Shown here: positions 1 through 56,485 of the stretch, piece by piece
Layout of the letters: the number at the start of each line of letters is the position of its first letter
Numbering within the stretch: position 1 is the first letter of the stretch
Source: a virus
Taxonomy: Duplodnaviria > Caudoviricetes
Virus record (IMG/VR): IMGVR_UViG_3300028025_001707
Coordinates: 1-56,485 of that record
Reading direction: 5' to 3' (one strand)
Length of the DNA stretch: 56,485 bases
The notes under the pieces: model-generated
Databases searched by the model: none
Told to the model about the DNA's origin: nothing
The model's input: only the letters and a program-made list of their open reading frames with translations
Translations under genes and position numbers: made by a program

Positions 1-2
1 AT

Positions 3-59
3 CAATACACGAAAGAGTACTGGCTAAAGGTAAGAGGTGAAATCTGTAATATAAGTTAA
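3..59 (+). CDS. 3' end of a truncated upstream ORF (...QYTKEYWLKVRGEICNIS*)
   Basis: Open frame from the window edge to TAA at 57-59, one base before the next ATG. Confidence 0.4.
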   Translation, partial: QYTKEYWLKVRGEICNIS

Positions 60-60
60 T

Positions 61-444
61 ATGAATGAGATAATTAATGGAAACCATGAGATCTTCAAGA
101 CGAGAAGTCGCAAGGCAGAGGTAGTGAGACAGAGACAAGAGGTTTACTACCATGCGTTTCAGAAGTACCAGAGTGCTCCTAAGATACAGCAGTACTTGCT
201 TGACAACTATAACTTCTCAGTGAACCAGTCAACGATATACTACTCGTGGCGTAAGGTGATGACATCACTTGCGGAGCTTACACCTCAGCAGTTTGAGGCT
301 GAGAACGATATCTTCAACAAGTACGAGCTTGCTGAGAGGTACGCAGCATATCAGCTGAGTCTTCACTCAGATGGCTACATGCGTGGTGACATCAGGCACA
401 AGATTCAGAAACTAACAGCAGGTTACGATGAAGGCATGGAGTGA
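61..444 (+). CDS. Small DNA-binding protein resembling the DnaA C-terminal (domain IV) HTH
   Basis: RSRKAEVVRQRQEVYY...NQSTIYYSWRKV parallels the DnaA domain IV pattern SRxREIVxxRQIAMY...DHSTVxHAxxKV; recognised by eye. Confidence 0.5.
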   Translation: MNEIINGNHEIFKTRSRKAEVVRQRQEVYYHAFQKYQSAPKIQQYLLDNYNFSVNQSTIYYSWRKVMTSLAELTPQQFEAENDIFNKYELAERYAAYQLSLHSDGYMRGDIRHKIQKLTAGYDEGME

Positions 445-820
445 ATTGAAGGAGAGGCCACACGTCTCGTTTGTTAAGACAGACAACAGTGAGTTCTATG
501 TAAACCACGGTGTGAAGATAGAACGGTTCAACGATGGAAGGATCGAGGTCAAGAACACAATGACCAACAGCGATCACTACGAGGATGTGCCCTGGGAAAT
601 CCTACAGATATTCAAGGAAGTAGGGTTCGATCACGGTGCATTCGCAGTGTGTTCGTATGTACACAAGAACAGAGCTGACAAGGTTATGTACAACATAGAG
701 CTTGCTCTAAGAGATGACAGGACTGAGCTTGCGGCTAGGTTAAATGATACGTACTTAAAAGTTTTCAACAAACATTTAGATTATGAGGAAAGGATAAGCA
801 AATTATCCTCATCTTTGTAG
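428..820 (+). CDS. Hypothetical phage protein
   Basis: 130-aa ORF overlapping the previous stop, with phage-like codon usage. Confidence 0.7.
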   Translation: MKAWSELKERPHVSFVKTDNSEFYVNHGVKIERFNDGRIEVKNTMTNSDHYEDVPWEILQIFKEVGFDHGAFAVCSYVHKNRADKVMYNIELALRDDRTELAARLNDTYLKVFNKHLDYEERISKLSSSL

Positions 821-871
821 CCCCTAATTAGTGATGGGTTAATTCACTACTCAACTCAAATCAATTTAATT

Positions 872-1378
872 ATGCACTGGAGACAGAATTTTAAAGACAG
901 TGACAAGTACCTAGGCGCAGTAGACCTATGGGACGACAAGAAGAAAGGCTACGCACAGCTCGTAGTAACCATCGACAAGTTCTTTGTTGATGAGATGGTA
1001 GGATCAATGGGTAAGGAACGTAAGGTGTTCTGTAAGCTCAAGGAGTTCACAAAGCCAATGGTTGTTAACGTTACTAACTTCAAGCGATTACAGAAGTTGT
1101 TCGAGACAGTCGAGCAGGACGTGTACCTAGGTAAGCCAATCGCACTAGGAGTGGAGAAGGTTTCATCACCTGAAGGTAAGGTTGACGCACTACGTTTCAG
1201 TAGCAGACCTCCGCAGGTAGCACAGAAGGAGGCTAAGCCTGGGATATCTGACGATGACTTCCCGAAGGCGATTGCATCGGTACAGAAAGGATCAACGACT
1301 ATCGAGAAGCTTATGGCGAGTCGTACACTTACACCTAACCAGATTAAACTGTTGAAGGATGCGATTGAGAACGTATAA
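872..1378 (+). CDS. Conserved phage protein, probable ssDNA-annealing/recombination partner of the exonuclease
   Basis: HWR...YLGAxDL...KPMVVNxTN...DALR pattern; lies directly before the exonuclease and SSB. Function is inferred from context. Confidence 0.55.
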   Translation: MHWRQNFKDSDKYLGAVDLWDDKKKGYAQLVVTIDKFFVDEMVGSMGKERKVFCKLKEFTKPMVVNVTNFKRLQKLFETVEQDVYLGKPIALGVEKVSSPEGKVDALRFSSRPPQVAQKEAKPGISDDDFPKAIASVQKGSTTIEKLMASRTLTPNQIKLLKDAIENV

Positions 1379-2126
1379 CATCGCACCACTTTTCTTAGGC
1401 ACGGATGGCCTAACAGAGGTACAGAGCAATAAGCTGGATGAGTTACTCAACAAGATCAAGATTACTGAGAAGCAGGCAGAGGAGAGAGATAAGCTGATCG
1501 CTAAACGTGACGCAGATGTAGATCTTCCAGTAGGTGCGAAGAGTCTTATTGAGTCTTATGTTGACAGTGAGGTATACGATTACAAGGATACGTTTGATAG
1601 CAAGGAAGTAGCGAAGGGTAGAGATGTTGAGGACCAAGCTATAGAGCTGTACAACCGTGTGTTCTTCACTGATCATAAGAAGATGACAGAGTTTGATGAG
1701 TACTACGAGCTGTCGCACAACAGTGTTGTTGGTCACCCAGATGTAGTTGACAAGGAGAACCTAATGGTTAAGGACGCGAAGAGTTCGTGGTCTAAGAAGA
1801 CCTTTCCTAAGACTCCTGAGAAGGCTGACAACAGTACGTACACATGGCAGGTCAAGACTTACCTGTACATGCTACGTGGTATGACTGGTATGGACTGGCG
1901 TAAAGGTGAGGTGTTCCATTCACTTGTAACTACTCCAGAGGAGTTGGTTCCAGAGTACGAGCACGACAGCTTACACTTCGCTGATAACCTAGCCGACAAC
2001 CTACGTGTGACTGTGTGTCCTGTGTACCTGTCAGATGATGACATCGTTCACATGGAGAGAAGAATTAAGGCGGCACAGAAGTATGCCGCAGAGTATAAGG
2101 ATTATTTATTAAACAAAAACAAATGA
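1359..2126 (+). CDS. PD-(D/E)XK exonuclease (YqaJ/lambda-exonuclease-like)
   Basis: KGRDVEDQAI, GHPDVV, KDAKSSW and YTWQVKTY motifs. Confidence 0.8.
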   Translation: MRLRTYNIAPLFLGTDGLTEVQSNKLDELLNKIKITEKQAEERDKLIAKRDADVDLPVGAKSLIESYVDSEVYDYKDTFDSKEVAKGRDVEDQAIELYNRVFFTDHKKMTEFDEYYELSHNSVVGHPDVVDKENLMVKDAKSSWSKKTFPKTPEKADNSTYTWQVKTYLYMLRGMTGMDWRKGEVFHSLVTTPEELVPEYEHDSLHFADNLADNLRVTVCPVYLSDDDIVHMERRIKAAQKYAAEYKDYLLNKNK

Positions 2127-2518
2127 CAAATCAATTTCAGATGACTGGTGTCATCAAGTTTATCGGAGATACTGCACAGGTATCTGAGAAGTTCAAGAAG
2201 CGTGAATTCGTTGTAACAGAGCTAAGTGACAAGGACTCGAAGTATGATCAGCACATAGCGTTCCAACTTACTCAGGACAAGTGCGACTTGATTAACTCAT
2301 TCGGAACGGGGCAGTCAGTTACCGTATCGTTCAATTTAAGAGGACGTGAGTGGGTTTCGCCACAAGGAGAGACTAAGTACTTTAACACATTGGAAGCATG
2401 GCGTGTAGAGGCAGATGTGATAAGCTCTCCTCAAGACTTAGGTACTTACGTACTTACTTCTGCACCTATTGAACCAGCTACATCCGCGCCAATAGATGAC
2501 GAGGATCTTCCTTTCTAA
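2123..2518 (+). CDS. Single-stranded DNA-binding protein (DUF3127-like)
   Basis: FKKREFVV, VSFNLRGREW, YFNTLEAWRV and an acidic C-terminus DDEDLPF. Confidence 0.85.
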   Translation: MTNQFQMTGVIKFIGDTAQVSEKFKKREFVVTELSDKDSKYDQHIAFQLTQDKCDLINSFGTGQSVTVSFNLRGREWVSPQGETKYFNTLEAWRVEADVISSPQDLGTYVLTSAPIEPATSAPIDDEDLPF

Positions 2519-2538
2519 TTAGGTAACCATAAACGTAG

Positions 2539-2569
2539 AGCCCACAGATGTAATGTCTGTGGGTTTTTT
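2539..2569 (+). terminator. Intrinsic terminator after the SSB gene
   Basis: AGCCCACAGA-loop-TCTGTGGGTT followed by a T run. Confidence 0.8.
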
Positions 2570-2589
2570 AACCAATTAATTTTAATCTC

Positions 2590-4977
2590 ATGATAACTCT
2601 ATTCAGGAACATATCTGAAACTGATAAACCTTACTACATATCTGTTGACAAGGCTCTTGATCGTATACGCACTGGTAAGTCAAAGGAGTTGTGTGAGCAG
2701 ATCAGGATGTACCCTGGGTCTGACAGTAAGCATAAGCGTAACGAGATCAAGAAGCATCTACCTGCAATATGTTTTAGTGGTAAGTTCACCAAGCGATCAA
2801 AGGCAGGAATAGTAGAGCACAGTGGGTTCATATGCATAGACTTCGATGGATTCATAGATGAGTGGTCAATGATAGACTACCGTGACTTCTTAGTGAAGGA
2901 CAAGTACTCTTACGCTGTGTTTACTTCTCCTAGTGGTGATGGACTGAAGGTGATTGTGAAGATACCAAAGGACATCGAAAGCCATCAGAATTACTTTTTA
3001 TCCCTAAAAAAATACTACAACGTCCCTGAGTTTGACAACAGCACTAAGGATATTAGCCGTGTATGCTACGAGTCATACGATCCAGAGCTATTTGTTAACG
3101 CAGATAGCGAGGAATTTAACCAAATAACTACCGAAGAACATACAGTATTTGACACCAAGACCTCACGTAACACCATTAAGCTAGACAACACCAACGAGAT
3201 AGTCAGAAGGCTACTTATATGGTGGGATCGTGACTTCGGAATGGTGCAAGGCCAGAAGAACAACAACTTGTTTATCCTAGCCTCAGCACTGAACGACTTT
3301 GGTATACCTGAGTCAGAGGCACAGACTGTTTTACTGAGCTACGATGAGGGAGACAAGGATCGTGAGATAATGAACATCGTTAGGTCTGCATACAAGAATA
3401 CAGCTGCTCATGGGAGCAAGTTCTATGAGGACAACGAGAAGGTTGACAGTATTAAGACCTTAGCAAAGAAAGGTACACCAGTTAGTGAACTTGTGAGTAT
3501 AAATAAGAACATAGCGTCTGATGTAGTTGAGGCTATAGCCTCAGATATTGAGACAGATAATCCCACAGTATTCTGGACAAAGAGCAGTAAGGGTGCTATA
3601 ACGCATATTAATCACCTGTACAAGGAATACCTTGAGTACCTTGGGTACGGTAAGTACTTTGTTGAGGGTGGAAGTGTGTTCGTATTTGTGAAGGTCCGCA
3701 ACAATATTGTTTCTGATGCAAACGATACGATGATCAAGGATCACGTAATTAATGACTACCTGTACAACCTTGAGGACAAGAGTATATACAACTACTTTGC
3801 TGACAAGAGTAAGCTGTTCAAGGAAGATCACCTATCGTTCTTAAACACTATTCACCCTAACATTATGAAGGATGACAAGGACGTATCGTATTTGTACTAC
3901 CGTAACTGTGTTGTGAAGGTGACAGCTGATAAGATTGAGACCATAGACTACTCAGATATTGATGGGTACATATGGCAGAACCAGATGATCAACAGAGACT
4001 ACGTACAGTGCGAGTACAAGGACAGCATCTACCGTAAGTTTGTACATAACATTGGAGGTCAAGAGTCTGATCGAATCAACAGCATTGAGTCAACAGCAGG
4101 ATACCTGATGCACAGCTACAAGCCACCGTCGTTCTCGCCTGCTGTAATTATTAATGACGAGGTGATATCTGACAATCCATCTGGAGGTACTGGTAAGGGA
4201 TTGTATGTTCAAGGGATCAGCCACATGAAGCGCATGGTTATCATTGATGGTAAGGCGTTCTCTTTCACTAAGTCGTTCCCATACCAGCGTGTATCTGCTG
4301 ATACTCAGCTACTTGTGTTCGATGACGTGAACAAAAACTTTGACTTCGAGAGACTATTCTCAGTTATTACTGAGGGTATAACACTTGAGAAGAAGAACAA
4401 GGACGAGATCCATATACCGTTCGAGCGATCACCGAAGATAGTGATCACGACTAACTATGCGATCAAGGGTGACGGTAACTCATTCGAGCGTCGTAAGTGG
4501 GAGCTAGAGTTCGCACAGTACTACAGCAAGGACTTTACGCCTGAGACAGAGTTCGGTCATCAGCTCTTCACTGAGTGGAGTAAAGAGGAGTGGGCTAAGT
4601 TTGACAACTACATGATTTCCAACCTACAGATGTACCTTAAGAAGGGACTACGTAAGGCCAAGTTCAAGAACCTACGTGAACGTAAGTTCATTGCTCAGAC
4701 TGACTACAACTTCTACGACTGGTGTGCTGACAAGGACAACATGCTGACTAAGAGTCATGCAGAGAATCCTGGGAATGCGCTGTACTACAGCTTCGTAGAG
4801 CAGAACCCTGACTACGGTCCACGAGGTAAGTTAGCTATTCCGCTGACTAAGTTCTACAAGTGGTTGGATCTATGGGGAGACTTTAAGTACAACTGTAAGC
4901 CTCACTCGTACAGATCAGCAGCAGGTAAGATGATTAGGTTTGATGTAAAGTATGACGAACAAGTTAATATGTTTTAG
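2590..4977 (+). CDS. Primase-helicase (VirE-N/BT4734-like primase domain, PriCT-like region, P-loop helicase)
   Basis: LPAICFSGKF, ICIDFD, FTSPSGDGLK and KDISRVCYESYDP in the N-terminus; Walker A GGTGKG; Walker B LLVFDD. Confidence 0.85.
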   Translation: MITLFRNISETDKPYYISVDKALDRIRTGKSKELCEQIRMYPGSDSKHKRNEIKKHLPAICFSGKFTKRSKAGIVEHSGFICIDFDGFIDEWSMIDYRDFLVKDKYSYAVFTSPSGDGLKVIVKIPKDIESHQNYFLSLKKYYNVPEFDNSTKDISRVCYESYDPELFVNADSEEFNQITTEEHTVFDTKTSRNTIKLDNTNEIVRRLLIWWDRDFGMVQGQKNNNLFILASALNDFGIPESEAQTVLLSYDEGDKDREIMNIVRSAYKNTAAHGSKFYEDNEKVDSIKTLAKKGTPVSELVSINKNIASDVVEAIASDIETDNPTVFWTKSSKGAITHINHLYKEYLEYLGYGKYFVEGGSVFVFVKVRNNIVSDANDTMIKDHVINDYLYNLEDKSIYNYFADKSKLFKEDHLSFLNTIHPNIMKDDKDVSYLYYRNCVVKVTADKIETIDYSDIDGYIWQNQMINRDYVQCEYKDSIYRKFVHNIGGQESDRINSIESTAGYLMHSYKPPSFSPAVIINDEVISDNPSGGTGKGLYVQGISHMKRMVIIDGKAFSFTKSFPYQRVSADTQLLVFDDVNKNFDFERLFSVITEGITLEKKNKDEIHIPFERSPKIVITTNYAIKGDGNSFERRKWELEFAQYYSKDFTPETEFGHQLFTEWSKEEWAKFDNYMISNLQMYLKKGLRKAKFKNLRERKFIAQTDYNFYDWCADKDNMLTKSHAENPGNALYYSFVEQNPDYGPRGKLAIPLTKFYKWLDLWGDFKYNCKPHSYRSAAGKMIRFDVKYDEQVNMF

Positions 4978-4979
4978 AT

Positions 4980-6224
4980 ATGAAAGAATTACGCGAATAC
5001 CAATCATCTGGAGCACAGAAAGGTCTAGGGATATTAAATATGTACAAGATTCTGTACATGGCTTGGGGAGTGAGAACTGGAAAGTCAGCTACTTCTATGG
5101 AGGTAGCTAGGCTTTTCGGTGCGAAGAATGTTCTGTTCTTGACTAAGAAGAAGGCTATATCATCCATCCAGTCTGACTACAACGACTTTGGTTTTAACAA
5201 TTATTATGATATAACAATACTTAACAATGAGTCATTGCACAAGCTAGAGAACCCTAGTCAGTACGACTTAGTGATCATGGATGAGTCACATAGGCACGGA
5301 TCGTTCCCTAAGCCGTCGGCAGGAGCGAAGCTATTCAGGCAGCTATTCAGCAGTAAACCTATGATCTTTCTATCTGGAACTCCGTTCCCTGAGTCATTCT
5401 CTCAGGCCTACCATCAGCTGTGGGTGTCAGACTACTCGCCTTGGCGCAGGTACTCAACGTTCTACAAGTGGGCCAATGACTACGCCATAGCTTCACAGAA
5501 GAGGATCGGTGCGTTCATGTACAACGACTACTCTAAAGGTATAGAGGACAAGATAATGGCAGACCTATCGCATCTGATGATCACATACACACAGCAACAA
5601 GCAGGATTCTCATCCACCATTGATGAAGAGATCGTACATGTGAAGATGAAGCCTCAGACGTATGCTATTATAAATCAGCTGTTCTCAGACAGAGTTGTAG
5701 AAGGTAAGGAAGAGGTGATACTCGCTGACACAGCAGCTAAGCTTATGCAGAAGGTACACCAGCTATGCGGAGGAACGATTAAGTTTGAGTCAGGAGTGTC
5801 GATGGTTCTTGATACCACTAAGGCAGAGTACATCAGAGATAGGTTTAGTTCTGATAAGATAGGTATATTCTATGTGTTCAAGGAGGAGCTCGTCGCTCTT
5901 AAGTCTATATTCTTAGACGACTTAACTACAGATATTGATGAGTTCAATACAGGTAAGTTTAAGGCTATCGCCTTACAAACGGTTTCTGGGCGTGAGGGTA
6001 TATCCTTAAAAAATGCAGACTACCTAGTGTTCTACAACATCATGCACAGTGCTGTGAGCTACTGGCAGGCGAGGGATCGTATGACTACCATTGATAGACT
6101 TAACAACAAGGTGTTCTGGATCTTCTCAGAGAATGGTATAGAGGACAAGATATACAAGGTCGTTAAGTCCAAGAAGAAGTACACACTGAACATATTTAAA
6201 AAAGACTACAAGGTTTGTGATTAA
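4980..6224 (+). CDS. Superfamily 2 (SNF2-like) helicase
   Basis: VRTGKS, DESH, LSGTP, GREGISL and QARDR motifs. Confidence 0.85.
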   Translation: MKELREYQSSGAQKGLGILNMYKILYMAWGVRTGKSATSMEVARLFGAKNVLFLTKKKAISSIQSDYNDFGFNNYYDITILNNESLHKLENPSQYDLVIMDESHRHGSFPKPSAGAKLFRQLFSSKPMIFLSGTPFPESFSQAYHQLWVSDYSPWRRYSTFYKWANDYAIASQKRIGAFMYNDYSKGIEDKIMADLSHLMITYTQQQAGFSSTIDEEIVHVKMKPQTYAIINQLFSDRVVEGKEEVILADTAAKLMQKVHQLCGGTIKFESGVSMVLDTTKAEYIRDRFSSDKIGIFYVFKEELVALKSIFLDDLTTDIDEFNTGKFKAIALQTVSGREGISLKNADYLVFYNIMHSAVSYWQARDRMTTIDRLNNKVFWIFSENGIEDKIYKVVKSKKKYTLNIFKKDYKVCD

Positions 6225-6245
6225 CTTATTATTGGTGTACATTTG
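6214..6245 (+). promoter_or_regulatory. Bacteroidota -33/-7 promoter
   Basis: TTTG (6214-6217), 20-nt spacer, TACATTTG (6238-6245); ATG 5 nt later. Confidence 0.75.
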
Positions 6246-6250
6246 CTCAA

Positions 6251-6508
6251 ATGCTTGAGTCAAAGATACAGTCCGCACTAATTAAAGACCTAGAGAGTAG
6301 AGGCTACTATGTCATAAAGCTATCAGTAACAAATAAGAACGGCATACCAGACATACTAGCCCTGCCTCCAGGGTGCAACGCTGAGTTCTACGAGGTAAAG
6401 CAGAAGGGCAAGCAACCAAAGCCAATACAAAAATTTAGGATGAATGAAATTAAGAAAGGAGGATTTGGAAAGGCGTTTGTCCATGATGGAACAACAAGAG
6501 AAGCGTAG
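6251..6508 (+). CDS. VRR-NUC domain nuclease
   Basis: ESKIQ...GIPDIL...FYEVKQ...PKPIQ. Confidence 0.85.
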   Translation: MLESKIQSALIKDLESRGYYVIKLSVTNKNGIPDILALPPGCNAEFYEVKQKGKQPKPIQKFRMNEIKKGGFGKAFVHDGTTREA

Positions 6509-6779
6509 CTATTTAGCTTACATGGATTTCAAGGATGGTATGTTGATAAGTGATATATGTAGGAAACATGCATGCCACGTTGACTCAATATACCCACACT
6601 TCAAGAAGTTCATGGCTGCTGAGACTACGAGGATAATACTAACTGTTAGCGGACATAAGTCAGAGCCATACTACAAGGAGGAGTCTGAGATGCTTGCCGA
6701 TAGGGTTTATAATTACGAAGATTTAAGTGATAAAGAAAGATGGTTCTATGAGTGCAGACAGCCACTACAACAACAGTAA
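6444..6779 (+). CDS. Hypothetical protein, possible HTH (true start may be ~40 nt downstream)
   Basis: ORF in the operon; GMLISDICRKH...SIY is HTH-like. Confidence 0.55.
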   Translation: MKLRKEDLERRLSMMEQQEKRSYLAYMDFKDGMLISDICRKHACHVDSIYPHFKKFMAAETTRIILTVSGHKSEPYYKEESEMLADRVYNYEDLSDKERWFYECRQPLQQQ

Positions 6780-6951
6780 CGGAAGCCTTTACAAGTTTGC
6801 TGAAGATCATGGGTTAAACGCCTACGAGTTTGATATATGCAAACGTATTGTAAGATGCCGTAAGAAAGGTCAGTTTATTGAAGACCTAGAGAAGACAAAG
6901 AGAGTAATTGATTTATATTTAAAAGAGCACAATGACAGAGGAAGGGATTAA
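6727..6951 (+). CDS. DUF3310/SaV-like small protein
   Basis: SHYN...KRIVRCRKKGQFIEDLEKTKRVID pattern. Confidence 0.65.
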   Translation: MIKKDGSMSADSHYNNSNGSLYKFAEDHGLNAYEFDICKRIVRCRKKGQFIEDLEKTKRVIDLYLKEHNDRGRD

Positions 6952-7243
6952 GCTAACAATGATAACAGCAGTTGGACCAGTGCTAGCTGACTTTATCGAT
7001 GACCTTATTGAAGAAGGTCTATTCAAGAACCACATCAAGTATAAGTTTCAGAATACTGCGGCACAGATCCGTAGCATTGATGAGTACTTCATGAAGGACG
7101 CAACGATTGAGGAGGGAGAGCAGCAGATCGCTCTACAGAGATTTTTCAGACAATGGGTAAAGCACATACATGAGCAAAGCACTGTACATAACGGACATAG
7201 TGATAACAGCGAGGAGGAAGAGGGAAGTACTGAAAATACATAA
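6932..7243 (+). CDS. Hypothetical protein
   Basis: ORF overlapping both neighbours in the operon. Confidence 0.6.
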   Translation: MTEEGIKLTMITAVGPVLADFIDDLIEEGLFKNHIKYKFQNTAAQIRSIDEYFMKDATIEEGEQQIALQRFFRQWVKHIHEQSTVHNGHSDNSEEEEGSTENT

Positions 7244-7415
7244 GATCCTTCACCCTGTGATCCTTACAGAGGATGGCCGCATACCACCAGAGGATCTAAA
7301 CCAACAACTACGCATGATGGTTAAGGATAGAGTGAAGAAGTTTGATGAGTGGACTTACTCTTACGAAGTGCTTCGATATGTCTTCAGTAGTAAGTTATAC
7401 GGAGATCGCTTGTAA
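7170..7415 (+). CDS. Hypothetical protein
   Basis: 81-aa ORF continuing the operon. Confidence 0.6.
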   Translation: MSKALYITDIVITARRKREVLKIHKILHPVILTEDGRIPPEDLNQQLRMMVKDRVKKFDEWTYSYEVLRYVFSSKLYGDRL

Positions 7416-7440
7416 ACTAAAAAATAAAGACATACATTTG
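7410..7440 (+). promoter_or_regulatory. Bacteroidota -33/-7 promoter
   Basis: TTG (7410-7412), 20 nt, TACATTTG (7433-7440); ATG 4 nt later. Confidence 0.75.
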
Positions 7441-7444
7441 CGAA

Positions 7445-7615
7445 ATGGATGTCAGACTAGTAACCTACGTTAACTCAGTTATGGACGAGTTCAACGAGCT
7501 CGGTTCAGACCTTTACGAGTCCATGATAGATATGGACAGAGAGGTAGTAAAAGACACAGCTATCAAGCTTAAGAAACTACTGAGCGACATACAACGATCC
7601 TACCATGAAGAATGA
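7445..7615 (+). CDS. 56-aa hypothetical protein not in the ORF track (MDVRLVTYVNSVMDEF...)
   Basis: Translated by hand; fills the gap between the promoter and the next gene. Confidence 0.7.
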   Translation: MDVRLVTYVNSVMDEFNELGSDLYESMIDMDREVVKDTAIKLKKLLSDIQRSYHEE

Positions 7616-8723
7616 AATAGAAAAAGCTATAGAGATATACCTATCGAAAAAAATCTCTAAGACAAATACAGCTAAAGAAGTAGCTAAAGAGTTAGGCATA
7701 CCATACGACAATGTATTTAGAAGAAGAATAGCTCGCAAGCTAGAGGTAGTTGACAATAGCGAGTTCAAGGATGAGTGTGAGAAGGTTGGTATAGATCCAT
7801 CAAACGTTAAGCACTACTGGTACAAAGGCAAGCACTTCTCAATCAACGTAAAGGGTGAAAGCAATGAGTTTAAGTATGAGGACTTTAAGGAAGACCTTAT
7901 TGCAGAGATATCTAAGTGGAGTCCGAAGTATTCGAAGATTAAGAGGAGTCATAGCGGTGAAGGTCACTGCATGGTGTTTAGTCCTGCTGATATTCACATT
8001 GGTAAGCTTGCTTCTTCCTTTGAGACTGGTGAGTCGTATGATCAACAGACTGCTGTAAAGAGGGTCAGAGAGGGCTTACATGGCATTATCAGTAAGTCAT
8101 CTGGGTTCTGTATCGATAAGGTGATATTCATCGCAGGAAACGACATCCTACATACTGATACACCTAAAAGAACAACTACAGCTGGTACACCTCAAGATAC
8201 TGACGGTATGTGGTACGACAACTTCATTACTGCAAAGAAGCTACTAGTCGAAATAATCGAAACGCTTGTTCAGATCGCTGACGTTGAGGTTCACTACAAT
8301 CCATCTAACCACGACTACATGAGTGGCTTCATGCTGCTAGACTCTATATCGTCTTGGTTCAGGAACCATCCGCAGGTTACATTCAACAGCGATATGTCGC
8401 ACCGTAAGTACACTGTCTATGGAGGCAACCTTATAGGCATGACTCACATGGATGGAGCTAAGCCTCAAGACCTACCACTACTTATGGCACACGAGGCTCC
8501 AAGTCAGTGGGCTGATTGTAAGCATAGGTACATCTACGGTCATCACGTACACCATAAGACCTCTAAGGACTATATGTCTGTATGTGTAGAGACGCTTCGC
8601 TCGCCATCTGGTACAGATAGCTGGCATCACAGAAATGGTTACCAGCATTCACCAAAGGCTGTAGAGGCATTTATACATCACAAAGATCATGGGCAGGTTG
8701 CCCGCTTAACTCACCTGTTCTGA
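7605..8723 (+). CDS. Calcineurin-like metallophosphoesterase with an N-terminal helical/HTH-like region
   Basis: DIHIGK, GNDILH, SNHD, THMD and GHHVHH metal-binding motifs. Confidence 0.8.
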   Translation: MKNEIEKAIEIYLSKKISKTNTAKEVAKELGIPYDNVFRRRIARKLEVVDNSEFKDECEKVGIDPSNVKHYWYKGKHFSINVKGESNEFKYEDFKEDLIAEISKWSPKYSKIKRSHSGEGHCMVFSPADIHIGKLASSFETGESYDQQTAVKRVREGLHGIISKSSGFCIDKVIFIAGNDILHTDTPKRTTTAGTPQDTDGMWYDNFITAKKLLVEIIETLVQIADVEVHYNPSNHDYMSGFMLLDSISSWFRNHPQVTFNSDMSHRKYTVYGGNLIGMTHMDGAKPQDLPLLMAHEAPSQWADCKHRYIYGHHVHHKTSKDYMSVCVETLRSPSGTDSWHHRNGYQHSPKAVEAFIHHKDHGQVARLTHLF

Positions 8724-8884
8724 TGGTTACCGTTGAAGAAATGAAGAGAGTAGTCGAGGACTACATCTATAAAAAGAAAGGTGTGCGTGTTCATATCGAA
8801 CTACGCTACCACCCTTTCTTAATTCAGTCAGATATCGACAAACTACACTACTGCTACAGTGTAGCGTTAGATTATAAGGGGTAA
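8723..8884 (+). CDS. 53-aa hypothetical protein not in the ORF track (MVTVEEMKRVVEDYIYKKKG...)
   Basis: TGATG overlap with the previous gene; its stop abuts the stop of the convergent giant ORF. Confidence 0.65.
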   Translation: MVTVEEMKRVVEDYIYKKKGVRVHIELRYHPFLIQSDIDKLHYCYSVALDYKG

Positions 8885-11800
8885 TTACTTATATATCTTT
8901 TCTGCCTTCATTCCTTTTTTAATCTTAGCTATATCAGAAGCGTATACTTCACCTTGTATCTTTCTAAGTTTAGAGTACTCAACTGACTGTTCTTTCGTTA
9001 GACCTCCTAAAGACTCAACCCAATCTATCTCTTCTAGCACATTATCTATTTTCATCTTGCTCTTTAGAAGATCCATCTTGTAACCATCTACATCACCAGT
9101 CTCTTTCTTTATAGTCTTGTAGTCTTCCAATTGATCTTCACTCATAGCTTTCTTCTGAACGTACTTCTTGATCGACATAGCCTCAGAGTTGAACTCTCTT
9201 GGAAGAAGCCCTAAGTTATATAGTGCACTGAATGTAGTAGCAATACCCATAGCTGTTTTATCTTCAGGTAGTATTACTTTTTCTACTTTATTTCCTTTAA
9301 ACTCTTTCTCAAACTTACCAGTAGTAGTCATTGCTATCATTTCATAAAGTTCAACTGCCTTATCAAATGCGATGGTAGCTGTTCCAAGATCAATCCATTG
9401 TTTAGTTCCGTATTCTTCGAATACCATCTTTTGTGAATCCACAAACTCTTTAATGAACTTTTCTTTTTCTTTTTCAGTCATTGGATCCTTACCTCTGTTC
9501 TCTAGATATAAGTTTCTTTCCTCAACAGCTTGGTTTATATCCTCCTGACTTGCAGTTTTTTCTTGCACAAGATCAGCAATCGCATTGAAACCTTGAATAG
9601 TCAATCCGTCTGTCACAGGAAGAGGTGAGAATACATCTTTTACTAAGTTCTGTAATACAAACTTCTTTCTGTTTCTCTTGTTCTTTTCTTTTTCCTCTTC
9701 ATCATCTTCGTAACCAGTAAGTGCTGAAGCTATAGCATCGTAAACATAAAGTTTAAGTGCATATGATATTGCGTTATAAGCTGTCATCTCAGCAGTTAAT
9801 CCACCTAATGATCTAATAGCCTTCCATTTATCTTCTGCTGTTGATTGACTTAAAGTACTTAATGTTCTAATATCAGAATACAACCTAGTCTTCTGGTTCA
9901 TAATAAAGTTAGCGAACGGAAGAACAACTTTTCTAACTATCTTTTTAATAGGCTGAGGTGAATTCATAAAGTCACCCATCATTGCAGCATCAGATACGTT
10001 CTGTTGTCTATCTACCATATGCTGAGCATAGTCAGCAGCTTCTTTATTTAGCTTATGTGTAGTCCAGTCTATTTTTCCATTGTAAAGTTTTTGCTCTTTA
10101 AGTGATTGCGTATAGTACGCCTTCCATGAATTACGAGCAATCCAAACATCTGGCTGAGATAAGAACTTCTTCAACCAAAACTCATTCAATTTTTTAACGT
10201 ATCCTAGTGCCGCTGCACCTTTTGTGTCTGGAGCTTTATCTAGATATTTATTTGCACTCTCAATAGCTGTAGATGTCTCCATACCTCTATTTCCTATTGC
10301 ATATCCGCTATTATTAAGCCATGTATGGAAGTCAGTATCACTAACCATTCCAGCGAAATCCATATTTCTAACACCAGCGTTAATCATAGTACTTAAGGAT
10401 ACAGGTACAGTCTGTAGCACAGCCTGTGATGGACCACCCAATGCTCTTGTTGCACCTACTGCTGCAATAACATCTAGGTATTTATCAAGATCACCAAGAG
10501 TTGCATCAGAGAATGACATCTTATTCTTATATCTAAGTATGTAGTTCTCTACTCTTCTCTTAAGTAACTTAGCGTCCTTCTCTTCTTGAAATAACTTCTC
10601 GTATGACCGTGAGTTTAAGAATGCATCAACACGTCTAATTGCAGACGCTGTATTTACATCTATCAATGCAGACTTAAGTGATCCTGCGTTACTCATATCA
10701 AAGTCTAGGTTAACAAATCTTGTAGTTGACTTCTTACCTGTGTCTAATGATTTGAAATCTTTGTTTGATTCCATCAATACACCTGCCTTGTCTTTGTAAG
10801 AAACTAGCCCAAGATCAAGTGCGAAAGCCCCAACTTTACCAGTAGCCTCGTCAACAAGTTCTCTTTCTCCGTCAACTCTTGATAACCTGTCTGTGGTATA
10901 GTTTATATCCTTACCCAACTTTGTGTTGTACACAGACAAACTGACATCGTATAACTCAGAGTAGTGCTTAGACCATTGGTCTATCCACCAATTTACAGCA
11001 TCAGCATTAATGCTGTCAGTATTAGACTCTATCTGTTCAATCGTAACATCTCCATCAGATAAACCTAGCTTGTCAAATACCTCTTGATATAACTCAGCCA
11101 TTTTTAGTTGATCGTCATTACCGTACTCATTAAGAGTATTGATGCTTTCTTTAATTAAGCCTATCCTTCTTTTTAGCTCTGCTTTCTGTGCTCTTTCATT
11201 TCCAGGTACAGTTCTCTTTAAGTAGGCCAACATACCACGCTCATATGCGTTGTATGATGTGTTGAACGCCTGATCGTTAGGTCTTTTCTTAGCAAATGTC
11301 TCACCGTACTCATTGATAGCCTTGTTGTATATGTTCATTGCCTTTGCAGTACCATTTGACAGCAAATCAAATCCCATCTTTTTCATGATAGACATTCCAG
11401 ACTTAACACCTCTGAACATGGAATCAAAAAGTACTGGCAATGTAGCGAAGTTCTCATACAATGCACGCCCTGATACTGGACTAAATAAGAATCTAATCTT
11501 CTTAGCTTTAATCCCTTCAGCTCTAGCTTCTTTTGCTGCAACATCACCTTCGTATGTACTTATAGCTCCATCAAGCCCGTCTGTTATGCCGTTTACTATG
11601 AAGTTGTCCATTGACTCTACTATAGTGTAGGCATTCTTTATAGACATTGCATCAAGATTAACGTTCATAAGTCTCTTAAGAACTTCTCTATCTTTCTCAC
11701 TTACCTCTACTTCATCACCTGTAAATGGATCTACTTTAGTCTTAAGCATATCCTTTATTATAGTCGAGTATCTGTCAAATCTAGTGTTCAAGAATCTTCT

Positions 11801-14800
11801 GAGTTCAGTCTCTTTCTTCTCTCTATCAGTAACACTTTCTTCCTCAATTGCCTTTATTATTTCGTTGATCTCTTTAAGAGTCATGCTTCCATCAATGATA
11901 CCTAAGTCTACTAGGTCTTGATACTCCTTTAGCTTCTCGTTCTTAAGTTGCTCCTCTTGTTTTTGGAGCATATCTTCAGTGTAAGTATTAATAGCATCAA
12001 TATCAGCTGCGTTCTTTATTGCAAAGTTTGTATCATCTTTTGATCTTTTAACTGCATTAAGAACAGCATTTGCGTTTTCTATATAAGCCTCTATATCCTC
12101 AACCATTGCAGGATTAACTCTAGTGAAGTCCTTGGCCATTGCAACTACATTAGCCTGGTTATTCTTCATGAAGTTCTTTATGCTCTTTCGTACCTTTTGT
12201 GCATTTGAAAGTATGTTCTGGTACTCTGCATTTTTAAACAAACGCTCAGCGTACTGTAAGAATCTATCAACCATTACAGGATTGTCTACATTTAAGTAGA
12301 CTATCTTCTTAGCTAAAGTTGAGGCCTGATTAGCAGTGATTGTTCCTTGACGCTTCATGTTGTTGACTGCTGCAACAATCATTCTCTGCTTTCTTTTTAA
12401 ATCAATCTGTGCCTCTCTAGCTGCTTTTGCTTCTAATCTAAGCTGACTTTTAAGTGCTGTTGCTTCATTCACCACTACCTTCTTAGGTGTGGGTTTGCCA
12501 AGTACTTTAGCTACAGATGGTGCTTTCTTTATCTTACCTCCTAAAGAGCTAGTTAACTCACGTACAGCCTCTTCTCTTTGCTTATCGTTTGCATTTACAT
12601 ACCAGTCATTTTTCTTAAGGTCTGCCATAGCAGACTCTCTTGCTTTCTGCTCTGTATTGCCACGCTCTATAGATAGATCGTACTTCTCTTTGGCTTTAGA
12701 TATAACTTCGTTTAGTTCTTTTTTATATTTACCTAATGCTGTTTCAACATCTTCTTTTGTAACTCCGTTTCTAATTAGTACATTTTTTATAGCACTATCG
12801 GAATATCCATTATCTCTAGCTTTATTTATGAAGTTCTGTACATTGTCTCCTACTCTAAATCTAAGTTCAGCAGCACCTTTGCCTGCTTCCTTGGCTTTAA
12901 ATTTAGGACTTAATGCTTCACCTTTAAATAAATCAGCTAGACCTATATTTATAAAATCATCAAGAGACATCTTATCTAGATTCTCATTGAATTTTTTATC
13001 TTTAAATATTTCTTCACTAGTAACAAAGAAATTCTTTACGTACTTAAATAATGCGTTTAACCAATTTTTAAATTGTTTTTTCTTAGACTCATTAATTATT
13101 GTCTCACCTTTAGTTGCTATTAATTCAACTAATGCCTCCTCTCTAGCTAAATCATTATCACCGTACTTACTTATAGCTTGTTGTAAAGCTTTTGTTCCTT
13201 CAACTAAAGATAATCCCTTTGATAATAATGCATCTCCTTTTTTACCTGAAGCATTTGATCTAAGAAAATCAATCCATATATGGCCGAATTCATGTATAGG
13301 GGTAGCTAAAGAATCTGACTCTGGATTAAGGTATATCTTTCCATCCTTAGTCATACCAAGGATAACCTTTCCTTCAGATTCTTTTGTTCTTACGCCTTCC
13401 TCTTGAAGCACTCTATCAAATTCATCTTTACTATTTGATACTGCTACATCAGGAAAAGCAAATCTTAATTTAGCAGAAAGTAATTCAATATCATTAGTAT
13501 CTATTGAAACTTTGGCTCCTCTAAATGCTTTATCAATAAAAAATGCTCCTCCAACTTCATCTCCAATCTTTTGCTCTGAAGGAATTTCTCCTTTTTTATT
13601 TTCTTTAAATACCCTAGTTGCTTTTGCTTTCCATTCTGGGAACACATCTAGTCCATGCTTAGGATTTGATATTAATGCAATAATTTGTCCCTTGGGTCCA
13701 AACCCATAGTTACCATGTTCAACAGGTATAACACCTCCATTCAACACATCGATACCAACAACTGATACAACATTCCCTTTAGGTGTCTTCATCATTGATG
13801 GTTCAGATATATCATTGTATATTGTATCAGCTAAGAAGGCTTTTGATTTAGGATCATTCTTTGTACCAAAAAGTGCGTTTACTGTATTTTTAGAAGCAGT
13901 CTTAATTCCTTGCTGTGATATCATTAAATCAAACAATAAGCTTCTCTCTGATAATGATAGTGTATTTTTTACATCTCCCTTAGCTCTATTATTTGCATCT
14001 ATCACAATCATGTCAAATAATTGCCCAAGCGAATCAATATTATTTGATGATATAAATTCATCTAATTTATTTGCAGATTTTACAATAGGTTTTTGACTTA
14101 CTTTTTTCTTTACATTTATATCCCCCTTCAAAGCCTCTAATGCAGCACGTTGATTTTGTTCTGGTTGAGACTTTACTAATGGAGCTAGATACCTAAATAC
14201 AGCTTCATTTGAATTTACAGCAGTATCAGCCATTCTCATAATCGCCATAGGTACATGACCATTGGGTAACTTACCTTCTGCCCATAACTTATCAAATAGA
14301 TTCTTGTTGTTATTATAAAGTTCTAATGCTTCATTGTATTGTGTCTGTGCTCCTTCTTTAGTTACACCAGCCCACGCTGCATTCTTATTTTTACCAAGAA
14401 CATTATATAGTAATCCACCTTCAACATCCATTGTGTTACCAACAGAGTCTACAACCTTTCCAGCTGCCAGTGTATCTGACATGCCTACAACCATCGGTAT
14501 TCCTTCAAATGATTCTATTGTTCTTGTTTCAGCAGTCCCTTCTTTTACTTGTGACTTACTTTCTTCAATAGGATTAACTTGAATATCTTGAGATAATGTA
14601 GGTGTAACAAAATTAGCTTCGTATGCAGGTAATTTATCTAGATTAGTCTCTATACTTTCAATATCTATATCTTCTTCAGCAGGAATTTCAATACCTTCTA
14701 CTCTTAGTCTTGGCTTAGTCTCTGATTTAATCAGGCCTAAGTCTTCAGCTAATTTAGATTCAAGGTCAATCTCTTCTTCAGTAGGTTCAACTACTTCTTC

Positions 14801-17455
14801 TTGACCGACTGCTTGACCTTCTTCGGTAACGATTTGAGGTTCTGCTTCGGGTTTTCTTTCCTCCATTTCTCCGCTAACTGCGGCTTCTGGCTGTACAGGT
14901 ACTTCACCTGCTGCTTGCTTTTGAACGGCATCTTCTGATATTGTTTTAAGTTGGTTATTAATTTCGGCAATTCTTGCCTTTTGAGCTGCAACTAGATTTT
15001 CATCTTTGCCAGCTATTTCTTGCTCAAGTTTTTTTCTTTCACTAAGAAGTCTAAATGATTCTGTTTTATCAGTTACGTTATCAGGTATCTCATTTAAAAG
15101 TCCAATAGATTCATTTAGTTCCTGAACCTCAGCTCTTGCTTGTTCTTTTGTTATTTGACCAGATAACACTTTTGTTTTTACATCATCCTCAAATAACTGC
15201 TTTAAGTTAGGATCCTGTATAAGTCGTTCTAAGTTATTTACCTGATTAGCTGTTCTTACTTCTCTTGCTGTACTTAAAGTCTGAGATACACTAGACATTA
15301 CAGTACCTCCAATCATACCAAGCTTATAGCTTTCTGACATTCTGCCTACAATTTCTTTAAAAGAAGGATTTTTAAATACTTCCTCTCCTTTTATTTCATT
15401 GTATGCTGATTTAATTCCTATGTCAGCTAGCTCTTGTAATGCTTCTGTTGTTCCCTCCACATTACCTTTAGCTGTTAGACTTATAGCTCCTTTTGCAATT
15501 AACGCCTTGACACTAGAGTTGATTCTATTGTCAATCATTTCTTGAGTAGCATTTTTAGGTAAATCCTTGAATGCTTTTCCAAGTAAATAAGATGTTATAT
15601 TATATCCAGCAGGTGTCTTAGAGAACCACTTAGACATACCTAATGATTCTAATTTAGATGATACATACGCATATGCACCACTCATTAAAACTTTATCAGC
15701 TTCATCAATACCTTCAGTATTTGGATCTGAATTTATTTGATCTTTAAAGTTCATGTATGAACTAGCAAATAAACCTATTTGCTGTGGTGACAATAATGCT
15801 TTTTTAGCAATACTCTTAAGTATTTCAACTCCTGTCTTTTTAACTAATTCTTTTCCAATAGCTTTTCCAGCAATCTTTACTGCCCCTTCACCTACAGCTT
15901 TTGCTAAACCAGCTCCTCCAACTGGAACTGCTACAGATGAACCCAAAGATTCTGCTATCCCAGAAAGCACTCTTTCTAAAGCAGGTCTATCTTTACTAGT
16001 TATATACTCATCAGTAATTACACCTGGAAGTATATCTTGAAGCTCATCTTTTCTTAATGTCTCAGTACTAAATACTCTGTTTCCTTGTGAGTCGTATACT
16101 GGCTTATTATATTCGCTTATTTCAGCAAACATCCTAACTGGAGAAATAAATCCATAAGCAAAATTTGCAAGCATGTTACTTCCAAAATCACCTCTTTCTT
16201 CTTTTGCTAAGTTTGCTTCTACAACAGTCTTTTCCATCAAATCTCTGTCGTCATTTATTGACTTCAGTTCATCTGACATTTCGTTGTATTTTTGAACTAC
16301 ATCGTTCTTAATAAATGTATGCTGTTCGCTATTTAAAGCCTCTTCGTATTGCTCTTTTGTTATTAATCCATCAGAGTAATCTTTCTTTAAATTATCTTCA
16401 TACTCTTTTACTTTTCTGCTTTCTTCTTTAAGAATAACAGAGTTACCTATAAGTCTTGAAGTTTTATCTTTGAAATCTTTATCGATATCTTTTATGGTCT
16501 TATCACCAAACATAGCAGCAGACGCATACTTTCCTTTGCTTAATGCATATCCTTTTCTATAAAACTCTTGTTCTTTTATTTTTTCGTTTATCTGCTCTAA
16601 TTCTTTATCTACTTGATATACAGGTCTTTCAATACCTGACTGACGTTCAAGTAATAGCTGTTCTCTTTTTTGAACTAAATTATTGTATTCTCTAAACTCT
16701 AGGTTACCTTCAACAAATGCCTCAAGCATGTTCTTTTCAGTCTCACTTCCATCTAGATCAATAACTATATTTTGACCAGTCTTTTTATTAGTGACTTTTA
16801 ACATGTCACCCATACCAGTTTCTTCGAAGTCAAATATGTCGTACTTAGTTCCTTTAAATTTATCTACCAGATCAGTTACTGCTTGTCCTTCACTTTTGTT
16901 TACATATGAAGAAACTTCTTTTGATAAATTAGATATGTTATTTTTTTCTACAACAATAGGATCATCTTTTTCTAGTGCCTTAAAGGTTTCTTTGAAAAGT
17001 TCTTGTTGTTGTTTTTGCTCATTTGTTTGAGTTTTCCTTTGAATATTTACTTCAGGCTTAGCCTCTGGCTTCCAGGTCAAACCTTTTTCATATTCAGCAT
17101 CATACAATTTCTTAGCATCTTTCTCAAGTGCCTGAACTCTTTTATCTACATCGCCTTTCTGTAATTTTATAAAATTACCAGACCTATTATTATCTACATA
17201 CCATCCATCAGCTGCTTTCTTAAAGACAGCAAGTTGATTACCTGAAGCTGTATATAGTCCTTCAGGCTTTCCTCCAGAAGATACCGATGGCTTTTGAGTC
17301 GTTGTTTTTACTGTAGCCGATGTAATACCTTTTCCTTGAGGTGGAGAAGATAATTCCGTAGAACGTTTTTTTTTTACACCTAACACATCATTTGGTGAAG
17401 GAAGTGATGAACCACCTTTTAGTATTTGATCTGGTGACGGTAATCCGTTTGACAT
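8885..17455 (-). CDS. Giant (2856 aa) internal virion/DNA-ejection protein, polyvalent-protein-like, with a zincin HExxH motif
   Basis: Last gene of the structural operon after two ejection-type proteins; PIHEFGHIW at 13280-13294 with downstream EEALVE; mostly helical. Confidence 0.7.
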   Translation of the reverse strand: MSNGLPSPDQILKGGSSLPSPNDVLGVKKKRSTELSSPPQGKGITSATVKTTTQKPSVSSGGKPEGLYTASGNQLAVFKKAADGWYVDNNRSGNFIKLQKGDVDKRVQALEKDAKKLYDAEYEKGLTWKPEAKPEVNIQRKTQTNEQKQQQELFKETFKALEKDDPIVVEKNNISNLSKEVSSYVNKSEGQAVTDLVDKFKGTKYDIFDFEETGMGDMLKVTNKKTGQNIVIDLDGSETEKNMLEAFVEGNLEFREYNNLVQKREQLLLERQSGIERPVYQVDKELEQINEKIKEQEFYRKGYALSKGKYASAAMFGDKTIKDIDKDFKDKTSRLIGNSVILKEESRKVKEYEDNLKKDYSDGLITKEQYEEALNSEQHTFIKNDVVQKYNEMSDELKSINDDRDLMEKTVVEANLAKEERGDFGSNMLANFAYGFISPVRMFAEISEYNKPVYDSQGNRVFSTETLRKDELQDILPGVITDEYITSKDRPALERVLSGIAESLGSSVAVPVGGAGLAKAVGEGAVKIAGKAIGKELVKKTGVEILKSIAKKALLSPQQIGLFASSYMNFKDQINSDPNTEGIDEADKVLMSGAYAYVSSKLESLGMSKWFSKTPAGYNITSYLLGKAFKDLPKNATQEMIDNRINSSVKALIAKGAISLTAKGNVEGTTEALQELADIGIKSAYNEIKGEEVFKNPSFKEIVGRMSESYKLGMIGGTVMSSVSQTLSTAREVRTANQVNNLERLIQDPNLKQLFEDDVKTKVLSGQITKEQARAEVQELNESIGLLNEIPDNVTDKTESFRLLSERKKLEQEIAGKDENLVAAQKARIAEINNQLKTISEDAVQKQAAGEVPVQPEAAVSGEMEERKPEAEPQIVTEEGQAVGQEEVVEPTEEEIDLESKLAEDLGLIKSETKPRLRVEGIEIPAEEDIDIESIETNLDKLPAYEANFVTPTLSQDIQVNPIEESKSQVKEGTAETRTIESFEGIPMVVGMSDTLAAGKVVDSVGNTMDVEGGLLYNVLGKNKNAAWAGVTKEGAQTQYNEALELYNNNKNLFDKLWAEGKLPNGHVPMAIMRMADTAVNSNEAVFRYLAPLVKSQPEQNQRAALEALKGDINVKKKVSQKPIVKSANKLDEFISSNNIDSLGQLFDMIVIDANNRAKGDVKNTLSLSERSLLFDLMISQQGIKTASKNTVNALFGTKNDPKSKAFLADTIYNDISEPSMMKTPKGNVVSVVGIDVLNGGVIPVEHGNYGFGPKGQIIALISNPKHGLDVFPEWKAKATRVFKENKKGEIPSEQKIGDEVGGAFFIDKAFRGAKVSIDTNDIELLSAKLRFAFPDVAVSNSKDEFDRVLQEEGVRTKESEGKVILGMTKDGKIYLNPESDSLATPIHEFGHIWIDFLRSNASGKKGDALLSKGLSLVEGTKALQQAISKYGDNDLAREEALVELIATKGETIINESKKKQFKNWLNALFKYVKNFFVTSEEIFKDKKFNENLDKMSLDDFINIGLADLFKGEALSPKFKAKEAGKGAAELRFRVGDNVQNFINKARDNGYSDSAIKNVLIRNGVTKEDVETALGKYKKELNEVISKAKEKYDLSIERGNTEQKARESAMADLKKNDWYVNANDKQREEAVRELTSSLGGKIKKAPSVAKVLGKPTPKKVVVNEATALKSQLRLEAKAAREAQIDLKRKQRMIVAAVNNMKRQGTITANQASTLAKKIVYLNVDNPVMVDRFLQYAERLFKNAEYQNILSNAQKVRKSIKNFMKNNQANVVAMAKDFTRVNPAMVEDIEAYIENANAVLNAVKRSKDDTNFAIKNAADIDAINTYTEDMLQKQEEQLKNEKLKEYQDLVDLGIIDGSMTLKEINEIIKAIEEESVTDREKKETELRRFLNTRFDRYSTIIKDMLKTKVDPFTGDEVEVSEKDREVLKRLMNVNLDAMSIKNAYTIVESMDNFIVNGITDGLDGAISTYEGDVAAKEARAEGIKAKKIRFLFSPVSGRALYENFATLPVLFDSMFRGVKSGMSIMKKMGFDLLSNGTAKAMNIYNKAINEYGETFAKKRPNDQAFNTSYNAYERGMLAYLKRTVPGNERAQKAELKRRIGLIKESINTLNEYGNDDQLKMAELYQEVFDKLGLSDGDVTIEQIESNTDSINADAVNWWIDQWSKHYSELYDVSLSVYNTKLGKDINYTTDRLSRVDGERELVDEATGKVGAFALDLGLVSYKDKAGVLMESNKDFKSLDTGKKSTTRFVNLDFDMSNAGSLKSALIDVNTASAIRRVDAFLNSRSYEKLFQEEKDAKLLKRRVENYILRYKNKMSFSDATLGDLDKYLDVIAAVGATRALGGPSQAVLQTVPVSLSTMINAGVRNMDFAGMVSDTDFHTWLNNSGYAIGNRGMETSTAIESANKYLDKAPDTKGAAALGYVKKLNEFWLKKFLSQPDVWIARNSWKAYYTQSLKEQKLYNGKIDWTTHKLNKEAADYAQHMVDRQQNVSDAAMMGDFMNSPQPIKKIVRKVVLPFANFIMNQKTRLYSDIRTLSTLSQSTAEDKWKAIRSLGGLTAEMTAYNAISYALKLYVYDAIASALTGYEDDEEEKEKNKRNRKKFVLQNLVKDVFSPLPVTDGLTIQGFNAIADLVQEKTASQEDINQAVEERNLYLENRGKDPMTEKEKEKFIKEFVDSQKMVFEEYGTKQWIDLGTATIAFDKAVELYEMIAMTTTGKFEKEFKGNKVEKVILPEDKTAMGIATTFSALYNLGLLPREFNSEAMSIKKYVQKKAMSEDQLEDYKTIKKETGDVDGYKMDLLKSKMKIDNVLEEIDWVESLGGLTKEQSVEYSKLRKIQGEVYASDIAKIKKGMKAEKIYK
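14791..14931 (-). CDS. 46-aa basic protein nested out of frame in the giant ORF (MPFKSKQQVKYLYSQKPQLAEKWRKENPK...)
   Basis: A-rich start context; resembles MPFKS-type small phage proteins as I recall them; the host frame here is a low-complexity linker. Confidence 0.6.
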   Translation of the reverse strand: MPFKSKQQVKYLYSQKPQLAEKWRKENPKQNLKSLPKKVKQSVKKK

Positions 17456-17456
17456 A

Positions 17457-18998
17457 CTATATTACTTTTATTTTTTTCAATCTTACAGCTTCGTTAATCT
17501 GATCATCTGTCCAACCACTTTTCTTCCATTCAGCTCTAGTTGCTGATGGAATATTATCTTGTTTAGGTGCTCCATCTAATCCTTTTGATCTTCTATATTG
17601 TGTTCTACCAAGTTCATAATTAGCCTCTTGCTCAGCGACACTTTTACCATACACAGTATATTGAGCTAATCCTTTTGGACTTTTTATTATAGCAAGAGGA
17701 GATTCGTTTTTACCGTGATTTAGTCTATAAACCTGAATCGTTCCGTTCACATATCTATACTTATATGAATTGTCAAGACCACTAAGATCTGGCTGTTTTG
17801 TTTTTTTACCTTGTTCATCTAATCCAAATGCATCAAGACTAGTCATGTATCCTCTTTGATACTCATTGACTCTTTGTTGTTCTTTTTCGTCAGCAGCTGT
17901 AGTTCCATCTCCGCTAGTACGATACGTTCTAGGCTGTTCTTTTTCTATTCTCTCCTCTACACGAATCCCAACTTCTTGACGAACACCATCCTTAGCTGCA
18001 TTACGTTGCTGTTCAGTTAAGACAGGCATAATTAAACCTCTCTCATCTTGAGTAACTTGTATCAATTCAAGATCTATATCTTCAAGTTCTTTCTTTGTAA
18101 GATTTACATCTTTTAATCCAGCTTGTTGCTTAACTTGAATTTCTCTCTGTATAGCCTCGTTTCTTCTCTGATTATACTCGTCTTTTGTTCTATAATAAGT
18201 AGGAGCATTAATCACTCCGTTATCAACAAGTACACTGACTTGTGCTCTAGGATTAGCGTCAGGAGCAATAGTATTTACAACTCGCTCAACCATAACCTTG
18301 TATCCGTCTTGGTTCTTTACACTTTCGTAGTTTACTTTACCATATTGATCAAGAACAGCTGGTGAAGCAACTGGCTTCCATCCCTTTATTAAGTTATCTA
18401 CGCTTTCACCAACTTTAACCTTATCTGCACGTATGTTGTCAGGTATGTTCATTGTCCTAACGTCATATATGTCACCTATGATCTTACCTGTATTTTTATC
18501 AGTCTTAGCCATATATACACGCCCATCGTTATCAAACTGTGTGGTCATGTCTGACAAGTTTGACATATTGCCAAACATGTTATACATCTCGACTTCAAAC
18601 TCAGAGGCAGTTCCGTCTTGTTGACGTTTAATTATTTCTAAATACCTATCATCGTATGTTTTTGCTGAATTAGCTAATACTCCCCAGTACTCAGTAAGAT
18701 TATTCATCTTGTTCTTGTAGTCAACTGCGGATATCTCTCCAGCTTTAAGTTGATCGTTCCACTGTTTTATAATTGTACGTCCTTGATCTGCACCACGAAG
18801 TACTAACTGATTTAATGTCTGATTCTTTCCAGGTTGCCAACTATTAAGTAATTTCTGATTATCAGTCGCTATCTTATCAAGTTCTTCACGTTTCTTCTGA
18901 CGTTCAGCACCAACCTGATATACTTTACCAGCTAAGTCTTCAGAAAGCTCAGCCCAGTTAATCGCTTGTGTAGGTACAAATCCTGCGTATATTGCCAT
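17457..18998 (-). CDS. Probable internal virion (ejection) protein
   Basis: 513 aa, located between the pilot-like protein and the giant protein, as in podovirus ejection-gene order. Confidence 0.6.
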   Translation of the reverse strand: MAIYAGFVPTQAINWAELSEDLAGKVYQVGAERQKKREELDKIATDNQKLLNSWQPGKNQTLNQLVLRGADQGRTIIKQWNDQLKAGEISAVDYKNKMNNLTEYWGVLANSAKTYDDRYLEIIKRQQDGTASEFEVEMYNMFGNMSNLSDMTTQFDNDGRVYMAKTDKNTGKIIGDIYDVRTMNIPDNIRADKVKVGESVDNLIKGWKPVASPAVLDQYGKVNYESVKNQDGYKVMVERVVNTIAPDANPRAQVSVLVDNGVINAPTYYRTKDEYNQRRNEAIQREIQVKQQAGLKDVNLTKKELEDIDLELIQVTQDERGLIMPVLTEQQRNAAKDGVRQEVGIRVEERIEKEQPRTYRTSGDGTTAADEKEQQRVNEYQRGYMTSLDAFGLDEQGKKTKQPDLSGLDNSYKYRYVNGTIQVYRLNHGKNESPLAIIKSPKGLAQYTVYGKSVAEQEANYELGRTQYRRSKGLDGAPKQDNIPSATRAEWKKSGWTDDQINEAVRLKKIKVI

Positions 18999-19007
18999 GT
19001 CGTAATA

Positions 19008-19748
19008 TTAATATGGATATTGAAGACCAGTTAATAAACTCATGCCATAATCAGGAGATTGTTGCCTGTTTGCATAGTTAGCAGCTTGTTGTTGAGTCAT
19101 TGGCCCTTGGACAGCAAAATTAGTGTTAGCCATCTTTTGATTCCATGCTGCTTGTGCCTCGCTTACTGGTAATGTAGCAGCCCTTTTTTGTTGATACAAT
19201 GGAACAGCTTCACCTGCATACCCAACCGCTGTGCCAAGTCCTTGAACTGCACCACTAATACCTGCATATATATTTTCTTGAGCCTGAGCCGCTGCTCCTT
19301 GTGCGCCTTCTAGTTGCATAGTAACAAAATCTCTTTCAGCCATTGTATTACGAGCATTAGCCATCTGTTGTGCTTGAGCTTTCTGTAAATCCAATCCCAT
19401 CTGCGCCTCGTTAGCCTGAGCCGCTAATTGAAGTTGTTGCTCAGAACCTACTTGCATCATTCCAGGAAGCGCCCCGATAACAGCCTCTGCTCCTGCACCT
19501 TGTACAGACTGGATACCTGACATCATCGCACGGTCTGCTGATTGCTGTGCTAGTTCGAACCCAAGAGTAGGCATTTCAATATCTTTGAATGCGTTCTCTT
19601 CCTTAATATTTTTCATTCTATTAGCAGCAGCTGCTGCTGACTGCTGTGCTCTCTTTCGTTCTTTATCAGCTTGTACTGCTTGATTGACGCTTAGTCCAAC
19701 ACCAGCTAAGGCTACCCCTGCTGATATTACTGCTGTTGCTGCTGCCAT
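19008..19748 (-). CDS. Probable internal virion/pilot protein (T7 gp14-like position)
   Basis: Ala/Gly hydrophobic N-terminus, Ala/Gln-rich helices and a second Gly-rich hydrophobic patch. Confidence 0.65.
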   Translation of the reverse strand: MAAATAVISAGVALAGVGLSVNQAVQADKERKRAQQSAAAAANRMKNIKEENAFKDIEMPTLGFELAQQSADRAMMSGIQSVQGAGAEAVIGALPGMMQVGSEQQLQLAAQANEAQMGLDLQKAQAQQMANARNTMAERDFVTMQLEGAQGAAAQAQENIYAGISGAVQGLGTAVGYAGEAVPLYQQKRAATLPVSEAQAAWNQKMANTNFAVQGPMTQQQAANYANRQQSPDYGMSLLTGLQYPY

Positions 19749-20230
19749 TTCTTTCTGTTTAAAAATAAAACCTGAATAAGTCTAGACGACTTACCAACCC
19801 CAAAGTTACTGAAAATATTTCGACTGTGTAATAGCTCTGAATCAAAAATGATCATCCTGTTGAAATCAGAGAAGAACCTAACCTTCAGACTTTTGTCATC
19901 GTTGTATATCGTAGTTCCATCATTGGGAATATTTTCACTGCTTAAGTACAGTATCGCAGTCAGGTCACCCATCATCTCATCGCTATGTATGAAGTTAGGT
20001 TCTATCTGTCCTTCAGGTGATATACGCACAAAGTTATGTGCTACCTCGTACTCGTTACGAAGGAACCAAAGAACCTTCTTCTGCACCTCGTCATCTAGGC
20101 GTGGCTGTATTCCTTTGAATACACCTACATCTGTATCTACGTCGTAGAACTCTTTACTGAATATGTCTTCAAGATGCTCCTCTGGGTTATCCAAGAAGTC
20201 ATCTATTACATTAAACTGCCTTAGCTTCAT
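19727..20230 (-). CDS. 2OG-Fe(II) oxygenase
   Basis: VIDDFL, HxD (IHSD), AILYL, GTTIY, FNRMIIFDS, distal His (LHSR) and RLIQVLF. Confidence 0.8.
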   Translation of the reverse strand: MKLRQFNVIDDFLDNPEEHLEDIFSKEFYDVDTDVGVFKGIQPRLDDEVQKKVLWFLRNEYEVAHNFVRISPEGQIEPNFIHSDEMMGDLTAILYLSSENIPNDGTTIYNDDKSLKVRFFSDFNRMIIFDSELLHSRNIFSNFGVGKSSRLIQVLFLNRKKWQQQQQ

Positions 20231-20634
20231 AGTAACTTTATCATCTCTTGGCAGCCGCTGCTACCTAACTGATATCCACATGCTTGATACCTATCTATCA
20301 GAGGCTTGCTCTTAAGAGATGTGTATGCAAACTTATACCCTTTATCCTTTGCTATGTCTGTAAGCGTATATATAAGTGTATCTAGCGCAATTACTCTACT
20401 GTCTCTATCCTTGAACTCTGGATTAGATACGATGTACTCGATCCACACGGTCTTAGAGTTTGTGAAGTATATGAACCCAGCACACACATCAACCTTATCT
20501 ATAGATACAATTAAACCTCCAGCACCATCTTGTGGGAGCATATCCTTAGCAGGAGGTGTCCACCTCCAACCTTTCCACCATCCAACTAGTATATTGTCGT
20601 AGTCTTCTGGCTGTAAGAATCTAATGTCTATCAT
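20227..20634 (-). CDS. GNAT-family acetyltransferase-like protein
   Basis: WIEYIVSNPEFK...LIDRYQACGY; sits between tail and internal-protein genes, like T7 gp13. Confidence 0.65.
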   Translation of the reverse strand: MIDIRFLQPEDYDNILVGWWKGWRWTPPAKDMLPQDGAGGLIVSIDKVDVCAGFIYFTNSKTVWIEYIVSNPEFKDRDSRVIALDTLIYTLTDIAKDKGYKFAYTSLKSKPLIDRYQACGYQLGSSGCQEMIKLL

Positions 20635-21419
20635 GGGAAACTCTTAAACGCTGATGTCTCTACATCGAATAGCTCAACCTCTCCAAATGAGTTATTTATA
20701 AGCTGAACCTCCATGTAGTATCCACGAATACCGTAAGACTCAGCTACGTTATTCTTAACTATAAATATCATATCCCCAACCGCAGGTGGTGGTGGTGAAG
20801 TAGATGGGTCAGGTATGTAATCCATTGCGTCTCCTGAGAAAGAAGATATATAACCTAAGTAAGTCATTGTATTACTTAAGGTATTAAACTTATATACTCT
20901 ATCTCCAACACTTACATTTGAAGGTATATTGAATGGGAAGAATATTGTAGGGCCAGCAGGGTTTACAAAGTTTGTTCTTCCAATACCTTGCGTAGATATT
21001 GAGTTAGGATCTATTATTGATACAGAGTTGTTACGTATGTATGCAAACCATCCTCCTTCTTTTAGATCGTAGTAGCTCTCAAGAACAGATGCGTACCCAA
21101 GGTCTGTAGTTATGTTAGCCTCCCAAGTATCTGTAGATTCAAGAGCTATAGTCTTGAACATCTTATTTGTTGTAGGGTCCTGGTTAAATATAGTTGTTAT
21201 TGTAGAGTTGTAGTGATAGTAATGATTACCTGGAAGATCGAAGTTACGATAAAAATCATTCCTATACAAAGCAGCTGATGAGTCATGCTCATAAAGATTA
21301 CCATTCTTCCACGTATAAAAAGTGCTGTTTAATCCCAACATCCAGTCTGGGTAAAAGCTCCAGAATGAAGTCCATCCCTTAGATCGTGGTGAATATGTTA
21401 CTGTAATCTCTCCTGCCAT
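20631..21419 (-). CDS. Tail nozzle/stabilisation protein, C-terminal part encoded as a separate gene
   Basis: TYSPRSKGWTSFWSF...NKMFKTIALES...KEGGWFAYI...GIRGYYMEVQL...ELFDV; contains SPPPP. Confidence 0.6.
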   Translation of the reverse strand: MAGEITVTYSPRSKGWTSFWSFYPDWMLGLNSTFYTWKNGNLYEHDSSAALYRNDFYRNFDLPGNHYYHYNSTITTIFNQDPTTNKMFKTIALESTDTWEANITTDLGYASVLESYYDLKEGGWFAYIRNNSVSIIDPNSISTQGIGRTNFVNPAGPTIFFPFNIPSNVSVGDRVYKFNTLSNTMTYLGYISSFSGDAMDYIPDPSTSPPPPAVGDMIFIVKNNVAESYGIRGYYMEVQLINNSFGEVELFDVETSAFKSFP

Positions 21420-21423
21420 ACAG

Positions 21424-21431
21424 CAAAGATA
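21424..21431 (-). promoter_or_regulatory. -7 promoter element TATCTTTG, 4 nt before ATG 21419
   Basis: Matches TAnnTTTG in an 18-nt intergenic gap. Confidence 0.65.
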
Positions 21432-21437
21432 GCAAAT

Positions 21438-22352
21438 TTAGACCAAACAGCTACTTACAGACTTCATAAAATTGTAGTAGTTGTAAGAACACCTACTGTC
21501 ACTTATCTCTAAGTCAACGTTAAAAGGGTAGCTATCTATGTAGTCAGCTTTAAAGAACATACCCTGATTTGCGTCTGGCACTCCTGCGTTATGGAAGAAC
21601 GATAGTTCGTACCACCTCTCTATTGAACATGTAGCCCAGCAGAAGTCAAACTCTTTAGGCACAACAACCTGATGACCTAGCTTCCATCCTACCCACAGCT
21701 CTGCCCACATGGACGCAGTCCACACCTGTATACCGTATGGATCACCTTCTTGTTTTAGATGACTTACTGAGTTAAGGTACTTATATAGTTCGTTAGATGT
21801 CTTGTATACTTGTCGCCAGTAGTCTCCATCTATATTCTTCATAAGCTTCTGAGCACCACCACTGTTAGCTTGGTTTGCTTCAACTATAGCTCTATCTATA
21901 CCTACAACAGCACACATGCCTTCAAGTATCTCGTGACTCTTACTCTTGATATAGTCAGCACCTATGTAGCTCACAGTATCACTGAAGTACCACTTGTCGT
22001 CTTGTAAGAATGGTGTGAAGTCGAAGTACTTAGTAAATAAGAAGTCGCAGTCATGGAAGAATATAGCGTCATCCTTTAAGTACGGATGCTCGTCAAAGTG
22101 CTTCGCTAGTATATACGCCTGAACGGATGGAGGATAGAAATCCTCCTCCCTATCGTCCTCGTAGAAGAAGAACCTTACGTAAGGAAACTTAGCCTGCACC
22201 TTGCGCCATGATTCAGGAATATCGCCATAGTATCCTGCAACAACATCGATGTAGTTGCCGTTGTACCCCAACTCTAAAAAGTTGTGAAGGTATACCTCAA
22301 CCTGCCACGCATAGTAATCGTTAGCAGGTTGAGCTGATAATAGTCTTAGCAT
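21438..22352 (-). CDS. GT-A glycosyltransferase resembling GT96/GT95 protein O-glycosyltransferases (304 aa from MLRLLSAQ)
   Basis: YYAWQVEVYLHNF, DFYPPS, DxD motif (FFHDCDFLF), GGAQ, WTASMWA and FFHNAG; ATG at 22352 overlaps the upstream stop (ATGCTAA). Confidence 0.7.
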   Translation of the reverse strand: MLRLLSAQPANDYYAWQVEVYLHNFLELGYNGNYIDVVAGYYGDIPESWRKVQAKFPYVRFFFYEDDREEDFYPPSVQAYILAKHFDEHPYLKDDAIFFHDCDFLFTKYFDFTPFLQDDKWYFSDTVSYIGADYIKSKSHEILEGMCAVVGIDRAIVEANQANSGGAQKLMKNIDGDYWRQVYKTSNELYKYLNSVSHLKQEGDPYGIQVWTASMWAELWVGWKLGHQVVVPKEFDFCWATCSIERWYELSFFHNAGVPDANQGMFFKADYIDSYPFNVDLEISDSRCSYNYYNFMKSVSSCLV

Positions 22353-25222
22353 ATAATTGAATTTCCAGTCCAATCGTTTCCGTCCCACTCGTAGGCTACT
22401 GACCCAGTAACTAACATGTACCAAGCTGCTGGAACAAGTACGTATATAGAACCAGTCCACTCATACAGCTTGTTACCTATCGTACCTAACGGCCCGTCTG
22501 CGTAACGCTGTATGATAATACCGCTACATACATTCTCCTCTGTTTCCTTCCTTACAAATACAGCAGTAAGTGGAGGAAGTGATGTTGTTGTAGTAGTTGA
22601 TGTAGATGTTGTTGACGTACTTGTAGTCGTAGTAGTTGACGTGGTTGTTGTGGTTGTAGTAATCCCTGTACAGTCAGAACACTTCTCGTATGTGAAAAGT
22701 ATATAGGCTAACGGAGTAGTTGGCATCTTTGTGTTAGCTAGTTTATAACAGTTACCATCGTCAGCCTTAACAATTGTGTCGTTAGGTAAAACTGAAAATG
22801 ATATCTGTGCTAACGTAACTATTGCCCCACCTGAACATAGCCTAGCGTCGTAGTACTGAGTAGGTATAGTCGTTGTAGTCGTAGTAGTCGTAACTCCTGC
22901 GCATGCTATAACATTCAATACCTGTCCTGTTGACGCAATTTGTATAGAATAATCTGCACCATCGTAGAAATAATACCAGCTTGATCCACCATTAAAAGGT
23001 GAAGCTCCTAACGAGTCAGAGTAAACAAAGTTTCCTACAACTGGGTATGCGCCTCCTCCGTTATGATACAGCGTAAGGTTAAGCGGAAGATTGTTCATAC
23101 ATGCATTAAAGCTGCTAGCGTATGGATCGCTTGTGATCATAAACGAAGTAAGCACTGGCGCTGTAGTCGTTGTAGTAGTCGTCGTTGTAGTCGTAATACC
23201 TAGACAAGATGTACAGTCTACGAATGGACCTTCTGTGTGATCTATTATTATATAAGGATAAGATGGAGTAGTTGTGTTAACTATCTCCCAACAGTTTCCA
23301 TCTATAGTCTTAACGATATCTCCAACTATAAACCCAGTAGAAGTTGTATCAACTAATATACCTATAACTAATCCGTCAGGACAAAGCGTAGCTTCGAACC
23401 AATCTCCTGTAGGAAGGGTAGTCGTTGTAGTCGTTGTGGTTGTTGATGTAGTTGTAGTAGTAACAGTAGGACATTCGTTCTTGTCGCACACGTTACCAGT
23501 CTCACATACCTTAATAGAGTATGTTGAGTGGTCTATCTTGTACCATACACCTCCACCCATGAACTTCTCTTGGGCCTTGTAGTCAATGTAAATTGTATCA
23601 TTTACTGTAGGTACTCTTCCGTTACCGTTGTGGTAAAGAAGTGTATACACTGGGTCTACAACGCAAGCTGCGTCACCAGTGTCACCTATGTTCTCAACGT
23701 CAATAGCGAAAGGTGTTAGTCTTATGCCTGTGTCAACATTGATAGATAAATTACTTTGTAAACTAATGCCTACACAATTACCTGCCTCTACAATTATATC
23801 GTATTTACATGCTTCATTAGCTGTGCCTGACAGAATTCCTGATGTTACATCAAACGAAAGACCTTCAGGAAGTAGGTAAGACTGACATGCATTAGTTTCT
23901 GTAGATGTACCATCACCACTAATCAGATTCATAGTTCCAGTCTGCCCACAAACTGTAGTGTTTCCATTTATGTTTAACGTCACATTCACAGTGTTTCCAT
24001 CACAGTCTGTATACTGGAATAATGAACCTCTAGTGCCTCCAGTTAATTCAAAAGTTGCACAGTTAGATATTAGTTTCCAAGACGTAGGGTTATTTGTTGC
24101 TGCAAATGATATGTTTACTGCGTTACCCTGAGTTATGTATATATCGTCTTGGAAGATAAAAGGAACGGTGTACTCTAAGCAGTCACATCCACCAGACGAA
24201 GTGACAACTCCTTCAGTACTAACACCTACATAAACACCACCTGATGATGGCGAAACCATAAGTGGTGTGGTGCTCATTAAGTGAAGAGCATTATTACCAT
24301 TATAAACTGTTGATCCTGCTGCCTCACTGTAGATAGTGTTGTTATTATCTGGAAGCGCATTAATGCCATCGTGCCAGTACTGCGTTGCAGGAACTTGTGT
24401 ACATACGTTAGATACATCTCCGTCTGTAGGATCTAGATAAAAAGTTGTAAGTGATGGATTAACCTTAGTAAGTGTCCATGAGGAAGATACCAATGGAGAG
24501 TATGCGTACACGTACCCTTTATCTATAGCTGAAGAGAACTTACTGAAGTCCATACTCCCAACACCATTATCAACCAATCCATCGTATGGTGATACGAGTT
24601 TAATGTCATCTGGGTCAATACCTAATGCAATAAGCGCATTGTAGTTTGCAGATGAGTTAAGACCTACGTACCCAGTGTCTGCAACTACAGCATTATTGTA
24701 AACCAATATAAATCTAGTTGGAGCACCAGTAATATTATACTGAACAGATGCACGGCCAATGTCAAGTCCAAAATCAGACTCTATATACCTAGTCGTTTGA
24801 TCTCCTATATAAGATACTACGCCTCCAGTCATAGTGTCTGTATAGTCCCATATAAGGTATAAGTTTTCGAAGTTGTTTGGGTTGCTAAACACAAACGTTC
24901 CCTCATACCTACCTCCAACTAAAGTTACAGGTACTTGTGTAGCTAACGAAATAATAATATCTCTGTCCTTGTCAGTGTAATTCTCATTAGTAACTAGGTA
25001 GTATACTTTGTTGTTTAATGTAGGCTGTAGATCCCTAACTTCTGTACTAGTTCCAATAATACCAGTCTTAACAGTTACTGTAGACCCATTATATGGCATG
25101 TAGTCTATACCTCCAATACCAGTAGCCACATCGAAAAGAGCTACCTGATTTTCATTAAGTACTACATTATCAAATTCATAATTTAAACTACCTGTATAAC
25201 TAAATCCTTGATCTGTTCTCAT
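22346..25222 (-). CDS. Cys-rich, mucin-like tail-associated protein with an Ig-like domain and four poly-Thr/Ser tracts
   Basis: LPEGLSFDVTSGILSGT (He_PIG/Ig-like), repeated Cys modules and Thr tracts; follows the nozzle gene by 3 nt. Confidence 0.75.
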   Translation of the reverse strand: MRTDQGFSYTGSLNYEFDNVVLNENQVALFDVATGIGGIDYMPYNGSTVTVKTGIIGTSTEVRDLQPTLNNKVYYLVTNENYTDKDRDIIISLATQVPVTLVGGRYEGTFVFSNPNNFENLYLIWDYTDTMTGGVVSYIGDQTTRYIESDFGLDIGRASVQYNITGAPTRFILVYNNAVVADTGYVGLNSSANYNALIALGIDPDDIKLVSPYDGLVDNGVGSMDFSKFSSAIDKGYVYAYSPLVSSSWTLTKVNPSLTTFYLDPTDGDVSNVCTQVPATQYWHDGINALPDNNNTIYSEAAGSTVYNGNNALHLMSTTPLMVSPSSGGVYVGVSTEGVVTSSGGCDCLEYTVPFIFQDDIYITQGNAVNISFAATNNPTSWKLISNCATFELTGGTRGSLFQYTDCDGNTVNVTLNINGNTTVCGQTGTMNLISGDGTSTETNACQSYLLPEGLSFDVTSGILSGTANEACKYDIIVEAGNCVGISLQSNLSINVDTGIRLTPFAIDVENIGDTGDAACVVDPVYTLLYHNGNGRVPTVNDTIYIDYKAQEKFMGGGVWYKIDHSTYSIKVCETGNVCDKNECPTVTTTTTSTTTTTTTTTLPTGDWFEATLCPDGLVIGILVDTTSTGFIVGDIVKTIDGNCWEIVNTTTPSYPYIIIDHTEGPFVDCTSCLGITTTTTTTTTTTAPVLTSFMITSDPYASSFNACMNNLPLNLTLYHNGGGAYPVVGNFVYSDSLGASPFNGGSSWYYFYDGADYSIQIASTGQVLNVIACAGVTTTTTTTTIPTQYYDARLCSGGAIVTLAQISFSVLPNDTIVKADDGNCYKLANTKMPTTPLAYILFTYEKCSDCTGITTTTTTTSTTTTTSTSTTSTSTTTTTSLPPLTAVFVRKETEENVCSGIIIQRYADGPLGTIGNKLYEWTGSIYVLVPAAWYMLVTGSVAYEWDGNDWTGNSIIC
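22580..23461 (-). repeat. Four poly-Thr/Ser coding tracts (~22580-22660, 22868-22891, 23162-23194, 23417-23461)
   Basis: ACN codon runs with mixed third positions, separated by Cys-rich modules. Confidence 0.9.
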
Positions 25223-25225
25223 TTC

Positions 25226-28200
25226 TTATTTAAATTTTCCTGGAACTGGTTTAATAGGATTATTAATAACAACGCTTATCACGTTTCCAACTTTACCAAC
25301 TCCTTGCGTAAGTATAAACTCAAGAGTCTTGGCTCCACAGTATGTAACCACAAATTTAACACTTCTATTTGAACCTGTGTTGTTTACACTTATAATTGAA
25401 GTGATAGGAGTAGTTCCAAATCCAAACGTCTGGTAGTTAGAAACCCAGTTAGTACCTGATCCTAAGCTAACTACAGATATAGTCCAAGAAACATCTCCTA
25501 TGATTGTGAACAGAGAGTTAGCAAGGTTAGATGTATTAGATGGTACATTTTTAGAGTACCTATTAAGCCTAACGTTACAGTTAAGAATTGTTGTATCGTT
25601 ATTAGCTAACACATAAGCTTGGTTATGAGGATCATAACATCCTAACTTCTGTGTGTTAGGGTAGTCACGCATAAGCTCTATAAAGTAGTCCTGCATACCA
25701 GTGTTTGATATCTCATCCATCTGGTTGCCATAAAGACCCATCACAACACCTCTCCTTACATCTGTGAAGTATATATCTGTACCCCACACTGCAAATGATT
25801 CAGGGTTTAAGCTGATACCATACTCACCAGGGAATGCAATCTGTGTACCCAATACCTCTGGCACAGAGACTACTGAACCTCCACCAACTGAGTCAGATAG
25901 CAAGTTCTTTCCGTAAAGAACTGAACTTACTTTATTCTCTTGGAATACTAACAAGTCAGTATCTCTTGCGTGAAGCTTTTGAATAGATCCGAACTCACTA
26001 TCTAAGTACTTGAAGTTTGCTCTAGATAAGTTAAACTCATTAAGTGCGTTAAAGTCAGTATTCTCACCATACACACCACTATAGGATATAGCGTTCCTAC
26101 TTACCTTCTGCTGATACTCATCAATAATAGTAGTAACCCTTGGGCTGTACTGTAAAGTAGCAGCAGCGTAGTCATCACGTATCCTAAACGTCTCTAGTGC
26201 GTTACCGTAACTCCATGCGTTAAAGTCAGAGTTTACTGTACTATTAGGATTGTTTATCTTAATAACCGCACCACTATTTGTAGATGTCTGATCTTGCTCA
26301 ATTAAATCATATGCAACTGATCCAGGGCTTAATGGTCCTGCTACAAAACCTAAGTCGATAACAATGTTGTACGGATTTGGAACAAAAAGTATTTCGTACA
26401 TACCTGAGAACCAACCACCATCTATATATACAGTCTCACCTGCAACATAGTTATGCATCTCATCTGTAGATGTTGGAGTTGCGGATGGGTTGACTTGACC
26501 TAAGTTTGTTTTACCTAAGTTCGGTCCTGGGATATTAAAGTATGTTGAGTCTTTATATTTCCAACGAACTCTATGCTTACCATTCTCTATTTTGAATGTT
26601 CTTGATAATTCATGGAACACATCTATATCTACATCTTTAGGTGTTGTCTCAGCTATAATCTGGTTGCTTATTCTTCTGATAGTTAAATCTCCAGTTAATA
26701 TATTAAATTCAGGTGGACTAGTATCATTATGCCCATATCCCATTATAACCATGAACATAGGATTAGATAATTGGGTCGCCATATCTGGGAAAATAACATT
26801 AGGTACATTTTGTGTACTTTGATCTATTCGACTAAATGAAGGAGCATTTGTACCACTTGATTGCAACCCCCAATTATAACCTCTTCTAAATGATATTGCC
26901 TTTGCATCTTGTTCTACTCCATTTCTATCTACAGCTTGAAAATTTTGCCATTCGCCACTTTCAATAAACCACTCTTCTATATTTTCATATGTAGCTGGAC
27001 TTGGTGGAAATATTTGTTCTGTTGTATAAGCTTGATCATTATACGTATCATTTATTATCTGTATAGTAACAATGTCACCTTCATTTATTTTCTGTAACGA
27101 TGAATTTGTTTCACCTAATACTAGATAGCCACCAACATTATTATTCCACAATATATTATATGGTGTTGATGTAGGAACTAATGCACTAGTATTTAATATT
27201 CCTTTTCCACCAAAATAATTTTCTACAAATAAACCATTTCTTGATCTAGCATTTATTTTCCATACATCTCCAACAGTAGGAATATAATTCCATTTTATTT
27301 GACATAAAGGAATACCTCCATTATATAAAATTTGATTACCAAATGTTATACTTAATACTGTTCCACCTGAAGCATTTATATCTGTTGTATATCTAAATTG
27401 ATTATTACCTAATGCCTCTACAGTTATTCTATAGTCTTTATCTAACACATTACTTACAGGTGGAGTATTGTTATTTGTAACAGAAATTGCTCCAGGAGAA
27501 CCATTTCCATAATGTATTGGATTTTCAATATATTCATACATTTTTCCTACTGGATTTGGAATAATACCACTATTTAGTGGGCTTCCTAATACGTTTGCAG
27601 CAGCATTATCAGTTCCTGTAGATGCAAAATACGCAGTAGTAATACCAGTTTGTAAATCTAATTCATTTGGAGAATCTACCTTTATTTTAATATAAAGACC
27701 AGGAAAAGCTCCTGTAACAAAACCAGATGCTTTATCTTTTATCTCAAGTATTTTATATTTCTTGTTGAAAAATGTTGGTCCAGCTGGAGTTGATTTAAAA
27801 ATCAAATAATCTCCAGTACTTACTTTTTCTCTATCTGATTCGTTAATCATAAAGTACCTATAACTGCCACCAACCCTAGCGTCAATAGGAAATATGTTAT
27901 AGTACTGATCTCTAGATTGTTTAATTATAACTCTATAGTTTGTAGCCCAAGAAGGAGGGTTATTACTAATCCTAAGCTTTAAACTATTCCCTTTGTCTGA
28001 TTGAGTTGGAGGTATATATGTAGTATTACCTTGAGATGTAAGTGCAGTAGTTGATCTACCGTACTTATCTAAGTAAATAAGTCCAAGCTCATAGTCTCTA
28101 TCTGATCTAAATGTCTGTGTAGGCACATTACCTAATCCATCAATAGAAACGTACTTAACATCTAATTTTACAGGAAAGTCTATATCGTAGAACTGTGTGT

Positions 28201-29245
28201 AGTTACCGTACATAATACGGTTACCAACATAGTCCTGTGCTTTTGCAAGTAATGGTACATTATCAAAAAGCCTTGTCACTTGACCTTCAGGAAGAAGTGT
28301 GTAAGTCTTATTATTATTAAATGTAAAACTATAAAATACATCATTAGATAAAGCAATTTCTTGTTTATCTATTGTCTCAACAATTAAGCAGTTTATACTT
28401 CTTGCGTCACGCATTATGACCTGAACTTCTTTAACAAATTGACTACCAGTAAAAACTGTAATACCAACTTCGTTAAATCTATTCACCATAGATTTATTGT
28501 TACCAGCTCTAAAATCTAGCTGATAGTCTTTAGGTTTGAACGCAACTGCTGAGAAAGGTGACAACGCACTGTACTGATCGTCAACGTACTTGTACCTATA
28601 AGAGAAGTATAAGAACTTCTCCTCCATGTTGTTGGACTGAGTACTTGTATTATTAACTAACGATATCTTCGGTGCGTTTAACGGTGGAGCTAGAATAACA
28701 TTAATGTCTTCATCAATACGTGGATCATCTATAGAATAACCAGAAGTACCAAGTGAGTTACTCTTTACACGAGCAATATTAATACGTCTAGGTGGGTTAA
28801 GATTATCTGTCCAGTAAAGGAATCCATCGATAAAGTTAACACCTGTTATAAGGAATTCCTTATTAAAGTTAAGCTTACTTTTAGTTGATGGAGTAAGCTT
28901 GTTAGACTGCAATACACGTACAGTTGTACCTATTGTCGTGTCGTACTCATATATCCCATCAAACTTATCTGAAGTAACGAACCAGTAAATAAATCCATCT
29001 CTCTCGTTAGCTACAGCACCAATCGTCTTAGCGTCAGCAGCTAATGGATAAGGAAATCCAGCAACATTCCAAACATTAGAAACTAAAAGGTTACCCTTCT
29101 TGTTCTTTACAGCACCGATATTACCACCGTCAGCAGTGTCTATATCAACGTTAAGTGCATCACGGTACACACCATCAGGTACAAGCCTCTCATCGAGGTC
29201 TTTGTTCATTATACCTGCTAGAAAACTATTCTTTAATTCTGGCAT
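25226..29245 (-). CDS. Tail nozzle/stabilisation protein (P22 gp10/T7 gp12-like position), N-terminal and major part
   Basis: MNKDLDERLVPDGVYRDALN, LYWTDNLNPPRRIN, FSYRYKY, FGSIQKL, YGISLNPESFA; C-terminal BACON-like segment. Confidence 0.75.
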   Translation of the reverse strand: MPELKNSFLAGIMNKDLDERLVPDGVYRDALNVDIDTADGGNIGAVKNKKGNLLVSNVWNVAGFPYPLAADAKTIGAVANERDGFIYWFVTSDKFDGIYEYDTTIGTTVRVLQSNKLTPSTKSKLNFNKEFLITGVNFIDGFLYWTDNLNPPRRINIARVKSNSLGTSGYSIDDPRIDEDINVILAPPLNAPKISLVNNTSTQSNNMEEKFLYFSYRYKYVDDQYSALSPFSAVAFKPKDYQLDFRAGNNKSMVNRFNEVGITVFTGSQFVKEVQVIMRDARSINCLIVETIDKQEIALSNDVFYSFTFNNNKTYTLLPEGQVTRLFDNVPLLAKAQDYVGNRIMYGNYTQFYDIDFPVKLDVKYVSIDGLGNVPTQTFRSDRDYELGLIYLDKYGRSTTALTSQGNTTYIPPTQSDKGNSLKLRISNNPPSWATNYRVIIKQSRDQYYNIFPIDARVGGSYRYFMINESDREKVSTGDYLIFKSTPAGPTFFNKKYKILEIKDKASGFVTGAFPGLYIKIKVDSPNELDLQTGITTAYFASTGTDNAAANVLGSPLNSGIIPNPVGKMYEYIENPIHYGNGSPGAISVTNNNTPPVSNVLDKDYRITVEALGNNQFRYTTDINASGGTVLSITFGNQILYNGGIPLCQIKWNYIPTVGDVWKINARSRNGLFVENYFGGKGILNTSALVPTSTPYNILWNNNVGGYLVLGETNSSLQKINEGDIVTIQIINDTYNDQAYTTEQIFPPSPATYENIEEWFIESGEWQNFQAVDRNGVEQDAKAISFRRGYNWGLQSSGTNAPSFSRIDQSTQNVPNVIFPDMATQLSNPMFMVIMGYGHNDTSPPEFNILTGDLTIRRISNQIIAETTPKDVDIDVFHELSRTFKIENGKHRVRWKYKDSTYFNIPGPNLGKTNLGQVNPSATPTSTDEMHNYVAGETVYIDGGWFSGMYEILFVPNPYNIVIDLGFVAGPLSPGSVAYDLIEQDQTSTNSGAVIKINNPNSTVNSDFNAWSYGNALETFRIRDDYAAATLQYSPRVTTIIDEYQQKVSRNAISYSGVYGENTDFNALNEFNLSRANFKYLDSEFGSIQKLHARDTDLLVFQENKVSSVLYGKNLLSDSVGGGSVVSVPEVLGTQIAFPGEYGISLNPESFAVWGTDIYFTDVRRGVVMGLYGNQMDEISNTGMQDYFIELMRDYPNTQKLGCYDPHNQAYVLANNDTTILNCNVRLNRYSKNVPSNTSNLANSLFTIIGDVSWTISVVSLGSGTNWVSNYQTFGFGTTPITSIISVNNTGSNRSVKFVVTYCGAKTLEFILTQGVGKVGNVISVVINNPIKPVPGKFK

Positions 29246-29247
29246 TT

Positions 29248-30150
29248 TTACTTAAGTTGTTGTGCTCTACCTCTCATTGTCATAATGAGTCTAGATGGGT
29301 GAAGGTTGCTGAGGCGAAGTTTAGCGTTCCTAAACTCAGCCTGCTTCTCATCACGAGCCATCTTACGCTCATACATAGGGATGCCATACTTAGCGTTAAG
29401 TAGACACCACTTTATATATCTGTAAACGAATTCCTCTGCAAACTTATGTACGTTAACTTCTGCGTCGTTACCGTTCGCCATACCATCAGATATGTACTCA
29501 AGAACAATACGATGTCCTGAGACACCTGAAGAGAAGTCGATAACTCCGTTATTCACTCTAAAAGATGGGCCTGCATGTAATCTAGATGGATCAACTAGCC
29601 ACTTAGCGCCTACCTCGTAACCGAAGTACCATGATCCATCAACACACCAACCATAGCATCCGTTGTACATGCCTGGACCATCGTACAACTTAGCTTCAAG
29701 TCTATCAATATCAAGCTGTGAGTCACCTATAAGTATCTCTCCGTTCTGATCGAAAAGGATATTATAGTTGTTGTCCTGAAGGTAACCCTTCGCAGTGTTT
29801 ACCTGCTTGTTCTCATACAGCGGACGTAGTACGCCATTAACAAGTATAGATATACGAACGTAGTTAACGTAGTCTGAAGGAAGGATAAACTTAAGGTTGT
29901 CACCTACCTCCATCTCAATACTCTTAATAGACCTAAGAGCATCGAAGTTCAGCTGTTTAATTGCTTGCTTCGCATGAAACAATACCTCGTAACGTTTCAC
30001 GTTACTAATCAGCTTATCATTTCCGACATACATCAACATGAAGTTGTTGACTATATCAGCAAGTGTAGTGTACTGGTAAGAACCCCAGTTCTGATCCTCT
30101 GGGATGTTACCGTTATTTGTGTAGTACTGATATGGTGTTATGTATGCCAT
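29248..30150 (-). CDS. Tail adaptor/ring structural protein
   Basis: LPSDYVNYVRIS...LEYISDG; sits between the gatekeeper-like gene and the nozzle. Confidence 0.6.
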   Translation of the reverse strand: MAYITPYQYYTNNGNIPEDQNWGSYQYTTLADIVNNFMLMYVGNDKLISNVKRYEVLFHAKQAIKQLNFDALRSIKSIEMEVGDNLKFILPSDYVNYVRISILVNGVLRPLYENKQVNTAKGYLQDNNYNILFDQNGEILIGDSQLDIDRLEAKLYDGPGMYNGCYGWCVDGSWYFGYEVGAKWLVDPSRLHAGPSFRVNNGVIDFSSGVSGHRIVLEYISDGMANGNDAEVNVHKFAEEFVYRYIKWCLLNAKYGIPMYERKMARDEKQAEFRNAKLRLSNLHPSRLIMTMRGRAQQLK

Positions 30151-30153
30151 CTA

Positions 30154-30876
30154 TTAAATCTTTTGTGCGTTTTGTCCTTCCTCTGCTTTCGCTGCGCTTG
30201 TTATCTCAGTCTCACGGATAGATAGACCTGCGTACTGAAGTATCTTGATAACTAAGTCTGTCTCATAGCTAAGAGGCAACTCAAAGTCTTGGTAGTCAAG
30301 CTGAGTCGGATCAAATATTGGTGTACCAGAAATGATAGTGTTATAAGTCCACTTAGGGTCTCTTGGATACCTAACATACTGAGCTGTAACAAGACCTGTC
30401 TGAGCGATGCTGTCTGGATACACAGTGATAGTTGAGTTTAGAGTAGAAGTCAAAGTTCCTTCTTGTGTATATGCTGGATAAGAAACAGTAGGTGTTGTAA
30501 GATTAGAGCTTAGTAGGTTATATATCTTATTGTATGGAACCTTTTCAATCTCTACCGTACCATTGTAAATAACAGTGTTCAGTACATAAGCATCGTCAGG
30601 AACGCTATACTTCCCAGTAATACCATTATAAGTTAATATGTCATAATCAGAAAACGTATCAATAGCCTCCTCTATCTGTTTAGGAATATCAGTATATCCA
30701 CTGTTATGCATGTGAGCGTTCTGCTTGTTAACAGAGTTGCTGTACGTGTAGAACATACCCTCGAAGATCTCAAGCTGCGCCTGCTTCGCAAACAAGTTAA
30801 ACTCAAATGGGGTTATATATCCACGGTTATCCTTACTGATGATAGATAACACTGTGCTTCTTACGCTGTCAATCAT
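30154..30876 (-). CDS. Tail tubular/gatekeeper (head-tail adaptor) protein
   Basis: GYITPFEFNLFAKQAQLEIF...YVRYPRDPKW...DFELP; position downstream of the capsid genes. Confidence 0.65.
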   Translation of the reverse strand: MIDSVRSTVLSIISKDNRGYITPFEFNLFAKQAQLEIFEGMFYTYSNSVNKQNAHMHNSGYTDIPKQIEEAIDTFSDYDILTYNGITGKYSVPDDAYVLNTVIYNGTVEIEKVPYNKIYNLLSSNLTTPTVSYPAYTQEGTLTSTLNSTITVYPDSIAQTGLVTAQYVRYPRDPKWTYNTIISGTPIFDPTQLDYQDFELPLSYETDLVIKILQYAGLSIRETEITSAAKAEEGQNAQKI

Positions 30877-30880
30877 AGTG

Positions 30881-30888
30881 CAAATATA
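30881..30888 (-). promoter_or_regulatory. -7 element TATATTTG, 4 nt before ATG 30876
   Basis: Directly follows a terminator U-tract. Confidence 0.7.
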
Positions 30889-30890
30889 AT

Positions 30891-30916
30891 AAAAAAGGCA
30901 CTAATAAATAGTGCCT
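30891..30916 (-). terminator. Intrinsic terminator
   Basis: AGGCACTA-TTTAT-TAGTGCCT followed by a T run on the - strand. Confidence 0.8.
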
Positions 30917-30941
30917 AGTTTTGTAGAGTGGTTAGCTAATG

Positions 30942-31226
30942 TTATGCAACATCAATATCACTAACAGCTTGTGGAACAGTAGCAGCAAAAACTACATTGT
31001 ACCAAGCTTGTTGGTTAGCAGCTACAATTGCATTCTGAATAGCAGTACGCATGCTAAATGCAACCTGTGCAGCATGAGTCAATGTAACAACTTTACCTCC
31101 AGCGTAAGTAATAAGTGTAGTAGTAGCTGTTGCTGAATCAGATCCTGCTTCAACTATAACTACATTAGAAGCTGATACTAACTGATTAGCTTGCCCAGTA
31201 ACTGGGATAGATAAAAACTTTTCCAT
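30942..31226 (-). CDS. Small, probably structural protein (start MEKFLSIP)
   Basis: Own promoter (TATCTTTG 31257-31264) and terminator; Ala/Val/Thr-rich. Confidence 0.7.
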   Translation of the reverse strand: MEKFLSIPVTGQANQLVSASNVVIVEAGSDSATATTTLITYAGGKVVTLTHAAQVAFSMRTAIQNAIVAANQQAWYNVVFAATVPQAVSDIDVA

Positions 31227-31267
31227 TTTGTAAAAAATTAATGGGTTAATAAAGTACAAAGATAAGT

Positions 31268-31334
31268 AAAAAAAGGCAGACGATTTTCGACTACCTTTTT
31301 CTATTACCTAAACAACTATGTGAATACTTTATGC
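31268..31334 (-). ncRNA. Candidate ~65-nt small RNA (promoter, non-coding body, terminator)
   Basis: TATATTTG at 31339-31346, no ATG in the body, hairpin AGGTAG..CTGCCT plus T run, and the next promoter immediately after. Confidence 0.55.
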
Positions 31335-31346
31335 TGTGCAAATATA

Positions 31347-32111
31347 TTAATTTTCAGAGAACTCTTTCTCTAAATACTTATAAAATTCAACACCTTCATT
31401 AGATTTTAACCAAGTCATAAACACATCTTCTTTTCGTTCACCAAATGGAACTGTAAGAATCTTCTTTTTGTTGTTACTTAAGTTATAGTGGATATCCTTA
31501 CCAGCTCTGAACGTGATGTACCCTTCCTTAAATGCTCGTGACGAGAAGTCATTTACACTAATGTCTGGATCATCAACAGCATCCAAGAACTCTTCTGGAT
31601 AGTTTTTAGCAAATAATAAAATGTCGTGCTTAATCTCAGATGATGCCATCTTATCTGGATCCATACCTAAATGCACACGAGAAATTGCCTTCATTACCTC
31701 TAGATCTAAACCTCTTGCAGTGATTAATGCATCAACTTCTAAGTTTAAATCTCTAACTCTATCTTCAGCAATTTTCTGTGGATCAAATTCATAGAATAAC
31801 GTACCGCCATTAGCTAAATTATCAGGATGTATATCCATAAATTTCTGAAGTAATGGATTATTTTTAGGTATAGTAATTTTACCATCTTCCATTACAATTG
31901 GCTCAAGTATGGCAGTTCCATCCTGCTCATCCTCAAATATTGATCGTTGATTTCTTGAATAACGAAGTGCTCGGTTAATTCCTTTCTCCTCGTCAAAGTG
32001 AAGCAACTGTCGTCGCTTATTGCTTCTTGATTGAACAAAGAAGCTTACTGGTGTCTTTGCTTGTTTAAGGATATAAACCCTATCCTTAGAGGTTCTCTCT
32101 TGTGTTTTCAT
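31347..32111 (-). CDS. Conserved phage protein downstream of the major capsid gene
   Basis: 254-aa ORF with an A/T-rich start region; function unknown. Confidence 0.7.
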   Translation of the reverse strand: MKTQERTSKDRVYILKQAKTPVSFFVQSRSNKRRQLLHFDEEKGINRALRYSRNQRSIFEDEQDGTAILEPIVMEDGKITIPKNNPLLQKFMDIHPDNLANGGTLFYEFDPQKIAEDRVRDLNLEVDALITARGLDLEVMKAISRVHLGMDPDKMASSEIKHDILLFAKNYPEEFLDAVDDPDISVNDFSSRAFKEGYITFRAGKDIHYNLSNNKKKILTVPFGERKEDVFMTWLKSNEGVEFYKYLEKEFSEN

Positions 32112-32134
32112 TGTACTTAATTTAAATTTAAAAT

Positions 32135-32167
32135 AAAAAAAGAGAGGGAGTATCTCATCCCTCTCTT
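32135..32167 (-). terminator. Intrinsic terminator after the major capsid gene
   Basis: AAGAGAGGGA-loop-TCCCTCTCTT followed by a T run. Confidence 0.85.
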
Positions 32168-32174
32168 AAGTGTA

Positions 32175-33581
32175 TTAGTCTTTGAACAATACGAAGTTGT
32201 TTGCTCCAAGTGTACAAAGTGCACGCTCAGACAAGAAGTTAACTTGCATTGCATCCAAGTCGCTAGTAGCAGCACCACCAGCAGAACCTGTAACCCAAGT
32301 TTTCATCTTACGGTTTTCAGCTTCGTTTGCACGGTAACGAACGTGTAAGAATGGTCGCTTCGCGTTTTTACCCATTACTTGGTCATATACTGACATAGTA
32401 CCAGCAGGGATAAGAACACCGTTTACAGCACCACCAACGATACCTCCACGAAGAGCAGCATCATTTAAGTACTTCCAGTCAGACTTATAGAAGTCATAAC
32501 CACGACGGAAAGAAGTGAACCCTAAGTTAAGAGCCATATCTTTATCGTTGTCAAATAGACCGTAAGAAGTACCACCAACTCCGTAAGAGTTTTGTGCAGC
32601 TAACATATCATCGATATCGAAAGAGAACTCACGGTTAACGAACAATACGTTCTCAGCGATAGCACCTTGCTTGTCAAGACGAGCAACGATATCATCGAAC
32701 TCACCTAATGTACCTGGATTACCTCCTGACCATACATTACCACGATCTTCGATAGCATCGAATAAACCTTGAGTACCAGAGTTAAGTCCTAATCCGTTTG
32801 ATTGAAGAGCAACACCAGAGTTTGTTTCAGTTGGTACGTGCTCGATCATCATCATTTCAAGGTAGTCCTCAAAACGTAGACGAGTCTCGTGCTCTGCTTT
32901 AACATACCAAAGGTATCCTGTAGCTCCATTCTCAGTAGTTACTTCAACCCATCCAATTTGAGCCATATCTGATCCAGATACTTCAAACTTATCTTTGATA
33001 ATAACAGGCTTAACTTCGAAGATGTCATCTACTGGATCTAATGATCCTTCCATTCCTGTAGACCCTTTTCTAAATTCAGAACCGTATACAAATGCAGTAA
33101 TATCATCAGCTGAGTTATCAGTAATTGTACCACCATTAGTTGCGTAATAAGCAACAGTAAATGTTAAACCAGACACAGCTGTAATATAAGCCTTATCAGA
33201 TTGGTTTGCAACATTAGATGATAAAAATACAGTTTGACCAACTCGGAAGTTACAAGCTGTAATACCTGCATCAGCAACAGTTAATGTAGCAGTATCGTTA
33301 TTAGCACCATAAGCAATTGAACATGCAACATACTTAGTATGCAAACGTCCTTGTTCTGCCCACTTGATTAAGTCAGATGCAGAAGGAATCTCTGCACTTA
33401 CGTTACGCAAGAAAGAAGCGATTGAACGGTTACCGTAACGCTCGAATTCAGCTTCGTAAGTGTCAGGTAAGTACTGATTTAAGAAGTTGAATTGGTTACT
33501 TCCTAAATAGTTAGTAGGTAGGGTAGTTTTAACCGAACTCGGTTGTAAGTCATACCCTGGGGTGTTTAATGAACCAGCCAT
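32175..33581 (-). CDS. Major capsid protein
   Basis: 468 aa with strongly biased codons; follows the scaffold gene and precedes a terminator; IKWAEQGRLH and FLSERALCTLGANNF. Confidence 0.85.
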   Translation of the reverse strand: MAGSLNTPGYDLQPSSVKTTLPTNYLGSNQFNFLNQYLPDTYEAEFERYGNRSIASFLRNVSAEIPSASDLIKWAEQGRLHTKYVACSIAYGANNDTATLTVADAGITACNFRVGQTVFLSSNVANQSDKAYITAVSGLTFTVAYYATNGGTITDNSADDITAFVYGSEFRKGSTGMEGSLDPVDDIFEVKPVIIKDKFEVSGSDMAQIGWVEVTTENGATGYLWYVKAEHETRLRFEDYLEMMMIEHVPTETNSGVALQSNGLGLNSGTQGLFDAIEDRGNVWSGGNPGTLGEFDDIVARLDKQGAIAENVLFVNREFSFDIDDMLAAQNSYGVGGTSYGLFDNDKDMALNLGFTSFRRGYDFYKSDWKYLNDAALRGGIVGGAVNGVLIPAGTMSVYDQVMGKNAKRPFLHVRYRANEAENRKMKTWVTGSAGGAATSDLDAMQVNFLSERALCTLGANNFVLFKD

Positions 33582-33593
33582 TTTGTTTTAGTT

Positions 33594-34679
33594 TTAACGT
33601 TTTTTAATCTTTAATCTACCATCGTAGCCCTCCTCAATTACTCTGATCTGTAGACCCTCCTTCGGTGTGACAGGAGCAGACTTTCGAACCATGTTAATGT
33701 TCTTAGACTCCTTCTCAAACTCCGTTACAGCATCAGATTTTCCTTTTTCATAGAAAAACTTAGCCGTCTTGTCAGGGTCCATAGCCATTGCAATTGCTTT
33801 ATGGAATCCTTCAGCGTCTTTGATATATCCACTGTCATCTAAAAACTTACTAATGAAGTTATTTAGGTTTGACTGTCTGGACTTAATCTCCTCAGCTTCT
33901 CCTGGCTTGTAGACAACCTTTGTGTTCTCATCTAAATTAAATCCGAAACCTTCGAACTTTGAGAACAACTCCTCTGTCTTTTGCTGGAAGAATTGAGACT
34001 TCTTCTGATTCTCCTCCATTAAAGCAGACTCGGACTGCTTATATGCTTTGTAAGACTCGTAAGCATCTTTATCCTCTTGCGGAACAAAGCTTTCTCTTGA
34101 CTCAAGAGGAACCTTGTACTGTTCCTTAAGACTGTTAAAGTACTCCTTCGCCTTCTTCAGCTCTTGTTTTTTCTGTAGCTTCTTCTGTTTAATTTCTTTG
34201 TCGTCATCAAGATCCTCGTCGTACTCGTACATACTCATCTTGTAATCGATGTCTTCATCGTCATCACCGTTCTCACGGTAGAAGTCAGCTAACAGTCGGT
34301 CAGGGTTTTCGGAATCTAAATCTCTGTTGATCTTTAGAAAGTCCTCTAGTCCTCGACCTGTTTCTTTTTTATATTTACGGAAGGCAGCAACGTCCTCTTC
34401 TAACTCTTCTTGAACAACTCGCTCTTGAAATAAATCATCGATAGAGTTAACTTCCTTTCCGTATTTTGTTCTGATGTGGTTTACAACCACTTCGTCGTCA
34501 ATATTATATGCAGCTGTGTTCTCTTCTTGGCTAAGATCTATCTGTGGATTTTCATCTACTGATGTCTCGCTAGTCTGTTCAGCTACCTCTTTTTCATGCT
34601 GCTCTACTAACTGAGTTTCTAACTCAACTAGTGACTTTTCTTCAAAGTCAACAGCTCGTACTTTAAATTCCCCTTCCAT
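33594..34679 (-). CDS. Capsid scaffolding protein
   Basis: Acidic coiled-coil protein directly upstream of the capsid gene; promoter TAATTTTG at 34702-34709. Confidence 0.7.
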   Translation of the reverse strand: MEGEFKVRAVDFEEKSLVELETQLVEQHEKEVAEQTSETSVDENPQIDLSQEENTAAYNIDDEVVVNHIRTKYGKEVNSIDDLFQERVVQEELEEDVAAFRKYKKETGRGLEDFLKINRDLDSENPDRLLADFYRENGDDDEDIDYKMSMYEYDEDLDDDKEIKQKKLQKKQELKKAKEYFNSLKEQYKVPLESRESFVPQEDKDAYESYKAYKQSESALMEENQKKSQFFQQKTEELFSKFEGFGFNLDENTKVVYKPGEAEEIKSRQSNLNNFISKFLDDSGYIKDAEGFHKAIAMAMDPDKTAKFFYEKGKSDAVTEFEKESKNINMVRKSAPVTPKEGLQIRVIEEGYDGRLKIKKR

Positions 34680-34718
34680 TATATTAGATTTTAATTGATT
34701 ACAAAATTAGTTAATTTT

Positions 34719-34835
34719 TTAATATAGACTTTTAAGCCTTTTAATGATGCTTGGCATCTTAGGCTTTGGTGCTTTTGGAACCCTAACTTTAGGAACCTTT
34801 GGCGACTTCGGTTTTGGTACTTTTATACTTTTCAT
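34719..34835 (-). CDS. 38-aa Lys/Pro-rich peptide (MKSIKVPKPKSPKVPKVRVPKAPKPKMPS...)
   Basis: Translated by hand; ATGA overlap with the upstream gene. Confidence 0.55.
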   Translation of the reverse strand: MKSIKVPKPKSPKVPKVRVPKAPKPKMPSIIKRLKSLY

Positions 34836-35134
34836 GATCCTTTAATCCATTTCTTACTTGGTGATGCAGTCTTGCTTGGACTCCACTTAATTTTATTTGA
34901 CCAGTACGCCGCTGACATCTTACCTTTTGATATATTCTTAGCGTGTCTGCTTTTAAAAGCCTCTCGCTGACCAGCTGTTTGATTAGTCTTAACATTTTGT
35001 TGGCCGAAACGTATCGTCTTAACTTGATCCCCTTCTTTAGCCACAACAATGTGCGACTTAGTCGGATGACTAGGAGTTCTTTTTGGCTTGTTGAATCCTT
35101 CAACTCCAGCTCGTGCTAATCTTGAGTCTTTCAT
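34832..35134 (-). CDS. Small basic conserved phage protein
   Basis: NKPKRTPSHPTKSHIVVAKEGDQVKTIRFGQQ...FKSRH...SAAYW. Confidence 0.75.
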   Translation of the reverse strand: MKDSRLARAGVEGFNKPKRTPSHPTKSHIVVAKEGDQVKTIRFGQQNVKTNQTAGQREAFKSRHAKNISKGKMSAAYWSNKIKWSPSKTASPSKKWIKGS

Positions 35135-35277
35135 TTCTTCTTAGCTGTTTGTGCTGACTTCTTAAATGCACTATCTTTAGGAGCACCTTTAGCACCTGGC
35201 TTGCGCATAGTCTCCCCTGAACCCTGCTCAATACGCTTTCTTTTAGCGTGAATGTTTGCATACAATCCTTTTGCCAT
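35131..35277 (-). CDS. 48-aa basic peptide (MAKGLYANIHAKRKRIEQGSGETMRKPGAKGAP...)
   Basis: Translated by hand; ATGA overlap with the next gene; GLYANIHAKRKR is a phage peptide type I recognise. Confidence 0.75.
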   Translation of the reverse strand: MAKGLYANIHAKRKRIEQGSGETMRKPGAKGAPKDSAFKKSAQTAKKK

Positions 35278-35280
35278 AAC

Positions 35281-35913
35281 TTATTTATTATCGTAAAACA
35301 TTAAGTAAGAGTCCTCTGTACTCCACTTCTCAAATCCTTCACAATTGAAGTATGTATCATTCACCAAGTAGTCTGGCTTCTCAGGGAATGGCTTAGTAAC
35401 AAACGACGGCTCAGACCATTTAACTCTGTTATTAGGCTGTAGTGCTATCTGACCGTTGTCAAGTAATATAATATGGTGTGACTTATGCTCTAGTGGATCT
35501 TCCGCTAAAGTAATGTCTGTATTTATGTCGTTAGACCCCCAGTTAATTGTAGCGTAGTAACTACCCTTATACCAGTTCCTGTCTTTCATGTACACCTCAA
35601 CAGGAGTGTCGTACACATAAGAAAGCTGAGTGATTGTGAATCTATAAGAGAAACAGTTCCATATCTGTAGCACATGGAAAGGCAAATCTGGAGTTGGAAG
35701 TTCTGGTGCAGTTAATAAAGCATGGCTAGGTAACTTATCACGCATAACACCGTTATCTAAAAGTACCTGAAACAATGCTGCTTGTCCAGGCATACACCTA
35801 ACAGATATTACAACACCTTCAGTAAACTCCCCAAATCCTTTCTTAAACTGATACATGTACTCGTTCCTTACGAATACTTTTAAAGGGAAGAAGTTATGCT
35901 CTATATAAGCCAT
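35281..35913 (-). CDS. Conserved hypothetical phage protein
   Basis: 210 aa; LQIWNCFS, EHKSHHIILLDNGQIALQPNNR. Confidence 0.75.
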   Translation of the reverse strand: MAYIEHNFFPLKVFVRNEYMYQFKKGFGEFTEGVVISVRCMPGQAALFQVLLDNGVMRDKLPSHALLTAPELPTPDLPFHVLQIWNCFSYRFTITQLSYVYDTPVEVYMKDRNWYKGSYYATINWGSNDINTDITLAEDPLEHKSHHIILLDNGQIALQPNNRVKWSEPSFVTKPFPEKPDYLVNDTYFNCEGFEKWSTEDSYLMFYDNK

Positions 35914-36128
35914 TACAATTTTTTACGCTTGTCCTTTACTCTTTTTGTAATAGGAATAGATACTGATAAATTAATATCTGTCTCTGGACTATATCCAGTT
36001 CCTGCGCTTTGACTAACATCTAAAGTTACAGGACCTTTACTTACTGATACTCCATAGTTAACATCAAATCCAGACTTTCCAGCTGTTCCTGATATATATG
36101 GATTTAATTTAGGTTTATTCTTTCTCAT
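35913..36128 (-). CDS. 71-aa hypothetical protein (start MRKNKPKLNPY)
   Basis: ATG 1 nt after the portal stop and a TAATG overlap downstream; alternating beta-strand pattern. Confidence 0.55.
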   Translation of the reverse strand: MRKNKPKLNPYISGTAGKSGFDVNYGVSVSKGPVTLDVSQSAGTGYSPETDINLSVSIPITKRVKDKRKKL

Positions 36129-36129
36129 A

Positions 36130-38565
36130 TTATCTAGGTTCAAACGACTCCATATCAAAGTCACCAAGTGAGTCTTCCGTACTCTCAAACTTAACTGGAG
36201 GAAGGTTGTTCTTACGCTGATTAATAAGTTCTGACTGACGTTCTGCCTGTAGATCCACACGCTTGTCCTTAGCCTTTTCTTTCTCCTTCTCACGCTTCAT
36301 TAATCCATCAGTCTCAATGCCTTTAAGCTGCATGTTATACTCGAACTCAAGAGCCATAAGCTCTTTCTTCTTGTCAACCTCAAACTGCATTCTTTGCATA
36401 TCGAGCTGCGCTTCGTTCTGCTTAATAGCAATCTTAGACTGAGCCTCAATCTGAGCAGTCTGCTGTTTCTGAGCTGCGGCTGCTTCTTGTGACTGCATGT
36501 TGATCTGCATCTGCATCTGCTGCTGCATATCTTCACGCTCCTGCTGTTTCTGAACCTTACGTCTACGCTTAACCTTAAGCATCTCGTTAGCAAGCTTCAA
36601 GTTCTTAATCATTCGGATATCTATAGCGTCCTCAAGATCAATCTGATCTCTACCTAATGACACCTGGATGTTTGCCTCAAGCTGTTGTTTTTCTTCAGCA
36701 TCAGGTGCGACATCTATAAATATTCCAAAAGAGTGAAGGTATAGGTTCTTAATATCATCTAGAATAGCAAGGTTATACTTACCAATCTGCATCGCGAACT
36801 CATCCTTAAAGTCAGCGTACTGTAAAATATCTCCAATACGAAGTGACAAACACTCAGCAAGTCGTTTAGTAATCATTAACCCTCCTTGAAGGATATGACG
36901 TGTAGCTACGTTACTGTTAAGAGCAGCTAACTTCTGAACACCTAACAATGCGTTAGGATCAGGAGAAGATCCATCACGAGCCTCATTAAGACCTGTGACA
37001 TCACGTATCATATTAAGGTTGTAATTGTAGTTATTTATAAGAGCAGCCATCTTACTCTGACCGCTGTTACTGTTAAGTTCTTGGATAGGAACTCGTGCGT
37101 TGTTAAACTCACCGTCACCAGTGTAGCTTCTACCAATAACGGATCCAGTCTGGAAGTATAGCTTAAGCGCATCCTCTGGGTTGTATGCTGCACCAGTACC
37201 AAGATCTACCTCAGCGATACCATCTGCATCAATAAATACCCCATCAGGAACTACTCGTGCCATTACCTGCTGTAGCTTCAAGTGTGTAAGCTGAATCTGA
37301 TCAGCAAAAGGAATCATTCGCTTAACTAACGACTGAATCTGTCCCTTGTACATACTCGGTGCAAACATTACATAGTTAGGCAATGCCTTCTCTGTAGCTG
37401 CATCAGGACGAACCATGTTCTCAAGCATGTTCCACTTGATGACAGTGTTAGTACCTAACACAAGTACTCCCTCGTACCAAACTTCCTTAGTAACGTCAAG
37501 TCGTTCGAACATCTCGCTCTCTGACTCTGGGTTAAACGTCTCATCTCTACGTATTACTCGTTCACCACCATTTTCAAGGTACTTCTTCTTATATACGAAT
37601 CGTTTCTCTGTCTTGTAGTTAAAGTACAACAACGTAACTACTTCATCGTCAAAAACATCATCTTGGAAAGTTCTAATGATTGGGTAGTAGTTGTACCACG
37701 CAGATCCAGAACTCTTAATATCCTTAAGTTCTTCATCTGTAATCGATGGGTTAATCTTACGAAGCTCAGTGTAGTGAACTTGCTTAACCTCACCAACATA
37801 ATATATATCTGAGAAGTCAGGCTTCTCTGTGTAACTGTAAATAAGTGAAGCAGGATCAACATACTCAACTGCGACTCCAGATCCAACATTAAACGAGTGC
37901 TTAACAGATCCTATACCTATCTCAGTAAGATCTCTATCTACTTGTGGCTTAACTACGTCACCGTAGTCATTCATCTCTAACAAAGTATTGATCGCAACCT
38001 CTTCAGCTATCTCAATAGCTGGCTTATACTTAAGCTGCATGTATAAAGAAAGCTCCTCATCATTCTCAGGAAGCTCGTCCTCTGGTACGTTAAACGCATC
38101 AATACCGAACTGATCCTTAGTCTGCTTCAAGAAGTCCTTAGCCAACATATCAGCCTCAACCATCTCTTGGAACAAGTTCTTCTTCTCTGCTGACGAAATA
38201 TCTTGTGACTCTACCTTTAAGGCATACTCACGGTCAGCCATACCATTTACAACAATGTCAACAAACTTAGGTATAATTGGAACTGGCTTCCAATCTAAGT
38301 TCATATAAGAAAGGTCACCATCAACAGCAAGCAAGTCCTTGTACATCTGTGTTGGCTGCATACCACGAGAGTATAGTCTCAGTTTATGAAACTCTAAGTA
38401 CTGATCGTAGTATCTACAGCTACCTGCGTTAACTCGCTTAAACCACTCACCCTCAATTGCCTTACCAACTCTAAGACCGTAGTCTTTAGTTTTTTTCTCT
38501 GCATCAGTTGCGTACTGGTTTGGGAATGGAGAGTTACTTATAATTACCGATGGTTTGCTATCCAT
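36130..38565 (-). CDS. Portal protein
   Basis: 811 aa directly after the terminase; PIIPKFVDIVVNG, IRDVTGLNEARDG and a Gln-rich C-terminal coiled-coil barrel typical of podovirus portals. Confidence 0.85.
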   Translation of the reverse strand: MDSKPSVIISNSPFPNQYATDAEKKTKDYGLRVGKAIEGEWFKRVNAGSCRYYDQYLEFHKLRLYSRGMQPTQMYKDLLAVDGDLSYMNLDWKPVPIIPKFVDIVVNGMADREYALKVESQDISSAEKKNLFQEMVEADMLAKDFLKQTKDQFGIDAFNVPEDELPENDEELSLYMQLKYKPAIEIAEEVAINTLLEMNDYGDVVKPQVDRDLTEIGIGSVKHSFNVGSGVAVEYVDPASLIYSYTEKPDFSDIYYVGEVKQVHYTELRKINPSITDEELKDIKSSGSAWYNYYPIIRTFQDDVFDDEVVTLLYFNYKTEKRFVYKKKYLENGGERVIRRDETFNPESESEMFERLDVTKEVWYEGVLVLGTNTVIKWNMLENMVRPDAATEKALPNYVMFAPSMYKGQIQSLVKRMIPFADQIQLTHLKLQQVMARVVPDGVFIDADGIAEVDLGTGAAYNPEDALKLYFQTGSVIGRSYTGDGEFNNARVPIQELNSNSGQSKMAALINNYNYNLNMIRDVTGLNEARDGSSPDPNALLGVQKLAALNSNVATRHILQGGLMITKRLAECLSLRIGDILQYADFKDEFAMQIGKYNLAILDDIKNLYLHSFGIFIDVAPDAEEKQQLEANIQVSLGRDQIDLEDAIDIRMIKNLKLANEMLKVKRRRKVQKQQEREDMQQQMQMQINMQSQEAAAAQKQQTAQIEAQSKIAIKQNEAQLDMQRMQFEVDKKKELMALEFEYNMQLKGIETDGLMKREKEKEKAKDKRVDLQAERQSELINQRKNNLPPVKFESTEDSLGDFDMESFEPR

Positions 38566-41500
38566 TATTTTCTTAATTGACTAATGTTGCCACTGTTGTT
38601 GTATCTGACAAAATTAATATTTATTTTTGACTTTTCCTCTTTGACTTGAAACATGTTCTTTCTAGTAGCCATAATAGCAAGTCCTGAACTAATCGAGGCA
38701 TCGTGTTTGGTTCGATTATTTATGTCAAACCTTGCCCAATCTTCTAAAGTCTTGGTAAAGTACATGTTACCCATCTCGTCTGGTTCACGGTAAGTTCCCT
38801 CCTGATCAAAGCCTACGTACTGTTCAATATACGTGCCTATAGATGATGCGTGAGCTTGTTTAACATCCTCAGACGAGTTAGGTATGCCACCAAGCTCTAA
38901 CTCTGTCTTAGAGAGCTTAGAAATGTGTTTGTCTGGTCTGTTCAGTGAGTAGCCCCTGTACCCTCTATCCTTAATGTGGTACAGTAGTCTAGTCTTATTG
39001 TTCTCAATAAGTATTGGCATACCGTAGAATATAATGGCCATAAGTACGTCTTCAAAGAATATCTCCGCTGTCTGTGTACGTGTAACGTACTCTAATACAA
39101 ACTGATTCGTTGGAGCATTAGGCTCCATATGAAATCCAGTAAGTCCGTGAAGAGCACCGTTTGATCCACCACCACCTACAGTTCCTGATATATCGTAAGG
39201 GTCACATCCAAATGCACCTAAGTGCTCGTTTGCAGGACGCTTCTTCCCATGTCTATCTGTTATTACTTTATTTCTTAACTCAGGTGGTGGTAACCACGAT
39301 ACTGTAAACTTACCTCCTGGATCTGGAGTCCATACTACCTCAGAGTCTAGCACCCCATCCTTCCAATGGAAGTTGCCCTTAGTTAGTACACGCTCCTTAA
39401 TAAGTGAGTCATTGTAGTCTATCTGTTGGTATATCTTAGATAAGTTGTACAGTGATTGCTTAGACTCATCCCTAAACGCATGCGACTCAGTACGTGGGTA
39501 CTGTCTATAATATTCATTAAGTGCGTCAGAGTCGTTCTTAAGTGCTGCAACCTCATTATTCCAGTAAGTGATAACACCATTGTCTATCATCTCACCATCT
39601 ATACCTAACACAGGAGTCTTAGGATCTTCGAACACTGGGAATCCATACTTATCTATGTAGCCCTCAAAGTTCCACTCCATAGGTATGAATAGGCTATAAA
39701 GCCCTGACTTAGTCTGTCCGTTGGCTGATCTAATCTTAGGATTAGAATCTGCGTACAACTTTTTAAAGTTGTTACCACCCTTCTCTAGTGCGTTTGATGT
39801 AGAACCCATCATACACTTACCAATAACCTTAGATCCTAGTCGAAGACATGTCTTTGTTACACGCCAGTTGTTCAATATGTTATCAGGCTTGAGCCATTTT
39901 CCACTGTTTAAACTAATAGTGAAATCAGATAATATAAGCTTTCTTTCATTATCATTTTCACCATCAACAGTTATACCAACATAATCTCCTATACCAATAT
40001 ATTCTACATCTACACCACATCTTCTATTTGTATAAGAATTTGTGTAATTATCAAATCTTTTTCTTGATACAATGGTTGGTATTATAGACAAGTCACCAGA
40101 TATACCTATATTATATGATTTAGTTCCATAATTAGTATTTTTTTCTTTCACTGAAGAACAAGACAAACCACATGATAATGCTATAAATCTTATATCATTA
40201 ATGATTTTTTCATCTTTCATTCCAAATGAAATAATTTTTTTCTTTTTATCTGCATATCCATCTGAATCAATTAACCCAGCTAATAACTGAAGCCTAGACT
40301 CAATAGATGATTTTTTATAGAAATCTGGTATATGTTTATTATTCTTTACTCCTATTTTTGAAAGTTCAGAATTTATTTTTTTAAATCTAAAATATACAGC
40401 GCTATCACTAGATGATTTAATAATATCAAATTCAATATTAAAAATCTGTGCTATCTTACCTAAATATTCAATTATCTCAGGATCTTTATCCTTATTTACT
40501 ATTATTGAAAAACTTTCTTTACGACCATCACCTAACCATAAACCTAAAAGATAAGGATGTATTGTCATACGACTATCATCTTCAGATTCTATAGGCTTAG
40601 ATTTTACTCCAAAAGTATGTTGCTTCTTATATTTAGACATTGATATGTATTCATCTGGAGTCATTATTACTTCTTTCCTTTTCGAAGTCTTAGACCTTCC
40701 ATTATACATATATTGATCAAAAACCAATCTATGGTTTTTACTAACGATATAATCTTCTCCCCACTTCTGTTTAACTCTGTACATATCTGTGGATCCAGAA
40801 GTTTTCTTAACAACTTTTTTAATTACACCCCCGTCAATAATAATTTCATCACCTATATTAATATCTTTTATTTTTTTAAAAGTCCAATCAGAAGTGAGAA
40901 TAAGAGTATTTGGATCATAGCACTCATCATGTACCAATAGTAAAAGCTTTTCACCATCGTATGAGTTATCTGCTGTATTCTTCCAGTCAATAGTTGTGTC
41001 AAGACCTTCAATATCGTCAGTCTTCTCCTCGTTCATACTCTTCTTAGTAATCTTTGAGGCTGGAACCCTAAACGAAAGTTCTGTCTTTGGATTATCCATA
41101 CCATCCTGAACAGGCTTAAAGAAGAATGGGTAGTTCCTAACTATTGGAACAACCTTATCTGTAAACATCTTCTTGGCATCAGGACCAGTCTTAGAAAGTA
41201 TACCAAGCCTAGAGTCCTTAGATATTGTACCTAAGTTTGACACCTCACCTGAACTCATGAACGAGAAACCACTACGACGGTTCTTAAGGTAACACATACC
41301 AAACGAACGTTCGTCAGCCTTGCATGCCTCCCAATAGATGTAGAATATTCTGTTTGATTCACGGAAGTCAGGAAGACCAATATCTATCTTAGACCACTGA
41401 AGATACATGTAGTGAGTACCAGTCATGTAAGTTGGCTCACCATCGTTCATGAACCAGTGGCCATACTCACGCCTATCAAACTCTCCTTCTATATATTCAA

Positions 41501-41819
41501 CCCACTGTGATTTAAATACGTTGTCACGTCTCGACCACTCGAACGAAGACTTTATCTTCTGAAGCTCTTTTGGATACTCATGTGGCATCCATCTATTTTC
41601 TCCAATCTCCAAGTCTTTCGGCGTCCTAGGAAGTGCGATATTGAGACCATTAATGTAATATATGTCGCCAATAGTACCATCTTTCGAAATAATAATTAAG
41701 TCATAGTCACGATCATATCCGTACTGCCAAGCCTTGCTAGCATTCCTAGTCGAACGAGCAGTCTTGTTTACATGATCGTTGTTTAGTTTATAAAGGTCAT
41801 ATTTACTATTTCTTCGCAT
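38565..41819 (-). CDS. terL: Terminase large subunit interrupted by an intein (likely start MRRNSKY)
   Basis: KNRRSGFS (Walker A region), LLVHDE Walker B, GSTSN, nuclease motifs FGCDPYD and HDASISSGLA. Confidence 0.9.
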   Translation of the reverse strand: MRRNSKYDLYKLNNDHVNKTARSTRNASKAWQYGYDRDYDLIIISKDGTIGDIYYINGLNIALPRTPKDLEIGENRWMPHEYPKELQKIKSSFEWSRRDNVFKSQWVEYIEGEFDRREYGHWFMNDGEPTYMTGTHYMYLQWSKIDIGLPDFRESNRIFYIYWEACKADERSFGMCYLKNRRSGFSFMSSGEVSNLGTISKDSRLGILSKTGPDAKKMFTDKVVPIVRNYPFFFKPVQDGMDNPKTELSFRVPASKITKKSMNEEKTDDIEGLDTTIDWKNTADNSYDGEKLLLLVHDECYDPNTLILTSDWTFKKIKDINIGDEIIIDGGVIKKVVKKTSGSTDMYRVKQKWGEDYIVSKNHRLVFDQYMYNGRSKTSKRKEVIMTPDEYISMSKYKKQHTFGVKSKPIESEDDSRMTIHPYLLGLWLGDGRKESFSIIVNKDKDPEIIEYLGKIAQIFNIEFDIIKSSSDSAVYFRFKKINSELSKIGVKNNKHIPDFYKKSSIESRLQLLAGLIDSDGYADKKKKIISFGMKDEKIINDIRFIALSCGLSCSSVKEKNTNYGTKSYNIGISGDLSIIPTIVSRKRFDNYTNSYTNRRCGVDVEYIGIGDYVGITVDGENDNERKLILSDFTISLNSGKWLKPDNILNNWRVTKTCLRLGSKVIGKCMMGSTSNALEKGGNNFKKLYADSNPKIRSANGQTKSGLYSLFIPMEWNFEGYIDKYGFPVFEDPKTPVLGIDGEMIDNGVITYWNNEVAALKNDSDALNEYYRQYPRTESHAFRDESKQSLYNLSKIYQQIDYNDSLIKERVLTKGNFHWKDGVLDSEVVWTPDPGGKFTVSWLPPPELRNKVITDRHGKKRPANEHLGAFGCDPYDISGTVGGGGSNGALHGLTGFHMEPNAPTNQFVLEYVTRTQTAEIFFEDVLMAIIFYGMPILIENNKTRLLYHIKDRGYRGYSLNRPDKHISKLSKTELELGGIPNSSEDVKQAHASSIGTYIEQYVGFDQEGTYREPDEMGNMYFTKTLEDWARFDINNRTKHDASISSGLAIMATRKNMFQVKEEKSKININFVRYNNSGNISQLRK
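39906..40922 (-). mobile_element. 339-aa intein with a LAGLIDADG homing endonuclease
   Basis: Begins CYDPNTLI after HDE and ends ISLN before Ser; LLGLWLGDG and LAGLIDSDG; removal restores LLVHDESGKW; more AT-rich than its flanks. Confidence 0.9.
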
Positions 41820-42105
41820 TGCTTCTTGCCCTTCCCTCTGCAAATCCTCCACTACCAGATAACACAACTGGCATAGAACCAACAGTCTCTTTTGCACGCT
41901 CTGAATCTATACGCTCAAGTATAGATAGCGCATCCTCAAACGCAAGTCGCTTTGCAGCTGCTGCGTTCTTCATCTTATCAACTGACAAGTCATCGTCAAT
42001 AGAGTAATTTACAATTTGCTGTTCGAGTACCTTAATAAGTTCGTCAACAGACTTCTCTGCTGCACGTAGCACTCTGTCTTTTTTATCTCTTAGATTTTCA
42101 AGCAT
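41806..42105 (-). CDS. Probable terminase small subunit
   Basis: 99-aa helical protein overlapping the terL start; assignment by position. Confidence 0.5.
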   Translation of the reverse strand: MLENLRDKKDRVLRAAEKSVDELIKVLEQQIVNYSIDDDLSVDKMKNAAAAKRLAFEDALSILERIDSERAKETVGSMPVVLSGSGGFAEGRARSNAKK

Positions 42106-42656
42106 AGACTACTTAATTTCATTCGGTATAACTTAGTCTCATCAATATTAAACTCGTACTCAGACTCTGGCTTAAATGATACAACATCACCTACCTTAAT
42201 ATCCTCACCTTCTGGTATGTACTCAATAACACCTTTAAGTTCTGACTCTACGTTTACAGTGGATATATTTCCATCCTCGTTCTCATGAAGTATAGGCCTA
42301 ACAAAGCAGTAAGGACGAGGAGCACTCCATTCTACAGAGAACTCCTTCTTATAAAGATACAGCTGATCTGATTCTATCATGAATATATCATCTCTGAAGT
42401 GATTCCAGCTAGATCTCTCGTTGCCCTTCATGTCATAGTACAACCTAAAAACATTATGGTGAACCACAACAAGATCTCCATTAGATATTTCTCCTTTATA
42501 ACCGATAGGGGTAGCAACAACTACCCCTATTCGATTTGTGTATCTGTGGTCCTCTTGAGATGAGGACATAATGAAATCCTTTCCATTCAAGTTCTTGGAT
42601 GCATTATATCGTACACCTTGATGAGGACGCACAATAAAGTAGTGTGGTGACTTCAT
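42090..42656 (-). CDS. GroES-like protein (two GroES-like halves)
   Basis: FIVRP...GVVVATP...ISNGDLVVV and FVRP...GVIEY...IKVGDVVSF...YEFNIDETKLYRM. Confidence 0.5.
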   Translation of the reverse strand: MKSPHYFIVRPHQGVRYNASKNLNGKDFIMSSSQEDHRYTNRIGVVVATPIGYKGEISNGDLVVVHHNVFRLYYDMKGNERSSWNHFRDDIFMIESDQLYLYKKEFSVEWSAPRPYCFVRPILHENEDGNISTVNVESELKGVIEYIPEGEDIKVGDVVSFKPESEYEFNIDETKLYRMKLSSLCLKI

Positions 42657-42874
42657 TAGAAGTTTATATTATACTCAATAGATACTGGAACTGTACTACC
42701 AATAGACTTCCATTTAACGGCCTCTCCATCTTTCTCAACCCATATATCGTAAAGCCCTTCATCAGTTCTCATGATGTCAAACACGATATACTCTCCACCC
42801 ATAACAGGCTTTCCAACCTGGAAATGCATGGCGTTTAAAAGATCTGTCCCTATGGAAATCTTGCGAATTATCAT
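42656..42874 (-). CDS. Hypothetical protein
   Basis: 72 aa, coupled to both neighbours. Confidence 0.7.
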   Translation of the reverse strand: MIIRKISIGTDLLNAMHFQVGKPVMGGEYIVFDIMRTDEGLYDIWVEKDGEAVKWKSIGSTVPVSIEYNINF

Positions 42875-43116
42875 GATATCTCGCCAGTCTGCATGTTAAT
42901 GCGACCCTCACCGTACTTGTCGTGAATCTCCTTCTGAACTACTGCTAGTTCGTTGTGAGCTACGTCAAGGTTAATAAGTGTAGTCTGTTTGTCTGTCTTA
43001 AGACGTTCCTCTGTGATCGTAATATCAGCTAAGTGTTCTCTTAACTGGTAGTAATTTGTTCTAGCTGCAACGAACTTTTCTAGCTCTTCAGCTGTCAATA
43101 CTTTTTTCTTTCCCAT
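42871..43116 (-). CDS. Hypothetical coiled-coil protein
   Basis: 81 aa; promoter TATATTTG at 43139-43146. Confidence 0.7.
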   Translation of the reverse strand: MGKKKVLTAEELEKFVAARTNYYQLREHLADITITEERLKTDKQTTLINLDVAHNELAVVQKEIHDKYGEGRINMQTGEIS

Positions 43117-43165
43117 TTGAATTTAATTTAATTTGTCACAAATATAGTAGATTTTTGTGACAGAG

Positions 43166-43600
43166 TTATATTGCGAATGTAAAAATCTCTACATAAACTC
43201 CAGTCAACATGCCGTTAGCAAGAGTACCATTACTGTATGTCTTTAAAGACACAGTGTTGTCGTTAATTACAGAGAATTCATATGTAGTCTCATGATCTCC
43301 AGAAACACCAACTATACAACCAGTATTAACAGAATCAAATGTACCTACTGATGCAAATGTATAAACACCTGTGCTACCGTATGCCCAAGTTCCAGTGATA
43401 GTATTTCCGTCAACAATTGTAGCTACAGGAGCCGTTGACGCAGACTGTGTCAAGAATGCACGGTAAACTTTAGAAGATCTTCCAAGGTCAGCAATAGACT
43501 GAGCTGTAAAATTCTTAGTGCTACCGTTCGAATCTGTTGATCCTAATATCTTGTCTCCTGGAGCAGGAGTATCTACCTGATAGTTGTTAATCTTTCCCAT
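43166..43600 (-). CDS. Probable structural/fibre-associated protein
   Basis: Gly/Thr/Ser-rich beta protein; TATATTTG at 43605-43612, 4 nt before the ATG. Confidence 0.65.
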   Translation of the reverse strand: MGKINNYQVDTPAPGDKILGSTDSNGSTKNFTAQSIADLGRSSKVYRAFLTQSASTAPVATIVDGNTITGTWAYGSTGVYTFASVGTFDSVNTGCIVGVSGDHETTYEFSVINDNTVSLKTYSNGTLANGMLTGVYVEIFTFAI

Positions 43601-43619
43601 AGTGCAAATATACTACTTT

Positions 43620-43760
43620 TTATCTTCCCTGACCCTTGTACGCCTTCTTGTAGTTCTTACTACTCTTAAGCTTAGATGTTTTTGTCTTAGAATGAATGCC
43701 AGGTCTTTCTACGTGTACCTTAGCAACTCTAGTTGATTCCTGAGATTTAATCTTAGCCAT
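43620..43760 (-). CDS. 46-aa basic peptide ending KKAYKGQGR
   Basis: Translated by hand; TAATG overlap with the endolysin stop. Confidence 0.7.
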   Translation of the reverse strand: MAKIKSQESTRVAKVHVERPGIHSKTKTSKLKSSKNYKKAYKGQGR

Positions 43761-44434
43761 TACAGTGATTTTAACATTTCAATCATTCGTGGACATGGGT
43801 AGATGTCCGACTTATCTTTACGGTAAGAGTTGTGGCTGTAAACACCTGGGACTGCTGATAGTGCGTTCTTTGACACCTTCCACATATCTTCCTCATTATA
43901 CTTTATTGGAATGTTCCATAAGTTCTTCCAGTAAACCAACAACTCTTTTACAGACTGTATCTGAGCGTCAGTGTATCTGTGGTAGTACTTGTGACCTTTG
44001 TACGGAACTGATAGTTCACATACCTGATCAGCTGGTACTTGTCTATTTACATAGTTGTAGTACTTACCGTTTTTATTAGTAAGCGGCCCCCAGTTACATA
44101 TCTCAATACCAATAGCAATAGGATCTAATGATCGGTAAGGAAGCCCTTGAGCTCTAAATACATCTGGTTTGATCCCTAAATGATAAGCCCAGTACTTAGA
44201 TGCAAACGCCTGACAGATCTCTCCATCGTATGTATCCTTAGAAAGACCTTTTCCAGATATAGTTATACATGTTGCAATACGTCCCCTATCGTCGTTTTCC
44301 CACATCCTGATCGTTGATGGACCAGAAGAGTTACCTGCCGTGTGGTGAAGTACAATCTGAAGTTTTTTAGTTGATTCCTTAACGTACTGGCTATCCTTTA
44401 ATGGGACTTGATTAATCTTTCTTACATCTAACAT
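43760..44434 (-). CDS. Endolysin, N-acetylmuramoyl-L-alanine amidase (Amidase_2-like)
   Basis: IVLHHTAG, WAYHLG, IGIEICNWG, YTDAQI and SHNSYRKDKSD. Confidence 0.9.
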   Translation of the reverse strand: MLDVRKINQVPLKDSQYVKESTKKLQIVLHHTAGNSSGPSTIRMWENDDRGRIATCITISGKGLSKDTYDGEICQAFASKYWAYHLGIKPDVFRAQGLPYRSLDPIAIGIEICNWGPLTNKNGKYYNYVNRQVPADQVCELSVPYKGHKYYHRYTDAQIQSVKELLVYWKNLWNIPIKYNEEDMWKVSKNALSAVPGVYSHNSYRKDKSDIYPCPRMIEMLKSL

Positions 44435-44435
44435 A

Positions 44436-44912
44436 CTACTGAAATTTTAATAAAAATATAGCTAGAACCAAAAGAGCAGCAAGAATAACCCACACCCAAG
44501 GATTTGACTTATTCTCCTGACGAACTACTGTCCGTTCTGTCTTTTGGTCTTGCTTATGTTGCTTGGTCTGAAACTTTAATGCTAACTTAAGGCTGTCGTT
44601 CTGCAACTTCATCATCTTCTCCATGTGCTTGAACATGTCCTCGAAGTACTTGCGTTCTTGCTTTGACATGCTTGATTTGATGGTGTTTGTTACAGTATAC
44701 GGAAAGCTATCCTTTACTAAGTGCCTAACTTCAAATGTGTTAGTCTCCTTGTTGTAAATAGTATCGTACTCGTAGTGGTACTTCCATACAGTGTCTGACT
44801 TAATAACAGCACCCTTAGACTTAGCAATAGCTATGTGCTTCTCAGCTTTCATTAGGTGCTTCTCAGCACTGCATGAGTACAGTAGAAATAATGCTATAAG
44901 TAACTTATACAT
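44436..44912 (-). CDS. Lipoprotein with a C-terminal transmembrane helix, probable unimolecular spanin
   Basis: Lipobox LLYSC; hydrophobic C-terminus WVWVILAALLVLAIFLL; lies between holin and endolysin. Confidence 0.65.
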   Translation of the reverse strand: MYKLLIALFLLYSCSAEKHLMKAEKHIAIAKSKGAVIKSDTVWKYHYEYDTIYNKETNTFEVRHLVKDSFPYTVTNTIKSSMSKQERKYFEDMFKHMEKMMKLQNDSLKLALKFQTKQHKQDQKTERTVVRQENKSNPWVWVILAALLVLAIFLLKFQ

Positions 44913-45405
44913 TGTTCTTTGTTCTGCTTATAAAATCAGTAACGTTATTGATAGAATCTCTTAAGATAACAACAGTGTCCTTTACAGACTTTAGTATATT
45001 ATTACCTGAGATATCAAACCAGTTCTCGTTAATTGATGCAAGCTCAATTATACAGAATATTATAAGTAAAAGATTTGTAAATATTGCCTTTGTAACAACT
45101 ATGTAATCAATTGATAAGTACTGCATAACACCCTTAATAAATGGTGTCAGCATGTAAAAATCTAACGGAAACACTGCTAAAGCAAACAACAAGTAGCCAG
45201 TACCTTTATAGATGTATCCCTTTCTAAGCATCTTAGACCTAAACACCTCCATGTACTTACGATTATCTCGTTTAGACTGTATCTTAAGAGATATTAGCTT
45301 AACTATAGTATCCACACCCATTGCCAACATTAGAATTATTATTGACAACTCAATAGGAGAAATAAATCCTAAGAACAGCGTAAATACAGTAGCTAGTTTT
45401 TTCAT
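44905..45405 (-). CDS. Holin
   Basis: Three hydrophobic segments, IELASINEN motif, upstream of spanin and endolysin. Confidence 0.75.
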   Translation of the reverse strand: MKKLATVFTLFLGFISPIELSIIILMLAMGVDTIVKLISLKIQSKRDNRKYMEVFRSKMLRKGYIYKGTGYLLFALAVFPLDFYMLTPFIKGVMQYLSIDYIVVTKAIFTNLLLIIFCIIELASINENWFDISGNNILKSVKDTVVILRDSINNVTDFISRTKNNV

Positions 45406-45406
45406 C

Positions 45407-45703
45407 CTACTTGAGAACTAACATTACAGATCCACTAGTTAACTGTATAGTAGAAAATGGCTTACTAACATCCATTGGAGTAATTATAGCTCCTGCCTTT
45501 ATAGGTGCTAATGGATCTGCAAAGTGATCGTTTGTAACATCAGTTACTATTCCATTTGAATCAGTAGTATATATCTTAGAAAACTCAGTTGTTTCTAATG
45601 TTACAATAGCATATACTAATGATAAATCTTCATAAGGATTTGTTGTGTTAAGGATATATGATCCTCCTCTTGCTGTTAGGATTTCTCCGTATGAATTTGG
45701 CAT
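45407..45703 (-). CDS. Hypothetical protein
   Basis: 98-aa ORF in the operon. Confidence 0.65.
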   Translation of the reverse strand: MPNSYGEILTARGGSYILNTTNPYEDLSLVYAIVTLETTEFSKIYTTDSNGIVTDVTNDHFADPLAPIKAGAIITPMDVSKPFSTIQLTSGSVMLVLK

Positions 45704-45709
45704 ATCTTT

Positions 45710-45964
45710 TTATTTTAAACCTTTTCGTGCTCTATTTTTACTTCTATGTTCTGCTACAACTCCACCATTTTTCGTATGGCTTGCGTCTCGCTTATCTCCT
45801 TTTTTAAGTCCTAGCTTTTTTCGTCCTGCATTTGCCTCGACTCTAAGCTCTAGTCCTTTCTCAGTCTTGTTGTACTTAGACTGCTGCTTGAGGCGTCTCT
45901 GATTCGCCTCCTTGTTCTCCGCGTAGTACTTCGCTGTCTTCCCTTTTGTATTTGAACTTTTCAT
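45710..45964 (-). CDS. Small basic protein, possibly a degenerate HNH-like fold
   Basis: GDKRDASH...SKNRAR. Confidence 0.55.
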   Translation of the reverse strand: MKSSNTKGKTAKYYAENKEANQRRLKQQSKYNKTEKGLELRVEANAGRKKLGLKKGDKRDASHTKNGGVVAEHRSKNRARKGLK

Positions 45965-46112
45965 TCAATAACTTTTTTCTCTTATCACATCCGCACTCCT
46001 CAATAATACCAAGCTCAACAGCCTTCTTAACAGCATACTTAATGCCTGTTACCTCAGTGATGAACTCAACAGTATCACCAAGACCCTGCTGACGCTTGAT
46101 CTTTTGGATCAT
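45876..46112 (-). CDS. Small conserved phage protein
   Basis: GLGDTVEFIT..TGIK...CGCDKRKKLLN. Confidence 0.65.
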   Translation of the reverse strand: MIQKIKRQQGLGDTVEFITEVTGIKYAVKKAVELGIIEECGCDKRKKLLNEKFKYKREDSEVLRGEQGGESETPQAAV

Positions 46113-46285
46113 CGCTTTTTCTTCATACCGCCCATCATACCCATGACAGACATCTTAACTGCGGCCTCAGTCACTTCTTCTTTCAAATCTTCAGCCATCT
46201 TCATGCTCTTCTTAGCACGAATCAACTTATCGATATACGTATCGAAAGAAAAAACTGGCTTATTGTATGGATACTTGTTTTTCAT
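46109..46285 (-). CDS. 58-aa hypothetical protein (MKNKYPYNKPVFSFDTYIDK...)
   Basis: Translated by hand; TATATTTG (46290-46297) 4 nt before the ATG; ATGA overlap downstream. Confidence 0.65.
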   Translation of the reverse strand: MKNKYPYNKPVFSFDTYIDKLIRAKKSMKMAEDLKEEVTEAAVKMSVMGMMGGMKKKR

Positions 46286-46304
46286 GATGCAAATATAAGT
46301 ATTT

Positions 46305-46616
46305 TTACAATATAATTTCTACGAGATAACCTTGTTGTTCGTATGCAATTTGAGCATATTCATGAGCAGTTTCTAATCCTTGTACTTCAGTAGGTTTGAT
46401 TTCTACGTTAATATTCCCCATAGGTACATCTGTAGATAGTACAGCAGCACCGCTTTCGTATGCCTCTTTTGAGGCGTATGTAGCAATACTAACTTCTAAT
46501 GTTTTACCATCTGCTCTACCAGCAAATTCTATTCTACCGTACACGCTATCCATTTCAATAGTTGTGCCTTGAATAGTAATCGTCTTTTCTTCTGTTTTGT
46601 TTATTATTAGTCCCAT
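46305..46616 (-). CDS. Tail-fibre-associated small protein (possible chaperone)
   Basis: Acidic 103-aa ORF right after the fibre gene; assignment by position. Confidence 0.55.
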   Translation of the reverse strand: MGLIINKTEEKTITIQGTTIEMDSVYGRIEFAGRADGKTLEVSIATYASKEAYESGAAVLSTDVPMGNINVEIKPTEVQGLETAHEYAQIAYEQQGYLVEIIL

Positions 46617-46625
46617 AATGTAAAA

Positions 46626-49064
46626 TTAAGCAATTAATCCGTGAGCTTGTAACCTTGCCTGAATTTCTGCAATTCTTGTAACTGCATTAGCCAGTGTTCC
46701 ATCAGATGCTGTTAGTGCAGCACCTTGAAATAATCGTATTATATTTCCGTTTTCTGTTCTGAAGTGTGGTACTGCATTTCCTGCTACTATGTCAGCTGAG
46801 TACTGCTGAAATGAATCAGCAATATTAGTTGACGGTACATTAGGATGATTTCTAACGACAAATGTATTACCACCATCACCCATAAATGTATTTAATCCAG
46901 ATGTTCCTGTGCCATTAGCTATTATATATGCTTGTTGACCTAATAATCCAAATGAACCATTTGATCTTGTTAGTGTAGATGAAGATTGGCTATTAAAGTA
47001 AGTCATGAACACATTATCGGCTAATACATCATTGCCAGAAGTTGTAGTACCTATATGAATTGAATTTGTACCACCAAAATTTGATGCACCTGTGTGGAAA
47101 CCTATTTTTGTAGTATTAGTACCATTTACTCTTCCAGCATATCCAATATTTATAGCATACATTCCAGCTGTATTGCCTAAGGCTCCAACTCTAACGGCTC
47201 CACCAGTTGAACTATCGATAACATTTGATGCTCCAATTAATGTGTTGTAATAATTTGTTGGAGTAAATAAATTTGAAATTGAATATCCTATTGCAATATT
47301 TCCAAAATTTTCATTACTCCATTGAATTAAATTATATGTGTCTGATTTAATCGTACTTAATGCATTATTTGCTGGTCTAAACCAAGTTTGAGTCCCATCA
47401 CCATTAACTGTTAATATATTAGCAGTATCCGCACTATTCCTAACTCTAAACGCTATATCAGTACTCAACGCTCCTTGCGCTCTTACGTCTAGTCTTGCTG
47501 CTGGTGTGGTTGCTCCGATAGAAACATTTCCACTATTGGTAATTTGAAAAATTTGATTACCAGAAGAATTTAAAAATTGAAACCCTAAATTAGCTGATGC
47601 AGATGCCGTTCTAAAATTCATTGATTGATTACCTCCGCCTGGATGTTCAATTTGAATATAAGAAGTAGTTGAGCCTAAAATATTATTAAACCCCATTTTT
47701 AGCGTGGAATTGCAAACAACTCCATCAGGTGGTGCAAAAGTTACAGTACCTGTATTAAATCCAGCGCTTCTGATATTCATCATATCAACTGAACCTGCGG
47801 CATAAGTTACTCTAAACAAATCTTGACCGAAATCATCACTTGATATATGTAACTTAGCTAATGGGGATATTGTTGAAACTCCAATTCTTCCATTTCCTTG
47901 AACAGATAGTATATTAGCAGTGTCAGCTGAATTCCGAACTCTAAAGCCAATATCAGTTGATAACGCTCCCTGAGTACGTACATCTAAACGCACACTTGTT
48001 GAAGGTGTTGCACCTACTCCTAATCGCTTATTTGTATTATCCCAAAATAACGCAGAATCCTGGCCTACAACATTACCTCCATTTTGAAATAATATCCTTC
48101 CAACTGTACCTGAAGCTATAGGTGTTGTGCCTACTGTGATTGATGATGAAGGAGTGATAGGAACCCACAACGACCCGTTGTAACCAAGAACATTACCGTT
48201 TACTGGTGGAGTCGTTATAAGATCCACATCATGGATCTCATCAAGCTCGTATCCGTTCTGAACCCTTACATATATCTGACCGTTACCAGCATTCGCCCTC
48301 TCAACAATACCAGCATACACTAAGTGATTTGGTGCGTATGGCTTAGTAGAAGTAAGAGTACCTGCCGTAGCCCCTACATATAATGTAGCTCCTGGAGAGT
48401 ACATAGATGTATTCAAGTTCTGTATTACACCCTGAGTTATAATAAACCCTGTGCCGTTCGCAGCAATCGAGCTGCTAAACACAAGTCCTACAGTCTTCGC
48501 AGAAGTCGCGTCACTCGTATTCGCAGCAAGCTTAACAGACATCCTGTCCCCTGCTGCTCCAAACGCATACACTGGCTGACCTTTATTTATGGTAACACTG
48601 TCAGCATTAGTTACAAACGCAAACATCTGATTCGGTTTTATACCGATCATCTGGAAGTTAGTCCCATCGTAAACAACCAAAAACTCCTGCCCTACACTTA
48701 TGTCTCCACCTACTATAGGTACATCGTTATTCTTTACAAGATCTACAGCACCAATGCTGTTAATGTTCAACGTAGCACCGTTGACATTACTTGTGTTGAA
48801 CTTTATAATATACGCATCGTTCGTGGTGTAAGATGTAACACCAGTAATAGTTGTAGTGTATATATCAGTTACAGCAGCTGTAGCTGTTCCACTCTTCATG
48901 CCGCCACCCCCACCAGTAGGTACAGACCATGTACCATCACCCCTCAAGAATGTCGTACTATCAGCTGTCCCACTTCCAAGGTTAAATGTAGGGACCTTGT
49001 CCTCCTTAGAGAACGGTATTATCTTGCCTAGGACCCTCTTTAATGGACGTGGAAATATACTCAT
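46626..49064 (-). CDS. Tail fibre/receptor-binding protein
   Basis: TFLRGDGTW, WDNTNKRLGVG, NVSIGATTPAARLDV repeats; Gly/Asn/Thr-rich. Confidence 0.8.
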   Translation of the reverse strand: MSIFPRPLKRVLGKIIPFSKEDKVPTFNLGSGTADSTTFLRGDGTWSVPTGGGGGMKSGTATAAVTDIYTTTITGVTSYTTNDAYIIKFNTSNVNGATLNINSIGAVDLVKNNDVPIVGGDISVGQEFLVVYDGTNFQMIGIKPNQMFAFVTNADSVTINKGQPVYAFGAAGDRMSVKLAANTSDATSAKTVGLVFSSSIAANGTGFIITQGVIQNLNTSMYSPGATLYVGATAGTLTSTKPYAPNHLVYAGIVERANAGNGQIYVRVQNGYELDEIHDVDLITTPPVNGNVLGYNGSLWVPITPSSSITVGTTPIASGTVGRILFQNGGNVVGQDSALFWDNTNKRLGVGATPSTSVRLDVRTQGALSTDIGFRVRNSADTANILSVQGNGRIGVSTISPLAKLHISSDDFGQDLFRVTYAAGSVDMMNIRSAGFNTGTVTFAPPDGVVCNSTLKMGFNNILGSTTSYIQIEHPGGGNQSMNFRTASASANLGFQFLNSSGNQIFQITNSGNVSIGATTPAARLDVRAQGALSTDIAFRVRNSADTANILTVNGDGTQTWFRPANNALSTIKSDTYNLIQWSNENFGNIAIGYSISNLFTPTNYYNTLIGASNVIDSSTGGAVRVGALGNTAGMYAINIGYAGRVNGTNTTKIGFHTGASNFGGTNSIHIGTTTSGNDVLADNVFMTYFNSQSSSTLTRSNGSFGLLGQQAYIIANGTGTSGLNTFMGDGGNTFVVRNHPNVPSTNIADSFQQYSADIVAGNAVPHFRTENGNIIRLFQGAALTASDGTLANAVTRIAEIQARLQAHGLIA
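47395..47990 (-). repeat. Internal ~34-codon duplication in the fibre gene (~47395-47495 and ~47890-47990)
   Basis: RLDVRxQGALSTDIxFRVRNSADTANILxVxGxG occurs twice with many synonymous differences. Confidence 0.85.
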
Positions 49065-49072
49065 GCTAGTTG

Positions 49073-49100
49073 CAAAGGTAGCAAATTTAATCTAAATTTG
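49073..49100. promoter_or_regulatory. Divergent promoter region
   Basis: TACCTTTG (-, 49073-49080) and the inverted repeat CAAATTTA-ATC-TAAATTTG (49082-49100), which gives TAnnTTTG on both strands. Confidence 0.65.
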
Positions 49101-49107
49101 TACATCT

Positions 49108-49635
49108 ATGAGAACTAACAGGTGTAAGAGAAAGGACAAATACAAAATAAGTATAAAGTCCCGTCCGTTCCAAAAACATATCACAAGAAACTACCCAGAC
49201 CATAACTACATGAAGTACTGGAGGGTGATAAGGTACTGGGCATGTCGATACTACGATGTCACCATGATAGAGCTAGAGATACTGTTCTTCCTGCATGATG
49301 AGATGCTGTTCAACAAGACAACGTTCGACTCATACGACAACATATTCAGGTGGGATACAAAGAGGATGGCTAACCTAAAAAGAAAGGGGCTCATCAGAAC
49401 ATTCCGTGAGCCCACTAATAACCAAGCTAGATTGTACGAGCTAAGCTTCAAAGCAAAGAAGATGATTAACTCAATCTATAAAAAGCTAAACGGCGAAGAA
49501 CCAATACCTACTACACCTAGTAGAAACCCTATGTTTAAGAAGAAAGCAGGCTTCACAGATAAGGTCTTCGCCATCGCAATTAGAAACTTTAACAAAGAGT
49601 TTAAAGAATCAAAGCAACATCTCGATACTGAATAA
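49108..49635 (+). CDS. Winged-helix (MarR-like) DNA-binding protein
   Basis: ELEILFFL...LKRKGLI...LYELSFKAK; the only credible + strand gene in the late region, with its own promoter. Confidence 0.6.
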   Translation: MRTNRCKRKDKYKISIKSRPFQKHITRNYPDHNYMKYWRVIRYWACRYYDVTMIELEILFFLHDEMLFNKTTFDSYDNIFRWDTKRMANLKRKGLIRTFREPTNNQARLYELSFKAKKMINSIYKKLNGEEPIPTTPSRNPMFKKKAGFTDKVFAIAIRNFNKEFKESKQHLDTE

Positions 49636-49864
49636 TCCTGTACGACTCTTCACCATTTCGGTAGTCGTGACCTTGGACAGCATCGTAGGCAACAACGTCA
49701 CCCTTATGTATATGCTCAGCAACTAAGTCGCTGACCTCTATAACCTCTGCCTCCTGGTATCGCTGCTTTACAATCTCAGCTCCAGTGAGTAACAACCCAC
49801 TCGCACTCTTCTGCTGCTCTACAACTAGAGGCTTAACTACAATAAAACTATTTAACGCTTTCAT
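49601..49864 (-). CDS. groES: Co-chaperonin GroES
   Basis: MKALNSFIVV...SASGLLL...GDVVAY...YRII..RDV; adjacent to groEL. Confidence 0.85.
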   Translation of the reverse strand: MKALNSFIVVKPLVVEQQKSASGLLLTGAEIVKQRYQEAEVIEVSDLVAEHIHKGDVVAYDAVQGHDYRNGEESYRIIQYRDVALIL

Positions 49865-51446
49865 TCTCTCTTACATTTGTGATTATCGCATTCGTACTAA
49901 GGATCGTAGTGGCTACAGACACAGCGTTCTTAAGTGCGTTCTTAGTTACCTTCGCTGGATCAATAATGCCCATCTTCATCATATCACCTGTCTTCTTATC
50001 CTTTACGTTGTAACCCCTTCCTACACTACCATCGTCAAAGAACTTCTCGTAGTCCAACACCTCGTTTCCATCAACACCAGCGTTCTCACAGATCTTATGG
50101 AATGGAGCCTCGCACGCCTGAGACATAATGTCAAGCGCAACAGATGGGTTACCGTTAACCATAGCCTTAGACGCTGTAAACGCCATTGCGTTCACAAGTC
50201 CTACACCACCACCAGGCAATACACCATCCTCAATCGCAGCCTTAACAGCCAGTACCGCATCGTCAACACGATCCCTCAATTCCTTCTGCTCGATGTCTGA
50301 ACTAGCACCAACGTAGATCATACCTACGCCTCCTGAGATAGAGGCAATGCGCTCGTCCATGAACTTAAGGTTCTCCTCCAACGTCTCCTCCCACTTGCTC
50401 ATCTTAAGCTCCTTAACGTATGCATCAAGGTCCTCATCAGTACCCTCGTTACGCACAATAATCGTACTGTCCTGACTAACGATAATCTTCTTCGCCCTAC
50501 CAAGCCCTGACACTGTACACAACGCTAGGTTGTCACCAGTAGACTCTGAGTAGTAGTGAGCACCCAATGCCTTAGAGATATCTGTCATCATCTCGTCCTT
50601 ACGGTAACCGAAATTAGGTGGGATAATGTTACACACCTTGATCTTGCCCTGCACAACGTTCATGTTAAGTGTAGCTGATACCTGTGGTGACAGCTGACCT
50701 ACAATAAGCAAAGGCTTACCTTCCTTTAACACATGCGCCAGTACGTTCTCTATGTTAGAGAGATTATTAATCTCATGATCCGTAAGTAACACATACGCAT
50801 CCTCCATCACGCACTCCATCTTCTTGTGATCCGTAACGTAGTACTTAGATGTCCATCCTCTTGCCACACGGATACCTTTAATAACCTCAGAGTATGTCTT
50901 CGTGGTCTTAGAGTTCTCTACAATAACATGGCTAACCTGCGAGTACACATCAGCAATCAACTTACCTACAACGGGATCGTTGTTCGCAGAGATCGTCGCT
51001 ACATCAAGCAGCCTCTTACCACTGACCTTCTTAGACATACGTCCAAGCTCCTTCACTACATCGTCTGCAATTGATTGGATCTGTCTTAGTACCTCAGTCT
51101 TGCTGTGCTTGTCTACATCAAAGTAGTCCTCGAACGCATCGATAATAGCCTTGGTAAGCACAATACTAGTCGTAGTGCCATCACCTGCCGACGAAGCTGT
51201 CTTCGATGCTGCCTCCCGTACTAACTGGACCGCTAAGTTTTCTACTGGATCGTACAAGTTGATTGATCGTGCGACAGTCACACCATCCTTTGTAACAGTC
51301 ACGCCACCTATGTGGTGTTCTGACTCTATTAATACCGTCTGACCTGATGGCCCTAACGTAGATGAAACTGCTGCTGATATCTTGTCGATGCCATTTTTCA
51401 GTTTCTTACGTCCACTTTCATCTAAAAATATCTGTTTTACTACCAT
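49848..51446 (-). CDS. groEL: Chaperonin GroEL
   Basis: TLGPSG, VTKDGVTVA, AGDGTTTS, ATISANND, GVLPGGG, GIIDPAKVT; promoter TATATTTG at 51466-51473. Confidence 0.95.
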   Translation of the reverse strand: MVVKQIFLDESGRKKLKNGIDKISAAVSSTLGPSGQTVLIESEHHIGGVTVTKDGVTVARSINLYDPVENLAVQLVREAASKTASSAGDGTTTSIVLTKAIIDAFEDYFDVDKHSKTEVLRQIQSIADDVVKELGRMSKKVSGKRLLDVATISANNDPVVGKLIADVYSQVSHVIVENSKTTKTYSEVIKGIRVARGWTSKYYVTDHKKMECVMEDAYVLLTDHEINNLSNIENVLAHVLKEGKPLLIVGQLSPQVSATLNMNVVQGKIKVCNIIPPNFGYRKDEMMTDISKALGAHYYSESTGDNLALCTVSGLGRAKKIIVSQDSTIIVRNEGTDEDLDAYVKELKMSKWEETLEENLKFMDERIASISGGVGMIYVGASSDIEQKELRDRVDDAVLAVKAAIEDGVLPGGGVGLVNAMAFTASKAMVNGNPSVALDIMSQACEAPFHKICENAGVDGNEVLDYEKFFDDGSVGRGYNVKDKKTGDMMKMGIIDPAKVTKNALKNAVSVATTILSTNAIITNVRENESVK

Positions 51447-51499
51447 ATTTGATTAAATTATGGTGCAAATATAGATGTTTTTAGCAGAAAAACAAACAA

Positions 51500-51715
51500 T
51501 TATTCAATTGGAGGAGTTGGTTTAGGCTCATATGGAATTAAAGGAAGTTCTTTCACCCACATAAACTCAGGATTTACGCATTGGTCTATCTCTTCAACTG
51601 AGATTATCCATTGTTCTGTAATCATCTGAATAGGGTTGAAATAGCTATCCTCATCGTACATCTGACCTACTAATTCGTCTTTCTGCACATCTGTTAAAAG
51701 TCCTACTTGTATCAT
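51500..51715 (-). CDS. Small acidic hypothetical protein
   Basis: 71 aa with ATGA coupling. Confidence 0.7.
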   Translation of the reverse strand: MIQVGLLTDVQKDELVGQMYDEDSYFNPIQMITEQWIISVEEIDQCVNPEFMWVKELPLIPYEPKPTPPIE

Positions 51716-51954
51716 ACGTTTAAAGGTGAATTTAATGTTACCTCAAAAGTTTCAGCTGTTCCTAAAACCACTTGCAAACTTTCATCATAAATAATATACC
51801 AAAACACTGGATTGTCTAAACTTGCTGTTTTATAATCTACCCAATTTTGGGTTACATCTTCAGGTGATACGGGTATTCCATAGTAATTATCACAAGCCTC
51901 TCTTGCGTTAATTGCATCCTGTTCACTCAAGTATTTATATCCTATTACTTCCAT
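51712..51954 (-). CDS. Small acidic hypothetical protein
   Basis: 80 aa with TAATG coupling to the lectin-like gene. Confidence 0.7.
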   Translation of the reverse strand: MEVIGYKYLSEQDAINAREACDNYYGIPVSPEDVTQNWVDYKTASLDNPVFWYIIYDESLQVVLGTAETFEVTLNSPLNV

Positions 51955-53513
51955 TAGTATATTGAATAATAAGAGTTAATATTTGAAAATATTCCATTTC
52001 TACTTGCTGACATATCAGAAACATAATAAATAAATTCTTGTAAATCACCAGCAAAAGCATATCCAGTATAATTACCAAAATTATAAGTTTGCATTGATGT
52101 ACCGTTTTGATGTAAAATAGATTTATATCCGTTCAATATATTATAAACTTGGTTTCTTGTTGTTCCTGTAAATAATGAATTATTCACATATAATGATGGA
52201 GTGCCATAAGCATTATATATATTAGTTGAATTATCACCACTATTTGCAACAAATCCGTAAGCTGTTCCAGAATGATTTGGATATAAATAAGTAGTATCAC
52301 TTGTTTGAGCCACATAATATTGGTCTGTTCTTGCAAATCCGCTTAATAATGTGCTTGTAATTTCATCATTTATACCATCAAATCTCATACAAGGTTTAGT
52401 ACCTCTTGTTAATACTACACCATTATTTACTATTTGTGGCTGATTAGCAGCGGTTGATTGAACAATATCTCTTGCATTACCTGATTGGTCGTACCATTTT
52501 GTAACAAACCCATTACCAGCACCAACAAAAGCAAGTAAGGCAGTTTCATTTAAATTACCATTTGAATCATAACTTATATCTTGTTCTGTATTATCTGAAC
52601 TTCTACGAACACGAATTAAAGCGCTTGTATATGTTGAACTTAATCTTCTAACTGAATAAGCTGCCCCAGCTCCTGAATAATTATCAAGTAATCTATTACC
52701 TATTTCACGGCCGAGGGTTGTTTGGAATGTTTGTACGGCTGTGTATAAGTTTGCTGATTCGGTGTCTGTAAGTCCATCGCCAATTGAGGCGAATGCGTAT
52801 TGACGATTTGAAAAAAAAGCCGAACCAGTTCCAAAATGATAAGCACCAATATAAATTTCAGTATCTAATCTGTTACCATTTGTGCCAGTGTATGTACTAC
52901 CTAATTGAATATTATTTTTAAATAATTTTAAACTTGTACTTGAATTTCTGTTTATTACATAATATCCTTGAGAGTTTGTATTTGCAGTTATTACTCCATT
53001 TAAATGCACTCTTGCGTATATATTTCCATCTGTGACTCTTAACGATAAATCAGTTCTTGCTGAGCCATTTAATCCGCCCATATCAACACTATCAAGTATA
53101 GTATTTGTTCTGGAATAAATTGACAAATGCGCAGAATTATTTGTACTATAAGCTGTGCTTGGTGTTAAAAACGTGTTGGCAAATCCATTTGTGCCGTTTG
53201 GCAATGCTCCATTTGCTGAATGAGTCCACCCACCGTTAAACACCAACCTAAACGCAGCATCCGTATCAAGTGGATTCTTCAAGTTGAACTTGTGAGTACT
53301 TGCCGTTCCTCCAACAAATGGATAGATAGCTTTCATCTTGCTCCAAACACCGTAGCCTTTCAAGTCAACAACCAACTGATTTACCGCACTCTGCTGTGTA
53401 GGGTCTGTTATAGCTGCTGCTGTGATGAATGCCTGAGCGTCTGGGTCGACAGGTGTGCCTCCAGACTGACCGAACAAAAGTATACTTGAACTAAATGGCG
53501 ATATACCGATCAT
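51954..53513 (-). CDS. Virion lectin-like protein: LamG/ConA-like domain plus an arabinofuranosidase-B (GH54)-like domain (start MIGISPF)
   Basis: DPDAQAFITAA..., AAYSVRRLSSTYTSALIRVRRSSDNTEQDI, WYDQSGN; promoter TATCTTTG at 53527-53534. Confidence 0.65.
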   Translation of the reverse strand: MIGISPFSSSILLFGQSGGTPVDPDAQAFITAAAITDPTQQSAVNQLVVDLKGYGVWSKMKAIYPFVGGTASTHKFNLKNPLDTDAAFRLVFNGGWTHSANGALPNGTNGFANTFLTPSTAYSTNNSAHLSIYSRTNTILDSVDMGGLNGSARTDLSLRVTDGNIYARVHLNGVITANTNSQGYYVINRNSSTSLKLFKNNIQLGSTYTGTNGNRLDTEIYIGAYHFGTGSAFFSNRQYAFASIGDGLTDTESANLYTAVQTFQTTLGREIGNRLLDNYSGAGAAYSVRRLSSTYTSALIRVRRSSDNTEQDISYDSNGNLNETALLAFVGAGNGFVTKWYDQSGNARDIVQSTAANQPQIVNNGVVLTRGTKPCMRFDGINDEITSTLLSGFARTDQYYVAQTSDTTYLYPNHSGTAYGFVANSGDNSTNIYNAYGTPSLYVNNSLFTGTTRNQVYNILNGYKSILHQNGTSMQTYNFGNYTGYAFAGDLQEFIYYVSDMSASRNGIFSNINSYYSIY

Positions 53514-53537
53514 TCTTTTTTTTTGACAAAGATAAAC

Positions 53538-53566
53538 AAAAAAAACGCACACCGTTAAGTGTGCGT
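53538..53566 (-). terminator. Intrinsic terminator
   Basis: ACGCACAC-TTAACG-GTGTGCGT followed by a T run. Confidence 0.85.
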
Positions 53567-53590
53567 CTTAGTTATGTAGAGTGGTGGTTG

Positions 53591-53947
53591 TTAAATTTTC
53601 CCGACTATTAATGTCTTTCCATAATCATCATGGTAGAGCGCGATCTTCAAGAATCCTCCGTACTCGTTCTCTACAAACCATACATGTGCAAAGAATTTAC
53701 GGTCTTTCTCTATCTTGTGTGGCTTGCTAATGTCGATCTGGTACTCTGCGAACCATTCTGCTGACATACTATCCATGAACTTGTCGTCTCCGTAGATCAT
53801 TACAGCAGCTGTGTCCTGATCTGTCATGAACCACTCGTAAGGATTTGAGTCCTTAACTTTCTTGTAGTAATTTGGTTCGTCAAACGTTTGTGCTGTGGCG
53901 ATGATACTAACCGATACCATAACTGCCGCTAAAATTGCTTTCTTCAT
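53591..53947 (-). CDS. Secreted protein A (Sec signal peptide)
   Basis: MKKAILAAVMVSVSIIATA|Q; promoter TACATTTG at 53977-53984. Confidence 0.75.
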   Translation of the reverse strand: MKKAILAAVMVSVSIIATAQTFDEPNYYKKVKDSNPYEWFMTDQDTAAVMIYGDDKFMDSMSAEWFAEYQIDISKPHKIEKDRKFFAHVWFVENEYGGFLKIALYHDDYGKTLIVGKI

Positions 53948-53987
53948 AGTTGTTTAATTAAATTGAGTTTCTATTTCAAATGTAGTC

Positions 53988-54026
53988 AAAAAAAAATACC
54001 CACCAAATTTTTTGGCAGGTATTTTT
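53988..54026 (-). terminator. Hairpin/terminator after the 339-aa basic gene
   Basis: AAAAATACC..CCAA / TTGG..GGTATTTTT imperfect stem followed by a T run. Confidence 0.65.
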
Positions 54027-54043
54027 CAAAAAAAATATATTTA

Positions 54044-55063
54044 TCAAGAATAACGCATCTTTCCAGCTTGCATTCTGCCTTTCATGCTAGGTTTCTTCTC
54101 AACTGTTTCATTCATTTTAGACTTACTGAAGTACTTAGTCTTTCCAGCTTGCTCTTTCTTCTCAAACTTCTGTGACTTACGAGTATCTTTCAAAGCACCT
54201 TTAAGCTCCTTCTTGTATCCAGCTTTTGCTTCTGGACTAACATTTAGTTTTGAAGCTCCTTTCATTTCAGATTTAATATCACTACGTAAAGATTTGTATC
54301 CAGCCTTTTTCTCTTTAGAAAAAGCGCCAGCTGCAACATTAGCTCCTTTTTTTACATCCTCTGGAGAATTCTGATCAGCATACTTCTTACTACGTGTATA
54401 AGCACCAGCCAATTTCTCCTCTTTTCTGAACTTACGACCTTCTGAACCTCCAGCTAATCCTCCTTGTGACTTAAGTCTACCAGTTACACTGCCCTGCTTT
54501 TTAAAAGATTTGCTTTTCCCTCCAGGAGCCTCAATAGCTTTAGAAACTGTTTCCTTTCTCTTAGGAGATATTTCCAATTTTCTTGAAGGTGTTGAAGCAG
54601 CAAGCTTTCTAGTCTTCATTACTGGAGAACCCTCCTCAGCGTAACGACGTCTAGACTCAGTCTCATATGCAGCCTTCTCAGTAGTTGGGTTATAGTAATC
54701 AACCTGATATCTAGTAGGTAAACCATTTTCCATTGGTTTAGCCTTATCAGTAGGATCAAAACGAACTTCCTTCGCAAGAAGTTTGCCACCCATTCCGCGC
54801 TCTCTTTCACGGAAAGCCTTCAATTGATCATCTTTAAGTTTTTGATGCTTTGTCTTTTTACCATAACCTTGGTAGTACTCATCTCTAGGTGTGCTACCAT
54901 ATTCTTTCCACTGTCCTTCAGCAGTTGTAGCTCCTTCTGTGAACTTACGCTGACCAGTAACAGTTACAGATGGTGTAGTAGTAACCTTCGGTTTTATACC
55001 AGTATTTTTCTTAGGGTCACCTGGACCTGTTGTTGCCTTACGGCTTGTTCTCATTAATGCCAT
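54044..55063 (-). CDS. Lys-rich basic protein (339 aa)
   Basis: Low complexity and highly basic; promoter TATTTTTG at 55078-55085. Confidence 0.7.
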   Translation of the reverse strand: MALMRTSRKATTGPGDPKKNTGIKPKVTTTPSVTVTGQRKFTEGATTAEGQWKEYGSTPRDEYYQGYGKKTKHQKLKDDQLKAFRERERGMGGKLLAKEVRFDPTDKAKPMENGLPTRYQVDYYNPTTEKAAYETESRRRYAEEGSPVMKTRKLAASTPSRKLEISPKRKETVSKAIEAPGGKSKSFKKQGSVTGRLKSQGGLAGGSEGRKFRKEEKLAGAYTRSKKYADQNSPEDVKKGANVAAGAFSKEKKAGYKSLRSDIKSEMKGASKLNVSPEAKAGYKKELKGALKDTRKSQKFEKKEQAGKTKYFSKSKMNETVEKKPSMKGRMQAGKMRYS

Positions 55064-55087
55064 GACATATTTTTTTACAAAAATAAC

Positions 55088-55116
55088 AAAAAAAAGCCAT
55101 CTGTTAAGATAGCTTT
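55088..55116 (-). terminator. Intrinsic terminator
   Basis: AAGCTATCT-TAAC-AGATGGCTT followed by a T run. Confidence 0.8.
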
Positions 55117-55135
55117 CCTTTGTGTAGTTTAACTG

Positions 55136-55486
55136 TTATTCTAATATCTTGATGTTTACCAAACTTCTTTCTTTATACTTGTAGAACGTGAGTACTGCAT
55201 CCTTATTCTGCTCACTCTTGTAACCCCACTCTTTAATGTCTGCTGAGGTCTTATTGTCGAAGTACTGCTTTGTAGGCTTGCTTACATCAAATCCCTCGTC
55301 CTTCATCCAGCCGTACACTACACTGCTTACTGAATTGTTACCTCCCTTGATGAAGATTGAGCTAGTGTCTCCTGTTACATAGTAGTACTCAAGATCTGGA
55401 GCTTGTTTGTGAGATTTGTAAATCTTCTGTGCTGTGACAATGGAGCTAATAGCCACCATTAATGTCATTAAAATTACCTTCTTCAT
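55136..55486 (-). CDS. Secreted protein B, paralogue of A
   Basis: MKKVILMTLMVAISSIVTA|Q; shares Y/W..T.DT..I.G and DxSKP with A; variant promoter TATATTCG at 55514-55521. Confidence 0.75.
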   Translation of the reverse strand: MKKVILMTLMVAISSIVTAQKIYKSHKQAPDLEYYYVTGDTSSIFIKGGNNSVSSVVYGWMKDEGFDVSKPTKQYFDNKTSADIKEWGYKSEQNKDAVLTFYKYKERSLVNIKILE

Positions 55487-55524
55487 AGTTGTTGTTTAAT
55501 TGAGTTTCTAGAACGAATATAAAC

Positions 55525-55563
55525 AAAAAAAAATACTCACCAAAATTTTTAGCGAGTATTTTT
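55525..55563 (-). terminator. Hairpin/terminator, homologue of 53988-54026
   Basis: AAAATACTC..GAGTATTTT stem followed by a T run. Confidence 0.65.
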
Positions 55564-55580
55564 AAAAAAATGTAAAAAAA

Positions 55581-55913
55581 TTACTTTTTACCCTTATTCA
55601 TACCGAATTTAGAAGGAGGAGTAACTTTAACGTTAGCGCTTTTCAACTTCTGAGGAGTAACACCACCCTTGTAGTTTACAACTCGACCATCAGACAACAC
55701 AAGCTGTCCTTTAGCGTTAGTCTTGTAGCTTCCAGCTTTAGCAATCTTTCTAGCTTCAGTTCTTGCAGTTGCTTCAGATTGTGCTTTAGCAACTCCAGCA
55801 GCCATAGATTTCTCTGTAGCCTTCTTTGCAGTGTAACGTCCCATCGCCTCAGATTGCGCTTGAGCAGCAGTCTTCTTTACAGGCTTATCAGGATTTGTTG
55901 TTTTTGTTCTCAT
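55581..55913 (-). CDS. Lys/Ala-rich basic protein (110 aa)
   Basis: AQSEA repeated; start context shared with the 339-aa basic gene. Confidence 0.7.
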   Translation of the reverse strand: MRTKTTNPDKPVKKTAAQAQSEAMGRYTAKKATEKSMAAGVAKAQSEATARTEARKIAKAGSYKTNAKGQLVLSDGRVVNYKGGVTPQKLKSANVKVTPPSKFGMNKGKK

Positions 55914-55934
55914 GACATGTTTTTTAAAAAGTAA

Positions 55935-56231
55935 TTACTCGACAAAGTTAGTAAATTCAAATGAATTACAAACAGAGTTCTCGCACGCAGTTATTTCTAC
56001 AAACCTATTCATGCGAAACGCTGGCTCCTGATACCTACCAAGAAGCTGCTGATATATCTCCTCGTTACGAACCTCCTCCAATAAAACACCAGTGACAATC
56101 CCATCGTTCTCCAATACCTGCCGAACAGTATACTCCTCACCCTTCTTCACCCACTGCGGATACACCATGCACACGAACTCTATCTGGTCCGCCTTGATGG
56201 AATCATCTATGCACAGAAGCCTACTCCTCAT
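55935..56231 (-). CDS. Hypothetical protein
   Basis: 98 aa with globular-looking composition (LCIDD...KKGEEYTVR...GVLLEEV...EPAF). Confidence 0.65.
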   Translation of the reverse strand: MRSRLLCIDDSIKADQIEFVCMVYPQWVKKGEEYTVRQVLENDGIVTGVLLEEVRNEEIYQQLLGRYQEPAFRMNRFVEITACENSVCNSFEFTNFVE

Positions 56232-56318
56232 TGTTCATCATTATATACCTCTTACCATCCGTAAGCCAACGCATCACATAGTTCGTCTGACGCCTCTTAG
56301 ACCTCTGAATGTACGTAA

Positions 56319-56430
56319 ATGTTGACTTGTGTCGAGAAATGTCGGTCCAGTGTCGAGAAAATGTCGACTCAAAAACACGTAAGTTGTTGATCCTGTGCAT
56401 GTTATCCATTTTTAGTGTCGAGATGTCGAC
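56319..56430. repeat. Cluster of seven TGTCGA-like hexamers, five spaced 10-11 bp apart
   Basis: Copies start at 56320, 56330, 56340, 56351, 56362, 56416 and 56424, followed by A/T tracts. Confidence 0.75.
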
Positions 56431-56485
56431 TTTACTGCAAAAAAAAATATTTTTTTTATTTTTTCCTACTACTACTACTATATAT

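Follow-up and report, generated by a model that had tools for sequence, protein, structure and literature searches.

Why would a phage place a gene for a putative glycosyltransferase directly behind a tail-module gene whose product carries long runs of threonine, and could the enzyme act on those runs? We have addressed this question in a viral record of 56,485 bp, which is taken here at its full length and called the window. The two genes, P0002 and P0001, and their neighbours are listed in Table 1. The first-pass annotation had described a 958-aa tail-module protein with four Thr/Ser tracts, the longest of 27 residues and of mixed codons, whose stop codon runs into the start codon of a 304-aa protein with a DxD motif, and the sequence confirmed all of this. 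The ATG of P0001 (22352-22350) and the TAA of P0002 (22348-22346) together form ATGCTAA, so that the two genes, which are read in different frames, share 7 nt, and the DxD is part of a conserved HDxD. The longest ORF for P0001 starts at a GTG (22460) and would give 340 aa; yet the 304-aa form is the likely product, since homologues align from residues 1-5 of the ATG-started form. The assignment to a tail module was also right: the flanking genes match PF25731 and PF25729, and several further neighbours belong to PHROG 'virion structural protein' families. No sugar-nucleotide gene was found among the annotated genes of the window, the annotation of which is partial.

Table 1. Coordinates of the gene pair, its parts and its neighbours in the window
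Feature	Position	Strand	Remarks
Muzzle-like tail protein, 1339 aa, upstream neighbour	25226..29245	-	PF25731 (Crassvirus muzzle protein); phrog_14478, virion structural protein
P0002, tail-module protein, 958 aa	22346..25222	-	Core (aa 1-584) and C-terminal extension with five small domains and four poly-Thr tracts
P0002 core, aa 1-584	23471..25222	-	41-54% identity in relatives without enzyme and without tracts
P0002 C-terminal extension, aa 585-958	22349..23470	-	T15 - B1 - T11 - A2 - T8 - B2 - T27 - C
Thr/Ser tract 1, aa 588-602, 15 residues	23417..23461	-	Sequence; pLDDT <50
Thr tract 2, aa 677-687, 11 residues	23162..23194	-	Sequence; low pLDDT in fragment model
Thr tract 3, aa 778-785, 8 residues	22868..22891	-	Sequence; low pLDDT in fragment model
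Thr/Ser tract 4, aa 855-881, 27 residues	22580..22660	-	Sequence; low pLDDT in fragment model
ATGCTAA overlap, P0002 stop / P0001 start	22346..22352	-	Arrangement typical of translational coupling
P0001, GT-A-fold glycosyltransferase, 304 aa, phrog_4417	21438..22352	-	Without Pfam or NCBIfam family
D101-C102-D103 codons (DxD of HDxD)	22044..22052	-	D103 invariant, D101 at least 90%; after model strand 96-99
H254 codon (FHNAG), invariant	21591..21593	-	Position expected for GT8-like third metal ligand (putative role)
Crassvirus muzzle C-terminal domain protein, 262 aa, downstream neighbour	20631..21419	-	PF25729

Among the 51 long ORFs of the record, P0002 is the only one with such a tract. The tracts are made of Thr and Ser, with no Pro, and their Thr codons are mixed (19 ACT, 19 ACA, 12 ACG and 4 ACC, with a longest same-codon run of 3). 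In a model of a P0002 fragment (pTM 0.28), pLDDT falls below 50 at the four tracts, to within a residue or two, and the tracts are disordered linkers that separate five small folded domains. Foldseek gave no match for this model at E <= 0.001, and the core shows a weak match to the Ig-like He_PIG domain at residues 430-495. Across 15 orthologues of P0002, the positions of the tracts are conserved and their lengths vary.

Regarding the enzyme, P0001 is modelled with confidence (pLDDT 97) as a GT-A glycosyltransferase fold. Among the matches listed in the fold searches, the nearest solved folds are retaining enzymes of families GT8, GT24 and GT6, and the neighbours include UGGT, Skp1 alpha-GalT, XXYLT1, GlyE and glycogenin. 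The similarity to this GT8-like retaining GT-A clan spans the whole catalytic domain, with 8-11% sequence identity in the structural alignments to GT8-type protein-acting enzymes, and the model places the HDxD (D101 and D103) and H254 where GT8-like ligands are expected. In 56 family sequences D103, H254, Q168 and K268 are invariant and D101 nearly so. The four motifs quoted in the first-pass annotation are present and fall on the most conserved columns of the family (Y13, W16, Q17, Y73, D101, D103, Q209, W211, M215 and W216). At the sequence level, P0001 matched no family in NCBIfam or in Pfam (E <= 1), Glyco_transf_8 (PF01501) and related models included, and its PHROGs entry reads 'function unknown'; single-sequence and profile searches of PDB sequences gave nothing beyond noise. 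Ten longer relatives were also scanned for fusions: four have a GT6, GT2 or DXD sugar-binding domain attached, one has a radical-SAM/SPASM region, one a methyltransferase domain below the Pfam cut-off, and four no Pfam domain.

The plant enzymes of families GT95 and GT96 put sugar directly on the hydroxyls of repetitive protein tracts, and the same motifs had led to the proposal that P0001 is one of their relatives. This membership was not supported, given the mismatch to the GT95 model HPAT (PF23452) and the GT8, GT24 and GT6 folds nearest to P0001. HPAT had no match to P0001 at E <= 1, nor any in the window's own record at E <= 10. It matched 2 of the 56 family members (best E 1.3e-4), which is a weak signal, none of ten isolate-phage homologues at E <= 1, and none of 42 related records above its curated cut-off of 23.9 bits; at E <= 1 a single one of these 42 was matched, away from the enzyme gene. 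One neighbouring ESM-Atlas cluster carries HPAT on 10% of its members. In addition, the acceptor of GT95 HPAT enzymes is hydroxyproline in Pro-rich motifs, whereas the one proposed for P0001 is Thr. According to PMC8476585, GT95 is predicted to be GT-A-like and GT96 to have a novel, non-GT-A fold. The GT-A fold is common to dozens of families, so the likeness of P0001 to GT95 in this respect is not diagnostic, and the predicted GT96 fold would not fit the model of P0001.

To follow enzyme and tracts within the clade of the window, we used the 34 of 80 loci with a muzzle homologue that show the whole interval. Both are present in 26 loci and neither in seven; the enzyme occurs without a tract gene in one (L187) and tracts never occur without the enzyme (Fisher p 1.5e-6, uncorrected for shared ancestry). 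Where the enzyme is missing, the P0002 orthologue stops near residue 584 in six of the seven loci, just ahead of tract 1, and the C-terminal extension occurs only where the enzyme gene occurs. Enzyme and tracts are thus found together and lost together, and a quick tree of the clade needs at least three gains or losses.

If the enzyme acts on tracts, its homologues in other phages should lie next to Thr/Ser-tract genes, as the first-pass annotation had reasoned, and this adjacency was strongly positive in four data sets and across unrelated acceptors (tail appendage, major capsid protein and tail-tube protein). With ORFs called by a simple longest-ORF rule, a tract was found in the ORF just upstream of the enzyme in 67 of 83 phage loci. 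The next ORF downstream had one in 3 of 83 loci, and of the 526 ORFs two or more genes away 17 had one; in density, the comparison reads 4.97 vs 0.23 tracts per 1000 aa. These counts ignore shared ancestry, and a single similarity group accounts for 53 of the 83 upstream proteins. With the tracts masked, similarity sorts the upstream proteins into 19 groups, and 12 of these have tracts. The remaining 16 loci have no upstream tract, and the three near-complete genomes among those with a tract-free upstream ORF all encode poly-Thr proteins elsewhere. For loci on contigs of bacterial genomes, a tract lies upstream of 31 of the 42 stand-alone enzymes (<400 aa) and of 2 of the 38 long fused forms (Fisher p 1e-10), and eight of the 42 stand-alone copies have no tract anywhere in the locus. 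The long fused relatives, from chromosomes of Chitinophaga, Pedobacter and Sphingobacterium, have no tract in 34 of 38 loci, which implies that the fold family has other acceptors. From the side of the tracts, the enzyme family was found in 8 of the 60 viral records with (ACN)10 that could be searched (8 of the 49 with an in-frame tract), and in one of the five that are at least 90% complete. A 99%-complete record encodes a 192-aa protein ending in T14 and has no such enzyme. Poly-Thr does not require this enzyme family.

In isolate phages, the enzyme gene follows a capsid or tail-tube gene, and in Gram-positive phages and prophages these preceding genes end in poly-Thr tails. Runs that qualify as poly-Thr tracts were present in 8 of the 11 isolates examined, the Thr runs of 9183, phiCTP1 and 521B being shorter or interrupted. 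Among orthologous tail-tube proteins, a poly-Thr tail was found in the two from enzyme-bearing phages (phiFL1A and R3.3) and in none of the five from enzyme-less ones (Javan47, 315.6, phiJL-1, cIP1 and Javan377). In Bacillota prophages, poly-Thr ends occur on the capsid (-6/-7), on a 105-aa gene (-5) and on the tail-tube (-1).

The best explanation of these results, and one that we consider likely, is that P0001 O-glycosylates the poly-Thr tracts of P0002 to give a tail appendage with densely glycosylated linkers. The earlier claim that the enzyme glycosylates the neighbouring tracts is supported in its link to the tracts, through adjacency in four data sets, and not in its GT95/GT96 membership. 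P0001 would be a GT-A glycosyltransferase that is encoded by the phage, works in the cytoplasm with a metal ion and is probably retaining; with a host nucleotide-sugar, it would probably modify the Thr and Ser hydroxyls of the tracts ahead of virion assembly. Through the ATGCTAA overlap, enzyme and acceptor would be made together; the N-terminal 584 residues of P0002 would sit in the tail, with the five small, beta-rich domains hanging from this core and joined by the four glycosylated linkers. The linkers may also be stiff and protease-resistant and the linked domains adhesive, as the first-pass annotation proposed. We infer that sugar is transferred to the tracts, which sugar this is, that catalysis is retaining and what follows physically or biologically. 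More broadly, poly-Thr may be a portable glycosylation tag for the enzyme family, placed in Gram-positive phages as a C-terminal tail on the major capsid and tail-tube proteins, and we lean towards the view that phrog_4417 reads it as such, in one O-glycosylation system for capsids, tail tubes and tail appendages of several phage groups. The groups meant are marine and freshwater Bacteroidota phages, Lactobacillus Herelleviridae, and siphophages or prophages of Lactococcus, Lacticaseibacillus, Enterococcus, Staphylococcus, Clostridium and Bacillaceae.

One could argue that poly-Thr is a docking or recognition tag, and that the sugar goes elsewhere, on the same protein or on a neighbouring virion protein, or extends a first sugar added by the host. 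Co-occurrence shows coupling and not which atom receives the sugar, and of the fold neighbours, UGGT, Skp1 alpha-GalT, XXYLT1 and GlyE extend existing protein glycans, while glycogenin glycosylates protein directly. However, the acceptors (tail appendage, capsid, tail tube and proteins of 105-128 aa) have the tracts alone in common. Moreover, Bacteroidota hosts O-glycosylate proteins in the periplasm, whereas the proteins of a phage fold in the cytoplasm, and P0001 stands alone in the window, with no second transferase seen nearby among the annotated genes. On balance, we regard a docking role as unlikely. We are more doubtful that the tracts are unmodified flexible linkers, that the enzyme targets a glycan of the host envelope (receptor, capsule or teichoic acid), perhaps as a block to superinfection, and that the two travel together only as a mobile cassette. 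A cassette leaves unexplained why, in Bacillota prophages, several unrelated proteins encoded apart from one another have gained a tract, and why tail-tube orthologues lack a tail exactly where the enzyme is absent. Modification of host surface glycans by phage enzymes is well known, many poly-Thr phage proteins occur without this enzyme, and the long chromosomal relatives are not tract-linked; yet P0001 is modelled as a fully folded soluble domain, with neither signal peptide nor membrane segment visible, and its gene is part of late structural operons, in lytic as in temperate phages. Finally, glycosylation of phage DNA, as by the T4-type glucosyltransferases on hydroxymethylated bases, is the role in which phage glycosyltransferases are most often discussed (PMC12619734), but it is highly improbable here, as it predicts no link to poly-Thr proteins, no base-hydroxymethylating or related gene was seen in the partial annotation of the window, and the enzyme genes lie in structural modules of siphophage isolates, not in replication or nucleotide modules, and follow a small Thr-rich protein in two Herelleviridae.

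In order to contextualize the proposed O-glycosylation of the tracts by P0001, we compared it with known systems. The protein-acting enzymes of GT8 type (glycogenin, Skp1 alpha-galactosyltransferase and GlyE) have no sequence-level match to P0001; GlyE belongs to the pathway of the pneumococcal serine-rich-repeat protein. In mucin-type O-glycosylation of animals, GT27 GalNAc-transferases modify Ser/Thr-rich tandem repeats to give bottle-brush-like linkers. In both cases dense Thr/Ser tracts separate folded domains and the GT-A enzyme has a DxD-type motif, and by analogy the outcome predicted here would also be extended, bottle-brush-like linkers. The GT27 reaction takes place in the Golgi, whereas that of P0001 would be cytoplasmic; P0001 has no lectin domain, no homology was seen, and GT27 enzymes do not appear among the 50 matches listed in either of two fold searches of P0001, which does not amount to their exclusion. 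The chlorovirus PBCV-1, a virus of eukaryotes, has N-linked capsid glycans at atypical sites and no poly-Thr acceptor, and its capsid glycosylation protein A64R matched P0001 less well than the GT8 group. Virion glycosylation in mycobacteriophages was reportedly described for Che8 and its relatives by Freeman et al. in Cell Host Microbe in 2023. By the accounts in the literature, phage-encoded glycosyltransferases modify structural proteins of these phages (PMC12619734; PMC13313380), the glycans are at the C-termini of capsid and tail-tube subunits, and they are said to shield virions from anti-phage responses (PMC12619734). Our putative glycosyltransferase gene is likewise associated with virion structural genes, and the two proteins described there as glycosylated are the same that have poly-Thr tails beside the enzyme in Gram-positive phages. 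In contrast to the C-terminal glycans of these accounts, the tracts of the window are internal linkers of a tail appendage. Poly-Thr is absent from the ends of the capsid and tail-tube proteins of Che8, which read ...KTGS and ...SDGS; a profile of the enzyme family (A1) had no match in the genome of Che8 at E <= 10, and the 75 isolate records with a homologue (tblastn) include no Mycobacterium phage.

If the family glycosylates poly-Thr tags, an un-annotated family of hundreds of members would gain a function, and a simple sequence rule, enzyme plus poly-Thr, would predict phage glycoproteins from genomes. Such glycosylation would account for capsid and tail-tube proteins of anomalous mass or gel mobility, and it bears on how stable virions are, how they adsorb and how antibodies recognise therapeutic phages. 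A soluble enzyme of 300 aa and a short tag would also be a candidate for a compact two-part tool for cytoplasmic O-glycosylation in bacteria. The hypothesis is directly testable in tractable laboratory phages. Were poly-Thr indeed a portable tag, any virion protein gaining a poly-Thr tail or linker would become sugar-coated, and phage glycoproteins would be common and not an actinobacteriophage peculiarity. Glycosylation of phage particles would then extend well beyond mycobacteriophages, to the well-studied dairy, enterococcal and staphylococcal phages and to the abundant aquatic phages of Bacteroidota.

P0001, a putative glycosyltransferase, and P0002, the tail-module protein with Thr/Ser tracts, are embedded in a run of structural genes of the virus record (linear, 56,485 bp, estimated to be 93% complete). 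Upstream of the pair, a 1339-aa protein matches PF25731, the muzzle protein of Crassvirus, as well as a virion structural family in PHROGs, while a 262-aa protein downstream matches the muzzle C-terminal domain (PF25729). A first-pass annotation had described a tail-module tract protein whose stop overlaps the ATG of a 304-aa protein, and we found both its four tracts and the overlap, ATGCTAA, formed by the ATG of P0001 (22352-22350) and the TAA of P0002 (22348-22346). Gene content suggests that the virus is a Bacteroidota phage. The window encodes a BT4734-like primase domain, the best isolate match is a Chryseobacterium phage, and homologues are present in Flavobacteriaceae and Chitinophagaceae assemblies.

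Coordinates of the features (nucleotide positions unless residues are indicated)
Feature	Record	Position	Strand	Description
P0002	window	22346-25222	minus	ORF, 958 aa
P0001	window	21438-22352	minus	ORF, 304 aa
Domain A1	P0002	residues 501-587
Tract 1	P0002	residues 588-602		length 15
Domain B1	P0002	residues 603-676
Tract 2	P0002	residues 677-687		length 11
Domain A2	P0002	residues 688-777
Tract 3	P0002	residues 778-785		length 8
Domain B2	P0002	residues 786-854
Tract 4	P0002	residues 855-881		length 27
Domain C	P0002	residues 882-958		terminal domain
167-aa protein	window	19727-20230	minus	2OG-Fe(II) oxygenase-like; DUF6445 (E 2.5e-6), 2OG-FeII_Oxy_3 (E 9e-4)
135-aa protein	window	20227-20634	minus	phrog_17252, function unknown
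2856-aa ORF	window	8885-17455	minus	largest of all genes in the genome, located where the structural block ends; nothing in Pfam at E<=0.001
1110-aa ORF	window	38565-41897	minus	Hint and LAGLIDADG homing-endonuclease domains (PF05203, PF05204, PF14528)
Chaperonin	window	49848-51446	minus	Cpn60/GroEL-type, phage-encoded; PF00118 (E 7.6e-59)
532-aa protein	window	51954-53552	minus	partial match to alpha-L-arabinofuranosidase B catalytic domain (PF09206, E 3.3e-8, residues 297-371)
Poly-Thr protein	L344	10034-10612		192 aa
Major capsid protein	L273 (Mycobacterium phage Che8)	5051-5872		ends in KTGS
Major tail protein	L273 (Mycobacterium phage Che8)	7613-8422		ends in SDGS

Just downstream of the pair lie the small tail-module genes of the 167-aa and 135-aa proteins. 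The former also has a weak match to the NCBIfam FlmC family (E 0.0016), far under the cut-off, and an oxygenase-sized gene occurs in few relatives only (the window and the comparison loci L005 and L028); most close relatives keep the gene of the latter at position +2. Both products may be further protein-modifying enzymes. Elsewhere in the genome, the 1110-aa ORF looks like an intein within a large phage protein, and the 532-aa protein is possibly a virion protein that degrades or binds glycans.

P0002 has four unbroken Thr/Ser runs and is the only one of the 51 long ORFs of the genome to bear a tract. All four ACN codons are in use in the tracts, with a longest same-codon run of three, and the tracts are no simple trinucleotide expansion. 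They set apart duplicated small domains: A1 and A2 are 34% identical (E 2e-14), and B1 and B2 33% (E 3e-10). Among 15 orthologues, tract positions are constant and tract lengths variable, and the flanking domains retain conserved cysteines. An AlphaFold model of residues 501-958, built as one fragment from the 15-orthologue alignment, shows five beta-rich domains (pLDDT about 80-93) and four segments with pLDDT <50 that match the tracts within one or two residues. Given its pTM of 0.28, the five domains are predicted to have no fixed mutual arrangement, as beads on a string. Foldseek with this model returned no solved relative at E<=0.001.

Regarding P0001, comparison with Pfam, NCBIfam and PDB sequences, using the single protein and a profile, gave nothing above noise, and the protein matched phrog_4417 (E 1.7e-65), labelled 'unknown function' in PHROGs. 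Its family comprises 491 clusters by word-indexed search and 829 representatives at E<=0.001 by exhaustive search. In a 56-sequence alignment, D103, H254, Q168 and K268 are invariant, and D101 (of HDxD) nearly so. The AlphaFold model has a GT-A fold (pLDDT 97.1, pTM 0.93), for which the top Foldseek match was the catalytic domain of UGGT (GT24, E 4e-7), followed by WbbM, XXYLT1, LgtC, GT6 enzymes and glycogenin. As fold matches within one Z unit were counted as ties, we read P0001 as a 'GT8-like retaining GT-A' and assign it to no specific family; the retaining chemistry is what we infer from the fold neighbours. A GT95 lead, from the ESM Atlas, was rejected: the HPAT model (PF23452, plant hydroxyproline O-arabinosyltransferase) remained below threshold on the window, 42 related records, 56 family members and 10 isolate homologues. 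The GT95/GT96 membership put forward by the first-pass annotation is unsupported, and we have corrected the assignment to an unclassified GT8-like GT-A family; a distant kinship to GT95 is possible.

To define linkage between enzyme and tracts, we counted as a tract any 8-residue window with at least seven Ser/Thr, and called ORFs by the longest-ORF rule. The phage locus set consisted of family-alignment finds and four isolates. Of its 84 loci, 83 yielded an enzyme ORF; the rule dropped L064, where the GTG-extended form of this ORF runs more than 90 nt into the upstream gene. The adjacency of homologues to Thr/Ser-tract genes that the first-pass annotation had proposed as a test was borne out, with a tract in the ORF immediately upstream of the enzyme in 67/83 loci, compared with 17/526 ORFs two or more genes away, and in the ORF immediately downstream in 3/83, locus counts that share ancestry, as 53/83 upstream proteins form one similarity group. 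With tracts masked, the upstream proteins fall into 19 similarity groups, 12 of which have tract-bearing members. Among the exceptions, all three near-complete genomes encode poly-Thr proteins elsewhere, one of which has 12 tracts.

Within the own clade of the window phage (relatives with a muzzle homologue), 34 of 80 loci span the full interval between two muzzle-type genes; the 46 that end too early were dropped, and the overlap limit for ORFs was 160 nt. Enzyme and tract gene were both present in 26 loci and both absent in seven; one locus had the enzyme alone and none the tract gene alone (Fisher's exact p = 1.5e-6). In six of the seven loci with neither, the P0002 orthologue (41-54% identity) ends at about P0002 residue 584, three residues short of tract 1. 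Together, the counts and these orthologues indicate that the enzyme gene comes and goes as one unit with the poly-Thr-linked extension. At least three such gains or losses are required on a rapidly built muzzle-protein tree, which may differ from the history of the module. The sole locus with the enzyme (310 aa) but no tract gene is L187, an IMG/VR contig with a distant muzzle homologue; its interval contains no P0002 homologue and has an unrelated 267-aa gene in place.

In cultured phages of Gram-positive hosts, the candidate acceptors are C-terminal poly-Thr tails. The enzyme gene comes after the major capsid gene in VPE25, 9183, bIL285 and R9.1, after a tail-tube or major structural gene in phiFL1A, phiCTP1 and 1706, and just past the split tail-tube genes in a Staphylococcus phage; in two Herelleviridae, a small Thr-rich protein precedes it. 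Poly-Thr tails are found on the tail tubes of phiFL1A and VPE25, on orf50 of bIL285, on the tail tube and a 120-aa protein of the Staphylococcus phage, and on two small proteins of Lactobacillus phage Iacchus. Both capsid and tail tube of R9.1 end in a Thr run then SHV, and both capsid and major structural protein of 1706 in a Thr run then HHD. Inspection of selected annotated proteins revealed a tract in eight of the 11 isolates; 9183, phiCTP1 and 521B have Thr runs at the same place, shorter or interrupted. Among tail-tube orthologues of phiFL1A (50-60% identical), the poly-Thr end is present in both enzyme-bearing phages (phiFL1A and R3.3), and five orthologues from enzyme-less phages stop at or soon after a conserved RPGE-type motif. 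Searches over the whole records of these five phages detected no enzyme (positive control, E about 1e-98).

From bacterial and archaeal genome contigs, we kept 80 loci out of 124 relatives. Stand-alone enzymes (<400 aa) had an upstream tract in 31/42 loci and any tract in the locus in 34/42, while long fused enzymes (>=400 aa) gave 2/38 and 4/38, respectively (p = 1e-10 for the upstream tract, Fisher's exact test). No tract linkage is seen for the long fused relatives on the chromosomes of Chitinophaga, Pedobacter and Sphingobacterium, and other acceptors therefore exist for the fold family. Forms of 500-900 aa, fused to other domains (L200, L203, L205, L207, L208, L210 and about 30 more loci), are found on chromosomes of these genera and of Mucilaginibacter, with Thr tracts almost never adjacent; they probably act in a separate glycan pathway of the cell. 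A 558-aa representative has a GT6-like domain. Among ten longer representatives scanned, four have a GT6, GT2 or DXD sugar-binding domain as fusion partner, one has a radical-SAM/SPASM region, one a methyltransferase domain under the Pfam cut-off, and four no Pfam domain. In many Bacillaceae prophages, three genes, encoding the capsid (about 390-400 aa), a protein of about 105 aa and the tail tube (about 205-225 aa), all have poly-Thr ends, and the enzyme gene lies directly after the tail-tube gene (L220, L231, L237, L248, L249, L260, L262 and L272, among others). The same layout, with two poly-Thr-ended genes, occurs in L241, a Staphylococcus aureus assembly.

Co-occurrence across these comparative-genomic sets strongly supports the functional coupling of the enzyme to neighbouring tracts that had been proposed. 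Two other activities, glycosylation of DNA and modification of a host glycan, rank low as explanations for the P0001 family.

Starting from the tracts, the absolute strength of the association is low. Ten consecutive ACN codons occur in 60 searchable viral records, of which 49 contain an in-frame tract and only eight the enzyme family; among all isolate records, 75 of 50,697 have this family. The 60 are mostly fragments, and among those at least 90% complete the enzyme family is found in one of five. Poly-Thr therefore occurs without the P0001 family. In L344, a 99%-complete IMG/VR record without a member of the family, a protein encoded at a tail-tube-like position has fourteen threonines at its C-terminus; another enzyme, the product of a GT2-family gene elsewhere in this record, may act on this kind of tag. 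Where the P0001 family is absent, its place may be taken by other transferases, or the tracts may carry no modification.

Regarding the mechanism, P0001 and P0002 would be made from one late transcript, the stop/start overlap suggesting translational coupling. P0001, a predicted soluble GT-A enzyme with DxD and His, would bind a divalent metal and a host nucleotide-sugar and, in the cytoplasm, transfer the sugar to Thr/Ser hydroxyls within the tracts, probably with retention. Glycosylated P0002 would then join the tail via its conserved N-terminal 584 residues, a location suggested by gene position. Glycosylated linkers are known in mucins and secreted glycoside hydrolases; by analogy, sugar-coated linkers would hold the five terminal domains off the tail and shield otherwise disordered segments. 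Judging from genes and models, we consider it fairly probable that P0001 glycosylates the P0002 tracts in this way.

The nearest biological precedent is mycobacteriophage virion glycosylation, although it is not the same system. There, the capsid and tail-tube subunits are reported to carry glycans at their C-termini (PMC12619734). The genome of mycobacteriophage Che8 has no match to the P0001 family profile, and its capsid and tail-tube proteins have short GS ends without poly-Thr. This shared Gly-Ser end may be a short acceptor motif of that different glycosylation system. Our literature search, in a library with few subscription journals, found no paper pairing phage poly-Thr tracts with a glycosyltransferase; an earlier description of the pairing may exist. 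Glycosylation of phage virions is itself already known, and what would be new here is the enzyme family and its proposed tag-like acceptor.
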